Positions 1-64,000 of a stretch of DNA of 64,000 nucleotides are shown here, one piece after another. Under the pieces are notes generated by a model. The model was not told where the DNA came from. It worked only from the letters and a program-made list of their open reading frames with translations, and ran no database searches. The stretch comes from Oscillospiraceae bacterium (lineage in GTDB: Bacteria; Bacillota; Clostridia; Saccharofermentanales; Saccharofermentanaceae). How positions within the stretch are numbered: the first letter of the stretch is position 1; the number at the start of each line of letters is the position of its first letter. The position numbers and the translations under genes are program-made. The stretch is from assembly GCA_015069205.1 (NCBI GenBank), contig SVIZ01000010.1, positions 15,938 through 79,937 of the forward strand, written 5' to 3'.

Positions 1-125
1 GGGAAGACTGCCTCAAGATCGCTGAGATCAAGATGCCTGACGTTAACGCTGCTGATGTAGAAGCATGCGCAAGAATGGTTGCAGGTACAGCTCGTTCCAT
101 GGGTATCGTTGTAAAGAAAGACTAA
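1..125 (+). CDS. rplK: 50S ribosomal protein L11, 3' end (partial)
   Basis: Frame from base 3 reads [40 protein letters not shown] (TAA 123-125), the L11 C-terminus, directly upstream of rplA. Confidence 0.95.
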
Positions 126-141
126 GAAAGGAGAATAGAGC

Positions 142-834
142 ATGAACAAAGGTAAAAGATATGCTGAGCTCGCAAAGCTCGTAGACAGATCCGTACTCTA
201 TGATCCTTCTGAGGCAGCTAAGCTTGTCTGCGAGACAGGCAAGGCTAAGTTCGATGAGACTGTAGAGCTTCACGTAAGACTCGGCGTTGACTCAAGACAC
301 GCTGACCAGCAAGTCAGAGGTGCTGTAGTTCTTCCTCACGGTACAGGCCGTACAAAGAGAGTTTTGGTACTCGCTAAGGGCCCTAAGGCTGATGAGGCTA
401 AGGAAGCAGGTGCTGATTTCGTTGGTGACGACGATATGATCGCAAAGATCGAAAAGGAAAACTGGTTTGACTTCGACGTTATCGTAGCTACACCTGACAT
501 GATGGGTAAGCTCGGTAAGCTCGGTAAGGTTTTGGGTCCTAAGGGCTTGATGCCTAACCCTAAGGCAGGCACAGTTACAATGGATGTTGTAAAGGCTGTT
601 AACGAAGTTAAGGCCGGTAAGATCGAGTACAGACTCGACAAGTCCAACATCATTCACTGCCCCGTCGGCAAGGTTTCTTTCGGTGCTGAGAAGATCGAAG
701 AGAACATTAAGGCATTGATGGAAGCTATCATCAAGGCTAAGCCGGCAGCAGCTAAGGGCCAGTACATTAAGAATTGCTCAATCGCAACAACAATGGGCCC
801 CGGAATCAAGGTAAACGCTCAGAAGTTCGCTTGA
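142..834 (+). CDS. rplA: 50S ribosomal protein L1
   Basis: [30 protein letters not shown] and TTMGPG motifs; rplK-rplA order. Confidence 0.98.
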
Positions 835-859
835 TTTCGATCAATTAACAATTAAATAC

Positions 860-1013
860 CTTTCCTGCCAAAGACAGCAGGCGATTTCATTGAAATATGA
901 TTTCTGAAATGTCCGTTAAACGGGCGGCCGGCCGAGGAAGGAGCTGTTAGTTCTATTAAAGGATTAATTCGTCCCCCTTGGTTTGACCTGTCAGGTTACC
1001 CAGGGGGGTCTTT
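860..1013 (+). ncRNA. L10 leader (ribosomal protein autoregulatory RNA) with downstream attenuator hairpin
   Basis: CCAAAGACAGCAGG (868-881) and GCCGAGG (931-937) match the hallmark L10-leader elements; GC-rich hairpin 972-1009 followed by TTT; lies before rplJ. Confidence 0.8.
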
Positions 1014-1044
1014 AATAGAAATAAAATAAGGAGGAAAAACCAAA

Positions 1045-1638
1045 ATGCCCAGTGAAAAAATTCTGGCAGCTAAGCAGCAGCGTGTTGAAGAACTCGTTTC
1101 TGAACTCAAGGGCGCTACTACATATGTATTCGTAGCTACACGCGGACTTACTGTTGCTCAGGACACAGAGATGCGTTCAGAGCTCCGTAAGGCAGGTGTT
1201 AAGTTTGAGGTTATCAAGAACACAGTTCTCAGACGCGTATTTGCAGAGCTTGGCTTCGAAGGACTTGATGAAGTATTCGAGGGACCTACAGCAGTAGGAT
1301 ACTCTGATGATATCATCGCTCCTGCAAAGGTACTCGCTAAGTTCAGTGAGGACTTTGAGCCCATGGAGATCAAGGGCGGTATTATCGATGGTAAGGTTGC
1401 AACAATTGCTGAGATCGTTGCTCTCTCCAAGGTACCGGATCCTACAACACTCCAGACACAGGTTGCATATTCTTTGCTTTTCCCTTTTACAAAGCTCGCT
1501 ATGCTTGTAAAGGCAGTTGCAGAGAAGAAGCAGGAAGAAGGCGGTGAGGCAGCTCCCGCAGCAGAAACAGCAGCAGTTGAGGCGCCCGCAGAGGCTCCCG
1601 CAGAAGAAGCTGCACCCGCGGAAACACCCGCAGAGTAA
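1045..1638 (+). CDS. rplJ: 50S ribosomal protein L10 with Ala/Glu/Pro-rich C-terminal tail
   Basis: RGLTVAQDTEMRSELR, VIKNTVLRR and KGGIIDG motifs; position between rplA and rplL. Confidence 0.96.
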   Translation: MPSEKILAAKQQRVEELVSELKGATTYVFVATRGLTVAQDTEMRSELRKAGVKFEVIKNTVLRRVFAELGFEGLDEVFEGPTAVGYSDDIIAPAKVLAKFSEDFEPMEIKGGIIDGKVATIAEIVALSKVPDPTTLQTQVAYSLLFPFTKLAMLVKAVAEKKQEEGGEAAPAAETAAVEAPAEAPAEEAAPAETPAE

Positions 1639-1669
1639 TTAGCTAAATTATTATAGGAGGAAACTTAAA

Positions 1670-2047
1670 ATGGCTAGTGAGAAAGTTACAAGCATTCTTG
1701 AAGAAATAAAGGGTCTCTCAGTAATCGAGCTTTTCGATCTTGAGAAGGCTATTGAAGAGGAATTTGGCGTATCTGCAGCTGCAGTTGCAGTTTCTGCTGG
1801 TGCTGGCGCAGGCGCTGGTGCAGCAGCTGCTGAGCAGACAGAGTTCACAGTTATGCTCAAGAGCTTCGGCGATTCCAAGATGGGCGTTATCAAGGCAGTT
1901 AAGGATGTTCTTGGTATGGGTCTTAAGGAAGCTAAGGAACTCGTTGAGAAGGCACCTGTTGCCCTCAAGGAGAACGTTTCTAAGGAAGAGGCTGATGACC
2001 TTATGAAGAAGCTCGCAGATTGCGGCGGTGAGCTCGAGCTCAAGTAA
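1670..2047 (+). CDS. rplL: 50S ribosomal protein L7/L12
   Basis: [11 protein letters not shown] hinge, [17 protein letters not shown] motifs. Confidence 0.98.
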
Positions 2048-2078
2048 TTCTTCTAAATACTTTAGAATAGTGACTTAT

Positions 2079-2114
2079 AGAGGCTGTCCAATGCGGGCAG
2101 CCTCTTTCCTTTTT
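2079..2114 (+). terminator. Intrinsic terminator of rplJL
   Basis: AGAGGCTGTCC-aatgc-GGGCAGCCTCT followed by T-rich tract. Confidence 0.85.
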
Positions 2115-2168
2115 ATAACCCAATACTCATCGGTAATTGAATAAAGCCATTTTGATAGCTAATTGCTA

Positions 2169-2197
2169 TTGACTTTAAATCTATGAGTGGATATAAT
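2169..2197 (+). promoter_or_regulatory. Sigma-A promoter of tRNA operon
   Basis: TTGACT-17 nt-TATAAT, 17 nt upstream of the first tRNA. Confidence 0.85.
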
Positions 2198-2214
2198 TTC
2201 AAAGCAACTTTTAT

Positions 2215-2291
2215 GGCGGCGTAGCTCAGTTGGCCAGAGCGTCCGGTTCATACCCGGCAGGTCGTAGGTTCGAATCCCACCGCCGCTACCA
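2215..2291 (+). tRNA. tRNA-Met (CAT), elongator type
   Basis: GGCGGCGTAGCTCAG...CCGG-TTCATAC-CCGG...GTTCGAATC...CCGCCGCTACCA cloverleaf with encoded CCA. Confidence 0.93.
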
Positions 2292-2296
2292 TAAAA

Positions 2297-2371
2297 GGCC
2301 CGTTGGTCAACCGGCTAAGACGTCGCCCTTTCACGGCGGAGTAACGAGTTCAACTCTCGTACGGGTCACCA
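2297..2371 (+). tRNA. tRNA-Glu (TTC)
   Basis: GGCCCGTTGGTCAA...anticodon loop CTTTCAC...GTTCAACT...CGGGTCACCA. Confidence 0.93.
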
Positions 2372-2373
2372 AT

Positions 2374-2447
2374 GGTACCATAGCCAAGTGGTAAGGCATG
2401 GGTCTGCAAAACCCTGATCCCCAGTTCAAATCTGGGTGGTACCTCCA
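2374..2447 (+). tRNA. tRNA-Cys (GCA)
   Basis: GGTACCATAGCCAAGTGG...loop CTGCAAA...GTTCAAAT...GGTACCTCCA. Confidence 0.93.
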
Positions 2448-2483
2448 AAAGCGTCGCTTTTCTTACAAAGCGACGCTTTTTTT
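2448..2483 (+). terminator. Terminator of tRNA operon
   Basis: AAAGCGTCGCTTT-tcttac-AAAGCGACGCTTT plus TTTT. Confidence 0.9.
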
Positions 2484-2553
2484 AGTCAGACAATCAGAGT
2501 AAAATAGTTGCTATTCAATTGAGATTACGGATACCCCGGGAGATGAGGTTTGC

Positions 2554-3507
2554 ATGAGAGAGGATATAAAGGAATTACTTAAAAGATACGATGAGATCGG
2601 CGCACTGATCCTTGAGCAGAAGCTCGACGAGTTCGGTGACAAGCTCGACCAGAAGCCCGACGATGTTGACGATACAACATACGAGGAATATATCCAGCGT
2701 CTTGCAAAAGAAGAGACAGACGAGGCTACGGCAAAGCTCGAGAATGAACCTGATGAGCGCTTAGGTGATAAGTCTATGCGTCAGGTAATGGATGAGCTGA
2801 GCTTCGAAGAGAAGACTGAGGCACTTGAATACAGCGCCCTTAACCTCGACAGAGGCGTTCCCCAGTCCCTTGTATCAAGCATCGCTACAGAGACTGCTGA
2901 CATGGTAAGAGATTACTGCGGAAAGGTCATCGGCGAGTGCGCATGGACAGAAGAAGAGCTTTCTGATGAGAATGTTCTTTTCGAGATGCAGTTCCAGAAG
3001 GCTATCGCATGCTTTGAAGTTCTCATTCAGATGAAGGAACCCTGCTTTATCCAGGCGGTGCTCGACCGTTACTTAAGCTACGGCAAGACAAGAGAATTCG
3101 TTGCTGAGTCCATCGCTGAATATATCGAGGCATTCCCTGAAGTATCTGAGCCTTACCTCATCGGTATCATCGAGAACAACATCGATACAGGCCTTGAAGG
3201 ACCTTGCGAAGATGTTGTCATCATGCTTACCGAGATCGGCAAAAAGCATAAGACTGAAGAGATCTATCAGACATTGAGACATGCGTTCAGATACATGACG
3301 AACAAGATCTATGCGGTAATCTGTCTTGCTGATTACGGCGATGACAGAGCAGTTGCAATGTTCAAGAATTACATCAACCGCAATCAGAAGTCGATCGAGA
3401 GAGACCTTTTCTACGAGATGATGTCCGCTATCCAGAATCTGGGCGGCGATATCTCGGATATCCAGGATCCTTTTGGAGATTTTCAGAAGAAGCAGGACAA
3501 GAAGTAA
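2554..3507 (+). CDS. Acidic alpha-helical hypothetical protein (possible HEAT-like repeats)
   Basis: 317-aa ORF with host-like codon usage and RBS GAGG; helical pattern such as AVICLADYGDDRAVAMF resembles HEAT repeats. Confidence 0.7.
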   Translation: MREDIKELLKRYDEIGALILEQKLDEFGDKLDQKPDDVDDTTYEEYIQRLAKEETDEATAKLENEPDERLGDKSMRQVMDELSFEEKTEALEYSALNLDRGVPQSLVSSIATETADMVRDYCGKVIGECAWTEEELSDENVLFEMQFQKAIACFEVLIQMKEPCFIQAVLDRYLSYGKTREFVAESIAEYIEAFPEVSEPYLIGIIENNIDTGLEGPCEDVVIMLTEIGKKHKTEEIYQTLRHAFRYMTNKIYAVICLADYGDDRAVAMFKNYINRNQKSIERDLFYEMMSAIQNLGGDISDIQDPFGDFQKKQDKK

Positions 3508-3509
3508 TA

Positions 3510-4619
3510 ATGAACTTTAAGTACAAAAGAACAGAGAATCTCGAGGCACTCTTAAATCTTTTAAGAGACTACTCATTAAGCGACCAGATCCTTTTTGGCC
3601 AGCAGAATGCAGGCCATTTTGGTGTGTCAATAAATTCAACTGACGGCACGGAATCAGACTGCAAGAATCTTTGCGGAAGCCATCCTGCTGTCGTAGGAAT
3701 AGATACATTGGGTTTCACGGGTTATGAGGGCACAATGAATGAACTCGTAACGGCAGTCAAGAATATGAGAAGAGAGGGTATAATCATAACGCTGTCTTCA
3801 CACATGCCGAACTTCACGTTAGGCGGTGAGGAGTTCTACGATTATTCTCCGAACATCACCGAAGGCGACTGCGGCAAAAGAATCATGCCCGGCGGAGATC
3901 TCAATGCGAAATACTGCAGATTTCTTGATATGATCGCAGAATTTGCATCTGCATGCGTCGATGTTGAAGGCGAGAAGATCCCCATGATCTTCCGTCCGTT
4001 CCACGAATGCAACGGAAGCTGGTTCTGGTGGGGCAAAGATTACCTTACAGATGAGGAATATATCGATCTGTTCAGATATACCGTTGATTACCTCATGGAC
4101 CAGAAGGGCGTTGATAATCTTGCTGTTGCCTATTCTCCTAATGGCCCGGTAACAAGCGATACCGAATATCTTTCCAGATATCCGGGTGACGACTACATTG
4201 ATATCCTGGGTCTTGATTACTATCACGACAAGCCTCACAAGGGAGACGGTTTCTATCACAAACTGACATCGTCATTTGATGTTATCGACAGGATTGCCGA
4301 AGAGCGCGGAAAGATCACGGCACTTACCGAGATCGGTTACCGCTCACTTGATACCGAGAACGGTTATTTTGAAGGTCTTGCGCCGATGGGTAACACGGTG
4401 CCTGACTGGTTTACACAGACCCTTGATGCGATCACTTCGACAGAGAGCGGAAAGAGCCTTGCATACATGCTCATATGGGCCAATTTTTCTGATACGCAGT
4501 TCTGGCTTCCTTTCGTCACAGATGACTTCAGACATGAGATGTGTGATGACTTTTTGAAGTTTGCCGAAGACCCCAGGATCAAACTGGCTCCGGCATTTGA
4601 TTTGCCTGACCAGGTCTGA
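3510..4619 (+). CDS. Glycoside hydrolase family 26 (beta-mannanase type), no signal peptide
   Basis: HPAVVGID, IFRPFHECNGSWFWWG (acid/base Glu), YPGDDYIDILGLDYY, TEIG (nucleophile Glu). Confidence 0.9.
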   Translation: MNFKYKRTENLEALLNLLRDYSLSDQILFGQQNAGHFGVSINSTDGTESDCKNLCGSHPAVVGIDTLGFTGYEGTMNELVTAVKNMRREGIIITLSSHMPNFTLGGEEFYDYSPNITEGDCGKRIMPGGDLNAKYCRFLDMIAEFASACVDVEGEKIPMIFRPFHECNGSWFWWGKDYLTDEEYIDLFRYTVDYLMDQKGVDNLAVAYSPNGPVTSDTEYLSRYPGDDYIDILGLDYYHDKPHKGDGFYHKLTSSFDVIDRIAEERGKITALTEIGYRSLDTENGYFEGLAPMGNTVPDWFTQTLDAITSTESGKSLAYMLIWANFSDTQFWLPFVTDDFRHEMCDDFLKFAEDPRIKLAPAFDLPDQV

Positions 4620-4644
4620 TAAGATTGCTTTGAATTAAGGCTTT

Positions 4645-4720
4645 GCGGGTTTAACTCAGTTGGTAGAGTGTCAGCTTCCCAAGCTGAATGTCGCGGGTTC
4701 GAACCCCGTAACCCGCTCCA
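4645..4720 (+). tRNA. tRNA-Gly (CCC)
   Basis: GCGGGTTTAACTCAG...TCAGC-TTCCCAA-GCTGA...GTTCGAAC...ACCCGCTCCA. Confidence 0.93.
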
Positions 4721-4859
4721 TAACCAAAGATCTCTTTCCGTATATAAACATGGAAGGGGATTTTTTATTTTCGTGGGAAAACACATCGGGAAATTGATAT
4801 AAAACAATTCTCAAAAGAAGTAAAATCTTTTTATACCAAAATCCAAGGAGGATAAAACT

Positions 4860-5018
4860 ATGCAGAAATATGTATGCACTTTATGCGGCTACGAATACGA
4901 TCCCGAGATTGGTGATCCCGACAGCGGAATTGCACCCGGCACAGCATTCGAGGATATCCCTGAGGATTGGAAATGTCCTGTTTGCGGTGTAGGCAAGGAG
5001 AATTTCCAGCCTGCGTAA
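4860..5018 (+). CDS. Rubredoxin (52 aa; not in the ORF track)
   Basis: [52 protein letters not shown], two CxxC motifs, RBS AAGGAGG. Confidence 0.96.
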
Positions 5019-5099
5019 ATCGCTGAATTATAAAGATAAAACGGGTTCGCGGCAGGAATCGGAAGATCCTTCCGCGGCCCTTATATTTTCAGGAGTTGA

Positions 5100-6236
5100 A
5101 TGAACATGGCCAGTCAGGAAAAGAGCATAAACAGAGAAAAGACGATAGTAACGACAGGCATTATCGGCATCGTTGCCAATGTTTTTCTTGCATCTTTTAA
5201 GGCGCTGATCGGTGTTGCTGCGCATTCGACGGCCATGGTCCTTGATGCCGTTAATAACTTCAGTGACGTGTTATCGTCTTTAGTCGCGATAATCGGCACT
5301 AAGATCGCATCCAGAAAGCCTGATAAGAAGCATCCGTTAGGTCACGGAAGAGTCGAATATCTTGCACAGATGATCATTGCCGCTCTTATCATATATGCCG
5401 GTTTAACGGCCATGATAGAGTCGGTAAAGAAGATAATCAATCCCGTTGAGCCTGAGCATTCAGCCTTGTCTCTTGTGATAATCTCCGTTGCGATCGTCGT
5501 TAAGATCGTGCTTGGACTTTTTGTCAGAAAGCAAGGAAAGAAGGTAAAGTCAGACCTTTTGATGTCATCTGGAACAGATGCTCTTTTCGATGCCATCTTA
5601 TCGACTGCAGTACTTGTATCCGCAGTGATACTCCTCGTTTTCAAGTTCAACATCGAAGCGTATGTCAGTGTTGCCATCTCGCTCTTCATTCTTAAAGCAG
5701 GTTTAGAGATTATTTTCGAAGCTGTTGACGACATGCTCGGTCACAGAGTCGAAGCTGAGTATACGAGGAAGGTTAAAGAAAGCGTCAATTCGTTTGATGA
5801 AGTTCACGGCGCTTACGATATTGTCCTTCACAACTACGGACCGGAAAGATATCTCGGTTCAGTCCACATTGAAGTCGACGACACCATGACTGCTCACCAG
5901 ATAGATGCACTTACCAGAAGCATCACCGAGAAGGTTTATTTAGATACAGGCATAATTCTTACGGCTGTCGGAATCTATTCCAATAATTCTTCAGATGAGC
6001 ATCTCATGAAGATGAGAAATGAGATCGCCGGACTTGTCGTTGACCATAAGCACATTCTCCAGATCCACGGATTCTATGTCGATGAGGAGAGAAAGAAAAT
6101 CGTCTTCGACGTCGTTGTCGATTTTGAGGAGCAGGACAGGGAAGGCCTTATCGCGCATATAGTCGGTGATGTTAAGGAAGCCCTTCCGGGATATGATGTC
6201 CAGGTTACCATCGACAATGATATAAGCGATCAGTAA
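5100..6236 (+). CDS. Cation diffusion facilitator (CDF/FieF-like) metal transporter
   Basis: N-terminal TM helices, DAVNNFSD and KHPLGHGRVEY motifs, C-terminal dimerisation domain. Confidence 0.9.
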   Translation: MNMASQEKSINREKTIVTTGIIGIVANVFLASFKALIGVAAHSTAMVLDAVNNFSDVLSSLVAIIGTKIASRKPDKKHPLGHGRVEYLAQMIIAALIIYAGLTAMIESVKKIINPVEPEHSALSLVIISVAIVVKIVLGLFVRKQGKKVKSDLLMSSGTDALFDAILSTAVLVSAVILLVFKFNIEAYVSVAISLFILKAGLEIIFEAVDDMLGHRVEAEYTRKVKESVNSFDEVHGAYDIVLHNYGPERYLGSVHIEVDDTMTAHQIDALTRSITEKVYLDTGIILTAVGIYSNNSSDEHLMKMRNEIAGLVVDHKHILQIHGFYVDEERKKIVFDVVVDFEEQDREGLIAHIVGDVKEALPGYDVQVTIDNDISDQ

Positions 6237-6286
6237 GCGGTTTTTGCGCCCATTTTCGCGAAAAAACATTTTCTTAAAATTTGGTG

Positions 6287-6315
6287 TTGACAAAAAATAG
6301 GCTCGACCATATAAT
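6287..6315 (+). promoter_or_regulatory. Sigma-A promoter of tRNA-Gly
   Basis: Perfect TTGACA-17 nt-TATAAT, 10 nt before the tRNA. Confidence 0.9.
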
Positions 6316-6325
6316 AATCAGGCAC

Positions 6326-6400
6326 GCGGGATTAACTCAGTGGTAGAGTGTCACCTTGCCAAGGTGAAAGTCGCGAGTCCGAGTCTCGTATCCCGCTCCA
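6326..6400 (+). tRNA. tRNA-Gly (GCC)
   Basis: GCGGGATTAACTCAG...TCACC-TTGCCAA-GGTGA...TCCCGCTCCA; T-loop reads TCCGAGT; terminator hairpin 6403-6432 follows. Confidence 0.9.
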
Positions 6401-6559
6401 CCAAAAGCCTTGATTTTTCAAGGCTTTTTTTATTTTCTGCCCTAAAAAACACCAACGAAAAAGTCACTATTTTTTTCGTATGTTTCCGAACTTTCAAATA
6501 TGTCCGCGGTAATGTATATTTATAGTATCAACAGAATCTGAATTTTCGGAGGTAGCCAA

Positions 6560-7426
6560 GTGAAAGGTATTATTCTTGCTGCAGGAAAGGGCACCCGTCT
6601 TTATCCCATTACAAAGCCGGTGTGCAAGCCTTTGCTCCCCGTTTACGATAAACCGATGATCTACTATCCGCTCTCCGTTCTTATGGAAGCAGGAATCAAA
6701 GATATCCTCGTAATCACTCCGCCTGACGATACAAAGCCTTTCGTCGATCTTCTGGGTAACGGCGAACATCTCGGAGTCTCGATCCAGTATATGGAACAGA
6801 AGGTTCAGAGAGGTATTGCCGATGCTTTCATCATCGCCAAGGATTTCATCGCAGGCGATTCAGTTTGCCTCGCTCTCGGAGACAACATCTTCTACGGACC
6901 TTTCTTCAGACGCAAGCTCAGGCTTGCAAGCCGTCAGGAACAGGGCGCAGTTATCTTCGGATATTATGTAGCAGACCCGAGAGCTTTTGGTGTCGTTGAG
7001 TTTGATGCTGACGGAAAGGCAGTATCCATTGAGGAGAAGCCGCGCCATCCCAAGTCAAATTACATCGTTCCGGGACTCTATTTCTACGACTCACAGGTTT
7101 GCGATATCGCGGCAAACATCCAGCCTTCCGCAAGAGGCGAGCTTGAGATCACATCAGTCAATGAGGAATACCTCAAGAAAGACCAGCTCCACGTTATTCC
7201 TTTGGGTAAGGAGTTCTCCTGGTTCGATGCAGGTAATCCGGACAGCCTCTATGAAGCTGCAGGCCAGATCAGAGCCGCACAGAGATCAGGAAGAATGATC
7301 GGATGTCTTGAAGAGATTGCATGGCACAACAGATGGATAGAGAAGGAGAAGTTCATTGAGCTTGCCCAGTCCATGTCCAAGACCGATTACGGCCAGTACC
7401 TTGCTTCTTTGGGTGAAGATATCTGA
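6560..7426 (+). CDS. rfbA: Glucose-1-phosphate thymidylyltransferase
   Basis: KGIILAAGKGTRLYPIT, KPLLPVYDKPMIYYPL, GLYFYD, SARGELEITSVN. Confidence 0.95.
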   Translation: MKGIILAAGKGTRLYPITKPVCKPLLPVYDKPMIYYPLSVLMEAGIKDILVITPPDDTKPFVDLLGNGEHLGVSIQYMEQKVQRGIADAFIIAKDFIAGDSVCLALGDNIFYGPFFRRKLRLASRQEQGAVIFGYYVADPRAFGVVEFDADGKAVSIEEKPRHPKSNYIVPGLYFYDSQVCDIAANIQPSARGELEITSVNEEYLKKDQLHVIPLGKEFSWFDAGNPDSLYEAAGQIRAAQRSGRMIGCLEEIAWHNRWIEKEKFIELAQSMSKTDYGQYLASLGEDI

Positions 7427-7516
7427 TAAGACGGATGTTTTTGAATTTCAGAAGTTAATGTTATAATTGACATATGTCGTAAATGCGGCATATGTCATTT
7501 TTTTAGGAGTGCACCA

Positions 7517-7861
7517 GTGCCAAGGCCGGTAAGAGTCAGAAGGGTTTGCGAGGAACCCAAGTTCACTAAGTTCGTTCCGCAGGATGGTGCGGGCAGTGAG
7601 TCGCAGGTCCTCACGATCGAAGAGTATGAGACTATCCGTCATGTGGATTACCAGAATAAAACACATGAGGAATGCGCAGCTCTTATGGATATCTCGAGGA
7701 CCACGGTGACTGAGATCTATGAATCGGCAAGATTTAAGATCGCGGATGCCCTGATCAACGGCAAGACATTGTGTGTCGAAGGCGGTAACTACAGAGTATG
7801 TGAAGGCGGCGAATGCTGCTTTTCAAAGGACAAAAAGTGCAACGGAGATTGCAATAACTGA
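7517..7861 (+). CDS. DUF134-family predicted DNA-binding protein with Cys-rich tail
   Basis: MPRP..RRV, EEYETIRHVD, ECAALMDISRTTV, KIADALINGKTLCVEGGNY; RBS AGGAG before GTG. Confidence 0.85.
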   Translation: MPRPVRVRRVCEEPKFTKFVPQDGAGSESQVLTIEEYETIRHVDYQNKTHEECAALMDISRTTVTEIYESARFKIADALINGKTLCVEGGNYRVCEGGECCFSKDKKCNGDCNN

Positions 7862-7880
7862 TTTGGAAGGAGACAGATCA

Positions 7881-8201
7881 ATGGCAGAAATCATTTTGGA
7901 TGACATGAATTTTGAAGAGGAAGTTCTTATGAGCAGCACACCTGTTCTTGTTGACTTCTGGGCACCCTGGTGCGGACCCTGCAAGATGCTCGGCCCCGTT
8001 ATCTCTGCCATTGCGGAGAAGTACGACGGCAAGCTCAAGGTATGCAAGTATAACTGTGATGATTCAACTGAATTTGCTGAAAAGTACTCTGTAGACAGCA
8101 TTCCCGCAGTTAAGTTCTTTAAGGATGGAGAGCTTGTAAATGAGTCTCTTGGCTTCGTTCCGCAGCCTGCACTCGAGGCGATCATCGAAGGCATAATCTG
8201 A
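7881..8201 (+). CDS. trxA: Thioredoxin
   Basis: VDFWAPWCGPCK active site; start moved to ATG 7881 after RBS AAGGAG. Confidence 0.95.
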   Translation: MAEIILDDMNFEEEVLMSSTPVLVDFWAPWCGPCKMLGPVISAIAEKYDGKLKVCKYNCDDSTEFAEKYSVDSIPAVKFFKDGELVNESLGFVPQPALEAIIEGII

Positions 8202-8237
8202 TATCTTAAAAACAAACAGTCAACAGTGATTCCGGCT

Positions 8238-9128
8238 TCAGGTTTTGAAGTCCGGAATCATTTCGTTTCCGGAGGATTCGTATTCCTGGATGAAAGCGTT
8301 GGTCTGGCCTTTTGATGCAAGGTAATCTGCGAGACTCTCACATGTCCGTTTGGAAGGTCGTTCTTTGAGCTTGCCCGTGCAAGCCGGCATCGGAGTGTAC
8401 TGGCTCATGAGGCTTATGAAGATCCTGTTTCCGTATCTTGAAGTCAGATAATCCAGCACATGTTTTGAATCGAAAAGGCCTCCCGGAAGAATAAGATGTC
8501 TTACGATAACGCCTTTTTTGATCAGGCCGTCATCTCCCATGACAATATCACCGGTCTGCCTTACCATCTCGTCTATGGCCTGGCAGCAGACCGCGAAGTA
8601 ATCTTTGGCATTTGAATACTCGGAAGAGAATTTGGGTGAGAAATATTTCATGTCCGGCATGTATATATCGACCAGCCCGTCGAAAAGTTTCAGCGTTGAT
8701 ACAAGGTCGTAGCCCGAGCAGTTTACTGCGACGGGAATCTTAAGACCTCTTGTTTTCGCGACAGATATCGAATCAGCAACCGCAGGAGCAAAATGCATAG
8801 GCGTTACGAGATTTATGTTATTTGCGCCATCATCCTGAAGCTTAAGATAAGCATCTGCAAGAGAAGAACTGTCCATCTTCATTCCTAAGCCTGTGGGACC
8901 TCTTGAGATCGTGTAATTCTGGCAGAAAACGCAGCCTAAGCTGCAGCCTTCAAAAAACACCGTGCCGCTGCCTTTATCTCCTGATATGATCGGTTCTTCT
9001 CCATAATGAAGCTTTATGAGGTTTACGATAGGAAATCCGGGCATTCTGCAGTAACCGGTCTTACCTCCGGTCCTGTCGGCTCCGCACCTTCTCGGGCAGA
9101 GGTTGCAATTGGCAAACAGATCATCCAT
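8238..9128 (-). CDS. Radical SAM protein, PflX-like
   Basis: N-terminal CNLCPRRC, CSLGCVFC (Cx3Cx2C), VDIYMPDMKY, VIVRHLILPG, ISLMSQYTP. Confidence 0.9.
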   Translation of the reverse strand: MDDLFANCNLCPRRCGADRTGGKTGYCRMPGFPIVNLIKLHYGEEPIISGDKGSGTVFFEGCSLGCVFCQNYTISRGPTGLGMKMDSSSLADAYLKLQDDGANNINLVTPMHFAPAVADSISVAKTRGLKIPVAVNCSGYDLVSTLKLFDGLVDIYMPDMKYFSPKFSSEYSNAKDYFAVCCQAIDEMVRQTGDIVMGDDGLIKKGVIVRHLILPGGLFDSKHVLDYLTSRYGNRIFISLMSQYTPMPACTGKLKERPSKRTCESLADYLASKGQTNAFIQEYESSGNEMIPDFKT

Positions 9129-9256
9129 AACACGGATATTTTACTACTATCGATACCCCGAGTTGTTGTTATATCCAAACAGAATCGAAATTGAGGTTCC
9201 AAAATACAGACAGATTTACTTATATCTGTTCGCTAACAGGATGTTAAAATCTACTC

Positions 9257-10612
9257 ATGGCCATACACGAGGAATGCGGAATATTCGGAATTCACGGCAG
9301 TGAGTACTGCGCCAGTGATGTTTACTACGGACTTTTCAGTCTCCAGCACAGGGGACAGGAGAGTTGCGGCATCGCGACCAATGATGATGCGTCTATCGAA
9401 TGCGTCAAGGGTATGGGACTTGTCAGCGACGTCTTAAGCAATGACAAGATCAAGAATCTCAAAGGCGATATCGCGATCGGCCACGTAAGATATTCCACCG
9501 CAGGAGGCAGTGTTCCGGAGAATGCACAGCCTATCGTTACCCAGTATTCAAAGGGTACTCTTTCCATTGCACATAACGGAAATCTCACCAATGCCATCGA
9601 ACTCAAAAGAGAGCTCGAGGATAAGGGAGCCATTTTCCATACGACCACCGATTCGGAGGTCATCGCATATCTCATCGCAAGCAAGAGATCTTCCACACCT
9701 TCTGTTGAAGAAGCTGTAAAGGAAGTCATGGGGATCATCAAGGGTGGTTATGCGCTCCTGGTAATGAGCCCCAGAAAACTCATTGCTGCAAGAGACCCGT
9801 TCGGATTGAAGCCCCTTGTCATGGGCAAGCTCGACAATGCCACGATTTTCTGTTCCGAGACATGCGCTCTTGAAGCGGTGGGCGCTGAGTTTATCAGAGA
9901 CATAAACCCCGGTGAGATTGTTGTTGTCGAAGACGGCAATATCAGATCAATAGATTCCGGCATCAAGCGCGGCATGAAGAAATGCGTTTTCGAATATATC
10001 TATTTTGCAAGACCTGACTCCGTTATCGACGGTATCTCCGTTGCCATGGCAAGAAGGGAAGCAGGAAGGATCCTTGCAAGAAAGCATTCCTGTGACTGTG
10101 ACATCGTAATCGGTGTTCCGGAGTCAGGAATCGATGCGGCATTGGGTTTTTCCGCCGAGTCGGGCATCCCTTACGAGAAGGGCTTCGTTAAGAATTCCTA
10201 TGTCGGAAGAACATTCATCAAGCCTTCACAGGAACAGCGTAAACAGGCTGTTAAGATCAAGCTCAATCCCATCTCTGCCGTAGTTAAGGGCAAGAGAGTT
10301 GTAATAATCGACGACTCGATCGTTAGAGGAAATACGATCGCAAATCAGGTCAACATGTTAAGGAATGCGGGAGCTGTGGAAGTCCATGTAAGGATCAGTT
10401 CTCCGCCGTTCATGCACCCCTGTTATTATGGTACTGACGTACCCGATGAGGAGCATCTTATCGCATGCAGTCACACAATCCCTGAAATTTGTGGCATAAT
10501 AGGTGCCGATTCTTTAGGTTATCTTGATACTGAAGATCTGGACGCAATGCTTGGTGGGGATGGTTTCAGATATTGCGACGCGTGCTTCACTGGTAACTAT
10601 CCGGAGCGATAA
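9257..10612 (+). CDS. purF: Amidophosphoribosyltransferase
   Basis: EECGIFG propeptide/Cys, LQHRGQE, GHVRYST, PRPP motif VVIIDDSIVRGNT. Confidence 0.97.
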   Translation: MAIHEECGIFGIHGSEYCASDVYYGLFSLQHRGQESCGIATNDDASIECVKGMGLVSDVLSNDKIKNLKGDIAIGHVRYSTAGGSVPENAQPIVTQYSKGTLSIAHNGNLTNAIELKRELEDKGAIFHTTTDSEVIAYLIASKRSSTPSVEEAVKEVMGIIKGGYALLVMSPRKLIAARDPFGLKPLVMGKLDNATIFCSETCALEAVGAEFIRDINPGEIVVVEDGNIRSIDSGIKRGMKKCVFEYIYFARPDSVIDGISVAMARREAGRILARKHSCDCDIVIGVPESGIDAALGFSAESGIPYEKGFVKNSYVGRTFIKPSQEQRKQAVKIKLNPISAVVKGKRVVIIDDSIVRGNTIANQVNMLRNAGAVEVHVRISSPPFMHPCYYGTDVPDEEHLIACSHTIPEICGIIGADSLGYLDTEDLDAMLGGDGFRYCDACFTGNYPER

Positions 10613-10624
10613 AGGGGCTTCTAA

Positions 10625-12127
10625 ATGCAAAACGAAGAGTTCTCCAAAAGAGGACACGAGAAAGCGCGGGTAAGATCCGCTGATGCCGCAGTGAAAAAAG
10701 CTGTGGAGCATGAAGCTGCGCTCGAACGCAAGACAGCGAAAAAAGCCAGATCTACCGCTAAGCACCTTAAACCGGCAAATACAAAGAGCGCTCACGCGCG
10801 TACAAAGCGTGTCAGCACAAAAGAACTTTACGGCATCAAGAAAAGACACAAGGGTCTGATACCGCTTGTTGTCATATTCATTTTATTGCTTATTGTTTTC
10901 GGCGTTGAATACATGGCGATCTCTATCTACGACCAGGATACTGCTATGCTCGTGCGTGAGAACACTATAGAAGCGGGACAGACTGCAGACCTGGGCATGT
11001 ATGTCAAAGGTGAGCCGGCTTTCCCTCAGTATGTATATTCCAATCTGGATTTTTCGACAGTAAATTACACTATCCCTCAGACTATAAGATTTACCGTAAC
11101 TTTTTACGGCACTCACTTCCCCTGCGTTCTTGAGATCGTAGATACGACTGCACCTGTCGCAGAGGGAATACCGCAGAAGTTTTATTCAACGGATCCGCTC
11201 CCTCCGGTCGAAGAATGCATTAAAGATGTTTACGATCTTAATGACACGATCGTTGAGTGGGAGGAGATCCCGGATTATACATGGGGCGGATATTTCACCG
11301 CTAAGGCACGCATAACTGATGCAGCCGGCAATGTGACTATAGTTGACGTTCCGCTTACCGTAACAAGAGACATAAGACCGCCTGTCATAGAAGGACCTGA
11401 AGACATCGAAGTCTTTATCGGTGACTCGATCTCTTATATGGAAAACGTCACGGTAACAGATGACCTTGATCCGAATCCGACTCTTGAAGTTGATACCAGC
11501 GGAGTAGTTTTCGACGAGGAAGGAACTTATGAAGTCATTTACAGGGCGCGTGATCTGACGGGCAATGTATCAGAGGTGTCGATCTGGCTTACTTTGAACG
11601 AGAAGCCTGACACATGGGTCGATCCTGAAATAGTCTATGAAGAAGCGCGTGACGTCCTGAACAGCATTACCTGGGATGACATGAGCGACATGGAAGTTGC
11701 CATCCAGATCACATGGTGGGTCAGATACAATGTCCACTATGTTTCCGTCTGCGATGACACCAACTGGACGAGAGCGGCATATGACGGATTAACAAAGCGT
11801 TCGGGCAACTGTTACGTTTTCGCAATGACCGCAAAGGCGCTTTTCGATGTTGCCGGAATAGAAAACATGATCATTATCAGAGACCCTTATATCTATAATC
11901 CGCACTTCTGGAATTACATCCAGATCGACGGTGAGTGGTATCACTGCGATTCGACTCCGAGAATGGGATATGACGGTTATTTCTTCATGTTGACCACAGA
12001 TGAATTGCGTGACGTTTGGGAAGGCGGATGGAACGGGTATAATTTCGATGAGGACCTTTATCCGGAATCAGCTACGGACTCGGTCCAGTACATGATCAAT
12101 TACGGAAGTCACAGCATAAGTGGATAG
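10625..12127 (+). CDS. Membrane-anchored Ig-like-repeat / transglutaminase-like cysteine protease (paralog A)
   Basis: Basic N-tail, single TM (LIPLVVIFILLLIVFGV), DTTAP/DIRPPVI Ig-like repeats, triad GNCY...HFWN...WYHCD. Confidence 0.8.
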   Translation: MQNEEFSKRGHEKARVRSADAAVKKAVEHEAALERKTAKKARSTAKHLKPANTKSAHARTKRVSTKELYGIKKRHKGLIPLVVIFILLLIVFGVEYMAISIYDQDTAMLVRENTIEAGQTADLGMYVKGEPAFPQYVYSNLDFSTVNYTIPQTIRFTVTFYGTHFPCVLEIVDTTAPVAEGIPQKFYSTDPLPPVEECIKDVYDLNDTIVEWEEIPDYTWGGYFTAKARITDAAGNVTIVDVPLTVTRDIRPPVIEGPEDIEVFIGDSISYMENVTVTDDLDPNPTLEVDTSGVVFDEEGTYEVIYRARDLTGNVSEVSIWLTLNEKPDTWVDPEIVYEEARDVLNSITWDDMSDMEVAIQITWWVRYNVHYVSVCDDTNWTRAAYDGLTKRSGNCYVFAMTAKALFDVAGIENMIIIRDPYIYNPHFWNYIQIDGEWYHCDSTPRMGYDGYFFMLTTDELRDVWEGGWNGYNFDEDLYPESATDSVQYMINYGSHSISG

Positions 12128-13715
12128 TATGAATAACCAAAACGGCGGAACAAACAGACATCCTGAAGCGAGGCAGAATGCCCGCCCGGTGCAGAGAAGA
12201 CCTGTTAATTCCGGAAGCGCACCTGTAAATCATCCGTCAGGACAAAGAAGGCCGCCTGTTCAAAATGCTGGAAGATCTGTTCCGCAGCGTCCCGTTCAGA
12301 GACAGCAGAATGTTCAGCATAAGCCCCAGCCTGCCAAAGCGGCACCTTCGAAAAATGCCCGTCCGAATGCTCCTGTTAATGCAAAGCGCACTCCGCCCAA
12401 AAAGGTACAGCAAAAGCCTGTAAAGGCTTCGAAAGGTCTCATCGGACTTCTTGCCGGCGCAGCAGTTATTCTCGTGCTTGTAGTGCTTGTTGCAGTAGTC
12501 ATAAATTTCTATCAGAAAGAGACGGCACTTCTTAAAAACGAAGTAACGATAGAAGCGGGTACGGTAAGGCCGGACATTAACATGTACTTCGACGGCGAAC
12601 TTACTTTCCCGGATCTTATGAAGTGCAATCTGAATTTTGATGAGGTCAACATCAATCTTCCCCAGACAGTGAATTTCAACATAAATATTTACGGATTAAA
12701 CTATCCGTGCAAGCTCTATATTGTCGATACGATTCCTCCGACAGGTGAGGGCGTAGCTCAGGAAATGTTCGCAGGCCAGGAACTTCCGGATGCACTGTCA
12801 TGCATTACAAACATCAACGATGTAACGGATGTCTCCGCATATTGGAAAGACGTTCCCGATCTGTCCTACGGCGGCAATTTCTTCCTTAATGCATTTCTTG
12901 TTGATGCGGCCGGCAATGAGACACCCGTAACCGTTCCTTTCAAGGTGACCAAAGACTCCACTCCTCCGGAGATAAAGGGCGCACTGGATCTTGAAGTTTA
13001 TATAGGAGATTCGGTCACATACCTCAGCACCCTTATCGTAACTGACGATTACGATCCTGAGCCGGTTGTTACGGTCGATAATTCAGCTGTTAACGTTGAA
13101 GAGGAGGGCGTTTACGAGGTTATCTATACTGCCACTGATTTTTCAGGCAACAGCACTTCGGTAAGCGTTGATCTTACGGTAAAGGAAAAGCCTGAAGGAT
13201 ATATCGAACCTGAGGAAGTGTATGAACTTGCCAGAGAGATCTTAGATGAGATCACCGAACCCGGCATGACTGAAGAAGAGATCGCATTGCAGATCGTCTG
13301 GTGGTGCAGATACAACATCAAGTTTATCTTAAAGACAAACAGCGATTCCTGGACTGAGGCAGCTTATAACGCGTTTATCAACCGCACAGGCAACTGCTAC
13401 TCGACGGTGTATGCGGTAAAGGTCCTGCTCGATGTCGCAGGGATCGAGAACATGATCATCGAGAGATGGCCTTATGAGACTGCAACCCATTTCTGGAACT
13501 ACGTCAAATTAAACGGCCAGTGGTACCACTGTGATGCCACATGGCGTGAAGGATATGACAGTTATTTCTTCATGTACACGACGAAGGAACTCCAGAATTT
13601 CTGGCAGGGCGGATGGAACGGATTCCAGTACAGGGTGGACGACTATCCCGAGAGTGCGACTGAGTCCGTGCAAAGCAGAATAGATTATAGGAATCATACG
13701 ATTAAAGAACAGTGA
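12120..13715 (+). CDS. Membrane-anchored Ig-like-repeat / transglutaminase-like protein (paralog B)
   Basis: Q/P/N/R-rich N-tail, TM, Ig-like repeats, triad GNCY...HFWN...WYHCD. Confidence 0.8.
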   Translation: MDSMNNQNGGTNRHPEARQNARPVQRRPVNSGSAPVNHPSGQRRPPVQNAGRSVPQRPVQRQQNVQHKPQPAKAAPSKNARPNAPVNAKRTPPKKVQQKPVKASKGLIGLLAGAAVILVLVVLVAVVINFYQKETALLKNEVTIEAGTVRPDINMYFDGELTFPDLMKCNLNFDEVNINLPQTVNFNINIYGLNYPCKLYIVDTIPPTGEGVAQEMFAGQELPDALSCITNINDVTDVSAYWKDVPDLSYGGNFFLNAFLVDAAGNETPVTVPFKVTKDSTPPEIKGALDLEVYIGDSVTYLSTLIVTDDYDPEPVVTVDNSAVNVEEEGVYEVIYTATDFSGNSTSVSVDLTVKEKPEGYIEPEEVYELAREILDEITEPGMTEEEIALQIVWWCRYNIKFILKTNSDSWTEAAYNAFINRTGNCYSTVYAVKVLLDVAGIENMIIERWPYETATHFWNYVKLNGQWYHCDATWREGYDSYFFMYTTKELQNFWQGGWNGFQYRVDDYPESATESVQSRIDYRNHTIKEQ

Positions 13716-13761
13716 TTATGCTATAATCCTTAAAAGCAAACACATTCCGGGAGAGTGTAAC

Positions 13762-14466
13762 GTGGATATTCTTTATATTGTTATGCCTGCATACAACGAA
13801 GAGGACAACATTCTTGATGTTGTTACTTCCTGGTATCCCATACTTGAAGGCAAAGATCCTGCTTCAAGACTTGTCATTGCCGACAGCGGAAGCGTAGACA
13901 GAACTCATGAGCTTCTGGAGAACTTCAAGAAAGACCACCCCCAGCTTGAGATCCTCTCGGATACCGGCAAACAGCATGGTCCGAAGGTTATTGCTCTTTA
14001 CGATTACGCTATCAAGAACGGCGCCGATTTTATCTTCCAGACTGATTCAGACGGACAGACTCTTCCTTCTGAATTCGATGCTTTCTGGCAGATGCGCCAC
14101 GGATATAAGGGCATTTTCGGCCACCGCGTAGTAAGAGGCGACGGTAAGTCCAGAGCATTTGTCGAGAAGGTTGTATGTTTCCTCCTCAAGTGTTATTTCC
14201 ACGTAAAGGTTCCGGATGCGAATGCACCGTTCAGACTCATGGATGCCAAGACGGTAGCCAAGTATCTTCCCAAGCTCGACAAGGATTACAACCTGCCGAA
14301 CATCATGATGACAACTTACTTTGTCCATTACGGCGAAGAGCATGCTTTCCGTGAAGTGACATTCAGACCCCGTCAGGGCGGTACAAACTCCATCAACATT
14401 AAAAAGATCGTCAAGATCGGCTGGAAAGCTTTAGGTGATTTCCGCCGTCTTAAAAAGGCAATGTAA
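13762..14466 (+). CDS. Family 2 glycosyltransferase (polyprenol-phosphate sugar synthase-like)
   Basis: IVMPAYNEE, DSGSVDRT, FQTDSDGQ, VPDANAPFRL, FRPRQGG. Confidence 0.88.
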   Translation: MDILYIVMPAYNEEDNILDVVTSWYPILEGKDPASRLVIADSGSVDRTHELLENFKKDHPQLEILSDTGKQHGPKVIALYDYAIKNGADFIFQTDSDGQTLPSEFDAFWQMRHGYKGIFGHRVVRGDGKSRAFVEKVVCFLLKCYFHVKVPDANAPFRLMDAKTVAKYLPKLDKDYNLPNIMMTTYFVHYGEEHAFREVTFRPRQGGTNSINIKKIVKIGWKALGDFRRLKKAM

Positions 14467-15566
14467 TGACGCAGTCCGCGAAAAAAGAATCCAAGACAAT
14501 AAAGAAAGTAATTATTGCGCTGGTTTTACTGGCGCTTACTTTTGGAATCCTCGGGTTTATCCAAAAGCTTCTGATGCCCAAGTATCAGAAGGGCGTTATC
14601 GAGGGTTCTTTTACCGAAGAATATTACAAGGAAAAGGTGCCTCATGACGTAATCATCTTTGGCGACTGCGATGCATATGAGAGTTTTTCACCTATCAAGA
14701 TGTATGAGGAATACGGGATCTCATCTTATATCAGAGGTTCCGGTGAGCAGTATATCTGCCAGTCTTATTACCTCCTGAAGGACGTTTTAAGGACAGAGAC
14801 TCCGAAGGTGGTAGTACTTTCAGTTCACAACCTCCAGCACGATGTTCCGCGCAACGAGGCGTATAACAGAATGACCTTGGACGGCATGAGATGGTCCAAG
14901 GATAAGGTCGATGCGATCAATGTTTCAATGACGGAAGGGGAGACCTTTGTTTCCTATGTATTCCCGATACTCCGTTACCATGACAGATGGAATAAGCTGA
15001 CCAAAACGGATATCGAGCATGTTTTCTCAAAGGACATCACTTCACATAACGGCTATTACATGCGTTGTGACGTCAAACCGATGAGCCAGTTCCCTCCGAT
15101 GCCGCTCAGGCCCGATTACAGCTTCGGCGATAATGCCATGTACTATCTTGACCAGATCAGGGTCCTTTGCGAGGAGAATGGCATTGAGCTCCTTCTGGTC
15201 CGTGCTCCGATCGAGTACAAATGGTACCCGGAGTGGGATGAGAATGTGCAGAACTATGCCGACCAGTATGGGCTTACCTATATTAATTTCAACGATTATG
15301 CGGATGAGATGGGGCTCGATATGAGCGTCGATACTTACGATGCAGGCATTCATCTTAATCTCTTCGGCGCCGAGAAGCTCAGCATTTTCTTCGGTCAGTA
15401 CCTGGTCGACAATTATGACCTGACTGATTACAGGACCGTTCCCGCCGTAGCTGCCGAATACGAAAAGGACATCCAATTCTATAACGATATGAGAGACGAC
15501 CAGCTGTATGAGATCGCCACCTATGGTGAGCTTAAGAGCTATGGTCTTGCCGCCGTTGAAAATTAA
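14466..15566 (+). CDS. Membrane-anchored SGNH-fold protein (DltD/AlgX-like)
   Basis: N-terminal TM; block I IIFGDCDAY and block V TYDAGIHLN. Confidence 0.7.
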   Translation: MTQSAKKESKTIKKVIIALVLLALTFGILGFIQKLLMPKYQKGVIEGSFTEEYYKEKVPHDVIIFGDCDAYESFSPIKMYEEYGISSYIRGSGEQYICQSYYLLKDVLRTETPKVVVLSVHNLQHDVPRNEAYNRMTLDGMRWSKDKVDAINVSMTEGETFVSYVFPILRYHDRWNKLTKTDIEHVFSKDITSHNGYYMRCDVKPMSQFPPMPLRPDYSFGDNAMYYLDQIRVLCEENGIELLLVRAPIEYKWYPEWDENVQNYADQYGLTYINFNDYADEMGLDMSVDTYDAGIHLNLFGAEKLSIFFGQYLVDNYDLTDYRTVPAVAAEYEKDIQFYNDMRDDQLYEIATYGELKSYGLAAVEN

Positions 15567-15703
15567 CCTACTGATCTAATAATATAATTAGTCATTTTAG
15601 AGTAAAAAAATCTTGCATTATTCCCTAATTTTGTCATATGTGAGATACACGCTTGGTGTATCATATTGTGGTGTTAATTTAACGTTTTGGAGGATAAGGA
15701 GCA

Positions 15704-16249
15704 ATGAAAATTGTTAAAGCTGCCGCTCTTCTTATGAGTTTGAGCATTGTCGGTATGAGCCTCTGCGCATGCGCAGGTGAGCCTGAGCCGGTTTCTTCAG
15801 ATATCAACATCATTTCAACACAGGCACAGAATACAGGATCCGCTGTTGAGACATCAGCTGCTCCTTATGTTTTCGATTACAACAACTTCATCATCGGTAC
15901 CCCCATCGACAGATCCAAGTTGCCTGAGAACTACGATGAAGTTATGCAGGCTTCTTGTGCCGGCGTTGGTTTGGCAACAGTATTTTCCACTAACTCTTTT
16001 GAGGTAGAGCTCAGACTGGATTCTGATATCATTGCCCAGGTACGTCTTAAGGATGACACGGTATCCACTCCTGAGGGCATCAAGATCTCCGATACTCTTG
16101 ATGACGTAAAGAGAGTTTATGGTGAAGAACCCTTCCTTGAAACTAGCGGTGCCATTGAATATTCAATCGATAATTACAGAGTTCATTTCGAATTTGATAA
16201 TACAGGTAAGATTACATATATCTTCTATCTTGATCCAGAGTTCATTTAA
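15704..16249 (+). CDS. Lipoprotein of unknown function (paralog of 20969-21544)
   Basis: Lipobox SLCA-C; SCAGVG motif; TPEGIKISDTLDDVKRVYGE. Confidence 0.75.
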   Translation: MKIVKAAALLMSLSIVGMSLCACAGEPEPVSSDINIISTQAQNTGSAVETSAAPYVFDYNNFIIGTPIDRSKLPENYDEVMQASCAGVGLATVFSTNSFEVELRLDSDIIAQVRLKDDTVSTPEGIKISDTLDDVKRVYGEEPFLETSGAIEYSIDNYRVHFEFDNTGKITYIFYLDPEFI

Positions 16250-17610
16250 TGACTAGAGTAGGAAAGCAATCCAAGTTTACCCTTTCAAAGTTTCTGGGAG
16301 TGGTGTTTATGCCGCTTCTCGCAGGAGCTTTGTTAGGTTATACAGCGGCCTATTTTCTGTACTCCGGATTAATCAACAATATAGAGCAGGAGTGTCTCTC
16401 CCAGGTCGATATCGAGTATGGTCATCCGATCACACTCGATTGCTTTTTTACACAGATCCCGCCGAACACCAAGTTCATTACCAATGTCGATATGATCGAT
16501 ACGGGTATGCTCGCATCTTACGACATCGCAATCGATTGCGGCGGACATGTAGTACACTCTGTTCTTAACGTTGTTGACCGCACGGCTCCTACTGCCAATC
16601 CTGTTCCGCAGCACATGTATTCCGGTACTGCACCCGAGCCGAAGACTCTCGTAAAAGACGTTTGGGACATGACTGACGTTTGCTGCACATATAATGACGG
16701 TGAGCCTGATCTTACAAAGGGCGGCAAATATGATGTTAAAGTCAGACTTACCGATACGAGCGGCAACTATTCGATAATCGATGTTCCTTTCACGGTCATA
16801 AAGGATACGACAGCTCCGGTGATCATGGGCGCCTGCGATTTCGATGTTATGATCGGAAGCGAGTCCGTAGATTACATTGACGACATTATCGTTACAGACG
16901 ATTATTGCGAGAATCCGATCCTTGTCGTAGACAACTCACAGGTAAACCTCCACGTTGTAGGCGACTATCCTGTTACATATACAGCTTCCGATGATGTCGG
17001 AAACCAGTCTTCCGTTACCATAACCTTGCATGTCGTTATCATCGACAATGCCGAGATGACTTCAGCAGAGACCCAGGCATACGTTGAAGAAGCATATGCA
17101 ATGGCTGAAGAGATCCTCGATGACATTCTCTGGTATGAGGATACTGAAGTCGAGAAGGCAATGAAGATCTTCTACTGGGTACACAACAATATCAGCTTCA
17201 TGCTCAGCACTCCCCAGTACGACAACTGGGCAGTTGCCGCTATCAATACTTTCACCAAGAGATACTCATCCTGTTACGGAACTTGGGCTTGCTGTAAGGC
17301 GATGCTCGATGTGGCAGGAATCGAGAACTTATGCGTCGTAAGAGAACGTTCCAACAGTTGGGATAACTGGCACTACTGGTGTCTTGTAAAACTCAACGGA
17401 GAGTGGTGGCACTGTGATGCTCAGAAATACTTCAACGACTATACGCCGAAGGCATATTTCTGCTTCATGATGACCGACTACGAGATTATTCACGCTCCTA
17501 CAAATCACGATTTTGATGAGGATGCATATCCTGAGAGATCGACGGATTCTGTACAGAGCTATATTAATGTTTACCAGGGAACCATAGATTCGGATTTCCC
17601 TTATATTTAA
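16249..17610 (+). CDS. Membrane-anchored Ig-like-repeat / transglutaminase-like protein (paralog C)
   Basis: TM, DRTAP/DTTAPVI repeats, triad SSCY...HYWC...WWHCD. Confidence 0.8.
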   Translation: MTRVGKQSKFTLSKFLGVVFMPLLAGALLGYTAAYFLYSGLINNIEQECLSQVDIEYGHPITLDCFFTQIPPNTKFITNVDMIDTGMLASYDIAIDCGGHVVHSVLNVVDRTAPTANPVPQHMYSGTAPEPKTLVKDVWDMTDVCCTYNDGEPDLTKGGKYDVKVRLTDTSGNYSIIDVPFTVIKDTTAPVIMGACDFDVMIGSESVDYIDDIIVTDDYCENPILVVDNSQVNLHVVGDYPVTYTASDDVGNQSSVTITLHVVIIDNAEMTSAETQAYVEEAYAMAEEILDDILWYEDTEVEKAMKIFYWVHNNISFMLSTPQYDNWAVAAINTFTKRYSSCYGTWACCKAMLDVAGIENLCVVRERSNSWDNWHYWCLVKLNGEWWHCDAQKYFNDYTPKAYFCFMMTDYEIIHAPTNHDFDEDAYPERSTDSVQSYINVYQGTIDSDFPYI

Positions 17611-17646
17611 TAGCAAGAACTTTAATGGGGATTAAAGGAAAAAGTT

Positions 17647-19599
17647 ATGAAAAAGAACACAGAAAGAGGATTAACGCCGTTACCGGGTGATCAGGGTGCA
17701 AGAAGCGCCCGGACACCTTCAATCGGAGTTAACAGTACCCGGCAAAATTCAAACGGCTATTACAATGCCGGACAGGGTTATTCCGAACCGATAACCGAGA
17801 CTGATTATTTCCAGACATTTGAGGGCGAAGAGGATCCTTTGACAGGCATGGCAGCAGACTATGTTGCCGGAAGAAACTTAAGAAGTTCTGCCAAAGTAAA
17901 TGACGCCACGATGCTCTACAGCGGTAAGGTATCGCCTGACGGAACCAAGGTAAAGAAATCAGCAGCTGCTGCAAAAAAGACACCTTTAACCAAAAAGCAG
18001 ATCGCAATGCTTGCGGGTATCATCGTACTGGGTGTCGTTGCGATCGTATGCGGCATCATGTTGTTTACACCTGCCGCAGGAATCAATGCCTCTGTCAAGG
18101 AAGACGTTGTACTTGAAGCAGGTACAGCCATCACGCTTGATGCATTTTTCGATAACGTTCCCATGGATGCCGTATTCCTTACGGACATCTCCGGAATCGA
18201 TATTACGCAGCCTGCCGTATACCAGCTCAAGATCGGATACGGCCACAACAAAGTTGCTGATGTTGTCTTAAGGATCGAAGATCACACGGGACCCACGGGT
18301 GAGCCTGTTCCTCAGGAGATCTTCCTTAACTGGAAGATGCCTGAAGCAAAAGACTGCGTAGCAAATCTTTTCGATCTCTCAGGAGTTGCAAAGGTTTACT
18401 ATACTGAAGGAACGCCGAAGTTTACATCAGGCGGCACATACCAGGTATCTGTCTCCGCTACCGATGTTTACGGAAATACGACTCTTTTCCAGGTTCCTTT
18501 CAACATGATCGACGACCATACTCCTCCGGTTATCAAAGGTGTTCACGACCTTACTCTTGAAGGCAACCCTGACCAGCTTAACTTCTATGCGGGAGTAACG
18601 GTTACAGACGATTACGATCCGGATCCTGTCCTCAAGGTCGATGAATCACTCGTCAATTATACGAAGAGCGGAACTTACGATCTTGTATACAAGGCTATGG
18701 ATAAAGCCGGCAATATCTCTACTGCAAAGTGCAAGCTTACTATCAAAATGTCCGAAGAAGAAGAGGAAGAAGCTGCTTCAAATTCAAACACTGAAACAGG
18801 AACATATTATGTCGGTGACGGAGATCCTTATGCGCTTGCCGACAGTATCGTCTCAGGTCTCATCAGAGGCAACGATGTTGAGACTGCAAGAGCGATCTTC
18901 AACTGGGTCCACGACACTTTGTGGTTCAGACTTCTCTCCGGAACACCGGACTATGAAGATGCCGCATACAGAGGATTTACAAGACATAGCGGAGACTGTT
19001 TCGTTTACTATTCATGCTGCAAGATGCTTCTTGATGCTGCAGGCATCCCTAACATGAGGATTGAACGTTATCCGCAGTACAATGGAAACATTCACTACTG
19101 GCTTCTCGTAAAGCTTAACGGTGAGTGGTATCACTGTGATGCTACAGAAGGTTACAACGATCACCCGGGCGTATGGTTTATGTGCACGGATGACGAGATC
19201 GACGATAAGTATCACCAGTTCAACGGTTCGCTGTATCCTGCACGTGCAGGCGGTTCGTCGGAGTTCCTGGCATCACCTACGCCTACTCCTTCACCCACGC
19301 CTACGCCGTCAGCGTCTCCGTCACCTTCAGCAACTCCGACAGGTACCGAGTCTCCGTCGGTTTCACCTACTCCGACAGGCGCAGAGACGCCATCTCCTTC
19401 CATTTCACCTACTGAGTCGGAAACAGCTTCGCCGACACCTACCGAGTCAGAAATAAAGCCGGAGCCGACGCCGACTGAGTCAGAAACAGAACCGGAGCCG
19501 ACGCCGACTGAGTCAGAAACAGAGCCGGAGCCGACGCCGACGACACCGTCTGAATCTTCGGAAGATACACCTGCGCCTACACCGGTTGAGGGCGGCTAA
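17647..19599 (+). CDS. Membrane-anchored Ig-like-repeat / transglutaminase-like protein with Pro/Thr/Ser/Glu tail (paralog D)
   Basis: TM, DHTGP/DHTPPVI repeats, triad GDCF...HYWL...WYHCD, C-terminal PT/PS low-complexity tail. Confidence 0.8.
19459..19541 (+). repeat. 33-bp coding tandem repeat ([11 protein letters not shown]), about 2.5 copies
   Basis: CCGGAGCCGACGCCGACTGAGTCAGAAACAGAR at 19459 and 19492, partial copy at 19525. Confidence 0.9.
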
Positions 19600-19655
19600 T
19601 AGGGTCTGTCTAAATAAATAAAGAAAGTGTATTTAGTAATTAATTAATAATCCGT

Positions 19656-20915
19656 ATGAATAAAATAATCGGAAAGATCCTGGCATGTGTTTATTGTGCC
19701 GTTATTGTTGCGACCACAGTGTATTTCACCATCAGAGATGCAAACCGCAACATCATAAAAGACGTAACGATCGAAGCAGGTTCCCAGATCAAGATCGAGG
19801 ACTTCTTCAAAGACTGCCCGGATGATGCCAGGTTCGTAACCGACATCTCAGGCATAGATACAAGCGTCCCTTCGATCTACATGCTTAAGGTCTTTTACGA
19901 CGAAGCATTCGAAAAGGACGTCACCTTAAGGATCGAAGACCACACCGCACCCAAGGGGATCGCACTTCCCCATAATCAGTATGCAAGTCTTGCATGGCCT
20001 GAAGCATCCGAATGCGTCGGATATCTTTACGACCTTTCAGGCATTGCATCAATTGAATATAAGAACGGTGTTCCGGATTACCAGCTTACGGGTGATTATC
20101 TTGTTCCTGTGGTTGTTACAGACTGGTACAACAATTCAACCGTAATAGAGGTTCCTTTTCATGTAACAGACGACCATAACGCACCGCTGTTTTACGGCAT
20201 CCACGACATCACGATCGGTGACGCTGAAGATACTGTAATCAACTATTTGGACGGCATCACGGTAACGGATGATTACGATGAAGATCCTTTTGTTATGGTC
20301 GATTCTTCCAGAGTACAGATAGGTGAGCCCGGTATATATACAGTTTCATATATTGCTAAAGATGTCGCAGGAAACATAAGAAGACAGGATGCCCATGTTA
20401 CCATCAAGAGCACAGATACAGATGAAAGTGTCTCCGGTGCCGGTAGCATGTGGGATTCACCTTATCATAATGAGCTGTACAGGCTCGCGTATGATCTTCT
20501 CGATGAATTGAGAGGTGATGATGACAGAGAGACTGCTCTTAATATTTTCACCTGGGTTCATTCATATGTATCTTATGAGACCGTTATGGGAACCATTACG
20601 TTTGAAGAAGCAGCGTACAATGCGCTTACAAAACACTCCGGAGACTGCTACGGCTTCTATGCCTGCTGCAAAGTGCTCCTTGACTGTGCGGGAATCCCGA
20701 ACATGACAGTGCTTAGAGATCCGATCACATATAACGGACATTACTGGAATCTCGTCAAAATAGATGGCGAGTGGTATCATTGTGATTCGACGAAGTTCAT
20801 GAACCATCAGTCTCTGTATTTCGGACTTACGGATGATGAGATCATGGATAGCCGTCATCAGTTTAACGGTTCAATGCTGCCGGTAAGAGCAGACGGAACC
20901 CCTGAATACGCCTAA
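19656..20915 (+). CDS. Membrane-anchored Ig-like-repeat / transglutaminase-like protein (paralog E)
   Basis: N-terminal TM, DHTAP/DHNAP repeats, triad GDCY...HYWN...WYHCD. Confidence 0.8.
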   Translation: MNKIIGKILACVYCAVIVATTVYFTIRDANRNIIKDVTIEAGSQIKIEDFFKDCPDDARFVTDISGIDTSVPSIYMLKVFYDEAFEKDVTLRIEDHTAPKGIALPHNQYASLAWPEASECVGYLYDLSGIASIEYKNGVPDYQLTGDYLVPVVVTDWYNNSTVIEVPFHVTDDHNAPLFYGIHDITIGDAEDTVINYLDGITVTDDYDEDPFVMVDSSRVQIGEPGIYTVSYIAKDVAGNIRRQDAHVTIKSTDTDESVSGAGSMWDSPYHNELYRLAYDLLDELRGDDDRETALNIFTWVHSYVSYETVMGTITFEEAAYNALTKHSGDCYGFYACCKVLLDCAGIPNMTVLRDPITYNGHYWNLVKIDGEWYHCDSTKFMNHQSLYFGLTDDEIMDSRHQFNGSMLPVRADGTPEYA

Positions 20916-20968
20916 TCTGAACAGATTTAAGATAATAGGAAAAGGAAAAGAAAAAAGGAGAAAAGAAA

Positions 20969-21544
20969 ATGAAGAAAACAAAGATCATGACAGCAGCCAT
21001 CGCTTTGTGCATGGCAGCAACAATGTTTGCAGGGTGCTCAACCAATGAGACAGTTGGCGAGACAGCTGTAGCTACACGCATCGAGGGCGGTCAGACACAG
21101 ATCGCAATCGAGAATTCAGATGTTGAGACAGGTGAGGCTGTAAGAGGTTACGCTTTCTCACACAACGGATACGAGATCGGCATCGGCTCTAATGAAGAGC
21201 TTGTATTTACTGCAATGGGCGAACCTTCTGATTCAGAAGCTGTTGCTAATTGCGCCGGCCTGGGCATGGGAATCAACAACTACTATTACGATGGCAGAGT
21301 ATTCATTCAGATCGCAGATACTACAGGAACAGTAACACAGATCTTTATCAGCGATCCTATCATCGACTGCGGCGGTGTTGCAGTAGGAGATTCTGTAGAT
21401 GCTATTACTTCCGTTTACGGCGAGCCTTCTTTCCAGAGTGAGTTCATCATTGAGTATAAAAAGGATGGCATGACACTTCAGTTTGAGTTGGAGAACGGTA
21501 AGGTGTCAAAGATCTGGTATCTCGAGAACGCAACCGTAGAATAA
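20969..21544 (+). CDS. Lipoprotein of unknown function (paralog of 15704-16249)
   Basis: Lipobox FAG-C; NCAGLG motif; GVAVGDSVDAITSVYGE. Confidence 0.75.
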   Translation: MKKTKIMTAAIALCMAATMFAGCSTNETVGETAVATRIEGGQTQIAIENSDVETGEAVRGYAFSHNGYEIGIGSNEELVFTAMGEPSDSEAVANCAGLGMGINNYYYDGRVFIQIADTTGTVTQIFISDPIIDCGGVAVGDSVDAITSVYGEPSFQSEFIIEYKKDGMTLQFELENGKVSKIWYLENATVE

Positions 21545-21607
21545 ACGAGAATTTCGGCGAATTTCGACGATTTTAAGAGAATTCTTAAAGTTTTTTCGAG
21601 AAAATTG

Positions 21608-21636
21608 TTGACATATCCGTGCAAGGCGGTTATTAT
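21608..21636 (+). promoter_or_regulatory. Sigma-A promoter of rplM-rpsI
   Basis: TTGACA-17 nt-TATTAT. Confidence 0.8.
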
Positions 21637-21715
21637 ATCCGAGCTTGCGCATAAAAAGGGTGTATTTTGCCCTTTCGTGAGATAAAAAAATCAATGAATT
21701 TAAGGAGACAAACAC

Positions 21716-22144
21716 ATGGGCACATATGTTGCAACCAAGGATTCAATTGAAAGGAAATGGCTCGTAATCGACGCAGAGGGCATGGTTCTCGGTCGTTGCG
21801 CTACAGAAGTTGCTAAGCTCTTAAGAGGTAAGCACAAGCCTACATACACTCCTTTCCTTGATACCGGAGATAACGTAATCGTAATCAACGTTGATAAGTT
21901 GGTTCTTACAGGTAAGAAGCTCGACGATAAGAAGTATCGTCATCACTCAGGTTTCCCGGGTGGACTTAAGGAAGTAGACTACCGCACATTGATGGCAAAG
22001 AACCCTGAGAAGGCTTTCGAGATCGCAGTTAAGGGCATGCTCCCTAAGAACTCTCTCGGCCGTCAGATGTTCAGAAAGCTTCACGTATATGCTGGTCCTG
22101 ACTATGAGCAGACAGCACAGAAGCCTGAAGTTTACACATTCTAA
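21716..22144 (+). CDS. rplM: 50S ribosomal protein L13
   Basis: [34 protein letters not shown]. Confidence 0.98.
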
Positions 22145-22161
22145 TCGGAGGACTACTGATA

Positions 22162-22575
22162 ATGGCAGCAAAGAAAACAAGCAGCAAAGTATATTATTAC
22201 GGCACAGGCCGTCGTAAGGACGCAGTAGCAGCCGTTCGTTTGGTTCCCGGTAAGGGCAAGATCACGATCAACGGCAAGGATATCGATGATTACTTCGGTC
22301 TTGATACATTGAAGCTCATCGTTCGTCAGCCTCTCGCAGCTACACAGACTGAGGATAAGTTCGATGTTATCGTTAAGGCTGTAGGCGGCGGTATTTCCGG
22401 TCAGGCTGGTGCTATCCGTCACGGTATTTCAAGAGCTTTGGTTGAAGCTGATGAAGAGAGCTACAAGGCAGTTCTCAAGGAGAGCGGATTCCTCACACGT
22501 GACGCACGTATGAAGGAAAGAAAGAAGCCGGGTCTCAAGAAGGCAAGAAAGGCTTCACAGTTCTCAAAGCGTTAA
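22162..22575 (+). CDS. rpsI: 30S ribosomal protein S9
   Basis: [43 protein letters not shown]. Confidence 0.98.
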
Positions 22576-22602
22576 TCGTTATCCGATTTACTACAGAACT
22601 TC

Positions 22603-22632
22603 AAAGGTCGTTCCGTTTGGAACGGCCTTTTT
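22603..22632 (+). terminator. Terminator of rplM-rpsI
   Basis: AAAGGTCGTTCC-gttt-GGAACGGCCTTT followed by TT. Confidence 0.88.
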
Positions 22633-22637
22633 GTTTG

Positions 22638-22694
22638 TTGACATTGTAACACGCTGGTGTTATATTTTAGATAATATAACACGACTGTGTTATA
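22638..22694 (+). promoter_or_regulatory. Promoter with two palindromic operators (TAACAC-N4-GTGTTA)
   Basis: TTGACA(22638)-17 nt-TATATT(22661); palindromes at 22647-22662 and 22677-22692. Confidence 0.8.
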
Positions 22695-22716
22695 CCTTGC
22701 GCAAGGAGTTATTGTT

Positions 22717-23232
22717 ATGAATAGTGGTTTTAAAGATGCATTAAATGACAGTGGAATGACTATGTATAGTCTTTCCAAGCAGACCGGACTTCCATATACG
22801 ACCATCAACAGGCTGGTAAATGAGAAATTAAGTATTAACAACTGCAATGCCGGCGCAGTATTCAAGATAGCCTCAGCACTTGGCGTTCAGATGGAAGTTC
22901 TGATGAGAGGCGAGTGTGTTTACACACTGGATGAGATAGCTGAACGGATTGCCCCTGTAGCAAAAAAATACAATATCCCCAAAGTTTATATTTTCGGTTC
23001 CTATGCAAGAGGAGAAGCAAATCCTGACAGCGATGTTGATCTGATGATAGAGGGCGGTGATTTTGGTGCGCTTGATATTGTCGGAATTATGGAAGATTTC
23101 AAAGAGTCACTAAATAAATCAGTGGATCTGATTAATTATGAGACGCTTTCTCAGGAAACAACGATCGAGAGGTCAAAAGAATTCATTAAAAACGTAAATA
23201 AGGAGAAGATCAAACTATATGAATCAGCGTGA
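22717..23232 (+). CDS. HTH-nucleotidyltransferase (MNT) antitoxin
   Basis: N-terminal HTH (MTMYSLSKQTGLPYTTINRL) fused to IFGSYARGEANPDSDVDL; start set to ATG 22717 after RBS AAGGAG. Confidence 0.88.
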   Translation: MNSGFKDALNDSGMTMYSLSKQTGLPYTTINRLVNEKLSINNCNAGAVFKIASALGVQMEVLMRGECVYTLDEIAERIAPVAKKYNIPKVYIFGSYARGEANPDSDVDLMIEGGDFGALDIVGIMEDFKESLNKSVDLINYETLSQETTIERSKEFIKNVNKEKIKLYESA

Positions 23233-23569
23233 TGAACAGACAATTACACATATCTATTTCCATTGTAAAGAGGTAGAAGATTTCATTGAAAGATTTGGAG
23301 ATTCATTCGATTCCTTTAGCCAGGATCGTGCATATTTCAATTCGGTATGCATGTCGATCATGTAAATAAGCGAACTGTCCAGAGTATTATCAGATGAATA
23401 CTGCGAGTCAACAAAAGATAAGATGCCATGGGCAAAAGTAAAAGGCATAAAAAATATCATTGCACACGGATATAGTGAGCTAAATGAAAAGGCTATGTGG
23501 AAAACAGCAAAAGAAGATGTCCCTGTGTTAAAGAAGATCTGCAAAGAATTGATATCGATTGAAGAATAA
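23219..23569 (+). pseudogene. HEPN/DUF86 toxin pseudogene
   Basis: MNQRD...NSVCMSIM*ISELSR...MPWAKVKGIKNIIAHGY...; in-frame TAA at 23363-23365; RX4H motif reads KNIIAH. Confidence 0.88.
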
Positions 23570-23630
23570 TCCTGGTTTTGCTATTTATCCTCTTTGAATG
23601 TAGAATTACTACGCAAAGGAAGGATAGGGC

Positions 23631-24107
23631 ATGATCAAATTCAAGACTACATCTCCGGAACAGACAGAAAGATTTGGCTATGAACTTGCCAAGTCTCTTG
23701 TTGCCGGAGATGTTATCGCATTGACAGGAGATCTGGGTGCGGGAAAGACATGTCTTACAAGAGGCATTTCAGGCGGTCTTGGTTCCACATCCCATGTATC
23801 GAGTCCTACTTTTACCATAGTTAACGAATACGAAGGCGGAAGACTTATGCTCTTCCACTTTGATACATACAGACTTTCAGGGCCTGACGATTTCCTTATG
23901 AGCGGTCTTGATGAGTATTTTTTCAGAGGCGGCGTGTGTGTCATCGAATGGAGTGACATAATAGAGGAACTGTTGCCTGAAGACACGATTAAGATGACAA
24001 TAACAGGTGACGGCAACACGAGAACTTTCGAGTGTGAGTCAGGTGAGAAGCACATAAACTATATTAAAGAGGCAGCTGAAAAGGCGGGAGCAGAGATCGA
24101 AGAATGA
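23631..24107 (+). CDS. tsaE: tRNA t6A biosynthesis ATPase
   Basis: LTGDLGAGKT, VSSPTFTIVNEY, HFDTYRL, VIEWS. Confidence 0.95.
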   Translation: MIKFKTTSPEQTERFGYELAKSLVAGDVIALTGDLGAGKTCLTRGISGGLGSTSHVSSPTFTIVNEYEGGRLMLFHFDTYRLSGPDDFLMSGLDEYFFRGGVCVIEWSDIIEELLPEDTIKMTITGDGNTRTFECESGEKHINYIKEAAEKAGAEIEE

Positions 24108-24820
24108 GATTACTTGTCTGTGATACATCAAACAGCAACTGCAGTGCCGGAATCTTTGAAGACGGCAAGGAGATCTGCTACGAGCTTTCTTTTGAAACGC
24201 TGACTCATTCAGAGACCTTTATGCCTCTGGTCCATAGGGTAATGGAGAAAGCGAAGATCAAGCACGAAGACCTGGATGGTTATGCTGTAACTGTCGGTCC
24301 GGGTTCATTTACCGGAATAAGGATCGGACTTGCTGCGGTTAAGGGTATGGCACTTGCATCAGGCAAAAAGTGCATAGCCGTATCATCAACAGAAGCTCTT
24401 GCGAGATCGTGCGAGAATGTGACCATGACACCCAAAAATGAGACGCTGATCGTTCCTGCGATCGATGCCAGGAACAACAGGGTTTTCGCTCAGACGGCAG
24501 AAGATGACACGTTAAGATCTTTGCTGGCCGAAGATGCATACGATGCCGATGCATTCGTCGCAAAGATCGAGAAAATACCTGAGATAATCTATGGTGCAAG
24601 ACGCCAGATCATAGTCGTGGGAAGCGGCGCAAACGTAATGAAGAAAGCATTTGAGAAGGCAAAGTCCGGACTTAATATCTACTATGCACCGGGCGCCGCG
24701 ATAATGCCCAAGGGTGTTGCGCTTGCTGCTTTTGCAAGCGGTAAGCTTATCGATGCAAGAGATTTAAAAGCATCTTATTGTGCCGTTTCACAGGCTGAAA
24801 GGCTTAAGAAGAATGGCTGA
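24104..24820 (+). CDS. tsaB: tRNA t6A biosynthesis protein
   Basis: CDTS, HSETFMP, VTVGPGSFTGIRIG, IDARN. Confidence 0.95.
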   Translation: MRLLVCDTSNSNCSAGIFEDGKEICYELSFETLTHSETFMPLVHRVMEKAKIKHEDLDGYAVTVGPGSFTGIRIGLAAVKGMALASGKKCIAVSSTEALARSCENVTMTPKNETLIVPAIDARNNRVFAQTAEDDTLRSLLAEDAYDADAFVAKIEKIPEIIYGARRQIIVVGSGANVMKKAFEKAKSGLNIYYAPGAAIMPKGVALAAFASGKLIDARDLKASYCAVSQAERLKKNG

Positions 24821-25262
24821 GCCTGAGATAATCATCAGACCCGCAGAACTTGATGACGTATCTGAGATCATGGAACTTGAGACCGGTTCCATCGTTCATC
24901 CGTGGGAAAGAAAAGCGATCGAATCACTTATAACCGATGACAATAAAAGATGCCTCGTTGCCGTAGCTGACGGAAAGATCGCAGGCTATGTCGGTGCTGA
25001 ATCAGTGCTTGATGAGAGCAACATCGGCAACATCGTAACGCACAAGGAATTCAGGGGAAAAGGCATAGGTACAAAGCTTTTCCTTGCGATGTTAGATGAG
25101 CTTAAAGCATCCGGGATCGTGAAGGTTTTTCTCGAGGTTGAGCACGATAACGTTCCTGCGTTAAGACTTTATGAGAAGCTCAGATTTGTGAAATACGGTC
25201 ACAGACGTGATTATTACGGTGCAGGCAAAGATGCTGTCCTGATGAGCCTGGATCTTGATTGA
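24813..25262 (+). CDS. rimI: Ribosomal-protein alanine N-acetyltransferase
   Basis: GNAT motif FRGKGIG, FLEV, RRDYY...DAVLM; follows tsaE-tsaB; start set to ATG 24813. Confidence 0.9.
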   Translation: MAEPEIIIRPAELDDVSEIMELETGSIVHPWERKAIESLITDDNKRCLVAVADGKIAGYVGAESVLDESNIGNIVTHKEFRGKGIGTKLFLAMLDELKASGIVKVFLEVEHDNVPALRLYEKLRFVKYGHRRDYYGAGKDAVLMSLDLD

Positions 25263-25402
25263 TATTTTTACCAAAAGGTTTTGTCAAAACACATTCATTT
25301 GGGGTAAATAGTCGAAATTGGGCAAATCGGCCTGTTTTCTGTTGATTTTCGAAAGACTCAAAAATATACTTATGAGGTATTTAAAGAGGGGTGTACCTGA
25401 TT

Positions 25403-25669
25403 ATGACTAAAGAAAAGATTGTTTTTGATTGTGAAGATGCTTTGCAGATGAAGGCCGTTGCGGTCATGATTCAGAAAGCTTCACAGTTCCACAGCACAAT
25501 CTATATTGTCCGCAGTGGCAGAAGAGCTAATGCGAAGAGCCTGTTGGGTGTTATGTCCCTCGGTATCGAGAACGGCGCCGAGATCGAGATAGAAGCTAAC
25601 GGCGACGATGAGAAGGAAGCTTGCGACGCACTTCTTGCCCATCTTAAGAATCCTAAGATCGCAGTGTAA
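25403..25669 (+). CDS. HPr-family protein, Crh-like (Gln15, Ser46)
   Basis: NAKSLLGVMSLG with Ser at position 46; position 15 is Gln, not His. Confidence 0.88.
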   Translation: MTKEKIVFDCEDALQMKAVAVMIQKASQFHSTIYIVRSGRRANAKSLLGVMSLGIENGAEIEIEANGDDEKEACDALLAHLKNPKIAV

Positions 25670-27531
25670 TGCCCGCCGGTAAATTCGACGCGCGTCTGGA
25701 CACTGTTCCATTAAGCCCCGGAGTGTACCTTATGAAGGACTCTTCGGGCTGTGTTATTTATGTAGGTAAAGCAAAAAAACTCAGAAACAGACTGAAGAGT
25801 TATTTCGGAGGCGGCACGATATCCAGTCCCAAGGTAAGGGCTATGGTATCCCATGTTGCCGATTTTGAATACACGGTCGTAGGCTCCGAACCTGAGGCGC
25901 TCCTGCTCGAAAATAATCTCATCAAGAGATACCAGCCAAAGTACAATATCCTGCTCCGTGACGATAAAGGATATCCCTATATCTGCGTCACACTGAACGA
26001 AGCATATCCGAGAGTTTTCAAAGCATTCAGGCCTGACCCTGAAGCGCGCAAAAAGGGCGCGAGATACTATGGTCCTTACATGGGTTCCGATTGCTTTGAA
26101 GTATTGAAAGCTATCAATGACATCTTCCCGTTAAAGCGCTGCAAGAAGATCTTTCCGAGAGACATCGGCAAGGAAAGACCCTGCCTTAACTATCACATCG
26201 GAAAGTGCATGGCGCCCTGTCTCGGCACGGTAAAAAGTGACGATTACCGCAACATGGTAAATCAGATCGTGCAGTTCTTTGAAGGTAAATACGACGGCAT
26301 CGAGAAAGACATTAAAGCCCAGATGGAAGTATGTTCAGAGAACCTCGAATTCGAGAAAGCGGGAGCATTAAGGGACAGACTTTACGCGCTCCGGGCAATC
26401 CGCCAGAACCAGAGAGTTTACCTCGATATCGAGCGTGACGTTGATGCCATCGGACTTTATTCCGACTGCGGTGAGACGTGCGTAAGAAAACTCGAATTAA
26501 GACAGGGAAGGATAGTAGGTTCGTCAACATATTTCTTTGCGGGTGAAGAAGGCGATCAGGAAGAGATCTTAATGAATTTCCTGATGCAGTATTACGAAGA
26601 TGCGCCGTTCATTCCGCCGCTCATTCTGGTGCCTTTTACGATGGAGGAAAACGATCTCGAAGTCATCGAGAAAACGCTCACCGAAAAGCTCGGAAAGAAC
26701 TGCAGGCTTCATGTTGCAGAGCGCGGCGAATTAAGAGAACTTGCAGATCTCGCAAAGAACAATGCACGCGAGATGATGGTAAGAAGGATCTTAAGGGGCG
26801 GCGCTGCAAATGCTGATCCGTCAGTGCCTTTGAGATATCTTGAAGAACTTTTGGGCGCACCGCAGGGAAGACTTTCGAGAGCAGAATCATTCGATATTTC
26901 CAACCTTGGAAATGACGATATCTGCGCCGGCATGGTCGTGTTCAAAGACGGCCGCGCGGACAAGCAGTCCTACAGATTATTCAAGATGAAAAGAGTCGAA
27001 TCACAGGACGACTACCAGTCGATGAGAGAGACTCTAGAGAGAAGATTTTCGCACAACGAAGAAGACGGATTTAAGTATCCGGATATCATATTGGTCGACG
27101 GCGGAAAAGGACAGCTTGAAGCAGTTGCATCAGTCGTAAGATCCATGAAGGGAACAGAGGATATCTATCTTGCCGGCATGGTCAAAAACGACAGGCATAA
27201 GACTGCGGGAATCGTTTTTGAAGACGGACGCGAGATAAGGCTTGAAGGAAGAACCCTTACCGACAGCGAGATGGGGCTTTTGAGATTCCTTACGACTGTA
27301 CAGAACGAAGTCCACAGGTTCGCGATCTCATATCAGCATAAACTTGCAGGCAAACGCAACATCAGATACAAGCTCGAAAACATCGAGGGAATAGGTCCTG
27401 CAAAGCGCAAGAATCTGCTCTCGCATTTTGGTACAATAAAAGCCGTGGAAAATGCGACCGAAGAACAGCTTAAAGAAGTTAAAGGTATTTCGGACAAGGA
27501 CGCTTCGGCAATTTATCAGTATTTTCACTAG
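25669..27531 (+). CDS. uvrC: Excinuclease ABC subunit C
   Basis: GIY-YIG (PGVYLMKD..IYVGKAK), UVR motif, FDISN, DGGKGQ, C-terminal HhH. Confidence 0.97.
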   Translation: MPAGKFDARLDTVPLSPGVYLMKDSSGCVIYVGKAKKLRNRLKSYFGGGTISSPKVRAMVSHVADFEYTVVGSEPEALLLENNLIKRYQPKYNILLRDDKGYPYICVTLNEAYPRVFKAFRPDPEARKKGARYYGPYMGSDCFEVLKAINDIFPLKRCKKIFPRDIGKERPCLNYHIGKCMAPCLGTVKSDDYRNMVNQIVQFFEGKYDGIEKDIKAQMEVCSENLEFEKAGALRDRLYALRAIRQNQRVYLDIERDVDAIGLYSDCGETCVRKLELRQGRIVGSSTYFFAGEEGDQEEILMNFLMQYYEDAPFIPPLILVPFTMEENDLEVIEKTLTEKLGKNCRLHVAERGELRELADLAKNNAREMMVRRILRGGAANADPSVPLRYLEELLGAPQGRLSRAESFDISNLGNDDICAGMVVFKDGRADKQSYRLFKMKRVESQDDYQSMRETLERRFSHNEEDGFKYPDIILVDGGKGQLEAVASVVRSMKGTEDIYLAGMVKNDRHKTAGIVFEDGREIRLEGRTLTDSEMGLLRFLTTVQNEVHRFAISYQHKLAGKRNIRYKLENIEGIGPAKRKNLLSHFGTIKAVENATEEQLKEVKGISDKDASAIYQYFH

Positions 27532-27539
27532 GAGTATTG

Positions 27540-28256
27540 ATGGCAATCTATGCACTGGCAGATCTTCACCTGTCACTGAGTATCCCCGGCAAAACGATGG
27601 AGGTATTCGGTTCATCCTGGGGTGATTATATCTCGAGGGTAAAGGATAACTGGGAAAGCACAGTTACCGGTGCTGACACGGTGCTCATTGCAGGCGATAT
27701 TTCCTGGTCAACATACATCGACAAAGCAGATGAGGATTTCCGCTTCATATCAGAACTTCCCGGAAGAAAACTTCTCTCGCGCGGCAACCACGATTACTGG
27801 TGGACGACGATGAGGAAGATGGAAGAATATTTCGCTTCCAACGGCTTTAATAATCTCGAGCTCGTAAGGACCAATGTCACCGAAGCAGATGGCTGCCTCA
27901 TATCAGGCACTAGAGGCTGGATGATCGAGACAAAAGAAAGTCTTGACGGTTCTGATAACAGGAAGATCTATGAGCGCGAAAAGTTAAGGATAAAGATGTG
28001 CATCGACGAACTCGTTAAGGCTGATCCTGAGCACGGTAAAAAGCACATCATGATGATCCACTATCCGCCTGTAACTTCCAGGATGGATTTCACCGAATTT
28101 GCCGACATGATGGCTGAAGGCGGCATCGACATCTGCGTTTACGGCCATCTTCACGGAACTGCCCACAAGAAAGCTTACGAGGGCGACTATAAGGGCATGA
28201 AGCTCATCTGCTCTTCTGCTGATTACGTCGGGTTTAAACCGGTCAGGGTAATCTGA
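27540..28256 (+). CDS. Calcineurin-like metallophosphoesterase
   Basis: ADLH, AGDISW, RGNHDYW, HYPP, YGHLH. Confidence 0.9.
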   Translation: MAIYALADLHLSLSIPGKTMEVFGSSWGDYISRVKDNWESTVTGADTVLIAGDISWSTYIDKADEDFRFISELPGRKLLSRGNHDYWWTTMRKMEEYFASNGFNNLELVRTNVTEADGCLISGTRGWMIETKESLDGSDNRKIYEREKLRIKMCIDELVKADPEHGKKHIMMIHYPPVTSRMDFTEFADMMAEGGIDICVYGHLHGTAHKKAYEGDYKGMKLICSSADYVGFKPVRVI

Positions 28257-28470
28257 GCAAAAACGGGTGATCCCAAGGGACCCAAAATACACCCCGGGAA
28301 AATTTTTTCGAGTCCGCAAACGCAATGAATTAAGGCGTTTGCGGGACAGATAAATTATCTTTGATAGACATCGCTATATATATAATATATAATACTTTTG
28401 GGCTTAAAGCAGAGGGATATCCCTTGTGCGCAAGCCCGTTTTTGTCTATATCTTCATTAGGGGTAATCAC

Positions 28471-29358
28471 ATGGCATACTCGATGACAGGCTTCGGCCGT
28501 GGCGAGAAAGTTTACGACACCAGAAAATACAATATTGAACTGAAATCCGTTAATTCCAGATTCTGCGATATATCGATCAGAATGCCCAGAATGTTCAACT
28601 ATCTTGACGGTGATATCCGCCGCATAGTTACGGACAGACTCTTAAGAGGCAAGATCGACATCTTCATCAATTACGAAGACCAGGGCGAGGCAGGCCAGAC
28701 TGTCACGGTTAATTCCGGTCTTGCAAAGGAATACTCCGAAGCAGCGAAGGCTATCAGCGCAGTTACCGGAAGAGAAGATGATTTCGGCGTTGCTAGGATC
28801 GCGACGATGCAGGACGTGCTTAGCGTCACGCAGAACCAGATCGATGAGGAAGCTGCTTCAAAAGAACTTCTTGAGACATTGAATCTTGCGATCGACGGAA
28901 TGCTCGCGATGAGAAAGAAAGAAGGAGACAACCTGGTTGTTTCCATCCTTTCCAAGATCGATTCACTCGAAGGAATCAGAGGCGAAGTAGTAACAAGAGC
29001 ACCTGAAGTTGTTGAAGCATATAAGCAGAAGCTTTCAGCAAGGATCAACGAGATCTTAACAAGTGACCAGAGAGAATTCTACGACGATAACCGTCTTGCT
29101 GCAGAAGTTGCGATCTTTGCAGACAAGTGTGCAATCGACGAGGAGATGGCAAGACTTTCATCCCACTTCTCACAGGCCAGAAAGATCCTTGCAGAAGAAG
29201 GTCCCGTCGGTAAGAAGATGGATTTCCTAGTTCAGGAGATCAACCGCGAGGTTAACACAACGGGAAGCAAGGCCAATGACATCGAGATCACTTCAAGAGT
29301 TCTTTCCATGAAGAACCTCGTAGAAGAGATCAGGGAACAGATTCAGAATCTCGTATAA
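28471..29358 (+). CDS. yicC: YicC/YloC-family endoribonuclease
   Basis: SMTGFGR, SVNSRF, RGKID, GKKMDFLVQEINREVNTTGSK, EQIQNL; start set to ATG 28471. Confidence 0.93.
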   Translation: MAYSMTGFGRGEKVYDTRKYNIELKSVNSRFCDISIRMPRMFNYLDGDIRRIVTDRLLRGKIDIFINYEDQGEAGQTVTVNSGLAKEYSEAAKAISAVTGREDDFGVARIATMQDVLSVTQNQIDEEAASKELLETLNLAIDGMLAMRKKEGDNLVVSILSKIDSLEGIRGEVVTRAPEVVEAYKQKLSARINEILTSDQREFYDDNRLAAEVAIFADKCAIDEEMARLSSHFSQARKILAEEGPVGKKMDFLVQEINREVNTTGSKANDIEITSRVLSMKNLVEEIREQIQNLV

Positions 29359-29371
29359 CGGAAGGCAGAAA

Positions 29372-29608
29372 ATGGCATCTGGATTTATAGACATCGGCTT
29401 TGGAAATATCGCACAGGCATCACGCATCATCTGCGTCGCTGCCGCTGAGTCTTCACCCGTAAGACGCATGATGCAGGATTCAAAAGACAGGGGAATGCTC
29501 GTCGACTGCTGTGCCGGTAAGAAGTGCAAGTCGGTAATAGTAACTGACAGCGGACTCGTATTAACATCAGCGCTTGCTACATCAGAGATAAAGGAGATGC
29601 TGGGATGA
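29372..29608 (+). CDS. remA: DUF370 / RemA-family protein
   Basis: IDIGFGNI, ESSPVRRM, GKKCKSVIVTDSG; conserved yicC-remA-gmk-rpoZ order. Confidence 0.88.
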   Translation: MASGFIDIGFGNIAQASRIICVAAAESSPVRRMMQDSKDRGMLVDCCAGKKCKSVIVTDSGLVLTSALATSEIKEMLG

Positions 29609-30228
29609 GTGATTTCAGAGGATTGATAGTAGCAGTATCCGGTCCTTCAGGTGTCGGCAAGGGCACGGTCCTTGCGAGAGTTGAAGAACTTTTGGAACAG
29701 GCTAATCCCGGAAGCGTAGGACATTCGATCTCCGTTACGACGAGAGCTCCGAGAGGCCAGGAAAAAGACGGCGTCGAATATTATTTCAGGACTACGGAAC
29801 AGTTCGAGCAGATGATCAAAGACGGCAAGATAGTCGAGTACGACAAGTATGTTGATAACTACTACGGCACACCGTCAGACCCGCTCGCCGAGATGGTAGG
29901 AAAAGGCCAGGATGTTCTTTTCGATATCACGATAGAAGGCAGTCTCGCGCTCAACAGAAAATTTGACGATGACACGGTCACGATATTCATCCTTCCTCCT
30001 TCAATGGAAGTGCTTGAGAACAGACTGAGGGGAAGAGGCACCGAGACTGAAGAGAAGATACAGAAAAGACTCGAACAGGCAAAGTCAGAGATCAGGCGTG
30101 CAGGTGAATTTGAGTACATAGTAACCAACGACGATATAGAGAAAGCGGCAAGAGACATTCTTGCGATAATCACTGCTGAAAAGCTTAAAGCTTCGAAGAA
30201 TATACACACAGCTAAAGAACTTGAATAA
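29605..30228 (+). CDS. gmk: Guanylate kinase
   Basis: SGPSGVGKGT, SVTTRAPR, YYGTP, RLRGRGTE. Confidence 0.96.
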   Translation: MSDFRGLIVAVSGPSGVGKGTVLARVEELLEQANPGSVGHSISVTTRAPRGQEKDGVEYYFRTTEQFEQMIKDGKIVEYDKYVDNYYGTPSDPLAEMVGKGQDVLFDITIEGSLALNRKFDDDTVTIFILPPSMEVLENRLRGRGTETEEKIQKRLEQAKSEIRRAGEFEYIVTNDDIEKAARDILAIITAEKLKASKNIHTAKELE

Positions 30229-30249
30229 AAGGAGAAGAGAGGTAAAAAG

Positions 30250-30687
30250 ATGTTAACAGATCCTTCAATCGAGAAACTCAAAGAGAAGTCAGCAAGCCCT
30301 TACGACCTTACTGTTTTGGTAAGTAAGCGTGCAAGAGAACTGACAGACGGCGCACAGCCCATGATCGACGGCGAGGGTGCAGCAAATGTTGTATCACTTG
30401 CTTGCCGTGAAGTTGCTGCTGACAAGGTCGTTGCAGTAAAGGGTGATGTAGAGGATGAAGCTGTCATCCCGATCACAAGAGAAGAAAAGATCAGAAGAAG
30501 AGAAGAGGCTGAGAACAGAAGAAAGATGCTCGAGGAAGAAAGAGCAGAGAAAATGTCTGCTTCCGGCGGTCTTAACTCCAAGGGTCTTGATGACCTTATC
30601 AATGCTTTGGCAGGTGGCGCTTCCGAAGAAGAGGAAGTCGTTTACGAAGGCGAAGGCGCTGACGATTCAGCAGAAGACGAAGAATAA
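30250..30687 (+). CDS. rpoZ: RNA polymerase omega subunit with charged C-terminal extension
   Basis: PSIEKL..SPYDLTVLVSKRAREL; follows gmk. Confidence 0.88.
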   Translation: MLTDPSIEKLKEKSASPYDLTVLVSKRARELTDGAQPMIDGEGAANVVSLACREVAADKVVAVKGDVEDEAVIPITREEKIRRREEAENRRKMLEEERAEKMSASGGLNSKGLDDLINALAGGASEEEEVVYEGEGADDSAEDEE

Positions 30688-30711
30688 TCTCAAGGGAGAA
30701 TTTGATTTAGT

Positions 30712-32127
30712 ATGGCAGTAGAGAAAACAATGGATAAGATAGTCTCATTGGCTAAGATCAGAGGCTTTGTTTATCCCGGTTCAGACATCTACGGCGGTCT
30801 CGCAAATTCATGGGACTACGGCCCGTTAGGTGTCCAGCTTAAGAATAACGTTAAGGCAGCATGGTGGAAGAAGTTCGTCCAGGAGAGCCCTTACAATGTA
30901 GGACTCGATGCTGCGATCATCATGAACCCCAAGACATGGGTCGCTTCAGGCCACGTCGGCGGATTCTCCGATCCTCTTATCGACTGCAAGCAGTGCAAGG
31001 CGCGTCAGAGAGCTGATAACCTTATTGAGGATTGGAATAAGGAAAACGGAATCGAGAACGTACCTGTTGAAGGTATGAGCCCTGAAGAGATGGTAGCTTA
31101 CATCAGAGAGAAGAACATTCCCTGTCCTGTATGCGGCGGCCACAACTTCACGGATATCCGTAAGTTCAATCTCATGTTCAAGACATTCATCGGTGTTACC
31201 GAGGATTCAACTTCAGAAGTTTACTTGAGACCTGAGACAGCCCAGGGTATCTTCGTTAACTTCGCTAACGTTCAGCGTTCAGCAAGAAAGAAGATCCCTT
31301 TCGGTATCTGCCAGATCGGTAAGTCTTTCCGTAACGAGATCACACCCGGTAACTTCATCTTCCGTACAAGAGAGTTCGAGCAGATGGAGTTAGAGTTCTT
31401 CTGTGAACCCGGCACAGACCTTGAGTGGTTTGATTACTGGAAGACATTCTGCCACGATTGGCTCATCGACCTCGGTATCAAGGAGTCTGAACTCCGTACA
31501 AGAGACCACGCAAAAGAAGAGCTCGCTTTCTATTCCAGAGCTACTACAGACTTCGAGTTTGCTTTCCCTTTCACAGACTGGGGCGAACTCTGGGGTATCG
31601 CTGACCGTACTGATTACGATCTTAAGCAGCACATGGAATTCTCCAAGCAGGATCTCTCATACTTCGATCCCGCAAAGAACGAGAAGTATGTTCCTTACGT
31701 TATCGAGCCTTCGCTCGGCGCTGACCGTGTAACTCTCGCTTTCCTCTGCTCTGCTTACGATGAGGAAGAGCTCGAAGGCGGCGACGTTAGAACAGTTATG
31801 CACTTCCATCCTTTCCTCGCACCCATCAAGATCGGTGTGCTCCCGCTTTCTGCAAAGCTCACTGATAAGGCTCAGCCTATTTTCGAGAAGCTCTCGAAAA
31901 AGTACATGTGCGAGCTTGATGACCGTCAGTCGATCGGTAAGCGCTACAGAAGACAGGACGAGATCGGTACTCCTTACTGCGTAGTTTACGATTTCGATTC
32001 CGAGAATGACGGCTGCGTAACCATCAGAGAAAGAGACTCAATGAAGAACGTCGAGTACGAGCCCGGAAACATCAGATTCCCTATCGATAAACTCGATGAA
32101 TTTTTCTCAGATAAGTTCGATTTTTAA
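30712..32127 (+). CDS. glyQS: Glycine--tRNA ligase (class II, homodimeric)
   Basis: [51 protein letters not shown]. Confidence 0.96.
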
Positions 32128-32224
32128 GGAGCATATCTGTTAAAATAAACTGATAAGTTTTTAGCGGGCTAAACAGCCACATGAGAAACAAAAGAATCCA
32201 ATAAATGAAAGGCGGATAAAAAGA

Positions 32225-34858
32225 ATGACAAAGTACGTTTACCTGTTCACCGAAGGCAACGGAAACATGCGCGAACTCCTCGGAGGTAAGGGCGCTAACC
32301 TTGCTGAGATGACAAACATCGGTCTTCCTGTTCCTCAGGGATTCACGATCACCACAGAGGCTTGCACAAAGTACTACGAAGACGGTCGTCAGATCAATGA
32401 CGAGATCATGGGCCAGGTTATGGAGTACATCGTAAAGCTCGAAGAGATCACAGGCAAGAAGTTTGGTGATCTAGAGAACCCGCTCCTCGTTTCCGTAAGA
32501 TCCGGTGCAAGAGCATCAATGCCTGGTATGATGGACACAATCCTCAACCTCGGTCTTAACGAGCAGGTTGTTGACGTTATCGCTACAAAGTCCGGTAACC
32601 CCAGATGGGCTTGGGACTGCTACAGAAGATTCATCCAGATGTATTCCGACGTTGTTATGGAAGTCGGTAAGAAGTATTTCGAAGAGCTCATCGACAAGAT
32701 GAAGGCTGAAAGAGGAGTTAAGCAGGACGTTGAGCTTACAGCTGACGACCTCAAGGAACTCGCTTCACAGTTCAAGGCTGAGTACAAGGCAAAGATCGGT
32801 TCTGATTTCCCTACAGATCCTAAGGAGCAGCTCGTTGGCGCTATCAAGGCCGTATTCAGATCATGGGACAACCCGAGAGCTAACGTTTACAGAAGAGACA
32901 ACGATATCCCTTATTCATGGGGTACAGCAGTTAACGTTCAGTCCATGGCATTCGGTAACATGGGTGACGATTGCGGTACAGGCGTTGCTTTCACAAGAGA
33001 CCCTGCTACAGGTGAGAAGGGACTTTTCGGTGAGTTCCTCACAAACGCACAGGGCGAGGACGTTGTTGCAGGTGTTCGTACTCCTATGAAGATCGCTGAG
33101 ATGGAGCAGAAGTTCCCTGAAGCATTCGCTCAGTTCACAAAGGTTTGCGAGACTCTCGAAAAGCATTACAGAGACATGCAGGACATGGAGTTCACAGTTG
33201 AGCACGGTAAGCTCTACATGCTCCAGACAAGAAACGGTAAGAGAACAGCTCAGGCTGCTATGAAGATCGCTTGCGACCTCGTTGACGAAGGTATGAGAAC
33301 ACCTGAGGAAGCAGTTGCAATGATTGATCCCCGTAACCTCGATACACTCCTTCACCCTCAGTTCGATCCCGCTGCTCTTAAGGCTGCAGAGGCAATCGGC
33401 AAGGGACTCGGTGCTTCTCCGGGAGCTGCTTGCGGTAAGATCGTATTCACAGCTGACGATGCAGTAGCTTGGCACGACAGAGGAGAGAAGGTAGTCCTCG
33501 TAAGACTTGAGACATCTCCTGAAGACATCACAGGTATGAAGGCTGCAGAAGGTATCCTCACAGTACGTGGCGGTATGACATCACACGCTGCAGTTGTTGC
33601 ACGTGGTATGGGTGAGTGCTGCGTTTCCGGTTGCGGCGACATCGCTATGGACGAAGCTAACAAGCAGTTCACACTCGCTGGCAAGACATTCAAGGAAGGT
33701 GACATCATCTCCCTCGACGGTTCTACAGGTAAGATCTACGATGGCGCTATCGCTCAGGTTGACGCTGATCCTAACAATGGTTACTTCGGCCGCATCATGA
33801 AGTGGGCTGACGAGTTCAAGAGACTCGAAGTACGTACAAACGCTGATACACCTAACGATGCTAAGAAGGCTCGTGAGCTCGGAGCTGAAGGTATAGGTCT
33901 CTGCCGTACAGAGCACATGTTCTTCGGTGAAGGCAGAATCGACGCATTCCGTGAGATGATCTGCTCCGATACAGTTGAAGAGCGTGAAGCTGCTCTCGCA
34001 GTTATCCTTCCCATGCAGCAGTCCGACTTCGAAGCTCTCTATGAGGCACTCGAGGGTCATCCCGTTACGATCAGATTCCTTGACCCGCCGCTTCACGAAT
34101 TCGTTCCTACAGAAGAGGCTGACATCAAGGCACTCGCTGATAAGAAGGGTAAGTCTGTAGAAGAGATCAAGACATTGATTTCTTCACTCCACGAGTTCAA
34201 CCCTATGATGGGTCACAGAGGATGCCGTCTCGCAGTTACATATCCTGAGATCGCAAAGATGCAGACAAGAGCAGTTATCCGCGCTGCTATCAACGTTAAC
34301 GCAAAGCATCCCGACTGGAAGGTAACACCTGAGATCATGATCCCGCTCGTATGCGAGATCAAGGAGCTCGTAAACGTTAAGAAGGTAGTCGTAGAGGTTG
34401 CTGACGAAGAGATCAAGGCTGCAGGCGTAGACATGTCCTACAAGGTAGGTACAATGATCGAGATCCCCAGAGCTGCTCTTACAGCTGACGAGATCGCTAA
34501 GGAAGCTGAATTCTTCTGCTTTGGTACAAACGACCTTACACAGATGACATTCGGTTTCTCCAGAGACGACGCAGGCAAGTTCCTCACAGCTTACTATGAG
34601 GCAAAGATCTTCGAGTCCGATCCGTTCGCACGTCTCGACCAGAACGGCGTAGGCAAGCTCATGAAGATGGCTATCGAGTCCGGTAAGGCAGTACGTCCTG
34701 ACCTCCACCTCGGTATCTGCGGCGAGCACGGCGGCGACCCGACATCTGTTGAGTTCTGCGATGAGATCGGTTTGGATTATGTATCCTGCTCACCTTTCCG
34801 TGTACCGATCGCTAGACTTGCTGCTGCACAGGCTGCAATCCGCCATTCGAGGAAATAA
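32225..34858 (+). CDS. ppdK: Pyruvate, phosphate dikinase (last five codons supplied by the integrated element)
   Basis: LLGGKGANL, SVRSGA, GGMTSHAA (phospho-His), GLCRTEHMF, GICGEHGG. Confidence 0.98.
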   Translation: MTKYVYLFTEGNGNMRELLGGKGANLAEMTNIGLPVPQGFTITTEACTKYYEDGRQINDEIMGQVMEYIVKLEEITGKKFGDLENPLLVSVRSGARASMPGMMDTILNLGLNEQVVDVIATKSGNPRWAWDCYRRFIQMYSDVVMEVGKKYFEELIDKMKAERGVKQDVELTADDLKELASQFKAEYKAKIGSDFPTDPKEQLVGAIKAVFRSWDNPRANVYRRDNDIPYSWGTAVNVQSMAFGNMGDDCGTGVAFTRDPATGEKGLFGEFLTNAQGEDVVAGVRTPMKIAEMEQKFPEAFAQFTKVCETLEKHYRDMQDMEFTVEHGKLYMLQTRNGKRTAQAAMKIACDLVDEGMRTPEEAVAMIDPRNLDTLLHPQFDPAALKAAEAIGKGLGASPGAACGKIVFTADDAVAWHDRGEKVVLVRLETSPEDITGMKAAEGILTVRGGMTSHAAVVARGMGECCVSGCGDIAMDEANKQFTLAGKTFKEGDIISLDGSTGKIYDGAIAQVDADPNNGYFGRIMKWADEFKRLEVRTNADTPNDAKKARELGAEGIGLCRTEHMFFGEGRIDAFREMICSDTVEEREAALAVILPMQQSDFEALYEALEGHPVTIRFLDPPLHEFVPTEEADIKALADKKGKSVEEIKTLISSLHEFNPMMGHRGCRLAVTYPEIAKMQTRAVIRAAINVNAKHPDWKVTPEIMIPLVCEIKELVNVKKVVVEVADEEIKAAGVDMSYKVGTMIEIPRAALTADEIAKEAEFFCFGTNDLTQMTFGFSRDDAGKFLTAYYEAKIFESDPFARLDQNGVGKLMKMAIESGKAVRPDLHLGICGEHGGDPTSVEFCDEIGLDYVSCSPFRVPIARLAAAQAAIRHSRK
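34826..34840 (+). repeat. attL core GCACAGGCTGCAATC in the ppdK 3' end
   Basis: Identical 15-mer at 42143-42157; the part from CA onward recurs at 43736. Confidence 0.9.
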
Positions 34859-34988
34859 GCCACGTAAGTCATATTACTTTATGACCTTGTATGTAACTAA
34901 AGAGGACGTTATGCGGTATTTCGCGAACGTTCCGGAGTACACAAAAGTCAATGCGTACAAGGACATGAGAATTGATATTTACATTTAA
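34842..34988 (+). other. Stranded 3' fragment (48 codons) of the element's serine recombinase, int(C)
   Basis: In the recombinase frame the att core reads HRLQS and continues AIRGNKPRKSYYFMTLYVTKEDVMRYFANVPEYTKVNAYKDMRIDIYI*, ending right at the terminator. Confidence 0.75.
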
Positions 34989-35023
34989 AATATGCCCGGA
35001 GCTTAAGTGCTTCGGGCATATTT
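34988..35023 (+). terminator. Terminator copy 1 (serves ppdK when integrated, the recombinase when circular)
   Basis: AAATATGCCCGGAGC-ttaagt-GCTTCGGGCATATTT plus GTTTTTT. Confidence 0.9.
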
Positions 35024-35159
35024 GTTTTTTAATTTATCATTGGGTGTTAATGATATAATTTTTTATTGAAGTGAAAAATTTAAAAGTATTTCTCGAACCA
35101 CCCAAGAAATCATATCCGTTATTCGTCTATTAGATAGATGCGGATAGAAAGGAGACAAA

Positions 35160-36629
35160 ATGATGACCGACAAGGAACTCGAGCAGATCTATAACGAAGC
35201 CTATAAAGCAGTGTACTGGACAGCCTTAGGATTACTTAAGAATGAGGCTGATGCAGAGGACATTGTACAGGACACTTTCGTTACTTTGATCGAATCTTAC
35301 GATTCAATCAAAGATAAGAGCAAGGTTATATCCTGGCTTAAAAAGACTGCTGCCAATAAGTGTCTGGATCGCATAAAACTTGCGAAAACAGACAATATGG
35401 ACGAAGAGTTCTTTGACAGCGTTGAAGCTGTTCCGGAGGATTTCCTGCCTGATTCTATTATTGAGTCGGAAGATGCTCGCAGGATCGTTATGGATATCAT
35501 CAACAACAAATTATCTGATGATATTAGAAGAACACTTATCCTGTTCTACTTTGACGATATGAGCACAAAAGAGATCGCGGAAGCGCTCGGAATTCCACAG
35601 GGTACAGTCTCGTGGCGTCTGAATTTTGCCAAGAAAACAATCAAGAAGGAGGTCGAGAAGTATGAAGAAGAAAACAAGACGAAGTTGTTTAGCATGGCAG
35701 CACCATTCTTAAGCAAGCTATTTATAAAAGAAGCAGAGCAGGTACCATTCAAGGCCATACCTGCAAAACTGATATCTTTGTCCGCATCTGCAGAGGCTTC
35801 AAAAGCCGGATCAAACATTGCTATAAAGGCAGTAAAGAAAGGGACAGATATTATGAAAACAAAAATCTTGATTGGCAGCGTTGCTGCTGTGGTTGCAGTT
35901 GGTGCAACAGTTGGAATAATCCTCGGAGTAATGAACAAAAAGCCGGAGGAAAAGCCTGTTATCTCAGATACAACATCGATCTCTGAGGTGAATGAAGTTA
36001 CTGAGGTAAATAATGAAAGTGTTACGGAAGCGACTTCTGGCGGTAGTTCTGAGACATCGCCAGCGGGAGCCAGGTGGATTGATAGTAACCGCTGTATCGT
36101 TAACGGTCACGAGATAGTGATTGGTCAGAGCACCGTGCAGGAACTGGTTGACAGTTGTTATATTGTTGTTCATGATGCAAAGGCTGATCCCGGAGAACCT
36201 CAGCTTCAAAGCCAGGATTATACTTTGGATACTGTGGTCTCACAGGCTGACAGGAATGTTTTGAGGTATTTAGGAATTTGGGCTTTCCCGGATGAAGCAT
36301 CGGCTGCTTCGAAAGAAAATGCGGTTCTCTTCAGCTTCCGTCTTCCTGAGGATGGTGAAAAGCCCATAAGAGACTGCATTATCGGTTCGTTTTATGTCGA
36401 TCTCAGGACGGAAGTTATTGAGATCTGGGGAGACAATCTGCAGTTAGATTTTCCGTTTACAATGACTCTAAATGATCTTGTGGAAAACTCAGGAGAAGGA
36501 ACTCCTACTGGAATGCCAAACGCTTACGCTTATTATACAGATCCTTTGGCGGGCACATGGTGGACATTCGATTTCGATGATAACGATGAGAAGTTAGAGA
36601 CTGTTTCTTTTTCAACTCCTTTTTTCTGA
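35160..36629 (+). CDS. ECF sigma-70 factor fused to a TM helix and an extracytoplasmic domain
   Basis: Region 2 DAEDIVQDTF..SWLKKTAANKCLD; region 4 MSTKEIAEALGIPQGTVSWRL; TM ILIGSVAAVVAVGATVGIILGVM. Confidence 0.88.
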   Translation: MMTDKELEQIYNEAYKAVYWTALGLLKNEADAEDIVQDTFVTLIESYDSIKDKSKVISWLKKTAANKCLDRIKLAKTDNMDEEFFDSVEAVPEDFLPDSIIESEDARRIVMDIINNKLSDDIRRTLILFYFDDMSTKEIAEALGIPQGTVSWRLNFAKKTIKKEVEKYEEENKTKLFSMAAPFLSKLFIKEAEQVPFKAIPAKLISLSASAEASKAGSNIAIKAVKKGTDIMKTKILIGSVAAVVAVGATVGIILGVMNKKPEEKPVISDTTSISEVNEVTEVNNESVTEATSGGSSETSPAGARWIDSNRCIVNGHEIVIGQSTVQELVDSCYIVVHDAKADPGEPQLQSQDYTLDTVVSQADRNVLRYLGIWAFPDEASAASKENAVLFSFRLPEDGEKPIRDCIIGSFYVDLRTEVIEIWGDNLQLDFPFTMTLNDLVENSGEGTPTGMPNAYAYYTDPLAGTWWTFDFDDNDEKLETVSFSTPFF

Positions 36630-36657
36630 ACTTAATCAAGTCAAAATAACGCAAAAA

Positions 36658-36682
36658 CATCCCGAGAATATATCTCGGGATG
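36658..36682 (+). terminator. Hairpin after the ECF fusion gene
   Basis: CATCCCGAGA-atata-TCTCGGGATG; lacks a strong U-tract. Confidence 0.55.
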
Positions 36683-36709
36683 CCAATAATTAATAAGAGG
36701 TAGAAATTT

Positions 36710-37474
36710 ATGAAAAGAATCACGACACTTATTTTAGCTGGATCTATGGTGCTTGCCTTCTGCGCGTGCGCGCCTAAGGATCAATCAGGAACGGAAGATA
36801 AGAATTCTGCTGAACAAACAATAGAAAGCATTACTGAAGCGATTTCAGGAGAAGGCGCGAAGAACAGTTCCGAAGCAGATTCCGAATTTGGATCTGCAGG
36901 CAGAAAATATGTCAACTTCAATGACCTGAAGGTGAAAATCAACGGAAAAGTAATCACTATGAATCAGTCCACTGTACAAGATCTTGTTGATATAGGCTGC
37001 TATGTAAATCCTCACCTGTTGGATAGAAGTGTTGCTTACGGCAATAAAGTCGGCGACAGCGTAGAAGCAGGACAGCTGGTGTATATGACTGTTTTTGATA
37101 TGGATGATGAAGAAAATAGGCCTTCCGGACAGAATGCAAATCGTCCAATAGTTTTCATTGCAAAAGCAGAGACAGCAGGCACTATTTCTGAGTGTGTAAT
37201 ATGTGGTGTCCATTTTAGAACCGAGGATATAATTGCATGGGAAGATGAAATAGAGTTTGAGTTCCCTCTCGACCTCACGTCTGAAGAATTAGTAAAAGAC
37301 TCAGGAGAAGCTTCTTCAGTTGAAACTGGTACAACCGAATCATGGTACCGGTATGAATCTGAGGATAGTTCAATGGTATTCCATTTTAGGAATGGGTCCT
37401 TAATTAGTATTATGGCTGAGTTTGATGAAGGCTCGATCATTGACCTGCAAAAGGGTTTGATCAGCGCCACGTAA
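36710..37474 (+). CDS. Lipoprotein sharing a domain with the ECF fusion C-terminus
   Basis: Signal peptide ending LAFCA-C; INGKVITMNQSTVQDLVD versus VNGHEIVIGQSTVQELVD in 35160-36629. Confidence 0.8.
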   Translation: MKRITTLILAGSMVLAFCACAPKDQSGTEDKNSAEQTIESITEAISGEGAKNSSEADSEFGSAGRKYVNFNDLKVKINGKVITMNQSTVQDLVDIGCYVNPHLLDRSVAYGNKVGDSVEAGQLVYMTVFDMDDEENRPSGQNANRPIVFIAKAETAGTISECVICGVHFRTEDIIAWEDEIEFEFPLDLTSEELVKDSGEASSVETGTTESWYRYESEDSSMVFHFRNGSLISIMAEFDEGSIIDLQKGLISAT

Positions 37475-37539
37475 CGAAATTCGTACAGACGAGTTATGGA
37501 CACTCATCCGGCTCACATCAACACAATAAAGGTGCAAGT

Positions 37540-37571
37540 AATAAGCGGGATCTTAATTGACCCCGCTTATT
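37540..37571. terminator. Terminator hairpin after the cargo genes
   Basis: AATAAGCGGG...CCCGCTTATT. Confidence 0.75.
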
Positions 37572-38289
37572 CTATAAATGATACTTAAACTATAATTGCA
37601 ATTCGTTCCGAATTCATTATGAATTGGTGAACCATGGCAGGGTTCAAAAGTGAACCGTGCATTACATTGAACTTATAACACTTGAATATATTAAGTTGAA
37701 AAGGTAGTAGTTATCTATAGTAGAGTACTATAACTAAATATAAGTACATGCTGTTTTCAGAAGCAGAAATATGATTCTCATATATAGTATGAATACTTAT
37801 CAGTGATTGTCTCACTTCCGGTTATGAAATTAGTTGTAGGTTATGCGATAACCTTTTTGTTTTTCAACCCAACATAATAATGTTTTCCCAGAATATTGAC
37901 ATTGGCTGTTGCATATTGATGTGCCAGAAACAATCTAAACAAATTAATGGGACATATTTAACCAAAAACAAACATAAGTTCTTGACAAAGGCGTCTTAGC
38001 GTGATATATCTGTGTTCACGTACATCGCTTAACTGTATCTTGTATTCAGAAGATGACAGTAATAAAGTGACCATTTTGCGGACGGATATATAATGTTCAG
38101 GCATTTTGATGCCAGGATCCATGACAAGCAAAAGGCACCAACAAGTTTGATACTTCATTCTTCCTTTGAGGACAACTATGTCTGGAAGATAAGTTTCGAC
38201 GTGTTGGTGTTTTTTTATTTTCTGTCTTTTCAATTCAAGGTGACACAATTTTACGCTACGAACTAAAAGAAAAGTCGTTCATTCTTTTG

Positions 38290-38355
38290 GTTTAAGGCAA
38301 GCATCGCGTCCGTGTACACAAGGACGCAACTTATCGGGCAGAAGCCCGAACCCAC
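38290..38355. other. Probable oriT
   Basis: Minus strand reads GATGCTTGCC (38296-38305), resembling the pC221-type MOBP nick region; adjacent inverted repeats GCGTCC/GGACGC and TCGGGC/GCCCGA directly upstream of mobC. Confidence 0.65.
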
Positions 38356-38380
38356 TTTTATTTACAGGAGGTGATTCACA

Positions 38381-38707
38381 ATGACAAAAGAGAAAAACAA
38401 GACCAAAAATCTGCATATTCGTTTGTCAGAAAATGACTTTGAACTTATTAGGAAAAAGGCTTTGTCATCCTATTTGACTGTTACTGATTATGTGACTAAG
38501 TGTTGTCTTGAGAAACAGATATTCGTCATTGAAGGTATCGATGAAGTGATACGGCAGCAGAAATATGTTGGCAACAACCTCAATCAGCTCACAAGAATTG
38601 CAAACAGCGGGGCGGTAAATGTAGTCGGTCTCGATGAAGTTAAAAACGAATATGCAAAGGTTACAGGGAAATTGAATGAGATCCTTGAACGTGGAAGGTG
38701 GCGCTGA
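38381..38707 (+). CDS. mobC: Relaxosome accessory protein MobC
   Basis: RHH-like NLHIRLSENDFELI and GNNLNQL motif; stop overlaps the relaxase start (TGATG). Confidence 0.92.
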   Translation: MTKEKNKTKNLHIRLSENDFELIRKKALSSYLTVTDYVTKCCLEKQIFVIEGIDEVIRQQKYVGNNLNQLTRIANSGAVNVVGLDEVKNEYAKVTGKLNEILERGRWR

Positions 38708-40071
38708 TGGCAGTGATAAGTATTCTTTCCAACGGAAGTACACAAGGTCATAAACCGCTCAAGAACGTCCTCGACTACTGCATGCAGGAAGCAAAAACAA
38801 TGAATGACGGACATAAACTCGTGTCAGGGATCGACTGTTTGCCTGAAACGGCATATTCGGACATGATGGCGACAAAGAAGAGATTTGGCAAAACAGGCGG
38901 TCGCGAATACTATCACATCCTTCAGTCGTTTTCTCCAGATGAGCTTCTTACGCCGGAAGAGGCCCATAGGATTGCCTGTGAGTATGCTCAGGAACAATTT
39001 AAGGGTTATGAACTGATCGTTGCTACACACGTCGACAGAGACCATATACACTCGCACATTGTGCTTAACAGTGTCAGCCACATTGATGGAAAGAAATACC
39101 ATTCGGACAAAAATAACATCCCAAGACTACGTGAAGCATCAGATGCACTCTGTATGAAGCATGGTCTTACAGTGATTGGAAAGACAGAAAACGGTCTCCG
39201 GAAGATGGGAACAAGAGAATACAGAGCGGCATCAAAGGGTGAAAGCTGGAAGATCAACCTCATGGCTACGATCAATCTAGCGATGACAAAAGCCAAAACA
39301 AGGAATGATTTCATCAGATTTATGGAGTCGCGCGGATATAAAGTGACGTGGTCTGATACCAGGAAATACATAACTTACACTATCCCGGACGGCAAAAAAT
39401 GCAGAGATAACAAACTACATCTCAAGAAATATACAAAGGAGATGATGGATTATGAATTCGAAATACGACGAAGAATTAACGAGCTTCATCGGCAACGCAG
39501 AGAAGAATCTTATACAGGCAGCAGAACCGACGAAGTGCGTGATGATCTCGGAAGAGAACTGGAAGAGCATCGTCAAGACGTTGGAAGCGCAGTTAAAAGC
39601 GATGGACAGGCTTGGAATGTTACTGAACAGAACACTCACAGCAGAGCAGACGTGCAGTTTTATAAATCAAATGACGGATATTCATATCAAACACGAACAG
39701 TATTGGATGGAAGAACTGACAGGCGAAGCAAAGACTCTGAAGACGGAATTGGAAGAACAATCGAAGAAAATGATGACAGATCTGACCTCACAGGCTGGGA
39801 AAATGAGCGAGCAGTCTGCTACGGATCTGGCCAAGATCAAGATGGAAATGCAAGTTTATTCGGACAGACTGTATCACCGTCTGCTTCTTCCATGCCTTCT
39901 TACGACATTGCTCTCAGCGGTGCTTACCTTATGGCTGGTGCTTCAACTTTGACCGAATCACCGCAAGATAAAGACCGTGACGAGAATGAAATTGCACGTG
40001 AAAAGGCATCCCACGATGACAAAAAGAAGAAACAACGGCATGACGGACATGGTCCGGTAATGACAATGTAA
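38707..40071 (+). CDS. MOBP-type relaxase (MobA/VirD2 family)
   Basis: LDYC (catalytic Tyr), YHILQSFSP, ATHVDRDHIHSHIVLNSV. Confidence 0.92.
   Translation: MAVISILSNGSTQGHKPLKNVLDYCMQEAKTMNDGHKLVSGIDCLPETAYSDMMATKKRFGKTGGREYYHILQSFSPDELLTPEEAHRIACEYAQEQFKGYELIVATHVDRDHIHSHIVLNSVSHIDGKKYHSDKNNIPRLREASDALCMKHGLTVIGKTENGLRKMGTREYRAASKGESWKINLMATINLAMTKAKTRNDFIRFMESRGYKVTWSDTRKYITYTIPDGKKCRDNKLHLKKYTKEMMDYEFEIRRRINELHRQRREESYTGSRTDEVRDDLGRELEEHRQDVGSAVKSDGQAWNVTEQNTHSRADVQFYKSNDGYSYQTRTVLDGRTDRRSKDSEDGIGRTIEENDDRSDLTGWENERAVCYGSGQDQDGNASLFGQTVSPSASSMPSYDIALSGAYLMAGASTLTESPQDKDRDENEIAREKASHDDKKKKQRHDGHGPVMTM
39452..39952 (+). CDS. Overprinted ORF inside the relaxase gene, MobB-like coiled coil with C-terminal TM helix
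   Basis: 166-aa alternative-frame ORF, RBS AAGGAG at 39436-39441, hydrophobic C-terminus LLLPCLLTTLLSAVLTLWLVLQL. Confidence 0.6.
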   Translation: MNSKYDEELTSFIGNAEKNLIQAAEPTKCVMISEENWKSIVKTLEAQLKAMDRLGMLLNRTLTAEQTCSFINQMTDIHIKHEQYWMEELTGEAKTLKTELEEQSKKMMTDLTSQAGKMSEQSATDLAKIKMEMQVYSDRLYHRLLLPCLLTTLLSAVLTLWLVLQL

Positions 40072-40090
40072 ATCATAGGAGGAATTTTAT

Positions 40091-40597
40091 ATGGATAGAA
40101 TTAAGGCAATTAATATTAAAAATATTCTTGTTGAAGAAACTGGCGGGGGTATATATGTTTCTGACCGCGTCTTCGAACGAGAAAAAATGGAAGATTTAGA
40201 CTATATTTCAGAGCTCATTTCAGAGATGATGCGGTTAAAAAATATAAACAACCAAACTACAGATGCATTGCTCATCAATGAGATAAGAATAGTTTTTCCG
40301 GACAGGTTTGTAGAGGCAGCAAACATTATCATGGCTGTTTCATTATTCAAATCGTTCAAAGAACAGGGGTTGCTTACAGAAGATGAATACCTTGAGATTG
40401 TGTCCGACAATGAAAAACGCTGGCGAAATCTCTTATACGGTGATAGTATGACTACTAATAAAGTAGTTTTAAACGGGGGTATATATGAGAAGAAAAGTCG
40501 CAATTTATGCCCGTGTTTCGACCGAACACGAAGAACAGATATCGGCTTTGGAGAATCAGGTTCAGTATTATTCAGAACTTTTGGAGCGTCATCCTGA
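40091..40597 (+). CDS. Hypothetical protein with SHOCT-like segment, overlapping the recombinase start
   Basis: RBS AGGAGG; FKSFKEQGLLTEDEYLEI resembles small proteins found before large serine recombinases. Confidence 0.6.
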   Translation: MDRIKAINIKNILVEETGGGIYVSDRVFEREKMEDLDYISELISEMMRLKNINNQTTDALLINEIRIVFPDRFVEAANIIMAVSLFKSFKEQGLLTEDEYLEIVSDNEKRWRNLLYGDSMTTNKVVLNGGIYEKKSRNLCPCFDRTRRTDIGFGESGSVLFRTFGASS

Positions 40598-42179
40598 GTT
40601 TGAACTCTATGATCGATACATCGATGAGGGCATTACAGGAACATCTGTAAACAAGAGACCAAGCTTCCTCAGAATGATGGAAGACGCAAAGAAGGGGTGT
40701 TTCGATTTGATTATTACGCGCGAGGTCTCGCGATTTGCTCGTAATACTGTCGATACTCTTCTTGAAACACGTAAGCTTAAAGCTATGGGTGTAGAGGTAT
40801 GGTTTACAGAAGATAACATATGGACGTTTGACGATACCGATGGAGAGATAAAGCTTACACTTATGGCAACACTTGCACAGAATGAAAGCAAGAAAATCTC
40901 CACACGTGTTAAAGCCGGTCAGATGATCTCTTTTAAGAATGGCGTTCCGTATGGAAATGGTAATATTCTTGGATACGATAAGCTTCCCAATCATGGCGGA
41001 TATGTGATTAATAAAGAACAAGCAGAGACGGTTAGATTGATTTATGATCTGTATCTTTCTGGAAAAGGCTTGCGCGCAATACAGTTTGAGCTCGAACAAA
41101 GAGGCAGAAAGACGGCGAAAGGATTAAGTCATTGGGATTGTTCTAACATCGGAAGAATATTGAAGAATCCGTTTTATTGCGGAATTCTTGAGTATCGCAA
41201 GCAATATGTACCGGATTATCTTGAACAAAAGAAGATAAATAATCATGGTGCAGTAGAACGAATACGGGTTAAAGGAACCCATGAACCTATAGTTTCCGAA
41301 GTCGAATTTGCCATGGTGCAGGCAAGAATAGAGAATAATGTTCAACCCGCGAACAACAAATCCAAAATCACAGGACGAAAGGAACATGCTGATGTCTGGG
41401 GAGAAAAACTTGTTTGTTATTGTGGAAGAAAGCTGAATCGTGTTAAGTATCATACGACGAAAGACGGAGATATAAAGTATGCATATCAATGTGCATCTCA
41501 AAAAGACACAGGTTCTATAAAAACAAGAATGAATAAAGGTCTGCCTTTGGATGGTGTATGCCGATCTCAGTTTGTTCAGGCATGGAAACTGGAGGCTCAA
41601 GCATCAGTAATATTTGCTCAATTCTTTAACAATAAACAAGCGATTCTGCGTGTGGCAAATGCTATGTTTGAGTCAAACGGGATAGTTGAAGGAAAGAAAA
41701 ACAGCGAAGAAAAAGAACTCAAAAGACTCAATCAGCAAATTGATAAAGCACAAAGTAAGATTGATAAGCTGCTTGATCTTCGATTGTCAGAAGAGATTGA
41801 TCGCGACGACTATGCCAGAAAAAGAGAAGAATTGGATAAACTCATTGCTCAAGCACAAGAGAAGATAGCACAAATATCTAAGTATCAGGCAATGGAAGAC
41901 AGTATCGAAGCTCGTGTAAATGCGATGAAAGAAGTCATTGAAGGTCAAAAAGAATATGACTTTACACGAATACCGGAAGATATAATTAGAGCATTTGTTG
42001 ATAAAATAGTCGTGTACGAGGATTACTTGGAGTGGCACCTGATCTTTGATGAAACAACACAAATGAGACTGTCCTGCACAGGACAAAAAAGGAACCATGA
42101 AGTAGTGTTCTTACTGGATAATCCCCTAAATAGCGGGCCTCAGCACAGGCTGCAATCAAGCACAAGGCTAAATAAATAA
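40485..42179 (+). CDS. Large serine recombinase (integrase), C-terminus altered by attR
   Basis: VAIYARVSTE (catalytic Ser), VSRFARNTVD, LAQNESKKISTRV, LKNPFYCG, zinc ribbon (CYC..C..C), coiled coil. Confidence 0.95.
   Translation: MRRKVAIYARVSTEHEEQISALENQVQYYSELLERHPEFELYDRYIDEGITGTSVNKRPSFLRMMEDAKKGCFDLIITREVSRFARNTVDTLLETRKLKAMGVEVWFTEDNIWTFDDTDGEIKLTLMATLAQNESKKISTRVKAGQMISFKNGVPYGNGNILGYDKLPNHGGYVINKEQAETVRLIYDLYLSGKGLRAIQFELEQRGRKTAKGLSHWDCSNIGRILKNPFYCGILEYRKQYVPDYLEQKKINNHGAVERIRVKGTHEPIVSEVEFAMVQARIENNVQPANNKSKITGRKEHADVWGEKLVCYCGRKLNRVKYHTTKDGDIKYAYQCASQKDTGSIKTRMNKGLPLDGVCRSQFVQAWKLEAQASVIFAQFFNNKQAILRVANAMFESNGIVEGKKNSEEKELKRLNQQIDKAQSKIDKLLDLRLSEEIDRDDYARKREELDKLIAQAQEKIAQISKYQAMEDSIEARVNAMKEVIEGQKEYDFTRIPEDIIRAFVDKIVVYEDYLEWHLIFDETTQMRLSCTGQKRNHEVVFLLDNPLNSGPQHRLQSSTRLNK
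42143..42175 (+). repeat. attR core plus displaced ppdK 3' end (AQAAIKHKAK*)
   Basis: GCA CAG GCT GCA ATC AAG CAC AAG GCT AAA TAA continues the ppdK frame. Confidence 0.88.
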
Positions 42180-42197
42180 TTAACATTAACTTATAAG

Positions 42198-42232
42198 ATA
42201 TGCCCGGAGCGATATGCTTCGGGCATATTTTT
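42198..42232 (+). terminator. Terminator copy 2
   Basis: ATATGCCCGGAGC-gatat-GCTTCGGGCATAT plus TTTT. Confidence 0.9.
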
Positions 42233-42350
42233 ACTTTTGACAAAACACGCCAAAAGCAATTTGTGTTTTTGACAAAAACGCTTATTGTTGCATTGTGTTT
42301 TTGACAGCGACATGATATTCTTCAGATATAATACTGACAGGAGAGCATTT

Positions 42351-43682
42351 ATGGAGCTGAAAAGAAAGTGCGAAAAAGATATTAGATCCTGGTACAGAAA
42401 CAGCACAAAGGCTTTGCTTGTCAAAGGCGCACGACAGGTTGGCAAGACGCATCTGATCAGACGTGTTCTCAAAGAAGAGGGTTGTGATGTTTTCGAAGTG
42501 AATCTTATCGAGACTCCGGAGGCTGTCAGCATTCTTCAGCAAGCCGGGACCGTAGATGAACTGATGATTGGTCTGTCTGCCTTAGGTGGTCAGAGACTCC
42601 AAAAGGGAAAGACTGTAATCTTTATTGACGAGATTCAGAAATATAAGGAAATGGTTACCAAAATCAAATTCCTTGTTGATGACGGAAGTTTCAGATATGT
42701 TCTAAGTGGATCGCTGCTAGGAGTTGAACTGACGAATATCGAATCTGCACCCGTCGGATATCTGTCGACGATTGAGATGTTTCCGCTTGATTTTGAGGAG
42801 TTCCTGCAGATTACTGACATCAGTGACGAGGTGATAGATAGCCTTAGAAGATCGTTTGAGACGCGAAGCGCGGTGTTGGATGCAGTGAATGATAAGATGT
42901 TGAATCTGTTCAGACGTTATCTTGTTGTCGGTGGAATGCCGGAAGCAGTGAGTGTTTTCGCAGATACAAAGAACGTGAAAGACGTTATTACAACACATCA
43001 AGATATAAAGGCTTTATATAAACTGGATTTTACTCAATATGAATCAGATGATAAAAAGCTGATGATTTCAAGTGCGTATGGCCTGATACCGTCGGAACTT
43101 CTGAAACAGAACAGACGATTCATTGTTACGGATCTAAAAAACGGACTTCACTTCGATCGTGTTGAGAGCACCTTCCTATGGCTCTATAATGCCGGAGTTG
43201 CGATACCTGCATTTAACAGCACTGAACCGAGAATACCGCTAAAACTGAATGAAAAACGAAGTCTGTTTAAACTATATCTGTCTGACGTTGGTATGCTTAC
43301 TTCTGAATATGGAATGAGTGCGAAACGCATGCTGATAAGTAATGACAGCAGCCTTAATGCCGGCGGCATATATGAGAATGCGGTTACCCAACAACTGAAA
43401 GCATCCGGTTTTGAAATCTATTACTACAATTCCAACCGACTTGGCGAACTTGACTTTGTGATCGATTATAGCGGCAGTTCCACACCTATCGAAGTGAAGA
43501 GTGGCAAAGACTATGATAAGCACTCTGCCTTGAACAATTGTCTTCAGAATACTGAATATGAGATGAAGGAAGGTTTTGTATTAGCTGATTGTAATATACA
43601 TGCAAAAGGAAAAGTAACATATCTTCCCATTTATATGATTATGTTCATCAAGAATGATTCAGAAGATTACTATTTGAATTGA
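42351..43682 (+). CDS. AAA+ ATPase (AAA_14 plus DUF4143)
   Basis: Walker A GARQVGKT, Walker B FIDEIQ, SGSLLG, GGMPE, KLYLSDVG, ELDFV..IEVKSG; start set to ATG 42351. Confidence 0.9.
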   Translation: MELKRKCEKDIRSWYRNSTKALLVKGARQVGKTHLIRRVLKEEGCDVFEVNLIETPEAVSILQQAGTVDELMIGLSALGGQRLQKGKTVIFIDEIQKYKEMVTKIKFLVDDGSFRYVLSGSLLGVELTNIESAPVGYLSTIEMFPLDFEEFLQITDISDEVIDSLRRSFETRSAVLDAVNDKMLNLFRRYLVVGGMPEAVSVFADTKNVKDVITTHQDIKALYKLDFTQYESDDKKLMISSAYGLIPSELLKQNRRFIVTDLKNGLHFDRVESTFLWLYNAGVAIPAFNSTEPRIPLKLNEKRSLFKLYLSDVGMLTSEYGMSAKRMLISNDSSLNAGGIYENAVTQQLKASGFEIYYYNSNRLGELDFVIDYSGSSTPIEVKSGKDYDKHSALNNCLQNTEYEMKEGFVLADCNIHAKGKVTYLPIYMIMFIKNDSEDYYLN

Positions 43683-43735
43683 AGCATAGACATGACGGAA
43701 AATTTTTTAGGCTAGCCTCGATGTTTACGCCACAT

Positions 43736-43762
43736 CAGGCTGCAATCAAGCACAAGGGCTGA
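43736..43762 (+). repeat. Third copy of the ppdK 3' end / att-like site (QAAIKHKG*)
   Basis: CAGGCTGCAATCAAGCACAAGG (22 bp) identical to 42146-42167; identity begins exactly at the CA dinucleotide. Confidence 0.85.
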
Positions 43763-44072
43763 TACAGGTCATATAACTTGAATTAATTAAGGCGTTGTCT
43801 CAAAAAGCCACAAATTTTCCGGAGTCTTTGACCTCATATCGCAGAAAAATCACAGTAACCGTCATAGCATTGTGAATGCAAATAAGCTTCGGATGATTAA
43901 TCCGGAGCTTTCATTTTGCCTTTAAATTCAAAGAATTCTCAAGTAAGCCGACACATGTGTTCGGATATGTTGCTTATGCAACATTTAGGGCTGACATTAA
44001 CCATTGGATTGCGTTGTTGGAACGGTAATAATGAACTCATCAAACAGAAGATTTAAACAGGAGGACATAACC

Positions 44073-44429
44073 ATGAAGACTTGCAATATGAATATTGAGA
44101 AGAAGGCCATTAAGGAATTAAGCCCTGATGATCTGAATGAAGTTGCCGGAGGTCTTTCCGGTGAAGTAGTACTTGACAGTATATATCTTAATAAGCTGGG
44201 TTTACTCTATGATACTGTCTCAGACATTTATACTCTTTTTCACTGGGGAGAAGCCACTTCATTTGTCGAAGACGGATGGGCAAAGGTCGGAATTACTTGC
44301 GTAACCAGCTATATGAACTGTAACTGTTATTACTATCAAGGTGAAATGATCAGCAGGAACAATGCTTTGAAAATCGCGAGAAATACCTGTATTAAAGGAC
44401 CGCAGATTGGGCCCATGGTTAACAATTGA
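44073..44429 (+). CDS. Double-glycine leader peptide precursor (bacteriocin-like)
   Basis: RBS AGGAGG; leader ends ELSPDDLNEVAGG; about 91-aa predicted mature part. Confidence 0.7.
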   Translation: MKTCNMNIEKKAIKELSPDDLNEVAGGLSGEVVLDSIYLNKLGLLYDTVSDIYTLFHWGEATSFVEDGWAKVGITCVTSYMNCNCYYYQGEMISRNNALKIARNTCIKGPQIGPMVNN

Positions 44430-44463
44430 GTAAGGCTTAATTATACAAGTATTAAGTTATAAG

Positions 44464-44498
44464 ATATGCCCGGAGCGATTTGCTTCGGGCATATTTGT
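44464..44498 (+). terminator. Terminator copy 3
   Basis: ATATGCCCGGAGC-gattt-GCTTCGGGCATAT plus TTGTTTTT; the downstream ~55 bp resemble those after copy 1. Confidence 0.9.
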
Positions 44499-44570
44499 TT
44501 TTCAATTTGTCATTGGGTGTGAATGCTATAATTTATTAAAGTGAATATCGAATCAGGAAAGCAAATCGGA

Positions 44571-45272
44571 ATGATATTAATATTTGACCTTTTCCAAACG
44601 CTTGTTGAAGTCGTCAGGATGGATTTTAATCTCGGATTAAAGCCATTTTGGAATGAGCATTATAAAGATAAGTGTTCTTTTGATGAGATCAGGGCTTATG
44701 GTGAAGAGTTATTCCTTCATATGCAGGGCCTTCATAAACAGGGATTTGAATTTCCTTTCGTAAAAGATGAGCTGCCGTTGTATGCTGAGAGATTCGGCGG
44801 CGATGTTATTAGCATGAGCATAGAAGAAGAGGCAGCGTTTTTAAGCAGGTGCAACGAAGAGAGAGTCTATGACGGACTTCTTGAGATGCTGGATCTTTTC
44901 GCGAAAAAAGAAATACCGATGTATGTACTATCTAACAGCGGTTTTAGAGCAGATGCGCTGCGGCTGATGCTCGATTCTCACGGGATAGGCAAATACTTTA
45001 AAAAGGTATGGTCAAGTGCTGATTTTGGAAAGGTCAAACCATCAGCTGATTTCTTTAATATGGCCATTGGCGAGGTGCTTAGCCAATATCATGATGCAAC
45101 CAGAGAAGATATATTGTTTATCGGCGATACATATGAAACGGATATTGCAGGAGCTCACAATGCCAGCCTCAGGACGGTGTGGATCAACCGGAATGATAAA
45201 CCTGATGACAACGGATTTGCTACATATCAGATCAAGGATATAACCGAACTGAGCAAATCGCATATTGTATAA
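44571..45272 (+). CDS. HAD-superfamily hydrolase
   Basis: IFDLFQTL, VLSN, KPSADFF, FIGDTYETDIAGA. Confidence 0.88.
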   Translation: MILIFDLFQTLVEVVRMDFNLGLKPFWNEHYKDKCSFDEIRAYGEELFLHMQGLHKQGFEFPFVKDELPLYAERFGGDVISMSIEEEAAFLSRCNEERVYDGLLEMLDLFAKKEIPMYVLSNSGFRADALRLMLDSHGIGKYFKKVWSSADFGKVKPSADFFNMAIGEVLSQYHDATREDILFIGDTYETDIAGAHNASLRTVWINRNDKPDDNGFATYQIKDITELSKSHIV

Positions 45273-45463
45273 TGGTGTGATCTTAATGGGATTGAGACTG
45301 CATTATTTATGGCTGACTTTGATGAATTAATAAAAGAAACAAAAAGAGAGAACAGAGTTTTTCTCAGGAATCCTGATGTCAGGCCTGACTATATGAAGTA
45401 TGACCAGCTAAGAGATGTTCAAAGCGAAATCTGTAGAATGGCCCGCATATCAGATGACACGTG

Positions 45464-46336
45464 TCAGAACGACTCTTTCACCTGCGTGAGAAACTTCTCG
45501 GCAATAGGTGTAAAGGTCTGGTACTTATTCCAGATCAGATAGAGTTTGGTTTCCTGCTTCGGGGAGAGCGGACGGAATACGAGTTCGCTTTCTCCGGAAC
45601 AATTTATAAGATGTTCGAAGGTCAGAAGTATTCCAAGACCTTCCTTGGCAAACATCGATGCATTATAAGAAAGACGGAAAGAACCTTCAAGGCGGAGTTT
45701 GGAATACAGATCGCCTGCCCATTCCCGTATCTCGAGATTCCAGCTTTGTTCAGAGCAGAAGAGAGGCTGACCGATCAGGTCTTTAGCTTTGATGCTCTTT
45801 TTCTTTGAAAGAGGATGGCTGTTCAGCATAACGGCGCCCCAGCGGTCAGTGGCCGGAAACGGGAGATATTCGTATTTTTCTCTGTTTGGAAGCTCGCAGA
45901 TCACACCAAAATCAAGAAGGCCTTTATCAAGCTTTTCCGTGACCTGTTCCGTATCGCCGCTGGTAATATGGTAGGTGAATGAGGGATATCTGTCTTTCAA
46001 CTTCTTTATCTCACGCGCGAGCAATGCGATCTGATACGATTCACCGAGCCCGAAATAAATATCACCTCCGGTGATGTCATCAAGGGAGATAAATTCCTGC
46101 TCGATCTTATCAGCCATTGCGATAAGATCTTCAGCGCGGTCACGGAGCAGCATGCCTTCGTCGGTCAGTTTGATGGAGAAACTGTGGCGCGTAAAGAGTT
46201 TCTTACCGAGTTCATCTTCGAGTGCTTTCAATGCCTTGGATAATGTCGGCTGTGTAACATGCAGTATCTCTGCCGCATGGGACATGTTCTCTTCTCTGGC
46301 TACTGCAAGAAAGTATCTGAGGTTCTTTATCTCCAT
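45464..46336 (-). CDS. LysR-family transcriptional regulator
   Basis: MEIKNLRYFLAVAREENMSHAAEILHVTQPTLSKAL; start set to ATG at 46336. Confidence 0.93.
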   Translation of the reverse strand: MEIKNLRYFLAVAREENMSHAAEILHVTQPTLSKALKALEDELGKKLFTRHSFSIKLTDEGMLLRDRAEDLIAMADKIEQEFISLDDITGGDIYFGLGESYQIALLAREIKKLKDRYPSFTYHITSGDTEQVTEKLDKGLLDFGVICELPNREKYEYLPFPATDRWGAVMLNSHPLSKKKSIKAKDLIGQPLFCSEQSWNLEIREWAGDLYSKLRLEGSFRLSYNASMFAKEGLGILLTFEHLINCSGESELVFRPLSPKQETKLYLIWNKYQTFTPIAEKFLTQVKESF

Positions 46337-46467
46337 ATGCTCCCCTTTCTGTGATATTCCAATATGGCATATCACGATATTCATTTTATTCATTAGCGAA
46401 TCTTTTGGCAATCCCATATACTGATCTCAGATGAACAAAAACTATGCATTTGCAAGGAGACCCGGTT

Positions 46468-46686
46468 ATGGATTTGGAAGCGATGATCGGCAGTCTGTCT
46501 GACATAGGGTTAAGCGCTGAACAGCAGAATACGGCTAAGATCCTCTATGGTTCGGGACAGAATACGGAATTGATCAGATATCTTAAGAAGTGCCGGTGCG
46601 GTTTGGTAGATGAGATGCATGAGAGTCAGAAAAAGGTGGACCGGATAGATTATCTGATCCGTAAAGCCGAGAAGGAAATATCATAA
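46468..46686 (+). CDS. Small conserved-looking hypothetical protein
   Basis: RBS AAGGAG; LKKCRCGLVDEMHESQKKVDRIDYLI; first gene of the LysR-divergent operon. Confidence 0.7.
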   Translation: MDLEAMIGSLSDIGLSAEQQNTAKILYGSGQNTELIRYLKKCRCGLVDEMHESQKKVDRIDYLIRKAEKEIS

Positions 46687-46710
46687 TGCCGAGGGAGGTT
46701 TAAAGAGATC

Positions 46711-47700
46711 ATGAAAGCAGAAGAACTGAAGCTTGTAACAGAATGGGATAAGACATTTCCGGAAAGTGATAAAGTTGATCACAGCAAAGTGACATTTATT
46801 AACCGTTACGGGATTACGTTAGCGGCAGATATGTATGTGCCTAAGGATGCAGAAGGAAGGCTTCCTGCGATCGCTGTAAGCGGTCCCTTTGGCGCAGTTA
46901 AGGAACAGTGCTCCGGGCTCTATGCCCAGACTATGGCTGAGAGGGGATTTATTACTATTGCTTTTGATCCTTCCTTTACCGGAGAGAGTTCCGGTGAGCC
47001 GAGATACATGGCATCTCCTGACATCAATACCGAAGATTTCATGGCAGCTGTTGACTTCCTTTCGTTATGCGAAAAGGTGGATCCGGAGCGTATCAGCATC
47101 ATAGGAATCTGCGGCTGGGGAGGCATGGCACTTAACACGGCGGCATTAGATCCCCGCATCAAGGTTACGGTCGCTTCGACCATGTATGACATGACCAGAG
47201 TCAACGCCAACGGTTATTTCGATTCTGAAGATTCGGAAGAACAGCGTTATGAGAAAAAGAAGGCGATGGCAGCACAGCGCCTCGAAGACCTTAAGAACGG
47301 CACTTATAAGCGTGCAGGAGGCTGTCTGCCTCTTCCTGTCCCTGAGGATGCTCCGTTCTTTGTAAAGGATTACAGCGAATACTACAAGGGCAGGGCATAT
47401 CACGCAAGGTCCCTTAACTCCAATGATGGATGGAACGTAACCGGTTGTCAGTCTTTCATGAATCAGCCGATTCTTAAGTACTCGGATGAGATAAGAAGCG
47501 CAGTGCTCATTATCCACGGCGAAAAAGCACATTCCTGCTATTTCTCGAAAGACGCATATGCGAATATGACAAAGGACAGCAAGTATACAGATAACAAGGA
47601 ACTCATGATAATTTCCGGAGCTGTTCATACGGATCTGTACGATAATCTCAATGTGATTCCGTTTGATCATATCGAAGAATTCATAAGGAAATACATATGA
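46711..47700 (+). CDS. Alpha/beta hydrolase (YcjY-like)
   Basis: GPFGAVKEQ, FDPSFTGES, nucleophile elbow GICGWGG, HTDLYD. Confidence 0.88.
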   Translation: MKAEELKLVTEWDKTFPESDKVDHSKVTFINRYGITLAADMYVPKDAEGRLPAIAVSGPFGAVKEQCSGLYAQTMAERGFITIAFDPSFTGESSGEPRYMASPDINTEDFMAAVDFLSLCEKVDPERISIIGICGWGGMALNTAALDPRIKVTVASTMYDMTRVNANGYFDSEDSEEQRYEKKKAMAAQRLEDLKNGTYKRAGGCLPLPVPEDAPFFVKDYSEYYKGRAYHARSLNSNDGWNVTGCQSFMNQPILKYSDEIRSAVLIIHGEKAHSCYFSKDAYANMTKDSKYTDNKELMIISGAVHTDLYDNLNVIPFDHIEEFIRKYI

Positions 47701-48719
47701 AGATAAGAAGAGCCTTTTCACTCATTGTTCTGGTATCGGTCGTGTTGGCGGCAACAGCCTGCAGCACGCAGCAGAGCACTGCTTCAGTTGCTGCTACTGT
47801 GCAGACAACGGAGACAAGTACGGCTTCTGAGGAGACATCCATGAGTGAGCAGACGACAGCAACAACAGAACAGAGCATTGAAGCCAAAGCCGGTGCCTTT
47901 GACATGGTAAACAAAAAAGTCAGGCTCAACAGCGGATATGACATGCCTATAATGGGACTCGGTACTTATTCGCTTGATTACGATACCTGTGTCAATTCCG
48001 TAAAAGCATTGCTCGGGAACGGCGGAAGACTGATCGATACGGCATATATGTACGGCAATGAGGACGCTGTAGGTGAAGGCGTCAGACAGGCGATGGAAGA
48101 GTATAACATTCCCCGTGAAGAGATATTCGTCATCACAAAGATATATCCAAGCCAGTATAACGAACCGGAAGAAGCGATAGATATGGCTCTTGAAAAGCTT
48201 GATATAGGTTATATAGACATGATGCTCCTCCACCATCCGGGAACAGGAGATATCGATGCTTACAAGGCGATGGAAAAGTATGTTGCTCAGGGAAAGATCC
48301 ACTCTTTGGGACTTTCAAACTGGTATGTGAAGGAACTTACGGTTTTTCTTCCTGAGGTATTCATAACTCCGGCGCTTGTACAGAACGAAATACACCCTTA
48401 CTATCAGGAACAGGATGTGGTCCCATTCATTCAGGAAAAAGGAATCGTTGTCCAGTGCTGGTATCCTCTCGGAGGAAGAGGTCATACTTCAGAACTCCTC
48501 AATGACGAGACGATCAGTTCGATCGCAGAGGCACACGGAGTGTCTTCGGCACAGGTGATCCTGCGTTGGGATCTGCAAAGAGGAATAGTTGTGATCCCGG
48601 GTTCAAGCAATCCGGATCATATAAAAGAGAATCTCGATCTATTCGGTTTTGAACTTTCGGATGAAGAGATGGCAAGGATAAATGCTCTCGACCGGAATGA
48701 AAAGCACGACTGGTATTAA
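47697..48719 (+). CDS. Aldo/keto reductase with lipoprotein signal peptide
   Basis: LAATA-C lipobox, S/T linker, GLGTY, IDTAYMY, FVITKI, LLHHP, IPGSSNPDHIKEN. Confidence 0.88.
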   Translation: MKIRRAFSLIVLVSVVLAATACSTQQSTASVAATVQTTETSTASEETSMSEQTTATTEQSIEAKAGAFDMVNKKVRLNSGYDMPIMGLGTYSLDYDTCVNSVKALLGNGGRLIDTAYMYGNEDAVGEGVRQAMEEYNIPREEIFVITKIYPSQYNEPEEAIDMALEKLDIGYIDMMLLHHPGTGDIDAYKAMEKYVAQGKIHSLGLSNWYVKELTVFLPEVFITPALVQNEIHPYYQEQDVVPFIQEKGIVVQCWYPLGGRGHTSELLNDETISSIAEAHGVSSAQVILRWDLQRGIVVIPGSSNPDHIKENLDLFGFELSDEEMARINALDRNEKHDWY

Positions 48720-48733
48720 CGGGGTAAACTTAT

Positions 48734-49306
48734 ATGAGAATGAACATTGCAGCCGCTTTGACCGCAGGCACGATCCTGGTAAGTCTGGCAGGTTGTTCTG
48801 CGGCTCCTGAATCTGCAACAACTTCTGCAACGCAGATTACGACTTCGGCTGAAGAAACGTCCGAAATGACAACAGAAAACATTACCGCAACTGCAATATC
48901 TGAAACGTCTGAAACGACTGCTCAGACAGAAGAGACGACTACCGTCACGGAGGCAGAAATATCAATGACATTAAAGATTGGAGAAAGGGAAGTTCAGGTC
49001 ACTTGGGAAGATAATGATTCAGTTGATGACCTGAAGAAGCTTGCAGCGTCAGGGCTGACTATAAAGATGTCTATGTACGGCGGTTTTGAACAGGTGGGAC
49101 CGATAGGACAGAGCATTGCAAGAGATGACGAGCAGATAGCGACTGCTCCCGGTGATATCGTCCTTTATTCCGGAGACCAGATCGTTGTGTTCTATGGTTC
49201 AAATTCCTGGGAGTATACAAGACTTGGAAAGATAAACATGTCGGAAGATGAACTGACAGAACTTCTGGGAAATGGAGATGTTACAATCACTCTAAGTGTT
49301 GAGTAG
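48734..49306 (+). CDS. Cyclophilin-like fold lipoprotein
   Basis: LAG-C lipobox, T/E linker, MSMYGGFEQVG, GDIVLYSGDQIVVFYG, YTRLGKI. Confidence 0.8.
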   Translation: MRMNIAAALTAGTILVSLAGCSAAPESATTSATQITTSAEETSEMTTENITATAISETSETTAQTEETTTVTEAEISMTLKIGEREVQVTWEDNDSVDDLKKLAASGLTIKMSMYGGFEQVGPIGQSIARDDEQIATAPGDIVLYSGDQIVVFYGSNSWEYTRLGKINMSEDELTELLGNGDVTITLSVE

Positions 49307-49392
49307 GAGGACATATCCAATGCTGGAGAAACATATCTGTAATGCCTTTTTCTCGTAGATTTTCTTTTTAATTCAAGACTATGTTTCATATT

Positions 49393-49425
49393 AAACCCCT
49401 GAAGTTTGTCCAACTTCCGGGGTTT
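49393..49425. terminator. Terminator hairpin
   Basis: AAACCCCTGAAGTT...AACTTCCGGGGTTT. Confidence 0.7.
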
Positions 49426-49559
49426 ACTTCATAACGGAATGCCCTTTATTGCTTAATAGTGTTGCTATGCTTGACATGTCTGTCCTACTTGGATATAAAC
49501 ATATTTATGCGATAGGTTTCAAGAAAATTGAGAAATGAATAAACTCAAGGAGTAGATCC

Positions 49560-50153
49560 ATGATCACAAGAGATGAAGCATTTGAATTGCTTAAGAAATA
49601 TAATAAGGATCCTTTTCATATCCAGCATGCTCTTACAGTTGAGCTGGTTATGCAGTGGTATGCAAAGGAGTTAGGTTATGCCGAAGATGCAGAGTATTGG
49701 GGAATCGTAGGACTCCTTCACGATATAGATTTCGAGATTTATCCTGATGAACATTGTCTTAAGGCTCCCACGTTATTAAGAGACGGCGGTGTTGGTGAAG
49801 ATATCATTCATGCGGTTTGCTCACACGGATATGGAATTACCGTAGGATGCGGAGAGACAATTGATGTTGAGCCTGTTCATGAGATGGAGAAGGTGTTGTT
49901 TGCAGCTGATGAACTTACCGGCCTGATCGGTGCTGCAGCCCTTATGAGACCTTCGAAAAGCACGAAGGACATGGAACTCAAATCGTTGAAGAAAAAATAC
50001 AAGAGCAAAGGTTTTGCCGCGGGATGTTCCAGGGAAGTAATCGAACGCGGGGCCGTTCAGTTGGGCTGGGAACTTGATAAGCTCCTTACCATGACTTTGC
50101 AGGCGATGGCAGATACTGAAGATGAATTGAATGCAAGGCTCTCTGTGACTTGA
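49560..50153 (+). CDS. HD-domain hydrolase
   Basis: QHALTVE, LLHDIDFE, AADELTG, FAAGCSR. Confidence 0.85.
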   Translation: MITRDEAFELLKKYNKDPFHIQHALTVELVMQWYAKELGYAEDAEYWGIVGLLHDIDFEIYPDEHCLKAPTLLRDGGVGEDIIHAVCSHGYGITVGCGETIDVEPVHEMEKVLFAADELTGLIGAAALMRPSKSTKDMELKSLKKKYKSKGFAAGCSREVIERGAVQLGWELDKLLTMTLQAMADTEDELNARLSVT

Positions 50154-50227
50154 TCACATGAATATACGGAGAACAAGGTTGTTTATATGCTGAGCGAAGA
50201 CTATCGTGAAAGGGAGATGATGTATTT

Positions 50228-50449
50228 ATGAAATCGATCTTGATCAAAGATACGACCCGCGAAGAACGTGAAGCAATCGTAAGAGCATCTCTCGATTGCG
50301 GCGGCGGTTGCGAGAATTGTTCATCCTGCTGGCTGGGCGGCGGATCACCATGGGACATTTACCAGGACTATATCGATGGCAAACGCGAGATCAAAGAGAT
50401 CAACATGGGATATATGGAAGAATACCGCCAGAACAGGCAGATTACCTGA
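50228..50449 (+). CDS. Small Cys-rich protein 1 (Cx3Cx2Cx2C)
   Basis: TTREERE..CGGGCENCSSC..YQDYIDGKREI. Confidence 0.75.
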   Translation: MKSILIKDTTREEREAIVRASLDCGGGCENCSSCWLGGGSPWDIYQDYIDGKREIKEINMGYMEEYRQNRQIT

Positions 50450-50461
50450 GGATAACAGTTA

Positions 50462-50665
50462 GTGAATAATGAACCTGACATTATAAGTTCAACTGAAGAA
50501 GAACGGAGAGAGTATATAAAAAATAGATTTCCATGTATTGCGGATTGCGATATGTGTGGTCTGTGTAAGATCTTTCATGGAAGAGATCCCGAAGCAGCCT
50601 ATGAAGATTATATCTTCGGGAAGCGTTCATTTACTGAAGTATCAAGTGATTATAAAGGCAGATAA
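50462..50665 (+). CDS. Small Cys-rich protein 2 (Cx3Cx2Cx2C)
   Basis: STEEERR..CIADCDMCGLC..YEDYIFGKRSF. Confidence 0.75.
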   Translation: MNNEPDIISSTEEERREYIKNRFPCIADCDMCGLCKIFHGRDPEAAYEDYIFGKRSFTEVSSDYKGR

Positions 50666-50728
50666 TTGCAAAAGCCTTTGGAAGTCTTTTTATATTCGCA
50701 ATTCCGGATGTTGATTTGTTGTTGAAAC

Positions 50729-50771
50729 ATGTATCAACTTGATATATGATTGATATATCAAAATGATATAT
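50729..50771. promoter_or_regulatory. Tandem palindromic operator upstream of padR
   Basis: ATGTATCA-act-TGATATAT (50729-50747) and ATATATCA-aaa-TGATATAT (50753-50771). Confidence 0.75.
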
Positions 50772-50782
50772 GGAGATTTGCC

Positions 50783-51349
50783 ATGGCAAGTGATAACAAA
50801 ATGAATCTGGTTATCTTAGGGTTGCTCGATCATGAAGACCTGACCGGATACGATATTAAGAAGAGGATCGACGGCAGTCTGTGCTATTTCTGGAAGGGAA
50901 GTTTTGGCAGTATTTACCCTGCACTGTCTTCACTTGAAGAGAATGGGCTGATCAAAAAAGTTAAGGGCAAAAGCAGCAGCACCGGACGTGAAAAGATCGT
51001 TTATAAGATCACTGCTGCCGGTCGCAAAAATCTTCTCGCATGGCTGTCGGAATCGAAGTCATCCAACAGTCTTAAGTATGAGACTCTCTTAAAACTTTAT
51101 TTCGGGGGCGTTGCAGATAATGAAGTTTCGATTGCGACGATAACTGAATTCGAGAAAGCGGTTGAAGCAGATCTCGCGGTGCTCAAGACATATAAGGACA
51201 ATCTCAGCAAAGTATTGGACGAGAGAGATCATGTCTTTTTCTATCTAACAGTCACATTCGGCATAGAGACATACGAAGCATATCTTCGCTGGTGCGGGTA
51301 TGCGAGAAAGATTCTTTCAGGAAAGAAGATCGTGAGGAGCAAAAGATGA
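50783..51349 (+). CDS. PadR-family regulator with C-terminal domain
   Basis: VILGLL..LTGYDIKK..GSIYPALSSL..KIVYKITAAGR; start set to ATG 50783. Confidence 0.92.
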   Translation: MASDNKMNLVILGLLDHEDLTGYDIKKRIDGSLCYFWKGSFGSIYPALSSLEENGLIKKVKGKSSSTGREKIVYKITAAGRKNLLAWLSESKSSNSLKYETLLKLYFGGVADNEVSIATITEFEKAVEADLAVLKTYKDNLSKVLDERDHVFFYLTVTFGIETYEAYLRWCGYARKILSGKKIVRSKR

Positions 51350-51822
51350 AAAGAATAATTATCTACTATTCACTGTCAGGAAATACGGAAGAAGCAGTTA
51401 AGTTAACAGCTGAACAGTTGGGATGCGATACTTTAAAGATTGATACAGAAAAGCAGATGCCGAAATCTTTTGCAGCACGAATGCTTGTCGGCGGCGGGCA
51501 GGTCGCATTTAATAAAATACCGAAGCTTAAACCGATAGATAAAGACCTTAATTCATATGATGAGTTCTTCATCGGAACGCCGATCTGGAACAGCAAGGGA
51601 GTCCCTGCGATCAATGCTCTTCTGAAGGATGAGAATATAAGCAGAAAAGTCACTGGCCTGATAATAACATCCGGTGGCGGAGATATAGATAAATGCGTGA
51701 AGGCATTAAAAGACAGGATTCCGAATCTGAAATATCAGGTCTCGCTTCTCGACAGAAAACACCAGGATTATCAGCAAAATGGAGACAAGATAAAGAAGTT
51801 CGTTGAAGAGGTAAACAGCTGA
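51346..51822 (+). CDS. Flavodoxin-like protein
   Basis: YYSLSGNT, IGTPIWNS, TSGGG; ATGA overlap with padR. Confidence 0.85.
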   Translation: MKRIIIYYSLSGNTEEAVKLTAEQLGCDTLKIDTEKQMPKSFAARMLVGGGQVAFNKIPKLKPIDKDLNSYDEFFIGTPIWNSKGVPAINALLKDENISRKVTGLIITSGGGDIDKCVKALKDRIPNLKYQVSLLDRKHQDYQQNGDKIKKFVEEVNS

Positions 51823-51891
51823 AATAAACGTCTGCGGCTAGGGCAATAATCACCGATCAATACGAGTGATATAATTACCCTGTCAGGAGAT

Positions 51892-53199
51892 ATGCGAATG
51901 GAAAAGTCGATAGGCGGATCAGGCAAAGAATACAGCAAATTGTGTCTGGCAGGTTTTATTCTCACGATCATGCCTGTACTATTGTTGCCATTATGTTTAA
52001 TCTTCCCTAGGGAATATGGAGTCGTGGCAGCTTTGGCCATTATATTATTGATGCCGCTTACCGGTTTAATTGTATCAATAGTAGGACTCATAACTGCCGG
52101 TAGAAAAGGCAAGACTGGCAAGGGATTTGGTATAGCAGGAGTTGTATTGCCGAGTCTTGTCATGACTGCAATCGCCATAATTCTCATTCCTGTTTTTGTT
52201 TTTTTTATTGGAGTCTCCAGTTCTGCCGGGAAACTTGCGAAAAATGAGATGTATCCGTTAGGTTATATGGGAGAGCCCAAGAACACGGAATACGATGTCA
52301 GTAAGTACAGGATTCCCGGAGAATATGTTTTCTATTCCAATGACCTATCCGTCAGCGAAAATGAATTTGAGGCGTATGCCGAATCCAAATTGCAGACAAT
52401 AGAGAACACAACTGATATGAGTATCAGAGGCGTATATCAGGATTACAATTTTCTTATAGTCAGAAGTGACAAGCGAGATGCTTGGCTGGAATCTAACGGT
52501 TACGGCGGTTTCCAATATAATGACGGATATGCTTCTATCTCCTATCCAAGACAGGGAAGGGAGTGGATGATAATTCCGGAGACACTTGCTGTATACCTGG
52601 ATCCATCCGACAAATATATAATCATTACTAATTGCAATGACTACAAAGTTATAGCAGAGTTTTTCGAAGGTATAGGAGAGGCTGTGCCGACTGAAGCAAC
52701 GACTGAAGAGACTACAGAAACACAAGCACCCAACCCGCCAGAGTTTTATGATGAATACGAATCAGTCGTTTACCTCAGAGAAAACATTAATGAGGATATG
52801 TCCTTGCTTGACATAATCAATGTTTTCGATGAATCGTGCAAGTATACCAGGGATGAAAATATGGATATGTTTAACCTCGAATTCGGTACGTTCAATTACT
52901 ACACATACGATCATTATGCCGATGAACATGTCGATTTGGGTAAGTACTACTGTTTCTGCATGGAAAGATGGTTTACTGCCGAGGACGGGCGTGATTATAT
53001 AATCTACGTAAGTGTCCTATATGAGGTTAACGACACCAATAAGGACTATAAGCATGTTAGGATGACTAATATCCCCAAAGACTGTTCAGATTTCTTCGAT
53101 TATTTCCGCAAGTCATACGCATACGATTACGCCTCGACAGAAGACATAGCCAGAGTAGACATCTATATGATAGATATGGATTCTTACCAGGAGTATTAA
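51892..53199 (+). CDS. Membrane protein (DUF4190-like TM region plus extracytoplasmic domains)
   Basis: Three N-terminal hydrophobic segments with G..VSIVGL....K.GKGFGIAG; T/E-rich linker. Confidence 0.65.
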   Translation: MRMEKSIGGSGKEYSKLCLAGFILTIMPVLLLPLCLIFPREYGVVAALAIILLMPLTGLIVSIVGLITAGRKGKTGKGFGIAGVVLPSLVMTAIAIILIPVFVFFIGVSSSAGKLAKNEMYPLGYMGEPKNTEYDVSKYRIPGEYVFYSNDLSVSENEFEAYAESKLQTIENTTDMSIRGVYQDYNFLIVRSDKRDAWLESNGYGGFQYNDGYASISYPRQGREWMIIPETLAVYLDPSDKYIIITNCNDYKVIAEFFEGIGEAVPTEATTEETTETQAPNPPEFYDEYESVVYLRENINEDMSLLDIINVFDESCKYTRDENMDMFNLEFGTFNYYTYDHYADEHVDLGKYYCFCMERWFTAEDGRDYIIYVSVLYEVNDTNKDYKHVRMTNIPKDCSDFFDYFRKSYAYDYASTEDIARVDIYMIDMDSYQEY

Positions 53200-53200
53200 C

Positions 53201-53803
53201 GTGAATCTTTTCGCAGACGAAAAACAAAACAAACTGATCAGCGATGCCAAAGACTATATCGCAAAGCTATTTGAAGGACACTCGGACGGACACGATCTTG
53301 ACCATAGTCTGAGAGTGTTTGTAAATGCAGTTTCGATTGCCCTGAAAGAACCGCCGTGCGATATCGAAGCAGTCGCACTCGCAGCACTTTTGCATGATGC
53401 CGACGATCACAAACTCTTTGATACGGTGAATAATCAGAATGCGAGAACGTTTCTTGAAAGCCACGATGTTGACAGCGACAAGATAGACTTCATCTGCACC
53501 ATCATCAACTCAGTCTCATTCAGCAGAAACAGAGGCAAGACTCCGGATTCTCTTGAAGGTAAGATCGTTCAGGATGCTGACAGATTAGATGCAATGGGTG
53601 CGATCGGAATTGCACGCACATTTGCATATGGCGGAAAACACGGCAGGCCGCTTGATGGAGGAATAGAGCATTTCCACGAGAAGCTTCTTCTTTTAAAAGA
53701 CGAGATGAATACCCAAACCGCACGTGAACTTGCCGAATCAAGACACGCATTCCTGGAAGAATTCCTCGCACGTTATGAAGAAGAAAATAATATGGACATA
53801 TAA
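53201..53803 (+). CDS. HD-domain phosphohydrolase
   Basis: GHDLDHSLRV, LLHDADD, IVQDADRLDAMGAIGIARTF. Confidence 0.9.
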   Translation: MNLFADEKQNKLISDAKDYIAKLFEGHSDGHDLDHSLRVFVNAVSIALKEPPCDIEAVALAALLHDADDHKLFDTVNNQNARTFLESHDVDSDKIDFICTIINSVSFSRNRGKTPDSLEGKIVQDADRLDAMGAIGIARTFAYGGKHGRPLDGGIEHFHEKLLLLKDEMNTQTARELAESRHAFLEEFLARYEEENNMDI

Positions 53804-53912
53804 TTGTCTGCCGTGACAAGCTGCAGCCAAATCGAATTGGTGTTCCTATAAATACTAAAAGGTAGTACACTTATAAATGTAAATAATCTTTTAGTTCCGG
53901 GAGCAAGGATTT

Positions 53913-54554
53913 ATGAACAATAAGCTTTACGTTCTATGCAAAATTGTTCTGACAATCAATGTGATAGCATCATTTCTGCTTTTTGGAATGCCGAAGTTCT
54001 TAACATGTGAGCATCATTTTATCGGATTGATCGAAAACTGTGATGCATATCTTTCCCAGGAGGATCTGATCTTGACTAGTACTGAAGGAAATGAAATATC
54101 CATTTCCCAGGGTGACAGGGTCTACATTCATCATTTCTATGGTGATGATGTAAGCATTATTGGCGGGACCGAACCTGAGGTAAAAACTGTATCAGCCTGG
54201 ACCGAGGAACCACATGCCAGATTTGAGATCAGTATTGAAGAATTGGAAGATCCGGAAAAATTCGAGAATGTCTCCGATCTTTACAAGCAGGAACAGGACG
54301 AAAAAAGACGTGAAGGTGAAGCAGAATTTGATAAGTATATGATGCGGAAAAGACTTTGGTTCTTTTTCCCTGCAGAGCATCTGATAAATTTTATGGTCGG
54401 CTTGTTATTTGCCGGTATCTCTTTTGCAATCGGAATCGCATTGTATAAAAATAGATATAACGTCAAAGGTAATACTGTGTTCTTTTCCGTTCTTTCTTTG
54501 ATCAAGATAGCGGGCATTGTTTATTTCTATATTCATCCTATCTTTTGTTTATAA
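53913..54554 (+). CDS. Hypothetical membrane protein
   Basis: One N-terminal and two C-terminal TM segments. Confidence 0.65.
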   Translation: MNNKLYVLCKIVLTINVIASFLLFGMPKFLTCEHHFIGLIENCDAYLSQEDLILTSTEGNEISISQGDRVYIHHFYGDDVSIIGGTEPEVKTVSAWTEEPHARFEISIEELEDPEKFENVSDLYKQEQDEKRREGEAEFDKYMMRKRLWFFFPAEHLINFMVGLLFAGISFAIGIALYKNRYNVKGNTVFFSVLSLIKIAGIVYFYIHPIFCL

Positions 54555-54583
54555 ATTGATCCGGCGCTCAGAAGGAGACTGAC

Positions 54584-55186
54584 ATGAAACTCAGAGCAAA
54601 AATGTTGATAATCTTATGTATCATATTTGCACTGCTGTCGACTGGAGTATATCTCCTTGGCGGGTATGTCGGGGACAATGTTCAAGGTCTCCACACTCAG
54701 TCTTTTGCACCTGTTAAGATCAAAAAAGTTCCTGATGAAGAAGATATAATGGTCTTTGTATATCCTGATGGAATCTATCCGCACGGATATTGCGACGAGG
54801 ACCATAATGTTCCGTTGAATTCAATAAGAAAAGGCTGGCTTGTAGCTCAATACCGGGGATACTGCTGTGTTGTGTTTGAACTGAAAAATACAGATATAGA
54901 ATTGGAACCTGATCCTGTCTTAAAACATCAGTATTATTATATTGAGCAGGTTCCAATCGACCGGTTAAGGATTACTGATTATACAGCAAGACATGGCGAG
55001 GAACCGCAAGATCGTTTCGACGGGGAGCATTCTTTGCCGATTATGAATTATCTCATTAATGATGAGATAAATGATTACTATACTGCAAGAATTGGAATAC
55101 TGGTCTTAATTGCAATAAATGCCGCATTCATCCTTCTTGCAGTCGGAATAAATCTGATAGCAAACGCGGTTGAAAAGAGAAGGTGA
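54584..55186 (+). CDS. Hypothetical membrane protein
   Basis: RBS AAGGAG; N- and C-terminal TM segments. Confidence 0.65.
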   Translation: MKLRAKMLIILCIIFALLSTGVYLLGGYVGDNVQGLHTQSFAPVKIKKVPDEEDIMVFVYPDGIYPHGYCDEDHNVPLNSIRKGWLVAQYRGYCCVVFELKNTDIELEPDPVLKHQYYYIEQVPIDRLRITDYTARHGEEPQDRFDGEHSLPIMNYLINDEINDYYTARIGILVLIAINAAFILLAVGINLIANAVEKRR

Positions 55187-55385
55187 TGATGGCTTTGTCA
55201 GAACCTTTTCCTGTTTTCGATGATTATGGAAAAGAATCAGGAAAAACAAGGGCTTTTTACCTAAATCATTTCCTGGTTTTGTTGATTTAGGTAACGATTT
55301 AGGAAAAGAGAAGACAACTGCGTTTTTAACGCGAAAAACTGATTCAGTCAGTTGTTTGTATTATGTTGAAGGACGTGTGAGTGAT

Positions 55386-56036
55386 ATGAGCAATGATAAG
55401 TGGTTTTGTTCCAAATGCGGAACTCAAAACAGTGGTAATTTCTGTTCCGAATGCGGAGCACTAAAAAAGACAGATGATCCGGTTACGTGCACATGCGGTT
55501 TTGTAGTTACCGGTAATTTCTGCACCAATTGCGGAGCGCCGCGTCCGCAGCTCCAATCATCAGTTAACAAGGGCGACAGACCTCTGACTGATACTGCACC
55601 GGCTATAGGCTGGACCTGCTCCAGGTGCGGCAAAGAAAACCAGACAGGGGAATTCTGTGACGAATGTGGTGAGAAGATAAAGAAGGTTGAACTCTTTTCG
55701 TGTTCTTCTTATCAAACATGTAATCCACCCAAATATGAAAGCGCGACTGTATATGAATTCTCCGATGCTGAACTCGTTTGCGTTATTTTCAATGACGGAA
55801 AATCAAAGTACAAGCTGCTCCCCAAAGACATTGCCGATACTGCCCTTAACATCATCAAAGAATATGGTATTGATAAGTGGAAGGACTATGAGAACATTAA
55901 TAATCCCATGATGGGCGGAAGCGTGTCTGTTATGTACAGAGACGGAGATAAGATGGTCGGTTCCACAATGGACCACATGGGTTCTGCCGTATCCGGCGCG
56001 TATTGGAAACTGATGTTGCTGTTTAACGGGAATTGA
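55386..56036 (+). CDS. Multi-zinc-ribbon protein
   Basis: CSKC..CSEC, CTC..CTNC, CSRC..CDEC. Confidence 0.75.
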   Translation: MSNDKWFCSKCGTQNSGNFCSECGALKKTDDPVTCTCGFVVTGNFCTNCGAPRPQLQSSVNKGDRPLTDTAPAIGWTCSRCGKENQTGEFCDECGEKIKKVELFSCSSYQTCNPPKYESATVYEFSDAELVCVIFNDGKSKYKLLPKDIADTALNIIKEYGIDKWKDYENINNPMMGGSVSVMYRDGDKMVGSTMDHMGSAVSGAYWKLMLLFNGN

Positions 56037-56042
56037 TCTCCG

Positions 56043-57773
56043 TTAATCTTCCTCTGCCATGTCGATTACCCTGAGCAGAGTCTGGTCCCACTGCTGGCGG
56101 ACTGCATATGAGTTGGGGTTGGTTCCGCTATTGAAGATATCCTGTCTGGCATAGTATTCATCCAATGTGTACGGGATGTAGATATCAGGTTCCGTTCCGT
56201 AGTATGAGTCTTCAGGATAATTAATGTTTACCGTTGGAGCATAAGCGAACATGAAGTGTGATTCCGGAAGATAGCACTGCATTATACTGCCGCATATTCC
56301 CTCACCGGAGGTGTTGGTTCCTACGACAACACAGTTATCGTATTCTTTGCAGATACGGGTCATGACATCGGCAGCCGAGAAGGTGTTGTACGATGTCAGA
56401 AGGTATATCTTATAGTCCTTTGCTGCTTTTCCCTGAACAGTGAAAGTCTCTGTATAGGCGTAGTTTTTGCCTGTGGTGGAGAAATCAGACAGATTGTCGA
56501 AGGTGGTTTCAAGGAAACGGTAGATTGCACTTCCGTAGAATTTCCTTGTGTGGCTGTTCTTTCCCCCGTAAACGTGGCTTTCAAAGGTGACGTCGTGGGA
56601 GAAGATCACGGGAAGGAGCTGCTTGGTGACAAAATCAATGCTGCCGCCACCGTTCGAACGGATGTCCAGGATTATGGTGTCAGCATCCGCTTCTTTCAAA
56701 GCATTAGTAAGTTCGACCGCAAGTCTTTCTCCTTCATAGGTGTTGCAGCTTACTGAATTTACATAGACGAGCTTTTTGTCGGGATCTGTTGAGATCCTGT
56801 ATGTTGAAGGAATATAGTCAGGAGACATAACGTCAGTGACGGTTGTATCGCTTCCGGAACTTGTATCTTTCGCAGCTTCAGGATCTGCAAAAAACTCAGG
56901 ATACACTTTTCGGGATAATAATGCAGCGTAATCGAATCCGGGATCATCGTAAAGATCGATCGTTAAAGTGGTTCCGTCTCTAAGGAGAAGTTCTCCTGTA
57001 TGCTTTTCGCCGATGCCGTCATTGTAGATGAGGTAACTGCGGAAGAAGCAGTCATTGATTCCGTCGTATCTTGGCGTGTAGCAATCGTATACGTCAAAGC
57101 AGATGTCTTTCGGATCTCTTCCGTCAATGGAGACAAGTGCGGCGCCGATATAGTCTTCGTTGTATTTCGGAAGAATATTGTCCGGAGCTGTTACGACATA
57201 AGAACCGTTGACATAAGTGAACCCGACCAGGTTGTATCCGAGGCGGTCTTCCACATCATCACGGAATGATTCTTTCCAGGTGTAAGTGTAGTCCTTGAAC
57301 TCCTGCGTGCCGTATATTTCATTCAGCATGTATTCTGCATGGACCGCATTGATTTCGTAATCGGGAAGGCCCATGATGTTATGACATCCCGGAAGGACTG
57401 CAAGGAAAGCACCGAGATAAGAGAAGTATTCGTAGTCGGTCTCGGCATAGACTGCTAGATCACGGTATCTGTTGTAGATGTCATCATAAGAGATGCCGTA
57501 TGCCTGCTCGATGCGTTCTTTCTCCGGATTTTCAAGGCAGACGATGTCGTACATGTAATCAAAGTCTTTGAGCCTCTGCTTCTCCGTCATCTCAACATTG
57601 ATAAGGTTCGCACCTGTATCTTCCGTCAGGAAGTCGGTTTTGTTGCTCATTATTATGAAAGGCAGAACGATGATGAAGAACGCCGACAGCAATAAGGCTG
57701 TAATAACCGCTACTATGCTGAGTATTATGATCTTTGCCTTTTTTGACTTCGGCTTCTTTTCTTTCTTACCCAT
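56043..57773 (-). CDS. Membrane-anchored S41-family peptidase
   Basis: N-terminal TM; ILDIRSNGGGS, TFSAAD (catalytic Ser), VVGTNTSG. Confidence 0.85.
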   Translation of the reverse strand: MGKKEKKPKSKKAKIIILSIVAVITALLLSAFFIIVLPFIIMSNKTDFLTEDTGANLINVEMTEKQRLKDFDYMYDIVCLENPEKERIEQAYGISYDDIYNRYRDLAVYAETDYEYFSYLGAFLAVLPGCHNIMGLPDYEINAVHAEYMLNEIYGTQEFKDYTYTWKESFRDDVEDRLGYNLVGFTYVNGSYVVTAPDNILPKYNEDYIGAALVSIDGRDPKDICFDVYDCYTPRYDGINDCFFRSYLIYNDGIGEKHTGELLLRDGTTLTIDLYDDPGFDYAALLSRKVYPEFFADPEAAKDTSSGSDTTVTDVMSPDYIPSTYRISTDPDKKLVYVNSVSCNTYEGERLAVELTNALKEADADTIILDIRSNGGGSIDFVTKQLLPVIFSHDVTFESHVYGGKNSHTRKFYGSAIYRFLETTFDNLSDFSTTGKNYAYTETFTVQGKAAKDYKIYLLTSYNTFSAADVMTRICKEYDNCVVVGTNTSGEGICGSIMQCYLPESHFMFAYAPTVNINYPEDSYYGTEPDIYIPYTLDEYYARQDIFNSGTNPNSYAVRQQWDQTLLRVIDMAEED

Positions 57774-57941
57774 ATCGAAAAACCTTCCTTACGCATCAAA
57801 AGTCACGTGTAATTATATCACCTATATGTTCTTAACCCGCCCCCGTACTTTTGCCGTTTTTGTAAGGGTATGAAGCCGTCAAATCCAGAACTGTTATAAT
57901 TAAAAATGGTCAAAAGAGTGAAGGGAAGGAATTGGGGGAGC

Positions 57942-59585
57942 GTGACGCTTATCAGACAGCATAAGATAACAAGCACATTTATCTGCTTTCTGTTGTTGGC
58001 AGGTGTATGCAATATGCTGACCAAAGTTCAGACGACGTTTGTTGCAACACTGATGTTCTGTCTGAACTTCATGATCTATATCGGACTCATCATTTTCTGG
58101 GTGCAGCATGTCATAAAGCGCATCCTGCCGACCAAGACCAGAGGATACATAATCGCATCGTCGTTTTTCATGATCCTTTATATACTTCAAAGAGTGGTCA
58201 GGTACCGTCTGCTCATAAACTCCGTTATCGCATACAGATATTTGGGTTATTTCTATTTCATTCCGCTGATCATGATGCCGTCGCTTCTGCTCGTTACTGC
58301 GATCCATCTGAAGTATGGTGACAATAAGATAAGCAATAATATCGAGAAGGTCGTTGTCGTTCTTGCCGTGGCTGTGTCTTTGATTGCGTTGACCAATGAT
58401 CTGCATCGCCTTGTTTATGTTCCGAAAGTTGATATGTCCGTGTTTAAGATGGACGACAACACATATTCGTGGGGGATAGGATTCTATGTTATTTACGGAT
58501 GGATAATCCAGGCGCTGCTTTTTGGTGCGGTATTTCTTTTGCAGGTCGTCGGCAAGAAGGGAAAAAGGTCGATCATCCTTCTGGCAAGTTCTGTCGCATT
58601 ATGGCTTTTGCTGTCGTTTGTCCATTCAGCGGTGTTCGAAAGGTTCAGCATTCCGCGTCCGTATTTCAAGCCCGAGATCGACTGCTTCGGCATGCTTTTG
58701 ATCTTCGAGTGCTGTATAAGGAGCAGGCTTATTCCACATAACGAGAACTATCCGGGTTTCTTCAAGAAACTCAAATTGCCTATCCTCATCACTGATGCAG
58801 AACTCGGGAATGTCAACGAGACGATCGTACCTGTTAATGCAACTAAAGAAGATCTCATTAAGGCCAAAGACGCGCCTTTTTATCTTGATGAGGACACGAG
58901 ACTTTCCTCCATGAAGATCCGTGCGGGATATGCTTTCTGGACAGAGAATGAACATGAGTTAAGAGAGCAGAGACAAAAGCTTGCAAATGCCAATGAACTC
59001 CTGAGTGAGGAGAACGATCTTATCGCAGTCGAGAACAGGCTCAAAGAGCAGAAGGCTCATCTCGATGCGCAGAATCAGGTCTATGAACGCATCACGGCCG
59101 CCATCTATCCCAAGCAGAAGAAGATAGACGAACTGCTGTCAAAGACCGACCCATCTTCAGAAAGTTTTGCGGAGACGCTCGGAACCGTCTGTGTCCTTAA
59201 TGCATATTCCAAGCGCAAAACTAATCTGCTGCTTCTGTCCGAAGACACCCTCGCAAAAAGCAACCGTGAGCTGTTCCTGGCTCTTGCCGAGTCGTGCAGA
59301 TTTCTTAACAGCTGTAATATCCATGCGGCGGTAGTAGGTGAAGAGTACTCAAAGCTGCCGCTTGCTCTGGTCAACGATCTTTACGATACTTTCGAGACTG
59401 TTTTGGAGACTTATCTGAAGTCAATGAAGCGTATGACCGTGTCGATCCTCGAAAACGGTATCCGCATAGCAATGGAAGCGGGCGAAAAGCAGGAACTTCC
59501 AAACTCGGCTCTGCCCGTAAGCTGCAAGGAAAGTGACGGCATATTGTATTTCACCGTGAGCATTCCGGAAGGCGGTGCGGCATGA
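57942..59585 (+). CDS. Multi-TM sensor protein (7TM-type) with degenerate kinase-like C-terminus
   Basis: About seven hydrophobic helices, coiled coil, NAYSKRKTNL at the H-box position with no recognisable His motif; GTG start after GGGGAG (ORF open from 57906). Confidence 0.7.
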   Translation: MTLIRQHKITSTFICFLLLAGVCNMLTKVQTTFVATLMFCLNFMIYIGLIIFWVQHVIKRILPTKTRGYIIASSFFMILYILQRVVRYRLLINSVIAYRYLGYFYFIPLIMMPSLLLVTAIHLKYGDNKISNNIEKVVVVLAVAVSLIALTNDLHRLVYVPKVDMSVFKMDDNTYSWGIGFYVIYGWIIQALLFGAVFLLQVVGKKGKRSIILLASSVALWLLLSFVHSAVFERFSIPRPYFKPEIDCFGMLLIFECCIRSRLIPHNENYPGFFKKLKLPILITDAELGNVNETIVPVNATKEDLIKAKDAPFYLDEDTRLSSMKIRAGYAFWTENEHELREQRQKLANANELLSEENDLIAVENRLKEQKAHLDAQNQVYERITAAIYPKQKKIDELLSKTDPSSESFAETLGTVCVLNAYSKRKTNLLLLSEDTLAKSNRELFLALAESCRFLNSCNIHAAVVGEEYSKLPLALVNDLYDTFETVLETYLKSMKRMTVSILENGIRIAMEAGEKQELPNSALPVSCKESDGILYFTVSIPEGGAA

Positions 59586-60853
59586 CAGGGCTGGTCAACA
59601 TTGCAGGCACATGGATTTGGTATGTGATATGCGTTGCGGCGCTTATCCTTTTTGTCGGATCACTCGCTGTGCTTTTCAGTTTTCTGATGGACAAGCGCAG
59701 AGTGGCACCGGTGATAATCGTGCTCTTGAATTTGCTCATGACGGGTGTTGTCATCGTTGTCCTGATGGACTGCGGACACTACATGCATGTCACAAACACT
59801 GATGCCTACAAAGCCTTCCAGTCGGTGATGTTTGAGGTGCCTTACCAGATATATCTTATGGTTGAACTTCTGTCATGCGTTGCTCTTTTCGCGATGATTA
59901 TAGAAGGCGCGAAATACCGCACTGACAACGTGACGCCCGATTCGATCCAGCAGGCGATCGATGCTCTTCCTGACGGTATCTCGATCAGCAGCAAGGACGG
60001 TATTGTCCGTCTGTCCAACCTGAAGATCAACACATTAAGCCGCGCCCTTACCGGCAAAGTATTAACTAATGCCGAGCTGTTCTGGGATGCAGTTATCAAG
60101 AACGGCAAAGAGCAGGGCGGATCATTTCTTGTTGATCTTCCGGATAACGAAGTCTGGCTGTTCACCAAAGAGGACCTCCGTATCGACGACGCAGACTACG
60201 ATCAGATAACTTCGATGAATGTTACCGAGCGATACAAGATCATCAGAGAACTCGAAGAAAAGCACGGGCACCTTCAGGACATCAGGCGAAGGATGAAGGA
60301 GGTTTCCGACCTGTCCGGTGACATGTTCATCGCGCAGGAGGAAGCTGATGCCAGAGCCGCACTCCACAATCAGCTTGGCCAGGTCCTGCTCATGGGCCGT
60401 TACTACATTAACCACCAGGACATCACCGATCCTAAGATGGTCTATGCTGCAACCCGCCAGATGAACCAGTTCCTCCTCGGTGAAGCGAAAGCGCCGTATC
60501 AGGGCGAGGAAGATTCGATTGTCCAGGCTGTTTCAATGGCCGGCAGCATCGGCATCAAGGTAGTCATGAACGGACCCGCGCCCGAAAACATTGACGTCAG
60601 AAAGATTCTCTCCAAGGCCATCACCGAGTGCGCGGCCAACACGATAAAGCACGCGGAGGGCAACACCATAACCGTAAATATGAGCGCCGATAACGGCAGA
60701 ACGCTTATCTCGATCACTAACAACGGCAAGCGTCCGAAGGGCGAGATCACCGAGAGCGGCGGCCTCCTGTCACTTAGAAGAGACGTCGAGAATCTGGGCG
60801 GCTCGGTTCAGATCGAGAGCGAACCTGAGTTCAATTTAATAATGAGGTTCTGA
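59582..60853 (+). CDS. Membrane sensor histidine kinase (HisKA_3-like)
   Basis: Three TMs, PAS-like segment, H-box RAALHNQLGQ, N-box ECAANTIKHA, GGLLSL. Confidence 0.8.
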   Translation: MTGLVNIAGTWIWYVICVAALILFVGSLAVLFSFLMDKRRVAPVIIVLLNLLMTGVVIVVLMDCGHYMHVTNTDAYKAFQSVMFEVPYQIYLMVELLSCVALFAMIIEGAKYRTDNVTPDSIQQAIDALPDGISISSKDGIVRLSNLKINTLSRALTGKVLTNAELFWDAVIKNGKEQGGSFLVDLPDNEVWLFTKEDLRIDDADYDQITSMNVTERYKIIRELEEKHGHLQDIRRRMKEVSDLSGDMFIAQEEADARAALHNQLGQVLLMGRYYINHQDITDPKMVYAATRQMNQFLLGEAKAPYQGEEDSIVQAVSMAGSIGIKVVMNGPAPENIDVRKILSKAITECAANTIKHAEGNTITVNMSADNGRTLISITNNGKRPKGEITESGGLLSLRRDVENLGGSVQIESEPEFNLIMRF

Positions 60854-60977
60854 AGAAATCAAAAAAATGGTACAAATGGGTGATACCCATTCCCAACCCG
60901 CTAAACTAATATATAGGGGTGTAATTAAATTGTAATATTTACATCCATGTTTACGGAAAGGAAAGGCAGCGCCCGCT

Positions 60978-61634
60978 ATGAGCAAGACAAGAGTCGTAGT
61001 TGCAGACGATCAGAATATTTCGCGCGGCTTTTTCGAGATGTACGTCCGTGCATCGTCCAATTACGAGCTGGCAGCAGGACTCCGCACCGCTCAGGCCGCG
61101 ATCGACTACGTCGATAAGAATCAGGCTGACCTCGTGATAATGGATGTCATGATGCAGGAAGGCATCGACGGCCTTTCCGCAGCTGCGAAAATAAAACAAT
61201 CCCATCCTGAGATAAAAGTGATCCTCACAACTTCCACTTCCGAAACCAGCTGGGAGCAGAAGGCAAAAGACGCCGGCATCGAGAGCTTCTGGTACAAGGA
61301 GTATGATGAGCACGGCCTCATGGAGATCATGGACCGCACAATGAACGGCGAATCCGTCTATCCTGAAGACGCCCCCAAGGTCCCCTTCGGCAAGATCACA
61401 AGAGATGACCTGACCGACCGCGAGATCGAGATAATCAGAGAACTCACGGCGAGCAAAACCAACGAAGAGATTGCCGACAAGCTCCACATCTCAGTTAACA
61501 CAGTAAAAAGACATATCCAGAACATCATGGAGAAGACGGGCTTCGAAAGCCGCCTCGATCTTGCCATGAGCGCGAAAAGCACCGGCCTCGTCGTCAGCGA
61601 CAGCGACAGGTTGGGTAATGACCAGACTGAATGA
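60978..61634 (+). CDS. NarL/LuxR-family response regulator
   Basis: VVADDQ, IMDVMM, LTDREIEII..TNEEIADKLHISVNTVKRHIQNI. Confidence 0.93.
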   Translation: MSKTRVVVADDQNISRGFFEMYVRASSNYELAAGLRTAQAAIDYVDKNQADLVIMDVMMQEGIDGLSAAAKIKQSHPEIKVILTTSTSETSWEQKAKDAGIESFWYKEYDEHGLMEIMDRTMNGESVYPEDAPKVPFGKITRDDLTDREIEIIRELTASKTNEEIADKLHISVNTVKRHIQNIMEKTGFESRLDLAMSAKSTGLVVSDSDRLGNDQTE

Positions 61635-61678
61635 TATGGGAATCATAGGAATAAAAAAATTAAAAGAGGGAGATTAGT

Positions 61679-64000
61679 ATGAAGATGAAGTTCACGGTTC
61701 AGAAGATCATCGCTACGCTCGTTGTAGCAGCAATCACCATTGGTCTTTTCCCGAAGATCCTGGGAAATGACAAGGTGAACGCGGCAGGTTCACACAGTAT
61801 TACTGTTACGAATGGTAAGGCGTACGATACGGATTTTAATGAGTTAACTTCTGCTGAAGAAGGTAAAACGATCTTTGTCCGTTTTGATACAGGGGTTCTT
61901 CCGGCAGACAAGTATTACGATTTGACTTCAACGCCTGAAGCAAGTGTTACCTTGAAGACGGAAACATTTGTAGTACCCACGTGGAGTTTTACAATGCCGG
62001 ACAGTGATGTTACGGTTGAATTCAAATTCTCAGATGCAACTCCTTATACAATTGATCTGACAAGCGGTTCTGCGACTGTTCCTGATGAGGTTATGCAGGT
62101 CATAACCGGTTCTGCAATAGATAGTGATGGAAACTTGGACGGTGTTGGCGATTTTGATATTCATGTTAAATGGACACCTGGCAGTGACGGTACTATTACA
62201 AAGCTTGCTTCAGCAACTATAACTGACAGTTATGTTAAATCCAATCCTACATTAAAGTACAAGCCTGTAACATACATATTCTCAACTTCTGTTACTGAAT
62301 ATCCTCTTTGGGTAGCCGGTGTTCAGGTTACAAGCGCGAACAAGGACGATATCCTCGGCGATGGTGGAAAGGCAAAGTATGATCCGGATACAGGCACATT
62401 GACCTTGAACGATCCTTCATTTACCGGATCTCATGAAGATGCCTTGATTTATTCAGAAGGAATAGATCTTACTCTGGAAGGCAGCGCGACTTTTTCATCA
62501 TCTTCTTCGGGTGCAATTAAGGTTGTTAAGAGCGGAACCAACGGTGGTGTTCTTACACTCGATGGTGATTTCAAAATAGAAGAAGTTCATTCTACTGCCA
62601 GTGCAGTGTTGGCAGATAATGGAATTAATGTTACCGGTGGTAAGATCACCAATACCAGTGGTAAATATGGTTTAAAAACTGATGGAAACATTTCGATCTC
62701 CGGTGGTGAAGTGAATGCTTTTGGAACAGAGTGGGCCATTTATGCAAAAAACGATATTTCAATAACTGGTGGAAAAATCTGGGCGGCAGGATATGGTAAT
62801 GATGCATCTGGAATATTCGGAAACGATGTAACCATTACTTCGGGTGAAATAACTATTGGCGCTGGTGATGAAGGTTTGATATGTCATGGTCATTTGGAGA
62901 TTTCCGGGGGAAGTTTAAATGCTACTATCACAGGACAAACAGATGCTTCAAATGCCATATGTGCTGATTCAATAAGTATTTCCGGGGGAGAGATAACAGT
63001 TTCTTTGTCAATAGGAGATGCTGTTGTTTCAAGTGACGGTGATATGAGCATCAGCAATGCTACTGTTTCGGTTATGAGTTACAACGGAGCCGGAATACTT
63101 GTGTTTAGGGGTGAACTGAATATTAACAGCGGAACTGTTTCAGCTACAAGTAAATGCCCTTCAAATCTAGCTAAAAGTTATGGCGTATATGTCTTCGATG
63201 ATGGTATTACGATAGGAAATGATATCACCAGTGTTAGTTTTTCAGGTGATGCCATGGGTTTGTTCACTCCATTTAATCTCATATTGGGTGACAAGCTGAT
63301 TATTAAAAGTCCTGAAAACGGTATATTAAATACCGCTGGAAATTACATCATCGGATCGGACGGAAAAGCTGCGAAAACAGTAAAGCTCGTTCCCCAGACA
63401 GGATCGACCACATATCCTGTTTGGGTAGGTAATACTCAGGTAACCAGTGCGAACAAGGACGATATCCTTGGCGATGGCGGAAAGGCAAAGTACTATCCTG
63501 ACTCGAAGACATTGGTTTTCGATGATCCTACTATCAGCAGTTACGGACTTTATGGCTCCAATGTTTATTTCGAACAGGACATCAATATTGAGGGTACACT
63601 CACTATTACCGGTGGTCAGTTCGGAATCATTGACGACGGATATAAACATAACATCACCATAAACGGAGATATAAATGTAGATGTTCTTAATGATGCTATA
63701 GCTGCCAAGGATATCGAGATCAAAGGCGGAAAAGTAAATCTGAATTCGCAGAAATCAAATGCGATAATCGGTCAGAATATCACCATCTCAGGCGGTTATG
63801 TAAATGCTGCCACTTCTTCTACTACTTCATATGCTATTGTGTCTGCCGGAGGCGGTGATATCGTAATCTCCGGAGGAACTGTTACCGCAACAAGCGCATC
63901 GCAGTATACGATAAACAGTCTCGAAGGCAAGGTTATCATTGCCAATGGTGCGTCAAGGGTAGAAGCAAAGGGTACCGGCGAAGCAATATCAGCTGATAAA
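61679..64000 (+). CDS. Large secreted/surface protein with repeated beta-helix-like modules (3' partial; not in the ORF track)
   Basis: Open frame from ATG 61679 to the window end: signal peptide MKMKFTVQKIIATLVVAAITIGLF..VNAA, many ISGG/ITGG repeats, duplicated YPxWV...QVTSANKDDILGDGGKAKY. Confidence 0.85.
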   Translation, partial: MKMKFTVQKIIATLVVAAITIGLFPKILGNDKVNAAGSHSITVTNGKAYDTDFNELTSAEEGKTIFVRFDTGVLPADKYYDLTSTPEASVTLKTETFVVPTWSFTMPDSDVTVEFKFSDATPYTIDLTSGSATVPDEVMQVITGSAIDSDGNLDGVGDFDIHVKWTPGSDGTITKLASATITDSYVKSNPTLKYKPVTYIFSTSVTEYPLWVAGVQVTSANKDDILGDGGKAKYDPDTGTLTLNDPSFTGSHEDALIYSEGIDLTLEGSATFSSSSSGAIKVVKSGTNGGVLTLDGDFKIEEVHSTASAVLADNGINVTGGKITNTSGKYGLKTDGNISISGGEVNAFGTEWAIYAKNDISITGGKIWAAGYGNDASGIFGNDVTITSGEITIGAGDEGLICHGHLEISGGSLNATITGQTDASNAICADSISISGGEITVSLSIGDAVVSSDGDMSISNATVSVMSYNGAGILVFRGELNINSGTVSATSKCPSNLAKSYGVYVFDDGITIGNDITSVSFSGDAMGLFTPFNLILGDKLIIKSPENGILNTAGNYIIGSDGKAAKTVKLVPQTGSTTYPVWVGNTQVTSANKDDILGDGGKAKYYPDSKTLVFDDPTISSYGLYGSNVYFEQDINIEGTLTITGGQFGIIDDGYKHNITINGDINVDVLNDAIAAKDIEIKGGKVNLNSQKSNAIIGQNITISGGYVNAATSSTTSYAIVSAGGGDIVISGGTVTATSASQYTINSLEGKVIIANGASRVEAKGTGEAISADK
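62300..63500 (+). repeat. Internal module duplication (period 1113 bp / 371 aa)
   Basis: GCGAACAAGGACGATATCCTYGGCGATGGYGGAAAGGCAAAGTA found in the modules starting at 62300 and 63413. Confidence 0.85.

Follow-up and report, generated by a model that had tools for sequence, protein, structure and literature searches.

A mobilizable element in ppdK with a predicted attachment site inside its own large serine recombinase gene

Organisation of the element

The window analysed here is a 64,000-nucleotide stretch of genomic DNA from an Oscillospiraceae bacterium, and all coordinates refer to positions in it. The 15-mer GCACAGGCTGCAATC occurs in it exactly twice, at the ends of ppdK and of a recombinase gene (Table 1), with no match in 100 shuffles. 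The two copies bound an element of 7,317 bp (34841-42157) that interrupts the last codons of ppdK and has a GC content of 40.5%, against 46.5% in the flank.

Table 1 Features of the ppdK locus and the inserted element.
Feature	Position	Strand	Basis or remark
ppdK (pyruvate phosphate dikinase), 877 aa	32225..34858	+	ORF list; ends AAQAAIRHSRK, then stop
attL core	34826..34840	+	15-bp identity block; likely crossover dinucleotide CA 34829-34830
Detached integrase 3′ fragment, 48 codons plus stop	34842..34988	+	AIRGNKPRKSYYFMTLYVTKEDVMRYFANVPEYTKVNAYKDMRIDIYI, then stop; in frame with HRLQS of the left core
Element-borne intrinsic terminator T1	34988..35023	+	15-pair hairpin and T-run
Cargo, 489 aa	35160..36629	+	Pfam: N-terminal sigma-70 r2/r4 (ECF-like), long C-terminal extension
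Cargo, putative lipoprotein, 254 aa	36710..37474	+	No Pfam family
NikA/MobC-type relaxosome accessory protein	38381..38707	+	Pfam PF21983, PF05713
MobA/VirD2-type relaxase, 457 aa	38698..40071	+	Pfam PF03432, E=1e-39
Small ORF, 168 aa	40091..40597	+	Directly upstream of int, overlaps int start
Large serine recombinase gene (int), integrated form, 564 aa	40485..42179	+	Pfam Resolvase and Recombinase domains
attR core	42143..42157	+	15-bp identity block; likely crossover dinucleotide CA 42146-42147
Displaced native ppdK end (KHKAK, then stop)	42158-42175	+	Within feature 42158..42235
Native ppdK terminator	about 42197-42235	+	Host terminator beyond the displaced ppdK end

The element carries a relaxase, a NikA/MobC protein and a site-specific integrase, is flanked by att repeats and has an empty site in relatives; no T4SS-sized ORFs appear in its ORF list. 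Its sequence thus identifies it as an integrative mobilizable element (IME), predicted to have been inserted by its own large serine recombinase (LSR). The gene order is the same in four related loci (L001, L002, L004 and L072). The small ORF upstream of int, about 126 aa long in relatives, keeps its position in these four and in L074 and L076; it has at most a weak SHOCT_2 match in Pfam, and its product may be a directionality factor or a regulator.

Up to 34840 ppdK is encoded by the host, and the element provides the last five codons and the stop (RHSRK, 34841-34858). Joining the flanks in silico restores the native end AAQAAIKHKAK. The displaced end and its terminator are contiguous with ppdK in a congener (G021), and the same sequence is found at attR of a related locus (L077). 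T1 is similar to two host terminators, at 42185-42230 and at 44451-44496. It would end ppdK transcripts in the integrated state and int transcripts on the circle.

A split integrase gene

The integrated gene encodes Int(1-558), which is element-encoded up to 42157, followed by six residues (STRLNK) and a stop codon from the host ppdK 3′ remnant, read out of frame. In the recombinase frame both core copies read HRLQS. Behind the left copy this frame stays open for 48 codons (AIRGNK...DMRIDIYI, stop codon 34986-34988) and closes at the T1 hairpin. The fragment lies 7.3 kb from the int body, at attL behind ppdK, and so in the ppdK 3′ UTR when the element is integrated; its first few codons double, in another frame, as the substitute PpdK C-terminus.

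When the element ends are joined in silico, an ORF of 606 aa appears together with an attP-like site, with a predicted circle junction of ...CAGCACAGGCTGCAATCCGCCATTCG.... Around the CA dinucleotide 14 of 24 positions of this site are dyad-symmetric (binomial p ~1e-3, for a centre chosen post hoc); the corresponding counts from sequence are 8/24 in attB and 6-14/24 in relatives. The dyad symmetry also suggests where within the 15-bp block the crossover would fall. One metagenome scanned for the circle junction contained none, only another attL.

An attP inside the integrase gene implies that integration splits the gene. As predicted from the joined sequences, the 606-aa integrase would be encodable solely where the element ends meet on the excised circle, or at the junction with a second element in tandem. 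The same arrangement, an att core inside the int ORF and a new int 3′ end upon integration, is found in at least 20 related loci. The first-pass annotation had described the two core copies, the HRLQS reading with its two continuations, the restored 606-aa frame and the dual-coding stretch at the PpdK end; all of these reappeared here in the ORFs, the in silico joins and the empty sites of congeners.

A 48-codon open frame has a chance of about 4% of arising at the element's composition, so the frame by itself says little; the weight falls on homology and selection.

Protein family and predicted structure

The catalytic domain (PF00239, E=2e-27, residues 5-153) has a YARVST motif that is invariant in 30 relatives. 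It is followed by a Recombinase domain (DBD1; PF07508, E=6e-24), a zinc ribbon whose Cys310, 312, 335 and 358 are invariant in the alignment of relatives, a coiled coil with long paired helices at 398-468 in the AlphaFold model, and a DUF4368-like hairpin. The best Foldseek matches are the SPbeta, phiC31, LI and Bxb1 integrases (E=1e-19 to 1e-14). By its domains and modelled fold the enzyme is classed as a large serine recombinase, with catalysis predicted.

The att core codes for part of a linker (residues 523-563) that is disordered in the AlphaFold model (pLDDT <50). Beyond it, the tail of about 40 residues is modelled as a beta-alpha-beta (E-H-E) unit with pLDDT 72-90; how it packs onto the remainder of the enzyme is predicted with low confidence (pTM 0.37-0.42). 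A search of the module against solved folds and Pfam families gave no match.

The tail module in relatives

Full-length homologues, 36-71% identical, carry the tail module contiguous with int (tblastn; L001, L005, L024, L035, L009, L016, L017, L040, L041, L032-37 and L046-48). The closest, in L001, is unsplit, 604 aa long and 71% identical. The expectation that such homologues would align through the final RIDIYI was borne out, with library representatives P0017, P0021 and P0058 aligning to residue 604. The L001 enzyme also has a split form of 560 aa, P0010, which is 99% identical over the searched region and the same up to ...TGCN. In at least six other split elements, including L002, L077, L078, G005 and G015, the tail is kept at attL beside ppdK.

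Nearly all substitutions in the tail are silent when read in the integrase frame (pS 0.82-0.91, pN 0.13-0.25), and in that frame alone; in the other two, pN equals or exceeds pS in all comparisons but one. This purifying selection is equally strong in split elements and in contiguous genes. The same DNA core is read HRLQS in some relatives and TGCN or TGSY in others, and both readings regain the tail frame. The host-derived int endings are not conserved and differ according to the ppdK end of the host. By homology and selection, the 48 codons behind the left core are the real C-terminus of the integrase.

The split layout is maintained across a clade diverged to about 50% identity. Of about 45 loci at least 20 have a single split copy, which makes this the commonest state, and one database protein of this kind, P0001, represents 131 sequences. 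All of the proteins P0001-P0012 finish with residues from the host and lack the true 40-residue module. Contiguous int genes of the attP type also occur in chromosomal contigs, for instance L009 in a 2-Mb contig; tandem arrays, examined at L041 and L015, probably explain them. In two distant relatives that apparently target ppdK, L035 and MT836627, a ppdK-like core lies 60-170 nt past the int stop, so the split layout is not needed for ppdK targeting.

Empty sites and mobility

In at least eight congeners the site is empty and ppdK runs directly into its native end (KHKA, KHKG or AHKK before the stop). The empty site of G021 has the native ppdK end and the same terminator as the window. L077 has the same flank, with one mismatch, other cargo and an Int 63% identical to ours: a different element at the same site. 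Another close relative (L078) likewise carries a different element there. G005 and the window belong to two species; they share 97% nucleotide identity from mob to int, against 93% in the ppdK 3′ end.

Tandem arrays that recreate full-length int are present in L041, L015 and L016/L039, and in L001 when compared with P0010. Decayed remnants also occupy the ppdK site, in G006/L063 and, in the window, as an integrase-less cassette (42158-43757).

Proposed mechanism and alternatives

These findings support the claim of the first-pass annotation that the integrase gene harbours the att site and that the C-termini of Int and PpdK are exchanged. We assign a probability of roughly 0.8 to the whole account: an IME in ppdK, an attP in the int linker, and a module lost upon integration. 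The full-length protein would be the form that performs integration, because the module is selected even where it is translatable from the circle only. The truncated chromosomal protein would still support excision, probably helped by a small directionality factor, for which the product of the ORF at 40091 is a candidate, and the element family would have moved between species and genera.

Whether losing the module matters to the enzyme is a separate point. That the loss alters activity or directionality has, in our estimate, somewhat less than an even chance. More tentatively still, the beta-alpha-beta module could be an intramolecular determinant of directionality or activity, so that the topology of the element sets the behaviour of the enzyme without a separate sensor. 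The circle would then yield a full-length, integration-proficient protein, and the integrated copy a tail-less one, biased towards excision or with a different stability or RDF dependence; the full form could be regained next to an element in tandem.

It is possible, though we would not bet on it, that there is no switch at all. The attP core would then sit in a tolerant linker, both forms would act alike, and the tail would be an accessory for solubility, stability or oligomerisation whose loss is cheap. The linker is indeed disordered and unconstrained in its amino acids, as two frames are used; the distant relatives with a core outside the gene target ppdK all the same; and the last 28 residues of the SPbeta integrase are disordered in all complexes. 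Yet purifying selection conserves the tail of split elements just as strongly as that of contiguous genes, implying that the full-length protein affects fitness, and the layout is retained across the clade at about 50% identity.

An unlikely alternative is that integration locks itself: the module would be essential for all recombination and the truncated chromosomal enzyme dead, so that a single copy would excise only with full-length Int in trans, from a circle, a superinfecting element or a tandem upstream element that uses the tail of its neighbour. McMurdie et al. proposed the same option for dsiB (PMC3146451). The strong conservation of the module, the tandem arrays that restore full-length genes and the decayed remnants at the site fit this proposal. 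However, single split copies are the commonest state, and the family extends across many genera with its truncated ORFs intact. Spread across hosts requires excision from the integrated state, and the elements of G005 and the window are more alike than their hosts' ppdK 3′ ends. In addition, the clostridial LSR TnpX tolerates the loss of about 110 C-terminal residues.

That the 48 codons do not belong to the integrase, as a chance frame or a separately translated small gene in the 3′ region of ppdK, is highly improbable: the chance rate given above and, in the window, an AGAGGA motif 4 nt ahead of an ATG inside the frame (…KEDVM) would allow it, but that Met and the SD-like motif are missing in L002 and L001, and the idea is effectively refuted by the many homologues with a contiguous tail, by selection specific to the frame that continues Int and by the regain of this frame after two distinct core readings.

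Implications

Current models attribute directionality in serine integrases to interactions of the coiled coil and to an RDF that is a separate protein. Recombination that rewrites the enzyme's C-terminus would be a cis-encoded control layer for serine integrases. If the topology of the element does set the behaviour of the enzyme, several unrelated LSR clades would follow the same logic, as judged partly from McMurdie 2011. One short DNA stretch would serve two genes alternately, as the PpdK C-terminus when integrated and as the integrase linker when excised. The element also substitutes the end and the terminator of a metabolic gene, ppdK, which we take to be highly expressed.

There is a practical side. 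Pipelines that mine LSRs take the chromosomal ORF as found; in the family of ppdK elements, the candidates synthesised would be truncated chimeras, because P0001-P0012 end in host residues without the module.

Comparison with known systems

The layout is not wholly new: DsiB, Mx8 and the SSV1-type integrases are precedents, and the detached conserved module sets the present case apart from DsiB. The first-pass annotation knew of no description for this class of recombinase, but one exists. DsiB of Dehalococcoides is a CcrB-like LSR of ssrA-specific genomic islands, whose gene always overlaps attL with its 3′ end (PMC3146451). McMurdie et al. (2011, BMC Genomics 12:287) already speculated that full function of dsiB may be limited to the circle or to a place beside an adjacent island that provides the 3′ fragment; in their view the gene was already full length without the overlapping part, which they found to be divergent (PMC3146451). 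Both systems have an LSR on integrative mobilizable islands that stack in tandem at one site. They differ in target, ppdK versus ssrA, and the recombinases are probably unrelated beyond the superfamily. Unlike in DsiB, the detached part here is a conserved, selected module of 40 residues that unsplit homologues also possess; what the split takes away is thus a real domain.

In the SSV1-type ('suicidal') integrases of archaeal viruses and plasmids, the int gene is partitioned by its own attP in a host tRNA gene (PMC8371274). These are tyrosine recombinases, and the provirus encodes no intact catalytic protein; here the catalytic and DNA-binding body is intact and the C-terminal module alone is lost.

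The canonical LSRs (SPbeta SprA, phiC31, Bxb1 and A118/LI) share the domain architecture and fold of our enzyme, and have short att sites with a central dinucleotide. Their attP lies outside the int ORF, a layout still seen in L035 and MT836627; one form of the protein therefore serves both directions and the RDF sets the direction. For SPbeta integrase, PMC11722253, citing Abe et al. 2021, states that the RDF is contacted by F532, a residue close to the C-terminus that is reported to matter for directionality.

The closest bacterial analogue, which the first-pass annotation does not name, is phage Mx8 of Myxococcus, in which attP also lies within the int coding sequence. As summarised in PMC6070905, its integration turns intP into intX, with a new 3′ end, and the properties of the integrated enzyme are altered rather than abolished (Tojo et al. 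1996; Magrini et al. 1999). The Mx8 Int is a phage tyrosine recombinase of unrelated chemistry and fold, so the likeness is, as for the SSV1 type, one of layout only; it is nonetheless the best functional analogy for a C-terminus that depends on the state of the element.

Two forms of ppdK and of the integrase gene

Two copies of the 15-mer GCACAGGCTGCAATC are present in the 64-kb window, and 100 shuffles gave none. Both copies read HRLQS in the frame of the recombinase (Int). At the right copy this frame continues with STRLNK and a stop; at the left copy it runs on for 48 codons, AIRGNKPRKSYYFMTLYVTKEDVMRYFANVPEYTKVNAYKDMRIDIYI, to a stop codon at which a 15-pair terminator hairpin starts. 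When the element ends are joined in silico, across the predicted circle junction ...GGGCCTCAGCACAGGCTGCAATCCGCCATTCGAGG..., a 606-aa ORF results, and joining the flanks gives a ppdK ending in AAQAAIKHKAK before the stop. The first-pass annotation had placed the attachment site of the element inside its own serine integrase gene, and all its coordinates and sequences proved correct on re-check.

The same annotation described one stretch as dual-coding, which is the case. In the integrated state this stretch encodes the C-terminus of PpdK, and the circle would use these bases to code for Int. Integration swaps both the PpdK end and the ppdK terminator for the element's own, and the 48-codon tail comes to lie in the ppdK 3′ UTR. 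As read from the sequence, the six foreign residues of Int derive from the displaced KHKAK-stop codons, and transcripts of int end at the native ppdK terminator.

When metagenome contigs were scanned for an exact copy of CAGCACAGGCTGCAATCCGCMATTCGAG, the attP junction, one match, L078, was returned and no circle junction. L078 was rejected as such a junction: it is another attL, in which the host ppdK reads GCAGCAGCACAGG.

Features of the element and its surroundings (positions in the window)
Feature	Position	Size	Remarks
ppdK ORF	32225-34858	877 aa	left 15-mer copy within final codons
attL core (left 15-mer)	34826-34840
Dual-coding stretch	34826-34858		AQAAIRHSRK and stop in PpdK; HRLQSAIRGNK in Int
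Tail	34842-34988	48 codons + stop	stop at 34986-34988
Terminator hairpin, first copy	34977-35065		the element's copy
Sequence past first terminator	35008-35065	58 nt	91% identical to 44481-44538
Cargo genes	35160-37474		sigma-like protein, then lipoprotein
Stretch in sigma gene	36410-36439	30 nt	73% repeat in int; probably chance
ORF upstream of int	40091-40597	168 aa	113-nt overlap with int; weak SHOCT_2 match
Recombinase ORF (int)	40485-42179	564 aa	Pfam Resolvase E=2e-27, Recombinase E=6e-24; right 15-mer copy within final codons
attR core (right 15-mer)	42143-42157
22-mer, first copy	42146-42167		core and native right flank
Segment between 22-mers	42158-43735		possible cassette or remnant
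Terminator hairpin, second copy	42185-42230
AAA_14/DUF4143 ATPase gene	42285-43682
22-mer, second copy	43736-43757		1,590 bp downstream of first; third partial att
Small bacteriocin-like ORF	44073-44429
Terminator hairpin, third copy	44451-44538

The tail as the last coding segment of int

The chance of an open frame as long as the tail is about 4% at the element's composition, so the open frame alone proves little. We read 58 genome loci encoding relatives of the recombinase in six frames. The tail is contiguous and in frame with int in L001 (71% identical, 604 aa), L005, L009, L016, L017, L024, L032-L037, L040, L041 and L046-L048, with a recurrent pattern in which a hydrophobic strand (YFLMTITVT) is followed by a short helix (KEDxxRYF), a loop and a last strand that ends in D[IV]YI or KLFLV. 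Full-length homologues had been predicted to align through the end of the tail. When 1.84 billion representatives were searched with the L001 protein by profile-free HMMER, P0017, P0021 and P0058 (36-43% identical) did align to the last residue, with the same ending. Word-indexed protein searches for the C-terminal region, with the 606-aa and L001 full-length queries, gave split forms only; full-length forms were obtained by the six-frame reading and the HMMER search.

In the split relatives L002 (Int 69% identical), L077, L078, G005 and G015, the tail directly follows the core carried by ppdK, and 6-10 kb downstream of the tail lies int, whose ORF ends just past its own core. One integrase is recorded in both states: over the searched region P0010 and the L001 enzyme share 99% identity, and their sequences agree up to ...TGCN, after which P0010 ends in QRIE and a stop.

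Selection was assessed on 39 gap-free aligned codons, compared among L001, L002, L077 and the window. Most differences in the integrase frame fall at synonymous sites (pS 0.52-0.91, pN 0.13-0.25); in the other two frames, pN equals or exceeds pS in all comparisons but one. A chance ORF is rejected by this frame-specific selection and by the contiguous homologues. Translation of the tail on its own is likewise rejected, as neither a start codon nor an SD motif is kept among the relatives.

The core, GCACAGGC[T/A]GC[A/T]AT, encodes A-Q-A-A-I in ppdK. Essentially all relatives, to identities as low as about 50%, have it within the 3′ part of int. The window, L077 and P0001-P0007 read it as HRLQS; L001, L002, L003 and L007-L031 read it shifted by one base, as TGCN or TGSY. 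Both groups regain the frame of the tail; the linker is thus free at the amino-acid level while continuity with the tail is kept. In split genes, the residues after the core (STRLNK, STESNSLIN, NR, YR...) follow the host ppdK end out of frame and show no conservation.

As four independent lines of evidence, homologues, split relatives, selection and frame compensation settle that the tail belongs to int and uphold the structural reading of the first-pass annotation. From these comparisons we put at 90-95% the probability that int is split by integration and that the tail is its last coding segment.

Predicted structure of the C-terminal region

The window enzyme is a large serine recombinase (LSR) by every sequence and fold criterion. 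An AlphaFold2 model of the L001 protein with 30 relatives has the usual LSR architecture (mean pLDDT 73), and its best Foldseek matches are the SPbeta, phiC31, LI and Bxb1 integrases (E 1e-19 to 1e-14). Residues 497-518 form a helix and a hairpin; residues 523-563, which hold the core codons, have pLDDT below 50; residues 568-604 form a strand-helix-strand module at pLDDT 72-84. When only the C-terminal 104 residues of L033, a short-linker relative, are modelled, the module reaches pLDDT 86-90. The pTM of 0.37-0.42 gives low confidence to any docking of the module on the rest of the protein.

Pfam assigned no family to the 48-aa tail and C-terminal fragments, the sole match being a sub-threshold DUF4368 at the hairpin before the linker, and Foldseek of the 104-residue model against the PDB gave nothing better than E=5. 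Since the core-coding stretch is predicted to be disordered and the tail folded, attP would lie in the DNA for a flexible tether between the body of the enzyme and a small C-terminal module.

The element and its site in ppdK

The GC content between the repeats is 40.5% over 7,317 bp, versus 46.5% in the flank. Besides the recombinase gene and a small ORF that overlaps the int start, the element has genes for a MobA/VirD2 relaxase and a NikA/MobC-type accessory protein; its cargo is a sigma-70/ECF-like protein, which is extended at length at the C-terminus, and a putative lipoprotein. No conjugation-pore genes are found among its ORFs, and it is thus an integrative mobilizable element. Within the 489 aa of the sigma-like protein, an ECF-type sigma region occupies the N-terminal part; a membrane segment is predicted, and the C-terminal domain is long.

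With the joined flanks as query, 40 related genomes were searched for the empty site. In at least eight congeners, ppdK runs uninterrupted into a native end (KHKA, KHKG, KHRK, AHKK, AHKA or NKKG); in one of the genomes, G021, the window's native terminator follows. The site is occupied in two other species of the genus, G005 and G015, the latter carrying a variant of the element. The element of G005 is almost that of the window: identity is 97% over 3.8 kb of mob-int, compared with 93% over the ppdK 3′ end, which argues for transfer of the element after the species split. The metagenome contig L077 differs from the window by one mismatch in the attR flank and evidently comes from the same or a very close host. 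At the same position it carries a different element, with an EcoRI-like methylase, GmrSD, a Rep-like gene and an Int 63% identical to the window's. The relatives of the host organism are MAGs of Clostridia from rumen and gut. In G006 (L063 1886, 3243), ppdK ends in KHKG and two stops; 1.36 kb on, an int 3′-end fragment is joined to a second ppdK end, AQAAIAHKK, in what looks like a heavily deleted element remnant.

A third, partial att copy lies beyond attR in the window. It is the second copy of the 22-mer CAGGCTGCAATCAAGCACAAGG and reads ...IKHKG and a stop in the ppdK frame. Between the copies lie a native-type terminator and the ATPase gene, without an integrase; this segment resembles a cassette, or a remnant, stacked at the same attB. 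In G005, a similar additional att copy is located 4.3 kb past attR. One terminator hairpin (ATATGCCCGGAGC...GCTTCGGGCATATTT) is present in three copies. From the match beyond the first and third, the element's left end bears host-like post-ppdK sequence, perhaps captured by recombination; L077 and L078 have unrelated terminators after the tail. The third att copy and the third terminator flank a small bacteriocin-like ORF. Its leader (…ELSPDDLNEVAGG) is of the double-glycine type, and its C-terminal part is rich in Cys.

Tandem arrays and origin of the layout

L041 contains two cores 7.2 kb apart (3122, 10288), each followed by a tail, and two int genes share a contig in L015 (7285, 13897) and in L016/L039. 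In such arrays an upstream int reads in frame into the following element's tail and thus regains its full length; some of the int genes further downstream carry frameshifts. We take tandem arrays, rather than free circles, to account for most contiguous int genes in chromosomal contigs, as confirmed in L041, L015 and L016/L039 only. In L047/L048, ppdK lies 4 kb upstream of a contiguous int, and a search for a second core found none.

The canonical layout occurs within the same LSR subfamily, in two more distant relatives whose intact int includes the tail. L035 (49% identical) has a ppdK-like core about 170 nt past the stop, AQAALNNK and a stop in the ppdK frame; in the virome scaffold MT836627 (L079, 39% identical), the core lies about 60 nt past the stop (AAQAAIKSPRS and a stop, position 2201, reverse strand). 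In the alignment, about 40 residues are inserted in the linker of the core-in-gene clade and are missing from short-linker relatives. Because of these two features, ppdK targeting seems to predate the split layout, which would be derived. A sister clade (L033, L034, L036, L037, L038, L042) has two LSR genes in tandem, separated by about 300 bp, of which the first bears the tail on a short linker. This clade has no ppdK core.

Possible consequences of truncation

Full-length Int would matter while the element is circular, integration being the obvious candidate stage. Truncated chromosomal Int would still support excision, since single split copies are commonest and near-identical elements occur in different species. 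It is conceivable, at a little under even odds, that truncation switches the activity or directionality of Int. A role of the tail in directionality is plausible by analogy, because in SPbeta integrase the essential helix of the recombination directionality factor (RDF) lies between DBD2 and the hinge of the coiled coil, beside Int F532 near the C-terminus, a residue reported to be important for directionality (PMC11722253, citing Abe et al. 2021). The ORF just upstream of int keeps its position in relatives and is the obvious candidate for an RDF. In L072, L074 and L075 its homologues have 126 aa and end before int, so its stop codon seems to have been lost in the window.

That truncation makes no functional difference beyond an accessory role of the tail is rather doubtful. 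Self-locking, with the tail essential, is unlikely: comparison shows that the family has moved between hosts. Other explanations are improbable.

Comparison with known systems

With two constructs, the case allows a clean experiment on how serine integrases are controlled, and it bears immediately on recombinase mining; a large LSR-mining study leaves ORFs that cross the att site unmentioned (PMC10083194). The first-pass annotation knew of no description of such a family. This stands for the element family, as we found no paper on it or on ppdK as an LSR target, but the split layout in LSRs has a precedent: on LSRs split by their own attP, nothing specific was found except McMurdie et al. 2011 (PMC3146451). 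Their DsiB, a CcrB-like serine recombinase of Dehalococcoides ssrA islands, is the nearest precedent by enzyme class. The 3′ end of dsiB always overlaps attL, and the authors speculated that the enzyme may work fully only from the circle or beside a neighbouring island. They saw no conservation in the overlap and judged the gene already complete, whereas the Int of the ppdK element demonstrably loses a conserved domain. The classic split case is that of the SSV1-type archaeal integrases (PMC8371274). The closest functional analogue is the tyrosine integrase of phage Mx8, whose attP lies within int, so that integration creates a new 3′ end and an enzyme of altered properties (PMC6070905).

Follow-up and report, generated by a model that had tools for sequence, protein, structure and literature searches.

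The window, by which we mean the whole 64,000-nucleotide stretch of DNA that was analysed, carries the pyruvate, phosphate dikinase gene ppdK followed by a series of segments, each of which begins or ends at a copy of the last ppdK codons. The features of the locus are as follows.

32225–34858, + strand: ppdK (pyruvate, phosphate dikinase), TIGR01828 equivalog (1392 bits, residues 3–872).
34826–34840, + strand: junction 1, attL of the integrative mobilizable element (IME), with 15-bp identity GCACAGGCTGCAATC and inferred crossover dinucleotide CA at 34829–34830.
34831–42145, + strand: predicted IME, 7,317 bp from crossover to crossover, with a precise uninterrupted site in G211 and the same element in G005.
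34881–34988, + strand: 35-codon frame at the IME left end, placed by in-frame joining as the 3′ end of the recombinase gene in the circular element.
34988–35065, + strand: terminator hairpin A1 and promoter-like stretch D2, inside the IME before the cargo and among the strongest terminator-like sites of the region.
35160–37474, + strand: IME cargo, an ECF-type sigma factor with a long C-terminal extension (35160–36629; Pfam Sigma70_r2/r4) and a 254-aa protein (36710–37474).
38381–40071, + strand: mobilization module, a NikA/MobC-like protein (38381–38707) and a MobA/VirD2-type relaxase (38698–40071) (PF21983 1.2e-17, PF05713 1.8e-8, PF03432 1e-39).
40485–42179, + strand: large serine recombinase (LSR), 564 aa as integrated (PF00239 2.2e-27, PF07508 5.7e-24).
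42143–42175, + strand: junction 2, attR of the IME with tail 2 (AQAAIKHKAK*), the PpdK end before the IME arrived.
42195–42231, + strand: terminator hairpin A2, the ppdK terminator of the IME-free state (terminator scan).
42237–43682, + strand: AAA_14/DUF4143 ATPase gene unit, an upstream region with three GTGTTTTTGACA repeats and the gene (42351–43682); PADLOC PDC-S01.
43717–43735, + strand: P2, fossil element-side half-site CTCGATGTTTACGCCACAT, homologous to CTCGATGTTAACGGCAGTA in G204:C26 and G206:C26.
43736–43794, + strand: junction 3, tail 3 (43736–43762) and 32 bp of old downstream sequence, the oldest preserved ppdK end.
44073–44429, + strand: 118-aa bacteriocin-like peptide with double-glycine leader ELSPDDLNEVAGG (sequence reading), the content of the third, innermost segment.
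44432–44538, + strand: vestigial junction 4, made up of tail end AAGGCTTAAT, hairpin A3 (44462–44496) and promoter-like D2′; it precedes a HAD hydrolase gene (44571–45272).

The live ppdK ORF encodes 877 aa and ends in tail 1 (34826–34858; gca cag gct gca atc cgc cat tcg agg aaa taa, AQAAI-RHSRK*), whose last five codons (RHSRK) and stop come from the inserted element. Direct reading gives AQAAI-KHKAK* for tail 2 at 42143–42175 and QAAI-KHKG* for tail 3 at 43736–43762, the latter directly preceded by cat, not gca. The initial annotation had described three ppdK tails after the same core, and they are present at 34826, 42143 and 43736. In a repeat search, the copies at 34826 and 42143 share 15 identical bases (family D4) and those at 42146–42167 and 43736–43757 share 22, beginning at CA as had been claimed. 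Allowing up to 3 mismatches, we found two occurrences of an 18-mer from the 22-bp repeat in the window, versus 0.05 expected from shuffles. Each insertion at ppdK gives the enzyme new last few amino acids.

The outermost segment is bounded to the base. Joining 34781–34840 to 42158–42232 yields the uninterrupted sequence of the sister species G211 at 132 of 135 bases. G005 has the same IME at the same site, 96% identical over 4.6 kb, with different cargo, the sigma-factor/254-aa block being swapped for other genes; in G224 the same IME arm is joined to yet another tail. The remaining ORFs of 34841–42142, which encode the sigma factor, the 254-aa protein and a 168-aa protein, are without transfer-related domains. 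With its own recombinase, a relaxase and MobC but no mating-pore genes, att repeats and a precise empty site, the segment is predicted to be an IME; no oriT was located in it. The recombinase gene at 40485–42179 is the only LSR gene in the genome. Its product matched the Resolvase and Recombinase domains, and a Cys-rich stretch (CYCGRK...YAYQC) and a long charged helix-like region were read by eye, with no match to a zinc-ribbon model; a length of 564–606 aa fits large serine recombinases. An attP junction was found neither in the genome assembly nor in the viral contigs scanned for the IME right junction. The 19 or more near-identical metagenome contigs all have the same arrangement and include no excision circle or empty site of the same strain, and searching for exact matches to the HAD hydrolase and GlyRS proteins led almost exclusively to clonal copies of it.

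The last 11 codons of the LSR gene lie past the crossover, within host-derived DNA, and joining 40485–42145 to 34829 onward produces one 606-aa frame ending ...MRIDIYI. The same joining gives 606 aa in G005 and 608 aa in L059, the L058 frame is contiguous at 604 aa, and the peptide of the 35-codon frame is conserved in 9 elements. The attachment site lies inside the recombinase gene, so that integration alters the C-terminus of the enzyme (606 aa versus 564 aa). In the rebuilt IME attP, the best dyad symmetry falls exactly on CA (16/28 positions, next best 10; binomial p ~3e-4). In a 69%-identical relative the best dyad centre is the same CA. CA also comes out best in L059 and, among five recombinase-less inserts, in four of the rebuilt attP sites, which bears out the crossover point predicted in the initial annotation.

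Identity at junctions 1–3 starts sharply at this CA, irrespective of the left-hand sequence. This argues against a history in which the repeated tails and hairpins arose through homologous recombination or duplication of ppdK terminator copies, with blocks imported from related species and no site-specific integration. Such a history would fit the long near-identical direct repeats that include the terminator in G204 (at least 62 bp) and G010 (~110 bp) and, without the tail, in L052 (~60 bp), the 96% likeness of hairpins A2 and A3, and the lack of synteny downstream of ppdK across the genus. We nevertheless consider it very unlikely, given that the left sides of the junctions are recombinase gene ends (intact in the IME, a pseudogene in G204/G206), that the empty site is precise to the base and that the rebuilt attP dyad is centred on CA. 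In nearly all of ~20 genus relatives, ppdK homology stops at 34839/34840 (at 34833 in G016) and the sequence beyond differs; several of these relatives have two or three tails. The description of the ppdK 3′ end as a stacking site is thereby confirmed.

Behind the IME, the segment 42176–43735 contains one intact gene (42351–43682, 443 aa), with AAA_14 and DUF4143 domains end to end. The ORF list and domain search showed no recombinase or transfer genes there, so the segment does hold an AAA+/DUF4143 gene alone, as first described, and is non-autonomous. The protein matches PADLOC PDC-S01 profile PDLC04792 (E 1.7e-179; residues 3–439 on positions 2–439 of 452) and is a candidate single-gene defence system. 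Profile searches identified three DUF4143 genes in the genome (tblastn gave one AAA paralogue). At the right end of the segment, P2 has its origin in a recombinase gene: the homologous CTCGATGTTAACGGCAGTA in G204:C26 and G206:C26 ends a 70–116-aa C-terminal LSR remnant, a pseudogene 53–58% identical to the IME recombinase. When P2 is joined to the tail-2 arm, the best dyad is at CA (13/28), and equivalent inserts of 12–22 kb occur in G210, G204, G211, G215 and G206. The 1.6-kb segment is what deletions have left of a second LSR element, whose recombinase was where the AAA gene now sits; the 19 bp of P2 are all that remains of that recombinase end. Like a CIME, the segment is free of recombination and transfer genes and derives by deletion from a larger element, as the P2 homology and the 12–22-kb equivalents indicate; its predicted att ends are the core with ~19 bp of element-side half-site at 43717–43757 and, on the left, the IME attR. 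The initial annotation's older non-autonomous cassette therefore stands as to age and lack of autonomy, but not as a simple cassette, since P2 is homologous to an LSR pseudogene end and the AAA unit is found independently elsewhere.

Homology with IME-free relatives stops at 42236, and the AAA unit recurs in unrelated contexts (L118, L121) at 78–86% identity with the same left (42223/42237) and right (43680/43682) limits. An alternative reading is that the AAA_14/DUF4143 gene is itself the mobile agent, homing to the recombinase end of elements at the ppdK site and displacing the recombinase gene. Its unit and repeat-bearing upstream region keep the same limits in three unrelated contexts. In G211, a second AAA_14/DUF4143 gene that is only 31% identical stands ~50 bp ahead of the equivalent junction; others directly follow ppdK in G007 and an LSR gene in Eubacterium oxidoreducens. 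We regard homing by this gene as extremely improbable: neither terminal repeats nor target duplications were seen where the unit begins and ends, the family is a defence candidate of the kind that gathers at any integration hot spot, and the enrichment near ppdK (4 of ~170 genus copies within 15 kb downstream versus ~1 expected) is weak at p ~0.02, with ppdK positions incompletely known.

The same AAA-P2-CA unit, at 97–98% identity, is joined to three different tails (window/G210, L116 and L122), and the remnant could thus still have recombined at CA after loss of its recombinase. One reading of this is that the 1.6-kb segment is a live cis-mobilizable cassette, with the IME recombinase joining 43736 to 34826 or 42143 so that the segment exits alone or with the IME. 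The right half at 43736 is identical to the IME attR for 20 bp past the crossover, the 19-bp P2 was kept though the rest of the old recombinase gene is gone, the unit precedes three different tails, and the two recombinase lineages share their chromosomal site and are rather closely related (L058-type 71% identical overall, remnant 53–58%); cis-mobilization of recombinase-less remnants is documented in other families (PMC5704250). The half-sites speak against it. P2 matches only 3/16 of the positions shared by the two IME half-sites, a comparison that is a weak predictor of LSR specificity, and 5/28 positions of P1 overall; the three bases before CA differ (cat versus gca), and the 43736 site has two core substitutions in G210, as expected for a fossil. 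Neither a cassette-free nor a cassette-only state of the lineage is seen in any of the 19 or more near-identical contigs. Excision by the neighbouring integrase, as the initial annotation proposed, found no support and is unlikely, because the half-site appears unrelated to the IME's own and the genome has a single LSR gene; a live cassette is correspondingly unlikely, and the remnant has probably lost the ability to move. A different proposal is that a ~19-bp half-site beside a single defence-candidate gene is not accidental and that minimal units are traded in trans between ppdK stacks by resident IME recombinases, which we hold to be quite unlikely. If it were true, the AAA-P2-CA unit on its three tails would be a trace of exchange, and the ppdK end would act much like an integron, as a platform on which serine recombinases exchange single-gene cassettes.

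Comparison of the DNA downstream of ppdK across relatives showed that cassette presence varies, and that neither the AAA gene nor the 43736 copy is fixed. Three occupancy states were observed. State 0 is represented by G152, in which ppdK runs uninterrupted into tail 3 (98% over 51 bp). State 1 is found in L055, L049 and L053, which are G005-like with no IME, and in G210; L055 and G210 have tail 2, an insert and then tail 3. The G210 insert measures 12.4 kb and has the final 45 codons of the AAA gene, P2 and tail 3 at its end. G000 and G005 are in state 2, with the insert and the IME in front of it. These states bear out the sequence of insertions implied by the initial annotation, with the IME as the later arrival. 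In G211, G210, G215 and G204, ppdK leads directly into tail 2 and its hairpin, 91–96% identical to 42143–42236. The 59 bp of junction 3 are 96.6% identical in G005, where they lie behind a different 4.3-kb insert, and are also present in G210 and L055. We considered tail 2 with its hairpin as the native end and tail 3 as a stray fragment, and GTCATATAACTT after tail 3 as the left end of another IME. Both were rejected, because in G152 ppdK runs directly into tail 3, which comes with this sequence and a terminator; this marks tail 3 as an old end of native type. The one variant, L042, differs upstream of 43869 in an unrelated 9.3-kb block that this genome lacks and that makes sense as part of the larger island in G206. 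The end of the L042 Fe-ADH gene resembles tail 3, a likeness that we put down to coincidence.

We count at least four boundaries in the stack instead of three. Homology with the strain variant L042 begins at 43869, and in the innermost segment the 118-aa peptide had no match in Pfam, NCBIfam or PADLOC. Past it, AAGGCTTAAT at 44432–44441 is a fourth, vestigial tail piece before the third hairpin copy, and homology begins at 44429 with L050 and at 44419 with G204. In the repeat search, 42185–42230 is 96% identical to 44451–44496 (hairpins A2 and A3) and 35008–35065 is 91% identical to 44481–44538. An A2-type hairpin also follows ppdK in G021, L050 and G211. A genome-wide repeat was rejected as the source of the hairpins: the copies at 34988–35023 (A1), 42195–42231 and 44462–44496 are the only three in the whole genome, all within the ppdK locus. 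The tail-2 regions of relatives align also to 44432–44507, and the 85–96% likeness of tail 2 and hairpin A2 to the junction 4 region could reflect gene conversion or homologous exchange instead of a separate integration. Homologous recombination, very unlikely for the stack as a whole, could account for junction 4 and the hairpin duplications.

Taken together, these results make it quite probable that the locus arose through stepwise accretion of LSR elements at the ppdK end, with an IME and a CIME-like remnant in tandem. The ppdK 3′ end is a landing site at which a complete mobilizable element stands in front of collapsed older remnants. The codons for the last conserved PpdK residues (Ala-Gln-Ala-Ala-Ile) would serve as the chromosomal attachment site of a family of LSR elements, with strand exchange at the CA of gcaCAgg. 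Each incoming element would bring its own copy of the core, then a few replacement codons and a stop, so that PpdK stays intact and the previous tail is pushed downstream. Three rounds can be told apart in this genome, and we infer the following order of decay. The original ppdK end would have been tail 3 (43736). An element of a second LSR lineage would then have inserted, bringing tail 2 and a ppdK-type terminator, and later lost its recombinase and most of its content. Left in its place would be the terminator, the final 19 bp from the recombinase end and a defence-candidate AAA_14/DUF4143 gene that was acquired independently. The latest arrival would be the intact 7.3-kb mobilizable element, which inserted at the site proximal to ppdK and carried tail 1 with it. 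A boundary that is older still and has been almost erased lies at ~44432, before the HAD gene.

Integration, decay to a CIME and arrival of a new IME at the gene-proximal att site form a three-step scheme that has been reviewed, and ICESt1/CIME at the fda 3′ end in Streptococcus thermophilus and tandems of streptococcal IMEs are examples of IME-CIME accretion in Firmicutes (PMC5704250). Common to ICESt1/CIME and the ppdK stack are insertion into the 3′ end of a housekeeping gene with restoration of the gene end, decay of the resident to an att-ended remnant without integration and transfer genes, and a new element at the gene-proximal site that creates a tandem, with a full series of states among relatives. 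The ppdK locus differs in its target and in its use of large serine recombinases instead of tyrosine integrases. It also differs in that the remnant's half-site comes from another recombinase lineage than its neighbour's, which makes cis-mobilization of the remnant doubtful. In the literature searched, no publication links ppdK, serine recombinases and integrative elements.

The stack is a tandem accretion that resembles SCC arrays. SCC elements (SCCmec, pseudo-SCC and composite islands) occupy the 3′ end of rlmH/orfX in staphylococci and use large serine recombinases. As at ppdK, insertion is in the last codons of a conserved gene that stays intact, and there are arrays of repeated gene ends in which recombinase-less members lie beside recombinase-bearing ones. 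CcrB (134.5 bits) and CcrC (132.2 bits) were the best-scoring named NCBIfam models for the LSR, well below the cut-off of 900 for a Ccr equivalog. Unlike SCC, the ppdK IME targets ppdK (TIGR01828) and not rlmH, has its own relaxase and MobC, and has its attachment site within the recombinase gene. An attP inside the recombinase's own gene is known from tyrosine recombinases, the Mx8 intP/intX and SSV1-type integrases. In both cases integration cuts the recombinase gene and gives it a different C-terminus, but the IME enzyme is a serine recombinase and only its last 53 codons are exchanged.

The ppdK stack is a well documented, yet ordinary, example of a known process, and current ideas on island formation are unchanged by it. 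It is a clean, base-resolved case of how one att site in an essential, highly expressed gene builds a variable island, with all intermediate states kept in sister species. Defence-candidate and bacteriocin-like genes gather at this site, and the attB/attP pair with its inferred CA crossover is a potential, testable recombination tool. For rumen and gut Clostridia, the analysis names ppdK as a gene targeted by one family of mobilizable elements with serine recombinases.

The 3′ end of ppdK occurs three times in the window, and the copies divide the region as follows.

32225–34858, ppdK (the live gene), 877 aa, pyruvate-phosphate dikinase equivalog (1392 bits), ending AQAAI-RHSRK-stop (tail 1)
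40485–42179, large serine recombinase (LSR), 564 aa, its 3′ end crossing the second ppdK-end copy
42143–42175, second ppdK end (tail 2), reading AQAAI-KHKAK-stop
42351–43682, AAA_14/DUF4143 ATPase gene (AAA gene), 443 aa
43736–43762, third ppdK end (tail 3), reading QAAI-KHKG-stop
44073–44429, 118-aa bacteriocin-like peptide with a double-glycine leader (MKTCNMNIEKKAIKELSPDDLNEVAGG) and a Cys-rich mature part

Direct reading of the sequence confirmed the three tails described in the initial annotation. Copies one and two have 15 bases in common (GCACAGGCTGCAATC), and copies two and three share 22, starting at the CA of gcaCAgg. The repeat is not due to chance, since an 18-mer of it, with up to 3 mismatches allowed, was found twice in the window against an expectation of 0.05. 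The segment between copies two and three holds, as also annotated, a single intact gene (the ATPase) and no recombinase. The segment between copies one and two is a complete integrative mobilizable element (IME), encoding an ECF-type sigma factor, a 254-aa protein, a NikA/MobC protein, a MobA/VirD2 relaxase, a 168-aa protein and the LSR.

Homology to ppdK ends at position 34839 or 34840 in nearly all of about 20 same-genus species (34833 in genome G016). In the closest species (G211, G210, G215 and G204; ppdK 95–96.5% identical), ppdK reads directly into tail 2 and a terminator hairpin. Window positions 34781–34840 joined to 42158–42232 agree with the actual G211 sequence in 132 of 135 bases; given this match and the uninterrupted reading into tail 2 in the closest species, the IME insertion is precise, at 7,317 bp. 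The same IME lies at the same place in G005, whose ppdK is only 93% identical, with different cargo and a 96% identical mobilization and recombinase half; with the left end included, identity is 93–96%. The cargoes are unrelated, 35059–37593 (sigma factor and 254-aa protein) being replaced in G005 by three other ORFs (locus L023, reverse complement, 795–3464), and the swap point lies directly 3′ of a carried terminator-promoter module. In G224 the right arm of the IME is joined to another, different tail, and other Clostridia have elements at ppdK whose recombinases are 69–71% identical (loci L058 and L059).

The initial annotation predicted CA as the crossover and took the start of the third-copy match as support. 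Support independent of that match came from attP, which we rebuilt from the element sides of both IME junctions and scanned for dyad symmetry over 21 candidate centres. The best centre was CA, with 16 of 28 complementary positions against 10 for the runner-up (binomial probability ∼3e-4, for one centre), and CA was also the top centre in G005 and in the 69%-identical element L059. These results support CA at 34829–34830, 42146–42147 and 43736–43737 as the putative exchanged dinucleotide.

A 35-codon frame at the left end of the IME (34881–34988) continues the recombinase reading frame across the crossover. The att site lies inside the recombinase gene, and translation of the circular form would give 606 aa with a conserved 35-aa peptide (...KVNAYKDMRIDIYI) at the C-terminus. 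In the integrated form the last 11 of the 564 residues are host-encoded. The same split is seen in G005 (606 aa) and L059 (608 aa), and in L058 the long frame (604 aa) is contiguous. In this sheep-duodenum MAG the recombinase, 71% identical, crosses the core without a break and goes on to the conserved C-terminal peptide (3366–3480), and the next 10 kb of the 47 kb beyond it hold no further recombinase or relaxase; L058 represents either a tandem or an element in an attP-like configuration. With the att site within the recombinase gene, each stack junction also alters the C-terminus of the recombinase 5′ of it, and because the frame spans the crossover, frame fragments follow the ppdK tails in G019 and L059. 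The 606-aa and 564-aa forms may allow switching from integration to excision or back.

Relatives reveal the order of events, as three states are all found among them: no insert, one insert, and one insert plus the IME. In G152, sister of G005 (ppdK 99.3% identical), ppdK continues without a break into tail 3, behind which come the same GATACAG-TCATATAACTTGAATTAA and then a terminator. Three metagenome contigs of G005 type (L049, L053 and L055) have ppdK with tail 2 and lack the IME, and in L055 tail 3 lies 1.38 kb beyond tail 2. In G005 itself the IME is followed by tail 2, then by an insert of 4.3 kb that lacks a recombinase, and finally by tail 3. In this genome's own lineage, ppdK of G210 ends in tail 2 with the hairpin behind it; after 12.4 kb come the final 45 codons of the AAA gene, the same 19 bases preceding CA, and tail 3. 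The ppdK-adjacent element is always the youngest. Neither the AAA gene nor the 43736 copy is fixed among element-free relatives, which leaves standing the earlier proposal that the ppdK end is a stacking site.

That proposal described the 1.6-kb segment 42146–43735 as an older integrase-less cassette. It is older and integrase-less, but "cassette" is too tidy: by sequence comparison, the segment is what remains of an older serine-recombinase element after its collapse, plus an independently acquired gene, for four reasons. First, the last 19 bases before CA (P2, CTCGATGTTTACGCCACAT, 43717–43735) are homologous to CTCGATGTTAACGGCAGTA of G204 and G206, the extreme end of a 70–116-aa C-terminal remnant of a second recombinase lineage; this remnant shares 53–58% identity with the corresponding part of the IME recombinase, and its closest relative is the intact L058 type. 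Second, the relatives' equivalent insert measures 12 to 22 kb and contains genes that this genome lacks, namely a second ATP synthase operon, an MMPL transporter and a TetR regulator. Third, homology with IME-free relatives ends at 42236, right behind the hairpin. Fourth, the AAA gene and its upstream region form a separate unit (42223/42237 to 43680/43682), found at 78–86% identity in two unrelated contexts (L118 and L121). What survives of the older element is the left arm, made up of tail 2 and terminator, and the final 19 bases of the right arm.

In the inserts behind ppdK of G210, G204, G211 and G206 (L143, G210:C6; L146, G204:C26; L151, G211:C1; L117, G206:C26), the divergent second ATP synthase operon is 68–72% identical to the genome's own and is accompanied by a 746-aa protein besides the transporter and regulator; a serine-recombinase element, now decayed, therefore has an accessory ATPase operon as cargo. 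Three G204 contigs (C26, C8 and C25; L146, L147 and L148) start or stop exactly within the repeated tail-2/hairpin sequence, and since the assembly breaks at att repeats, the 12.4-kb insert has flanking direct repeats of at least 62 bp.

Over its full length the AAA gene matches PDC-S01, a PADLOC candidate (E 1.7e-179). Three direct repeats of GTGTTTTTGACA(A) precede it (42233–42310) and are kept in the L118 and L121 copies; they probably form an operator or promoter array and move together with the gene. In at least 4 of 100 species a DUF4143 gene is found within 15 kb 3′ of ppdK (G007:C15:58712, G211:C1:28735, G010:C28:119914 and window 42351), against about 1 expected from ∼170 copies (p ∼0.02); the G211 gene, 31% identical, is ∼50 bp before the equivalent junction. 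The gene is intact in the window and decaying in two other lineages: a metagenome copy (L122, 9029–9183) is broken by a duplicated TetR upstream region and has lost 43352–43544, and L117 lacks 43196–43354.

Could the neighbouring IME recombinase mobilize the remnant in cis, as the initial annotation suggested? The right half of the 43736 site matches the IME attR without a mismatch over 20 bases, and P2 plus the tail-2 arm still has its best dyad at CA (13/28). The left half is different: the two IME attP half-sites agree at 16 of 28 positions, and P2 matches just 3 of those 16 and the IME P arm at 5/28, while the three bases preceding CA are unlike the IME's. The genome (98.6% complete) has a single LSR gene, the G210 copy of the site already carries two core substitutions, and no contig of this lineage shows the IME without the remnant. 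Also favoring mobility, the same AAA-P2-CA unit (97–98%) is joined to three different tails (window/G210, L116 and L122), which can mean independent integrations or recombination after recombinase loss; equally, it can mean that older elements further right were lost. The evidence, although not decisive, speaks against excision by the neighbouring integrase, and we consider cis-mobilization unlikely.

A further boundary lies at 44419–44432, where homology starts with G204 and with L050, an IME-free relative (ppdK 96.7% identical) whose HAD gene is 5.4 kb downstream. A vestigial tail (AAGGCTTAAT) at this boundary is followed by a third hairpin, a promoter-like stretch and the HAD gene. Strain variant L042 is 98.4% identical from 43869 onward and different upstream. 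The innermost segment contains only the 118-aa peptide, which has no family match and no adjoining transporter or immunity gene. The three hairpins are the region's three strongest terminator-like sites and have no other copy in the genome. Synteny with the genus's other species is absent for at least 15 kb 3′ of ppdK, and the region as a whole behaves like an island assembled at the ppdK site.

In Firmicutes, tandem accretion proceeds by integration, decay to a cis-mobilizable remnant, and arrival of a further element at the gene-proximal site (PMC5704250). The order seen at ppdK follows these three steps, and the locus operates in the same way as tandem accretion of IMEs and cis-mobilizable elements (CIMEs). 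The stack also resembles SCC arrays at rlmH, but the element is not a member of the SCC family: its target is ppdK, and it reaches 134 and 132 bits with the Ccr models, whose cut-off is 900. No papers linking ppdK, serine recombinases and integrative elements turned up in a full-text search. IME-CIME-type accretion at ppdK is well supported as a new instance of a known process, and the main value of the ppdK stack is its complete series of states together with defined att sites.
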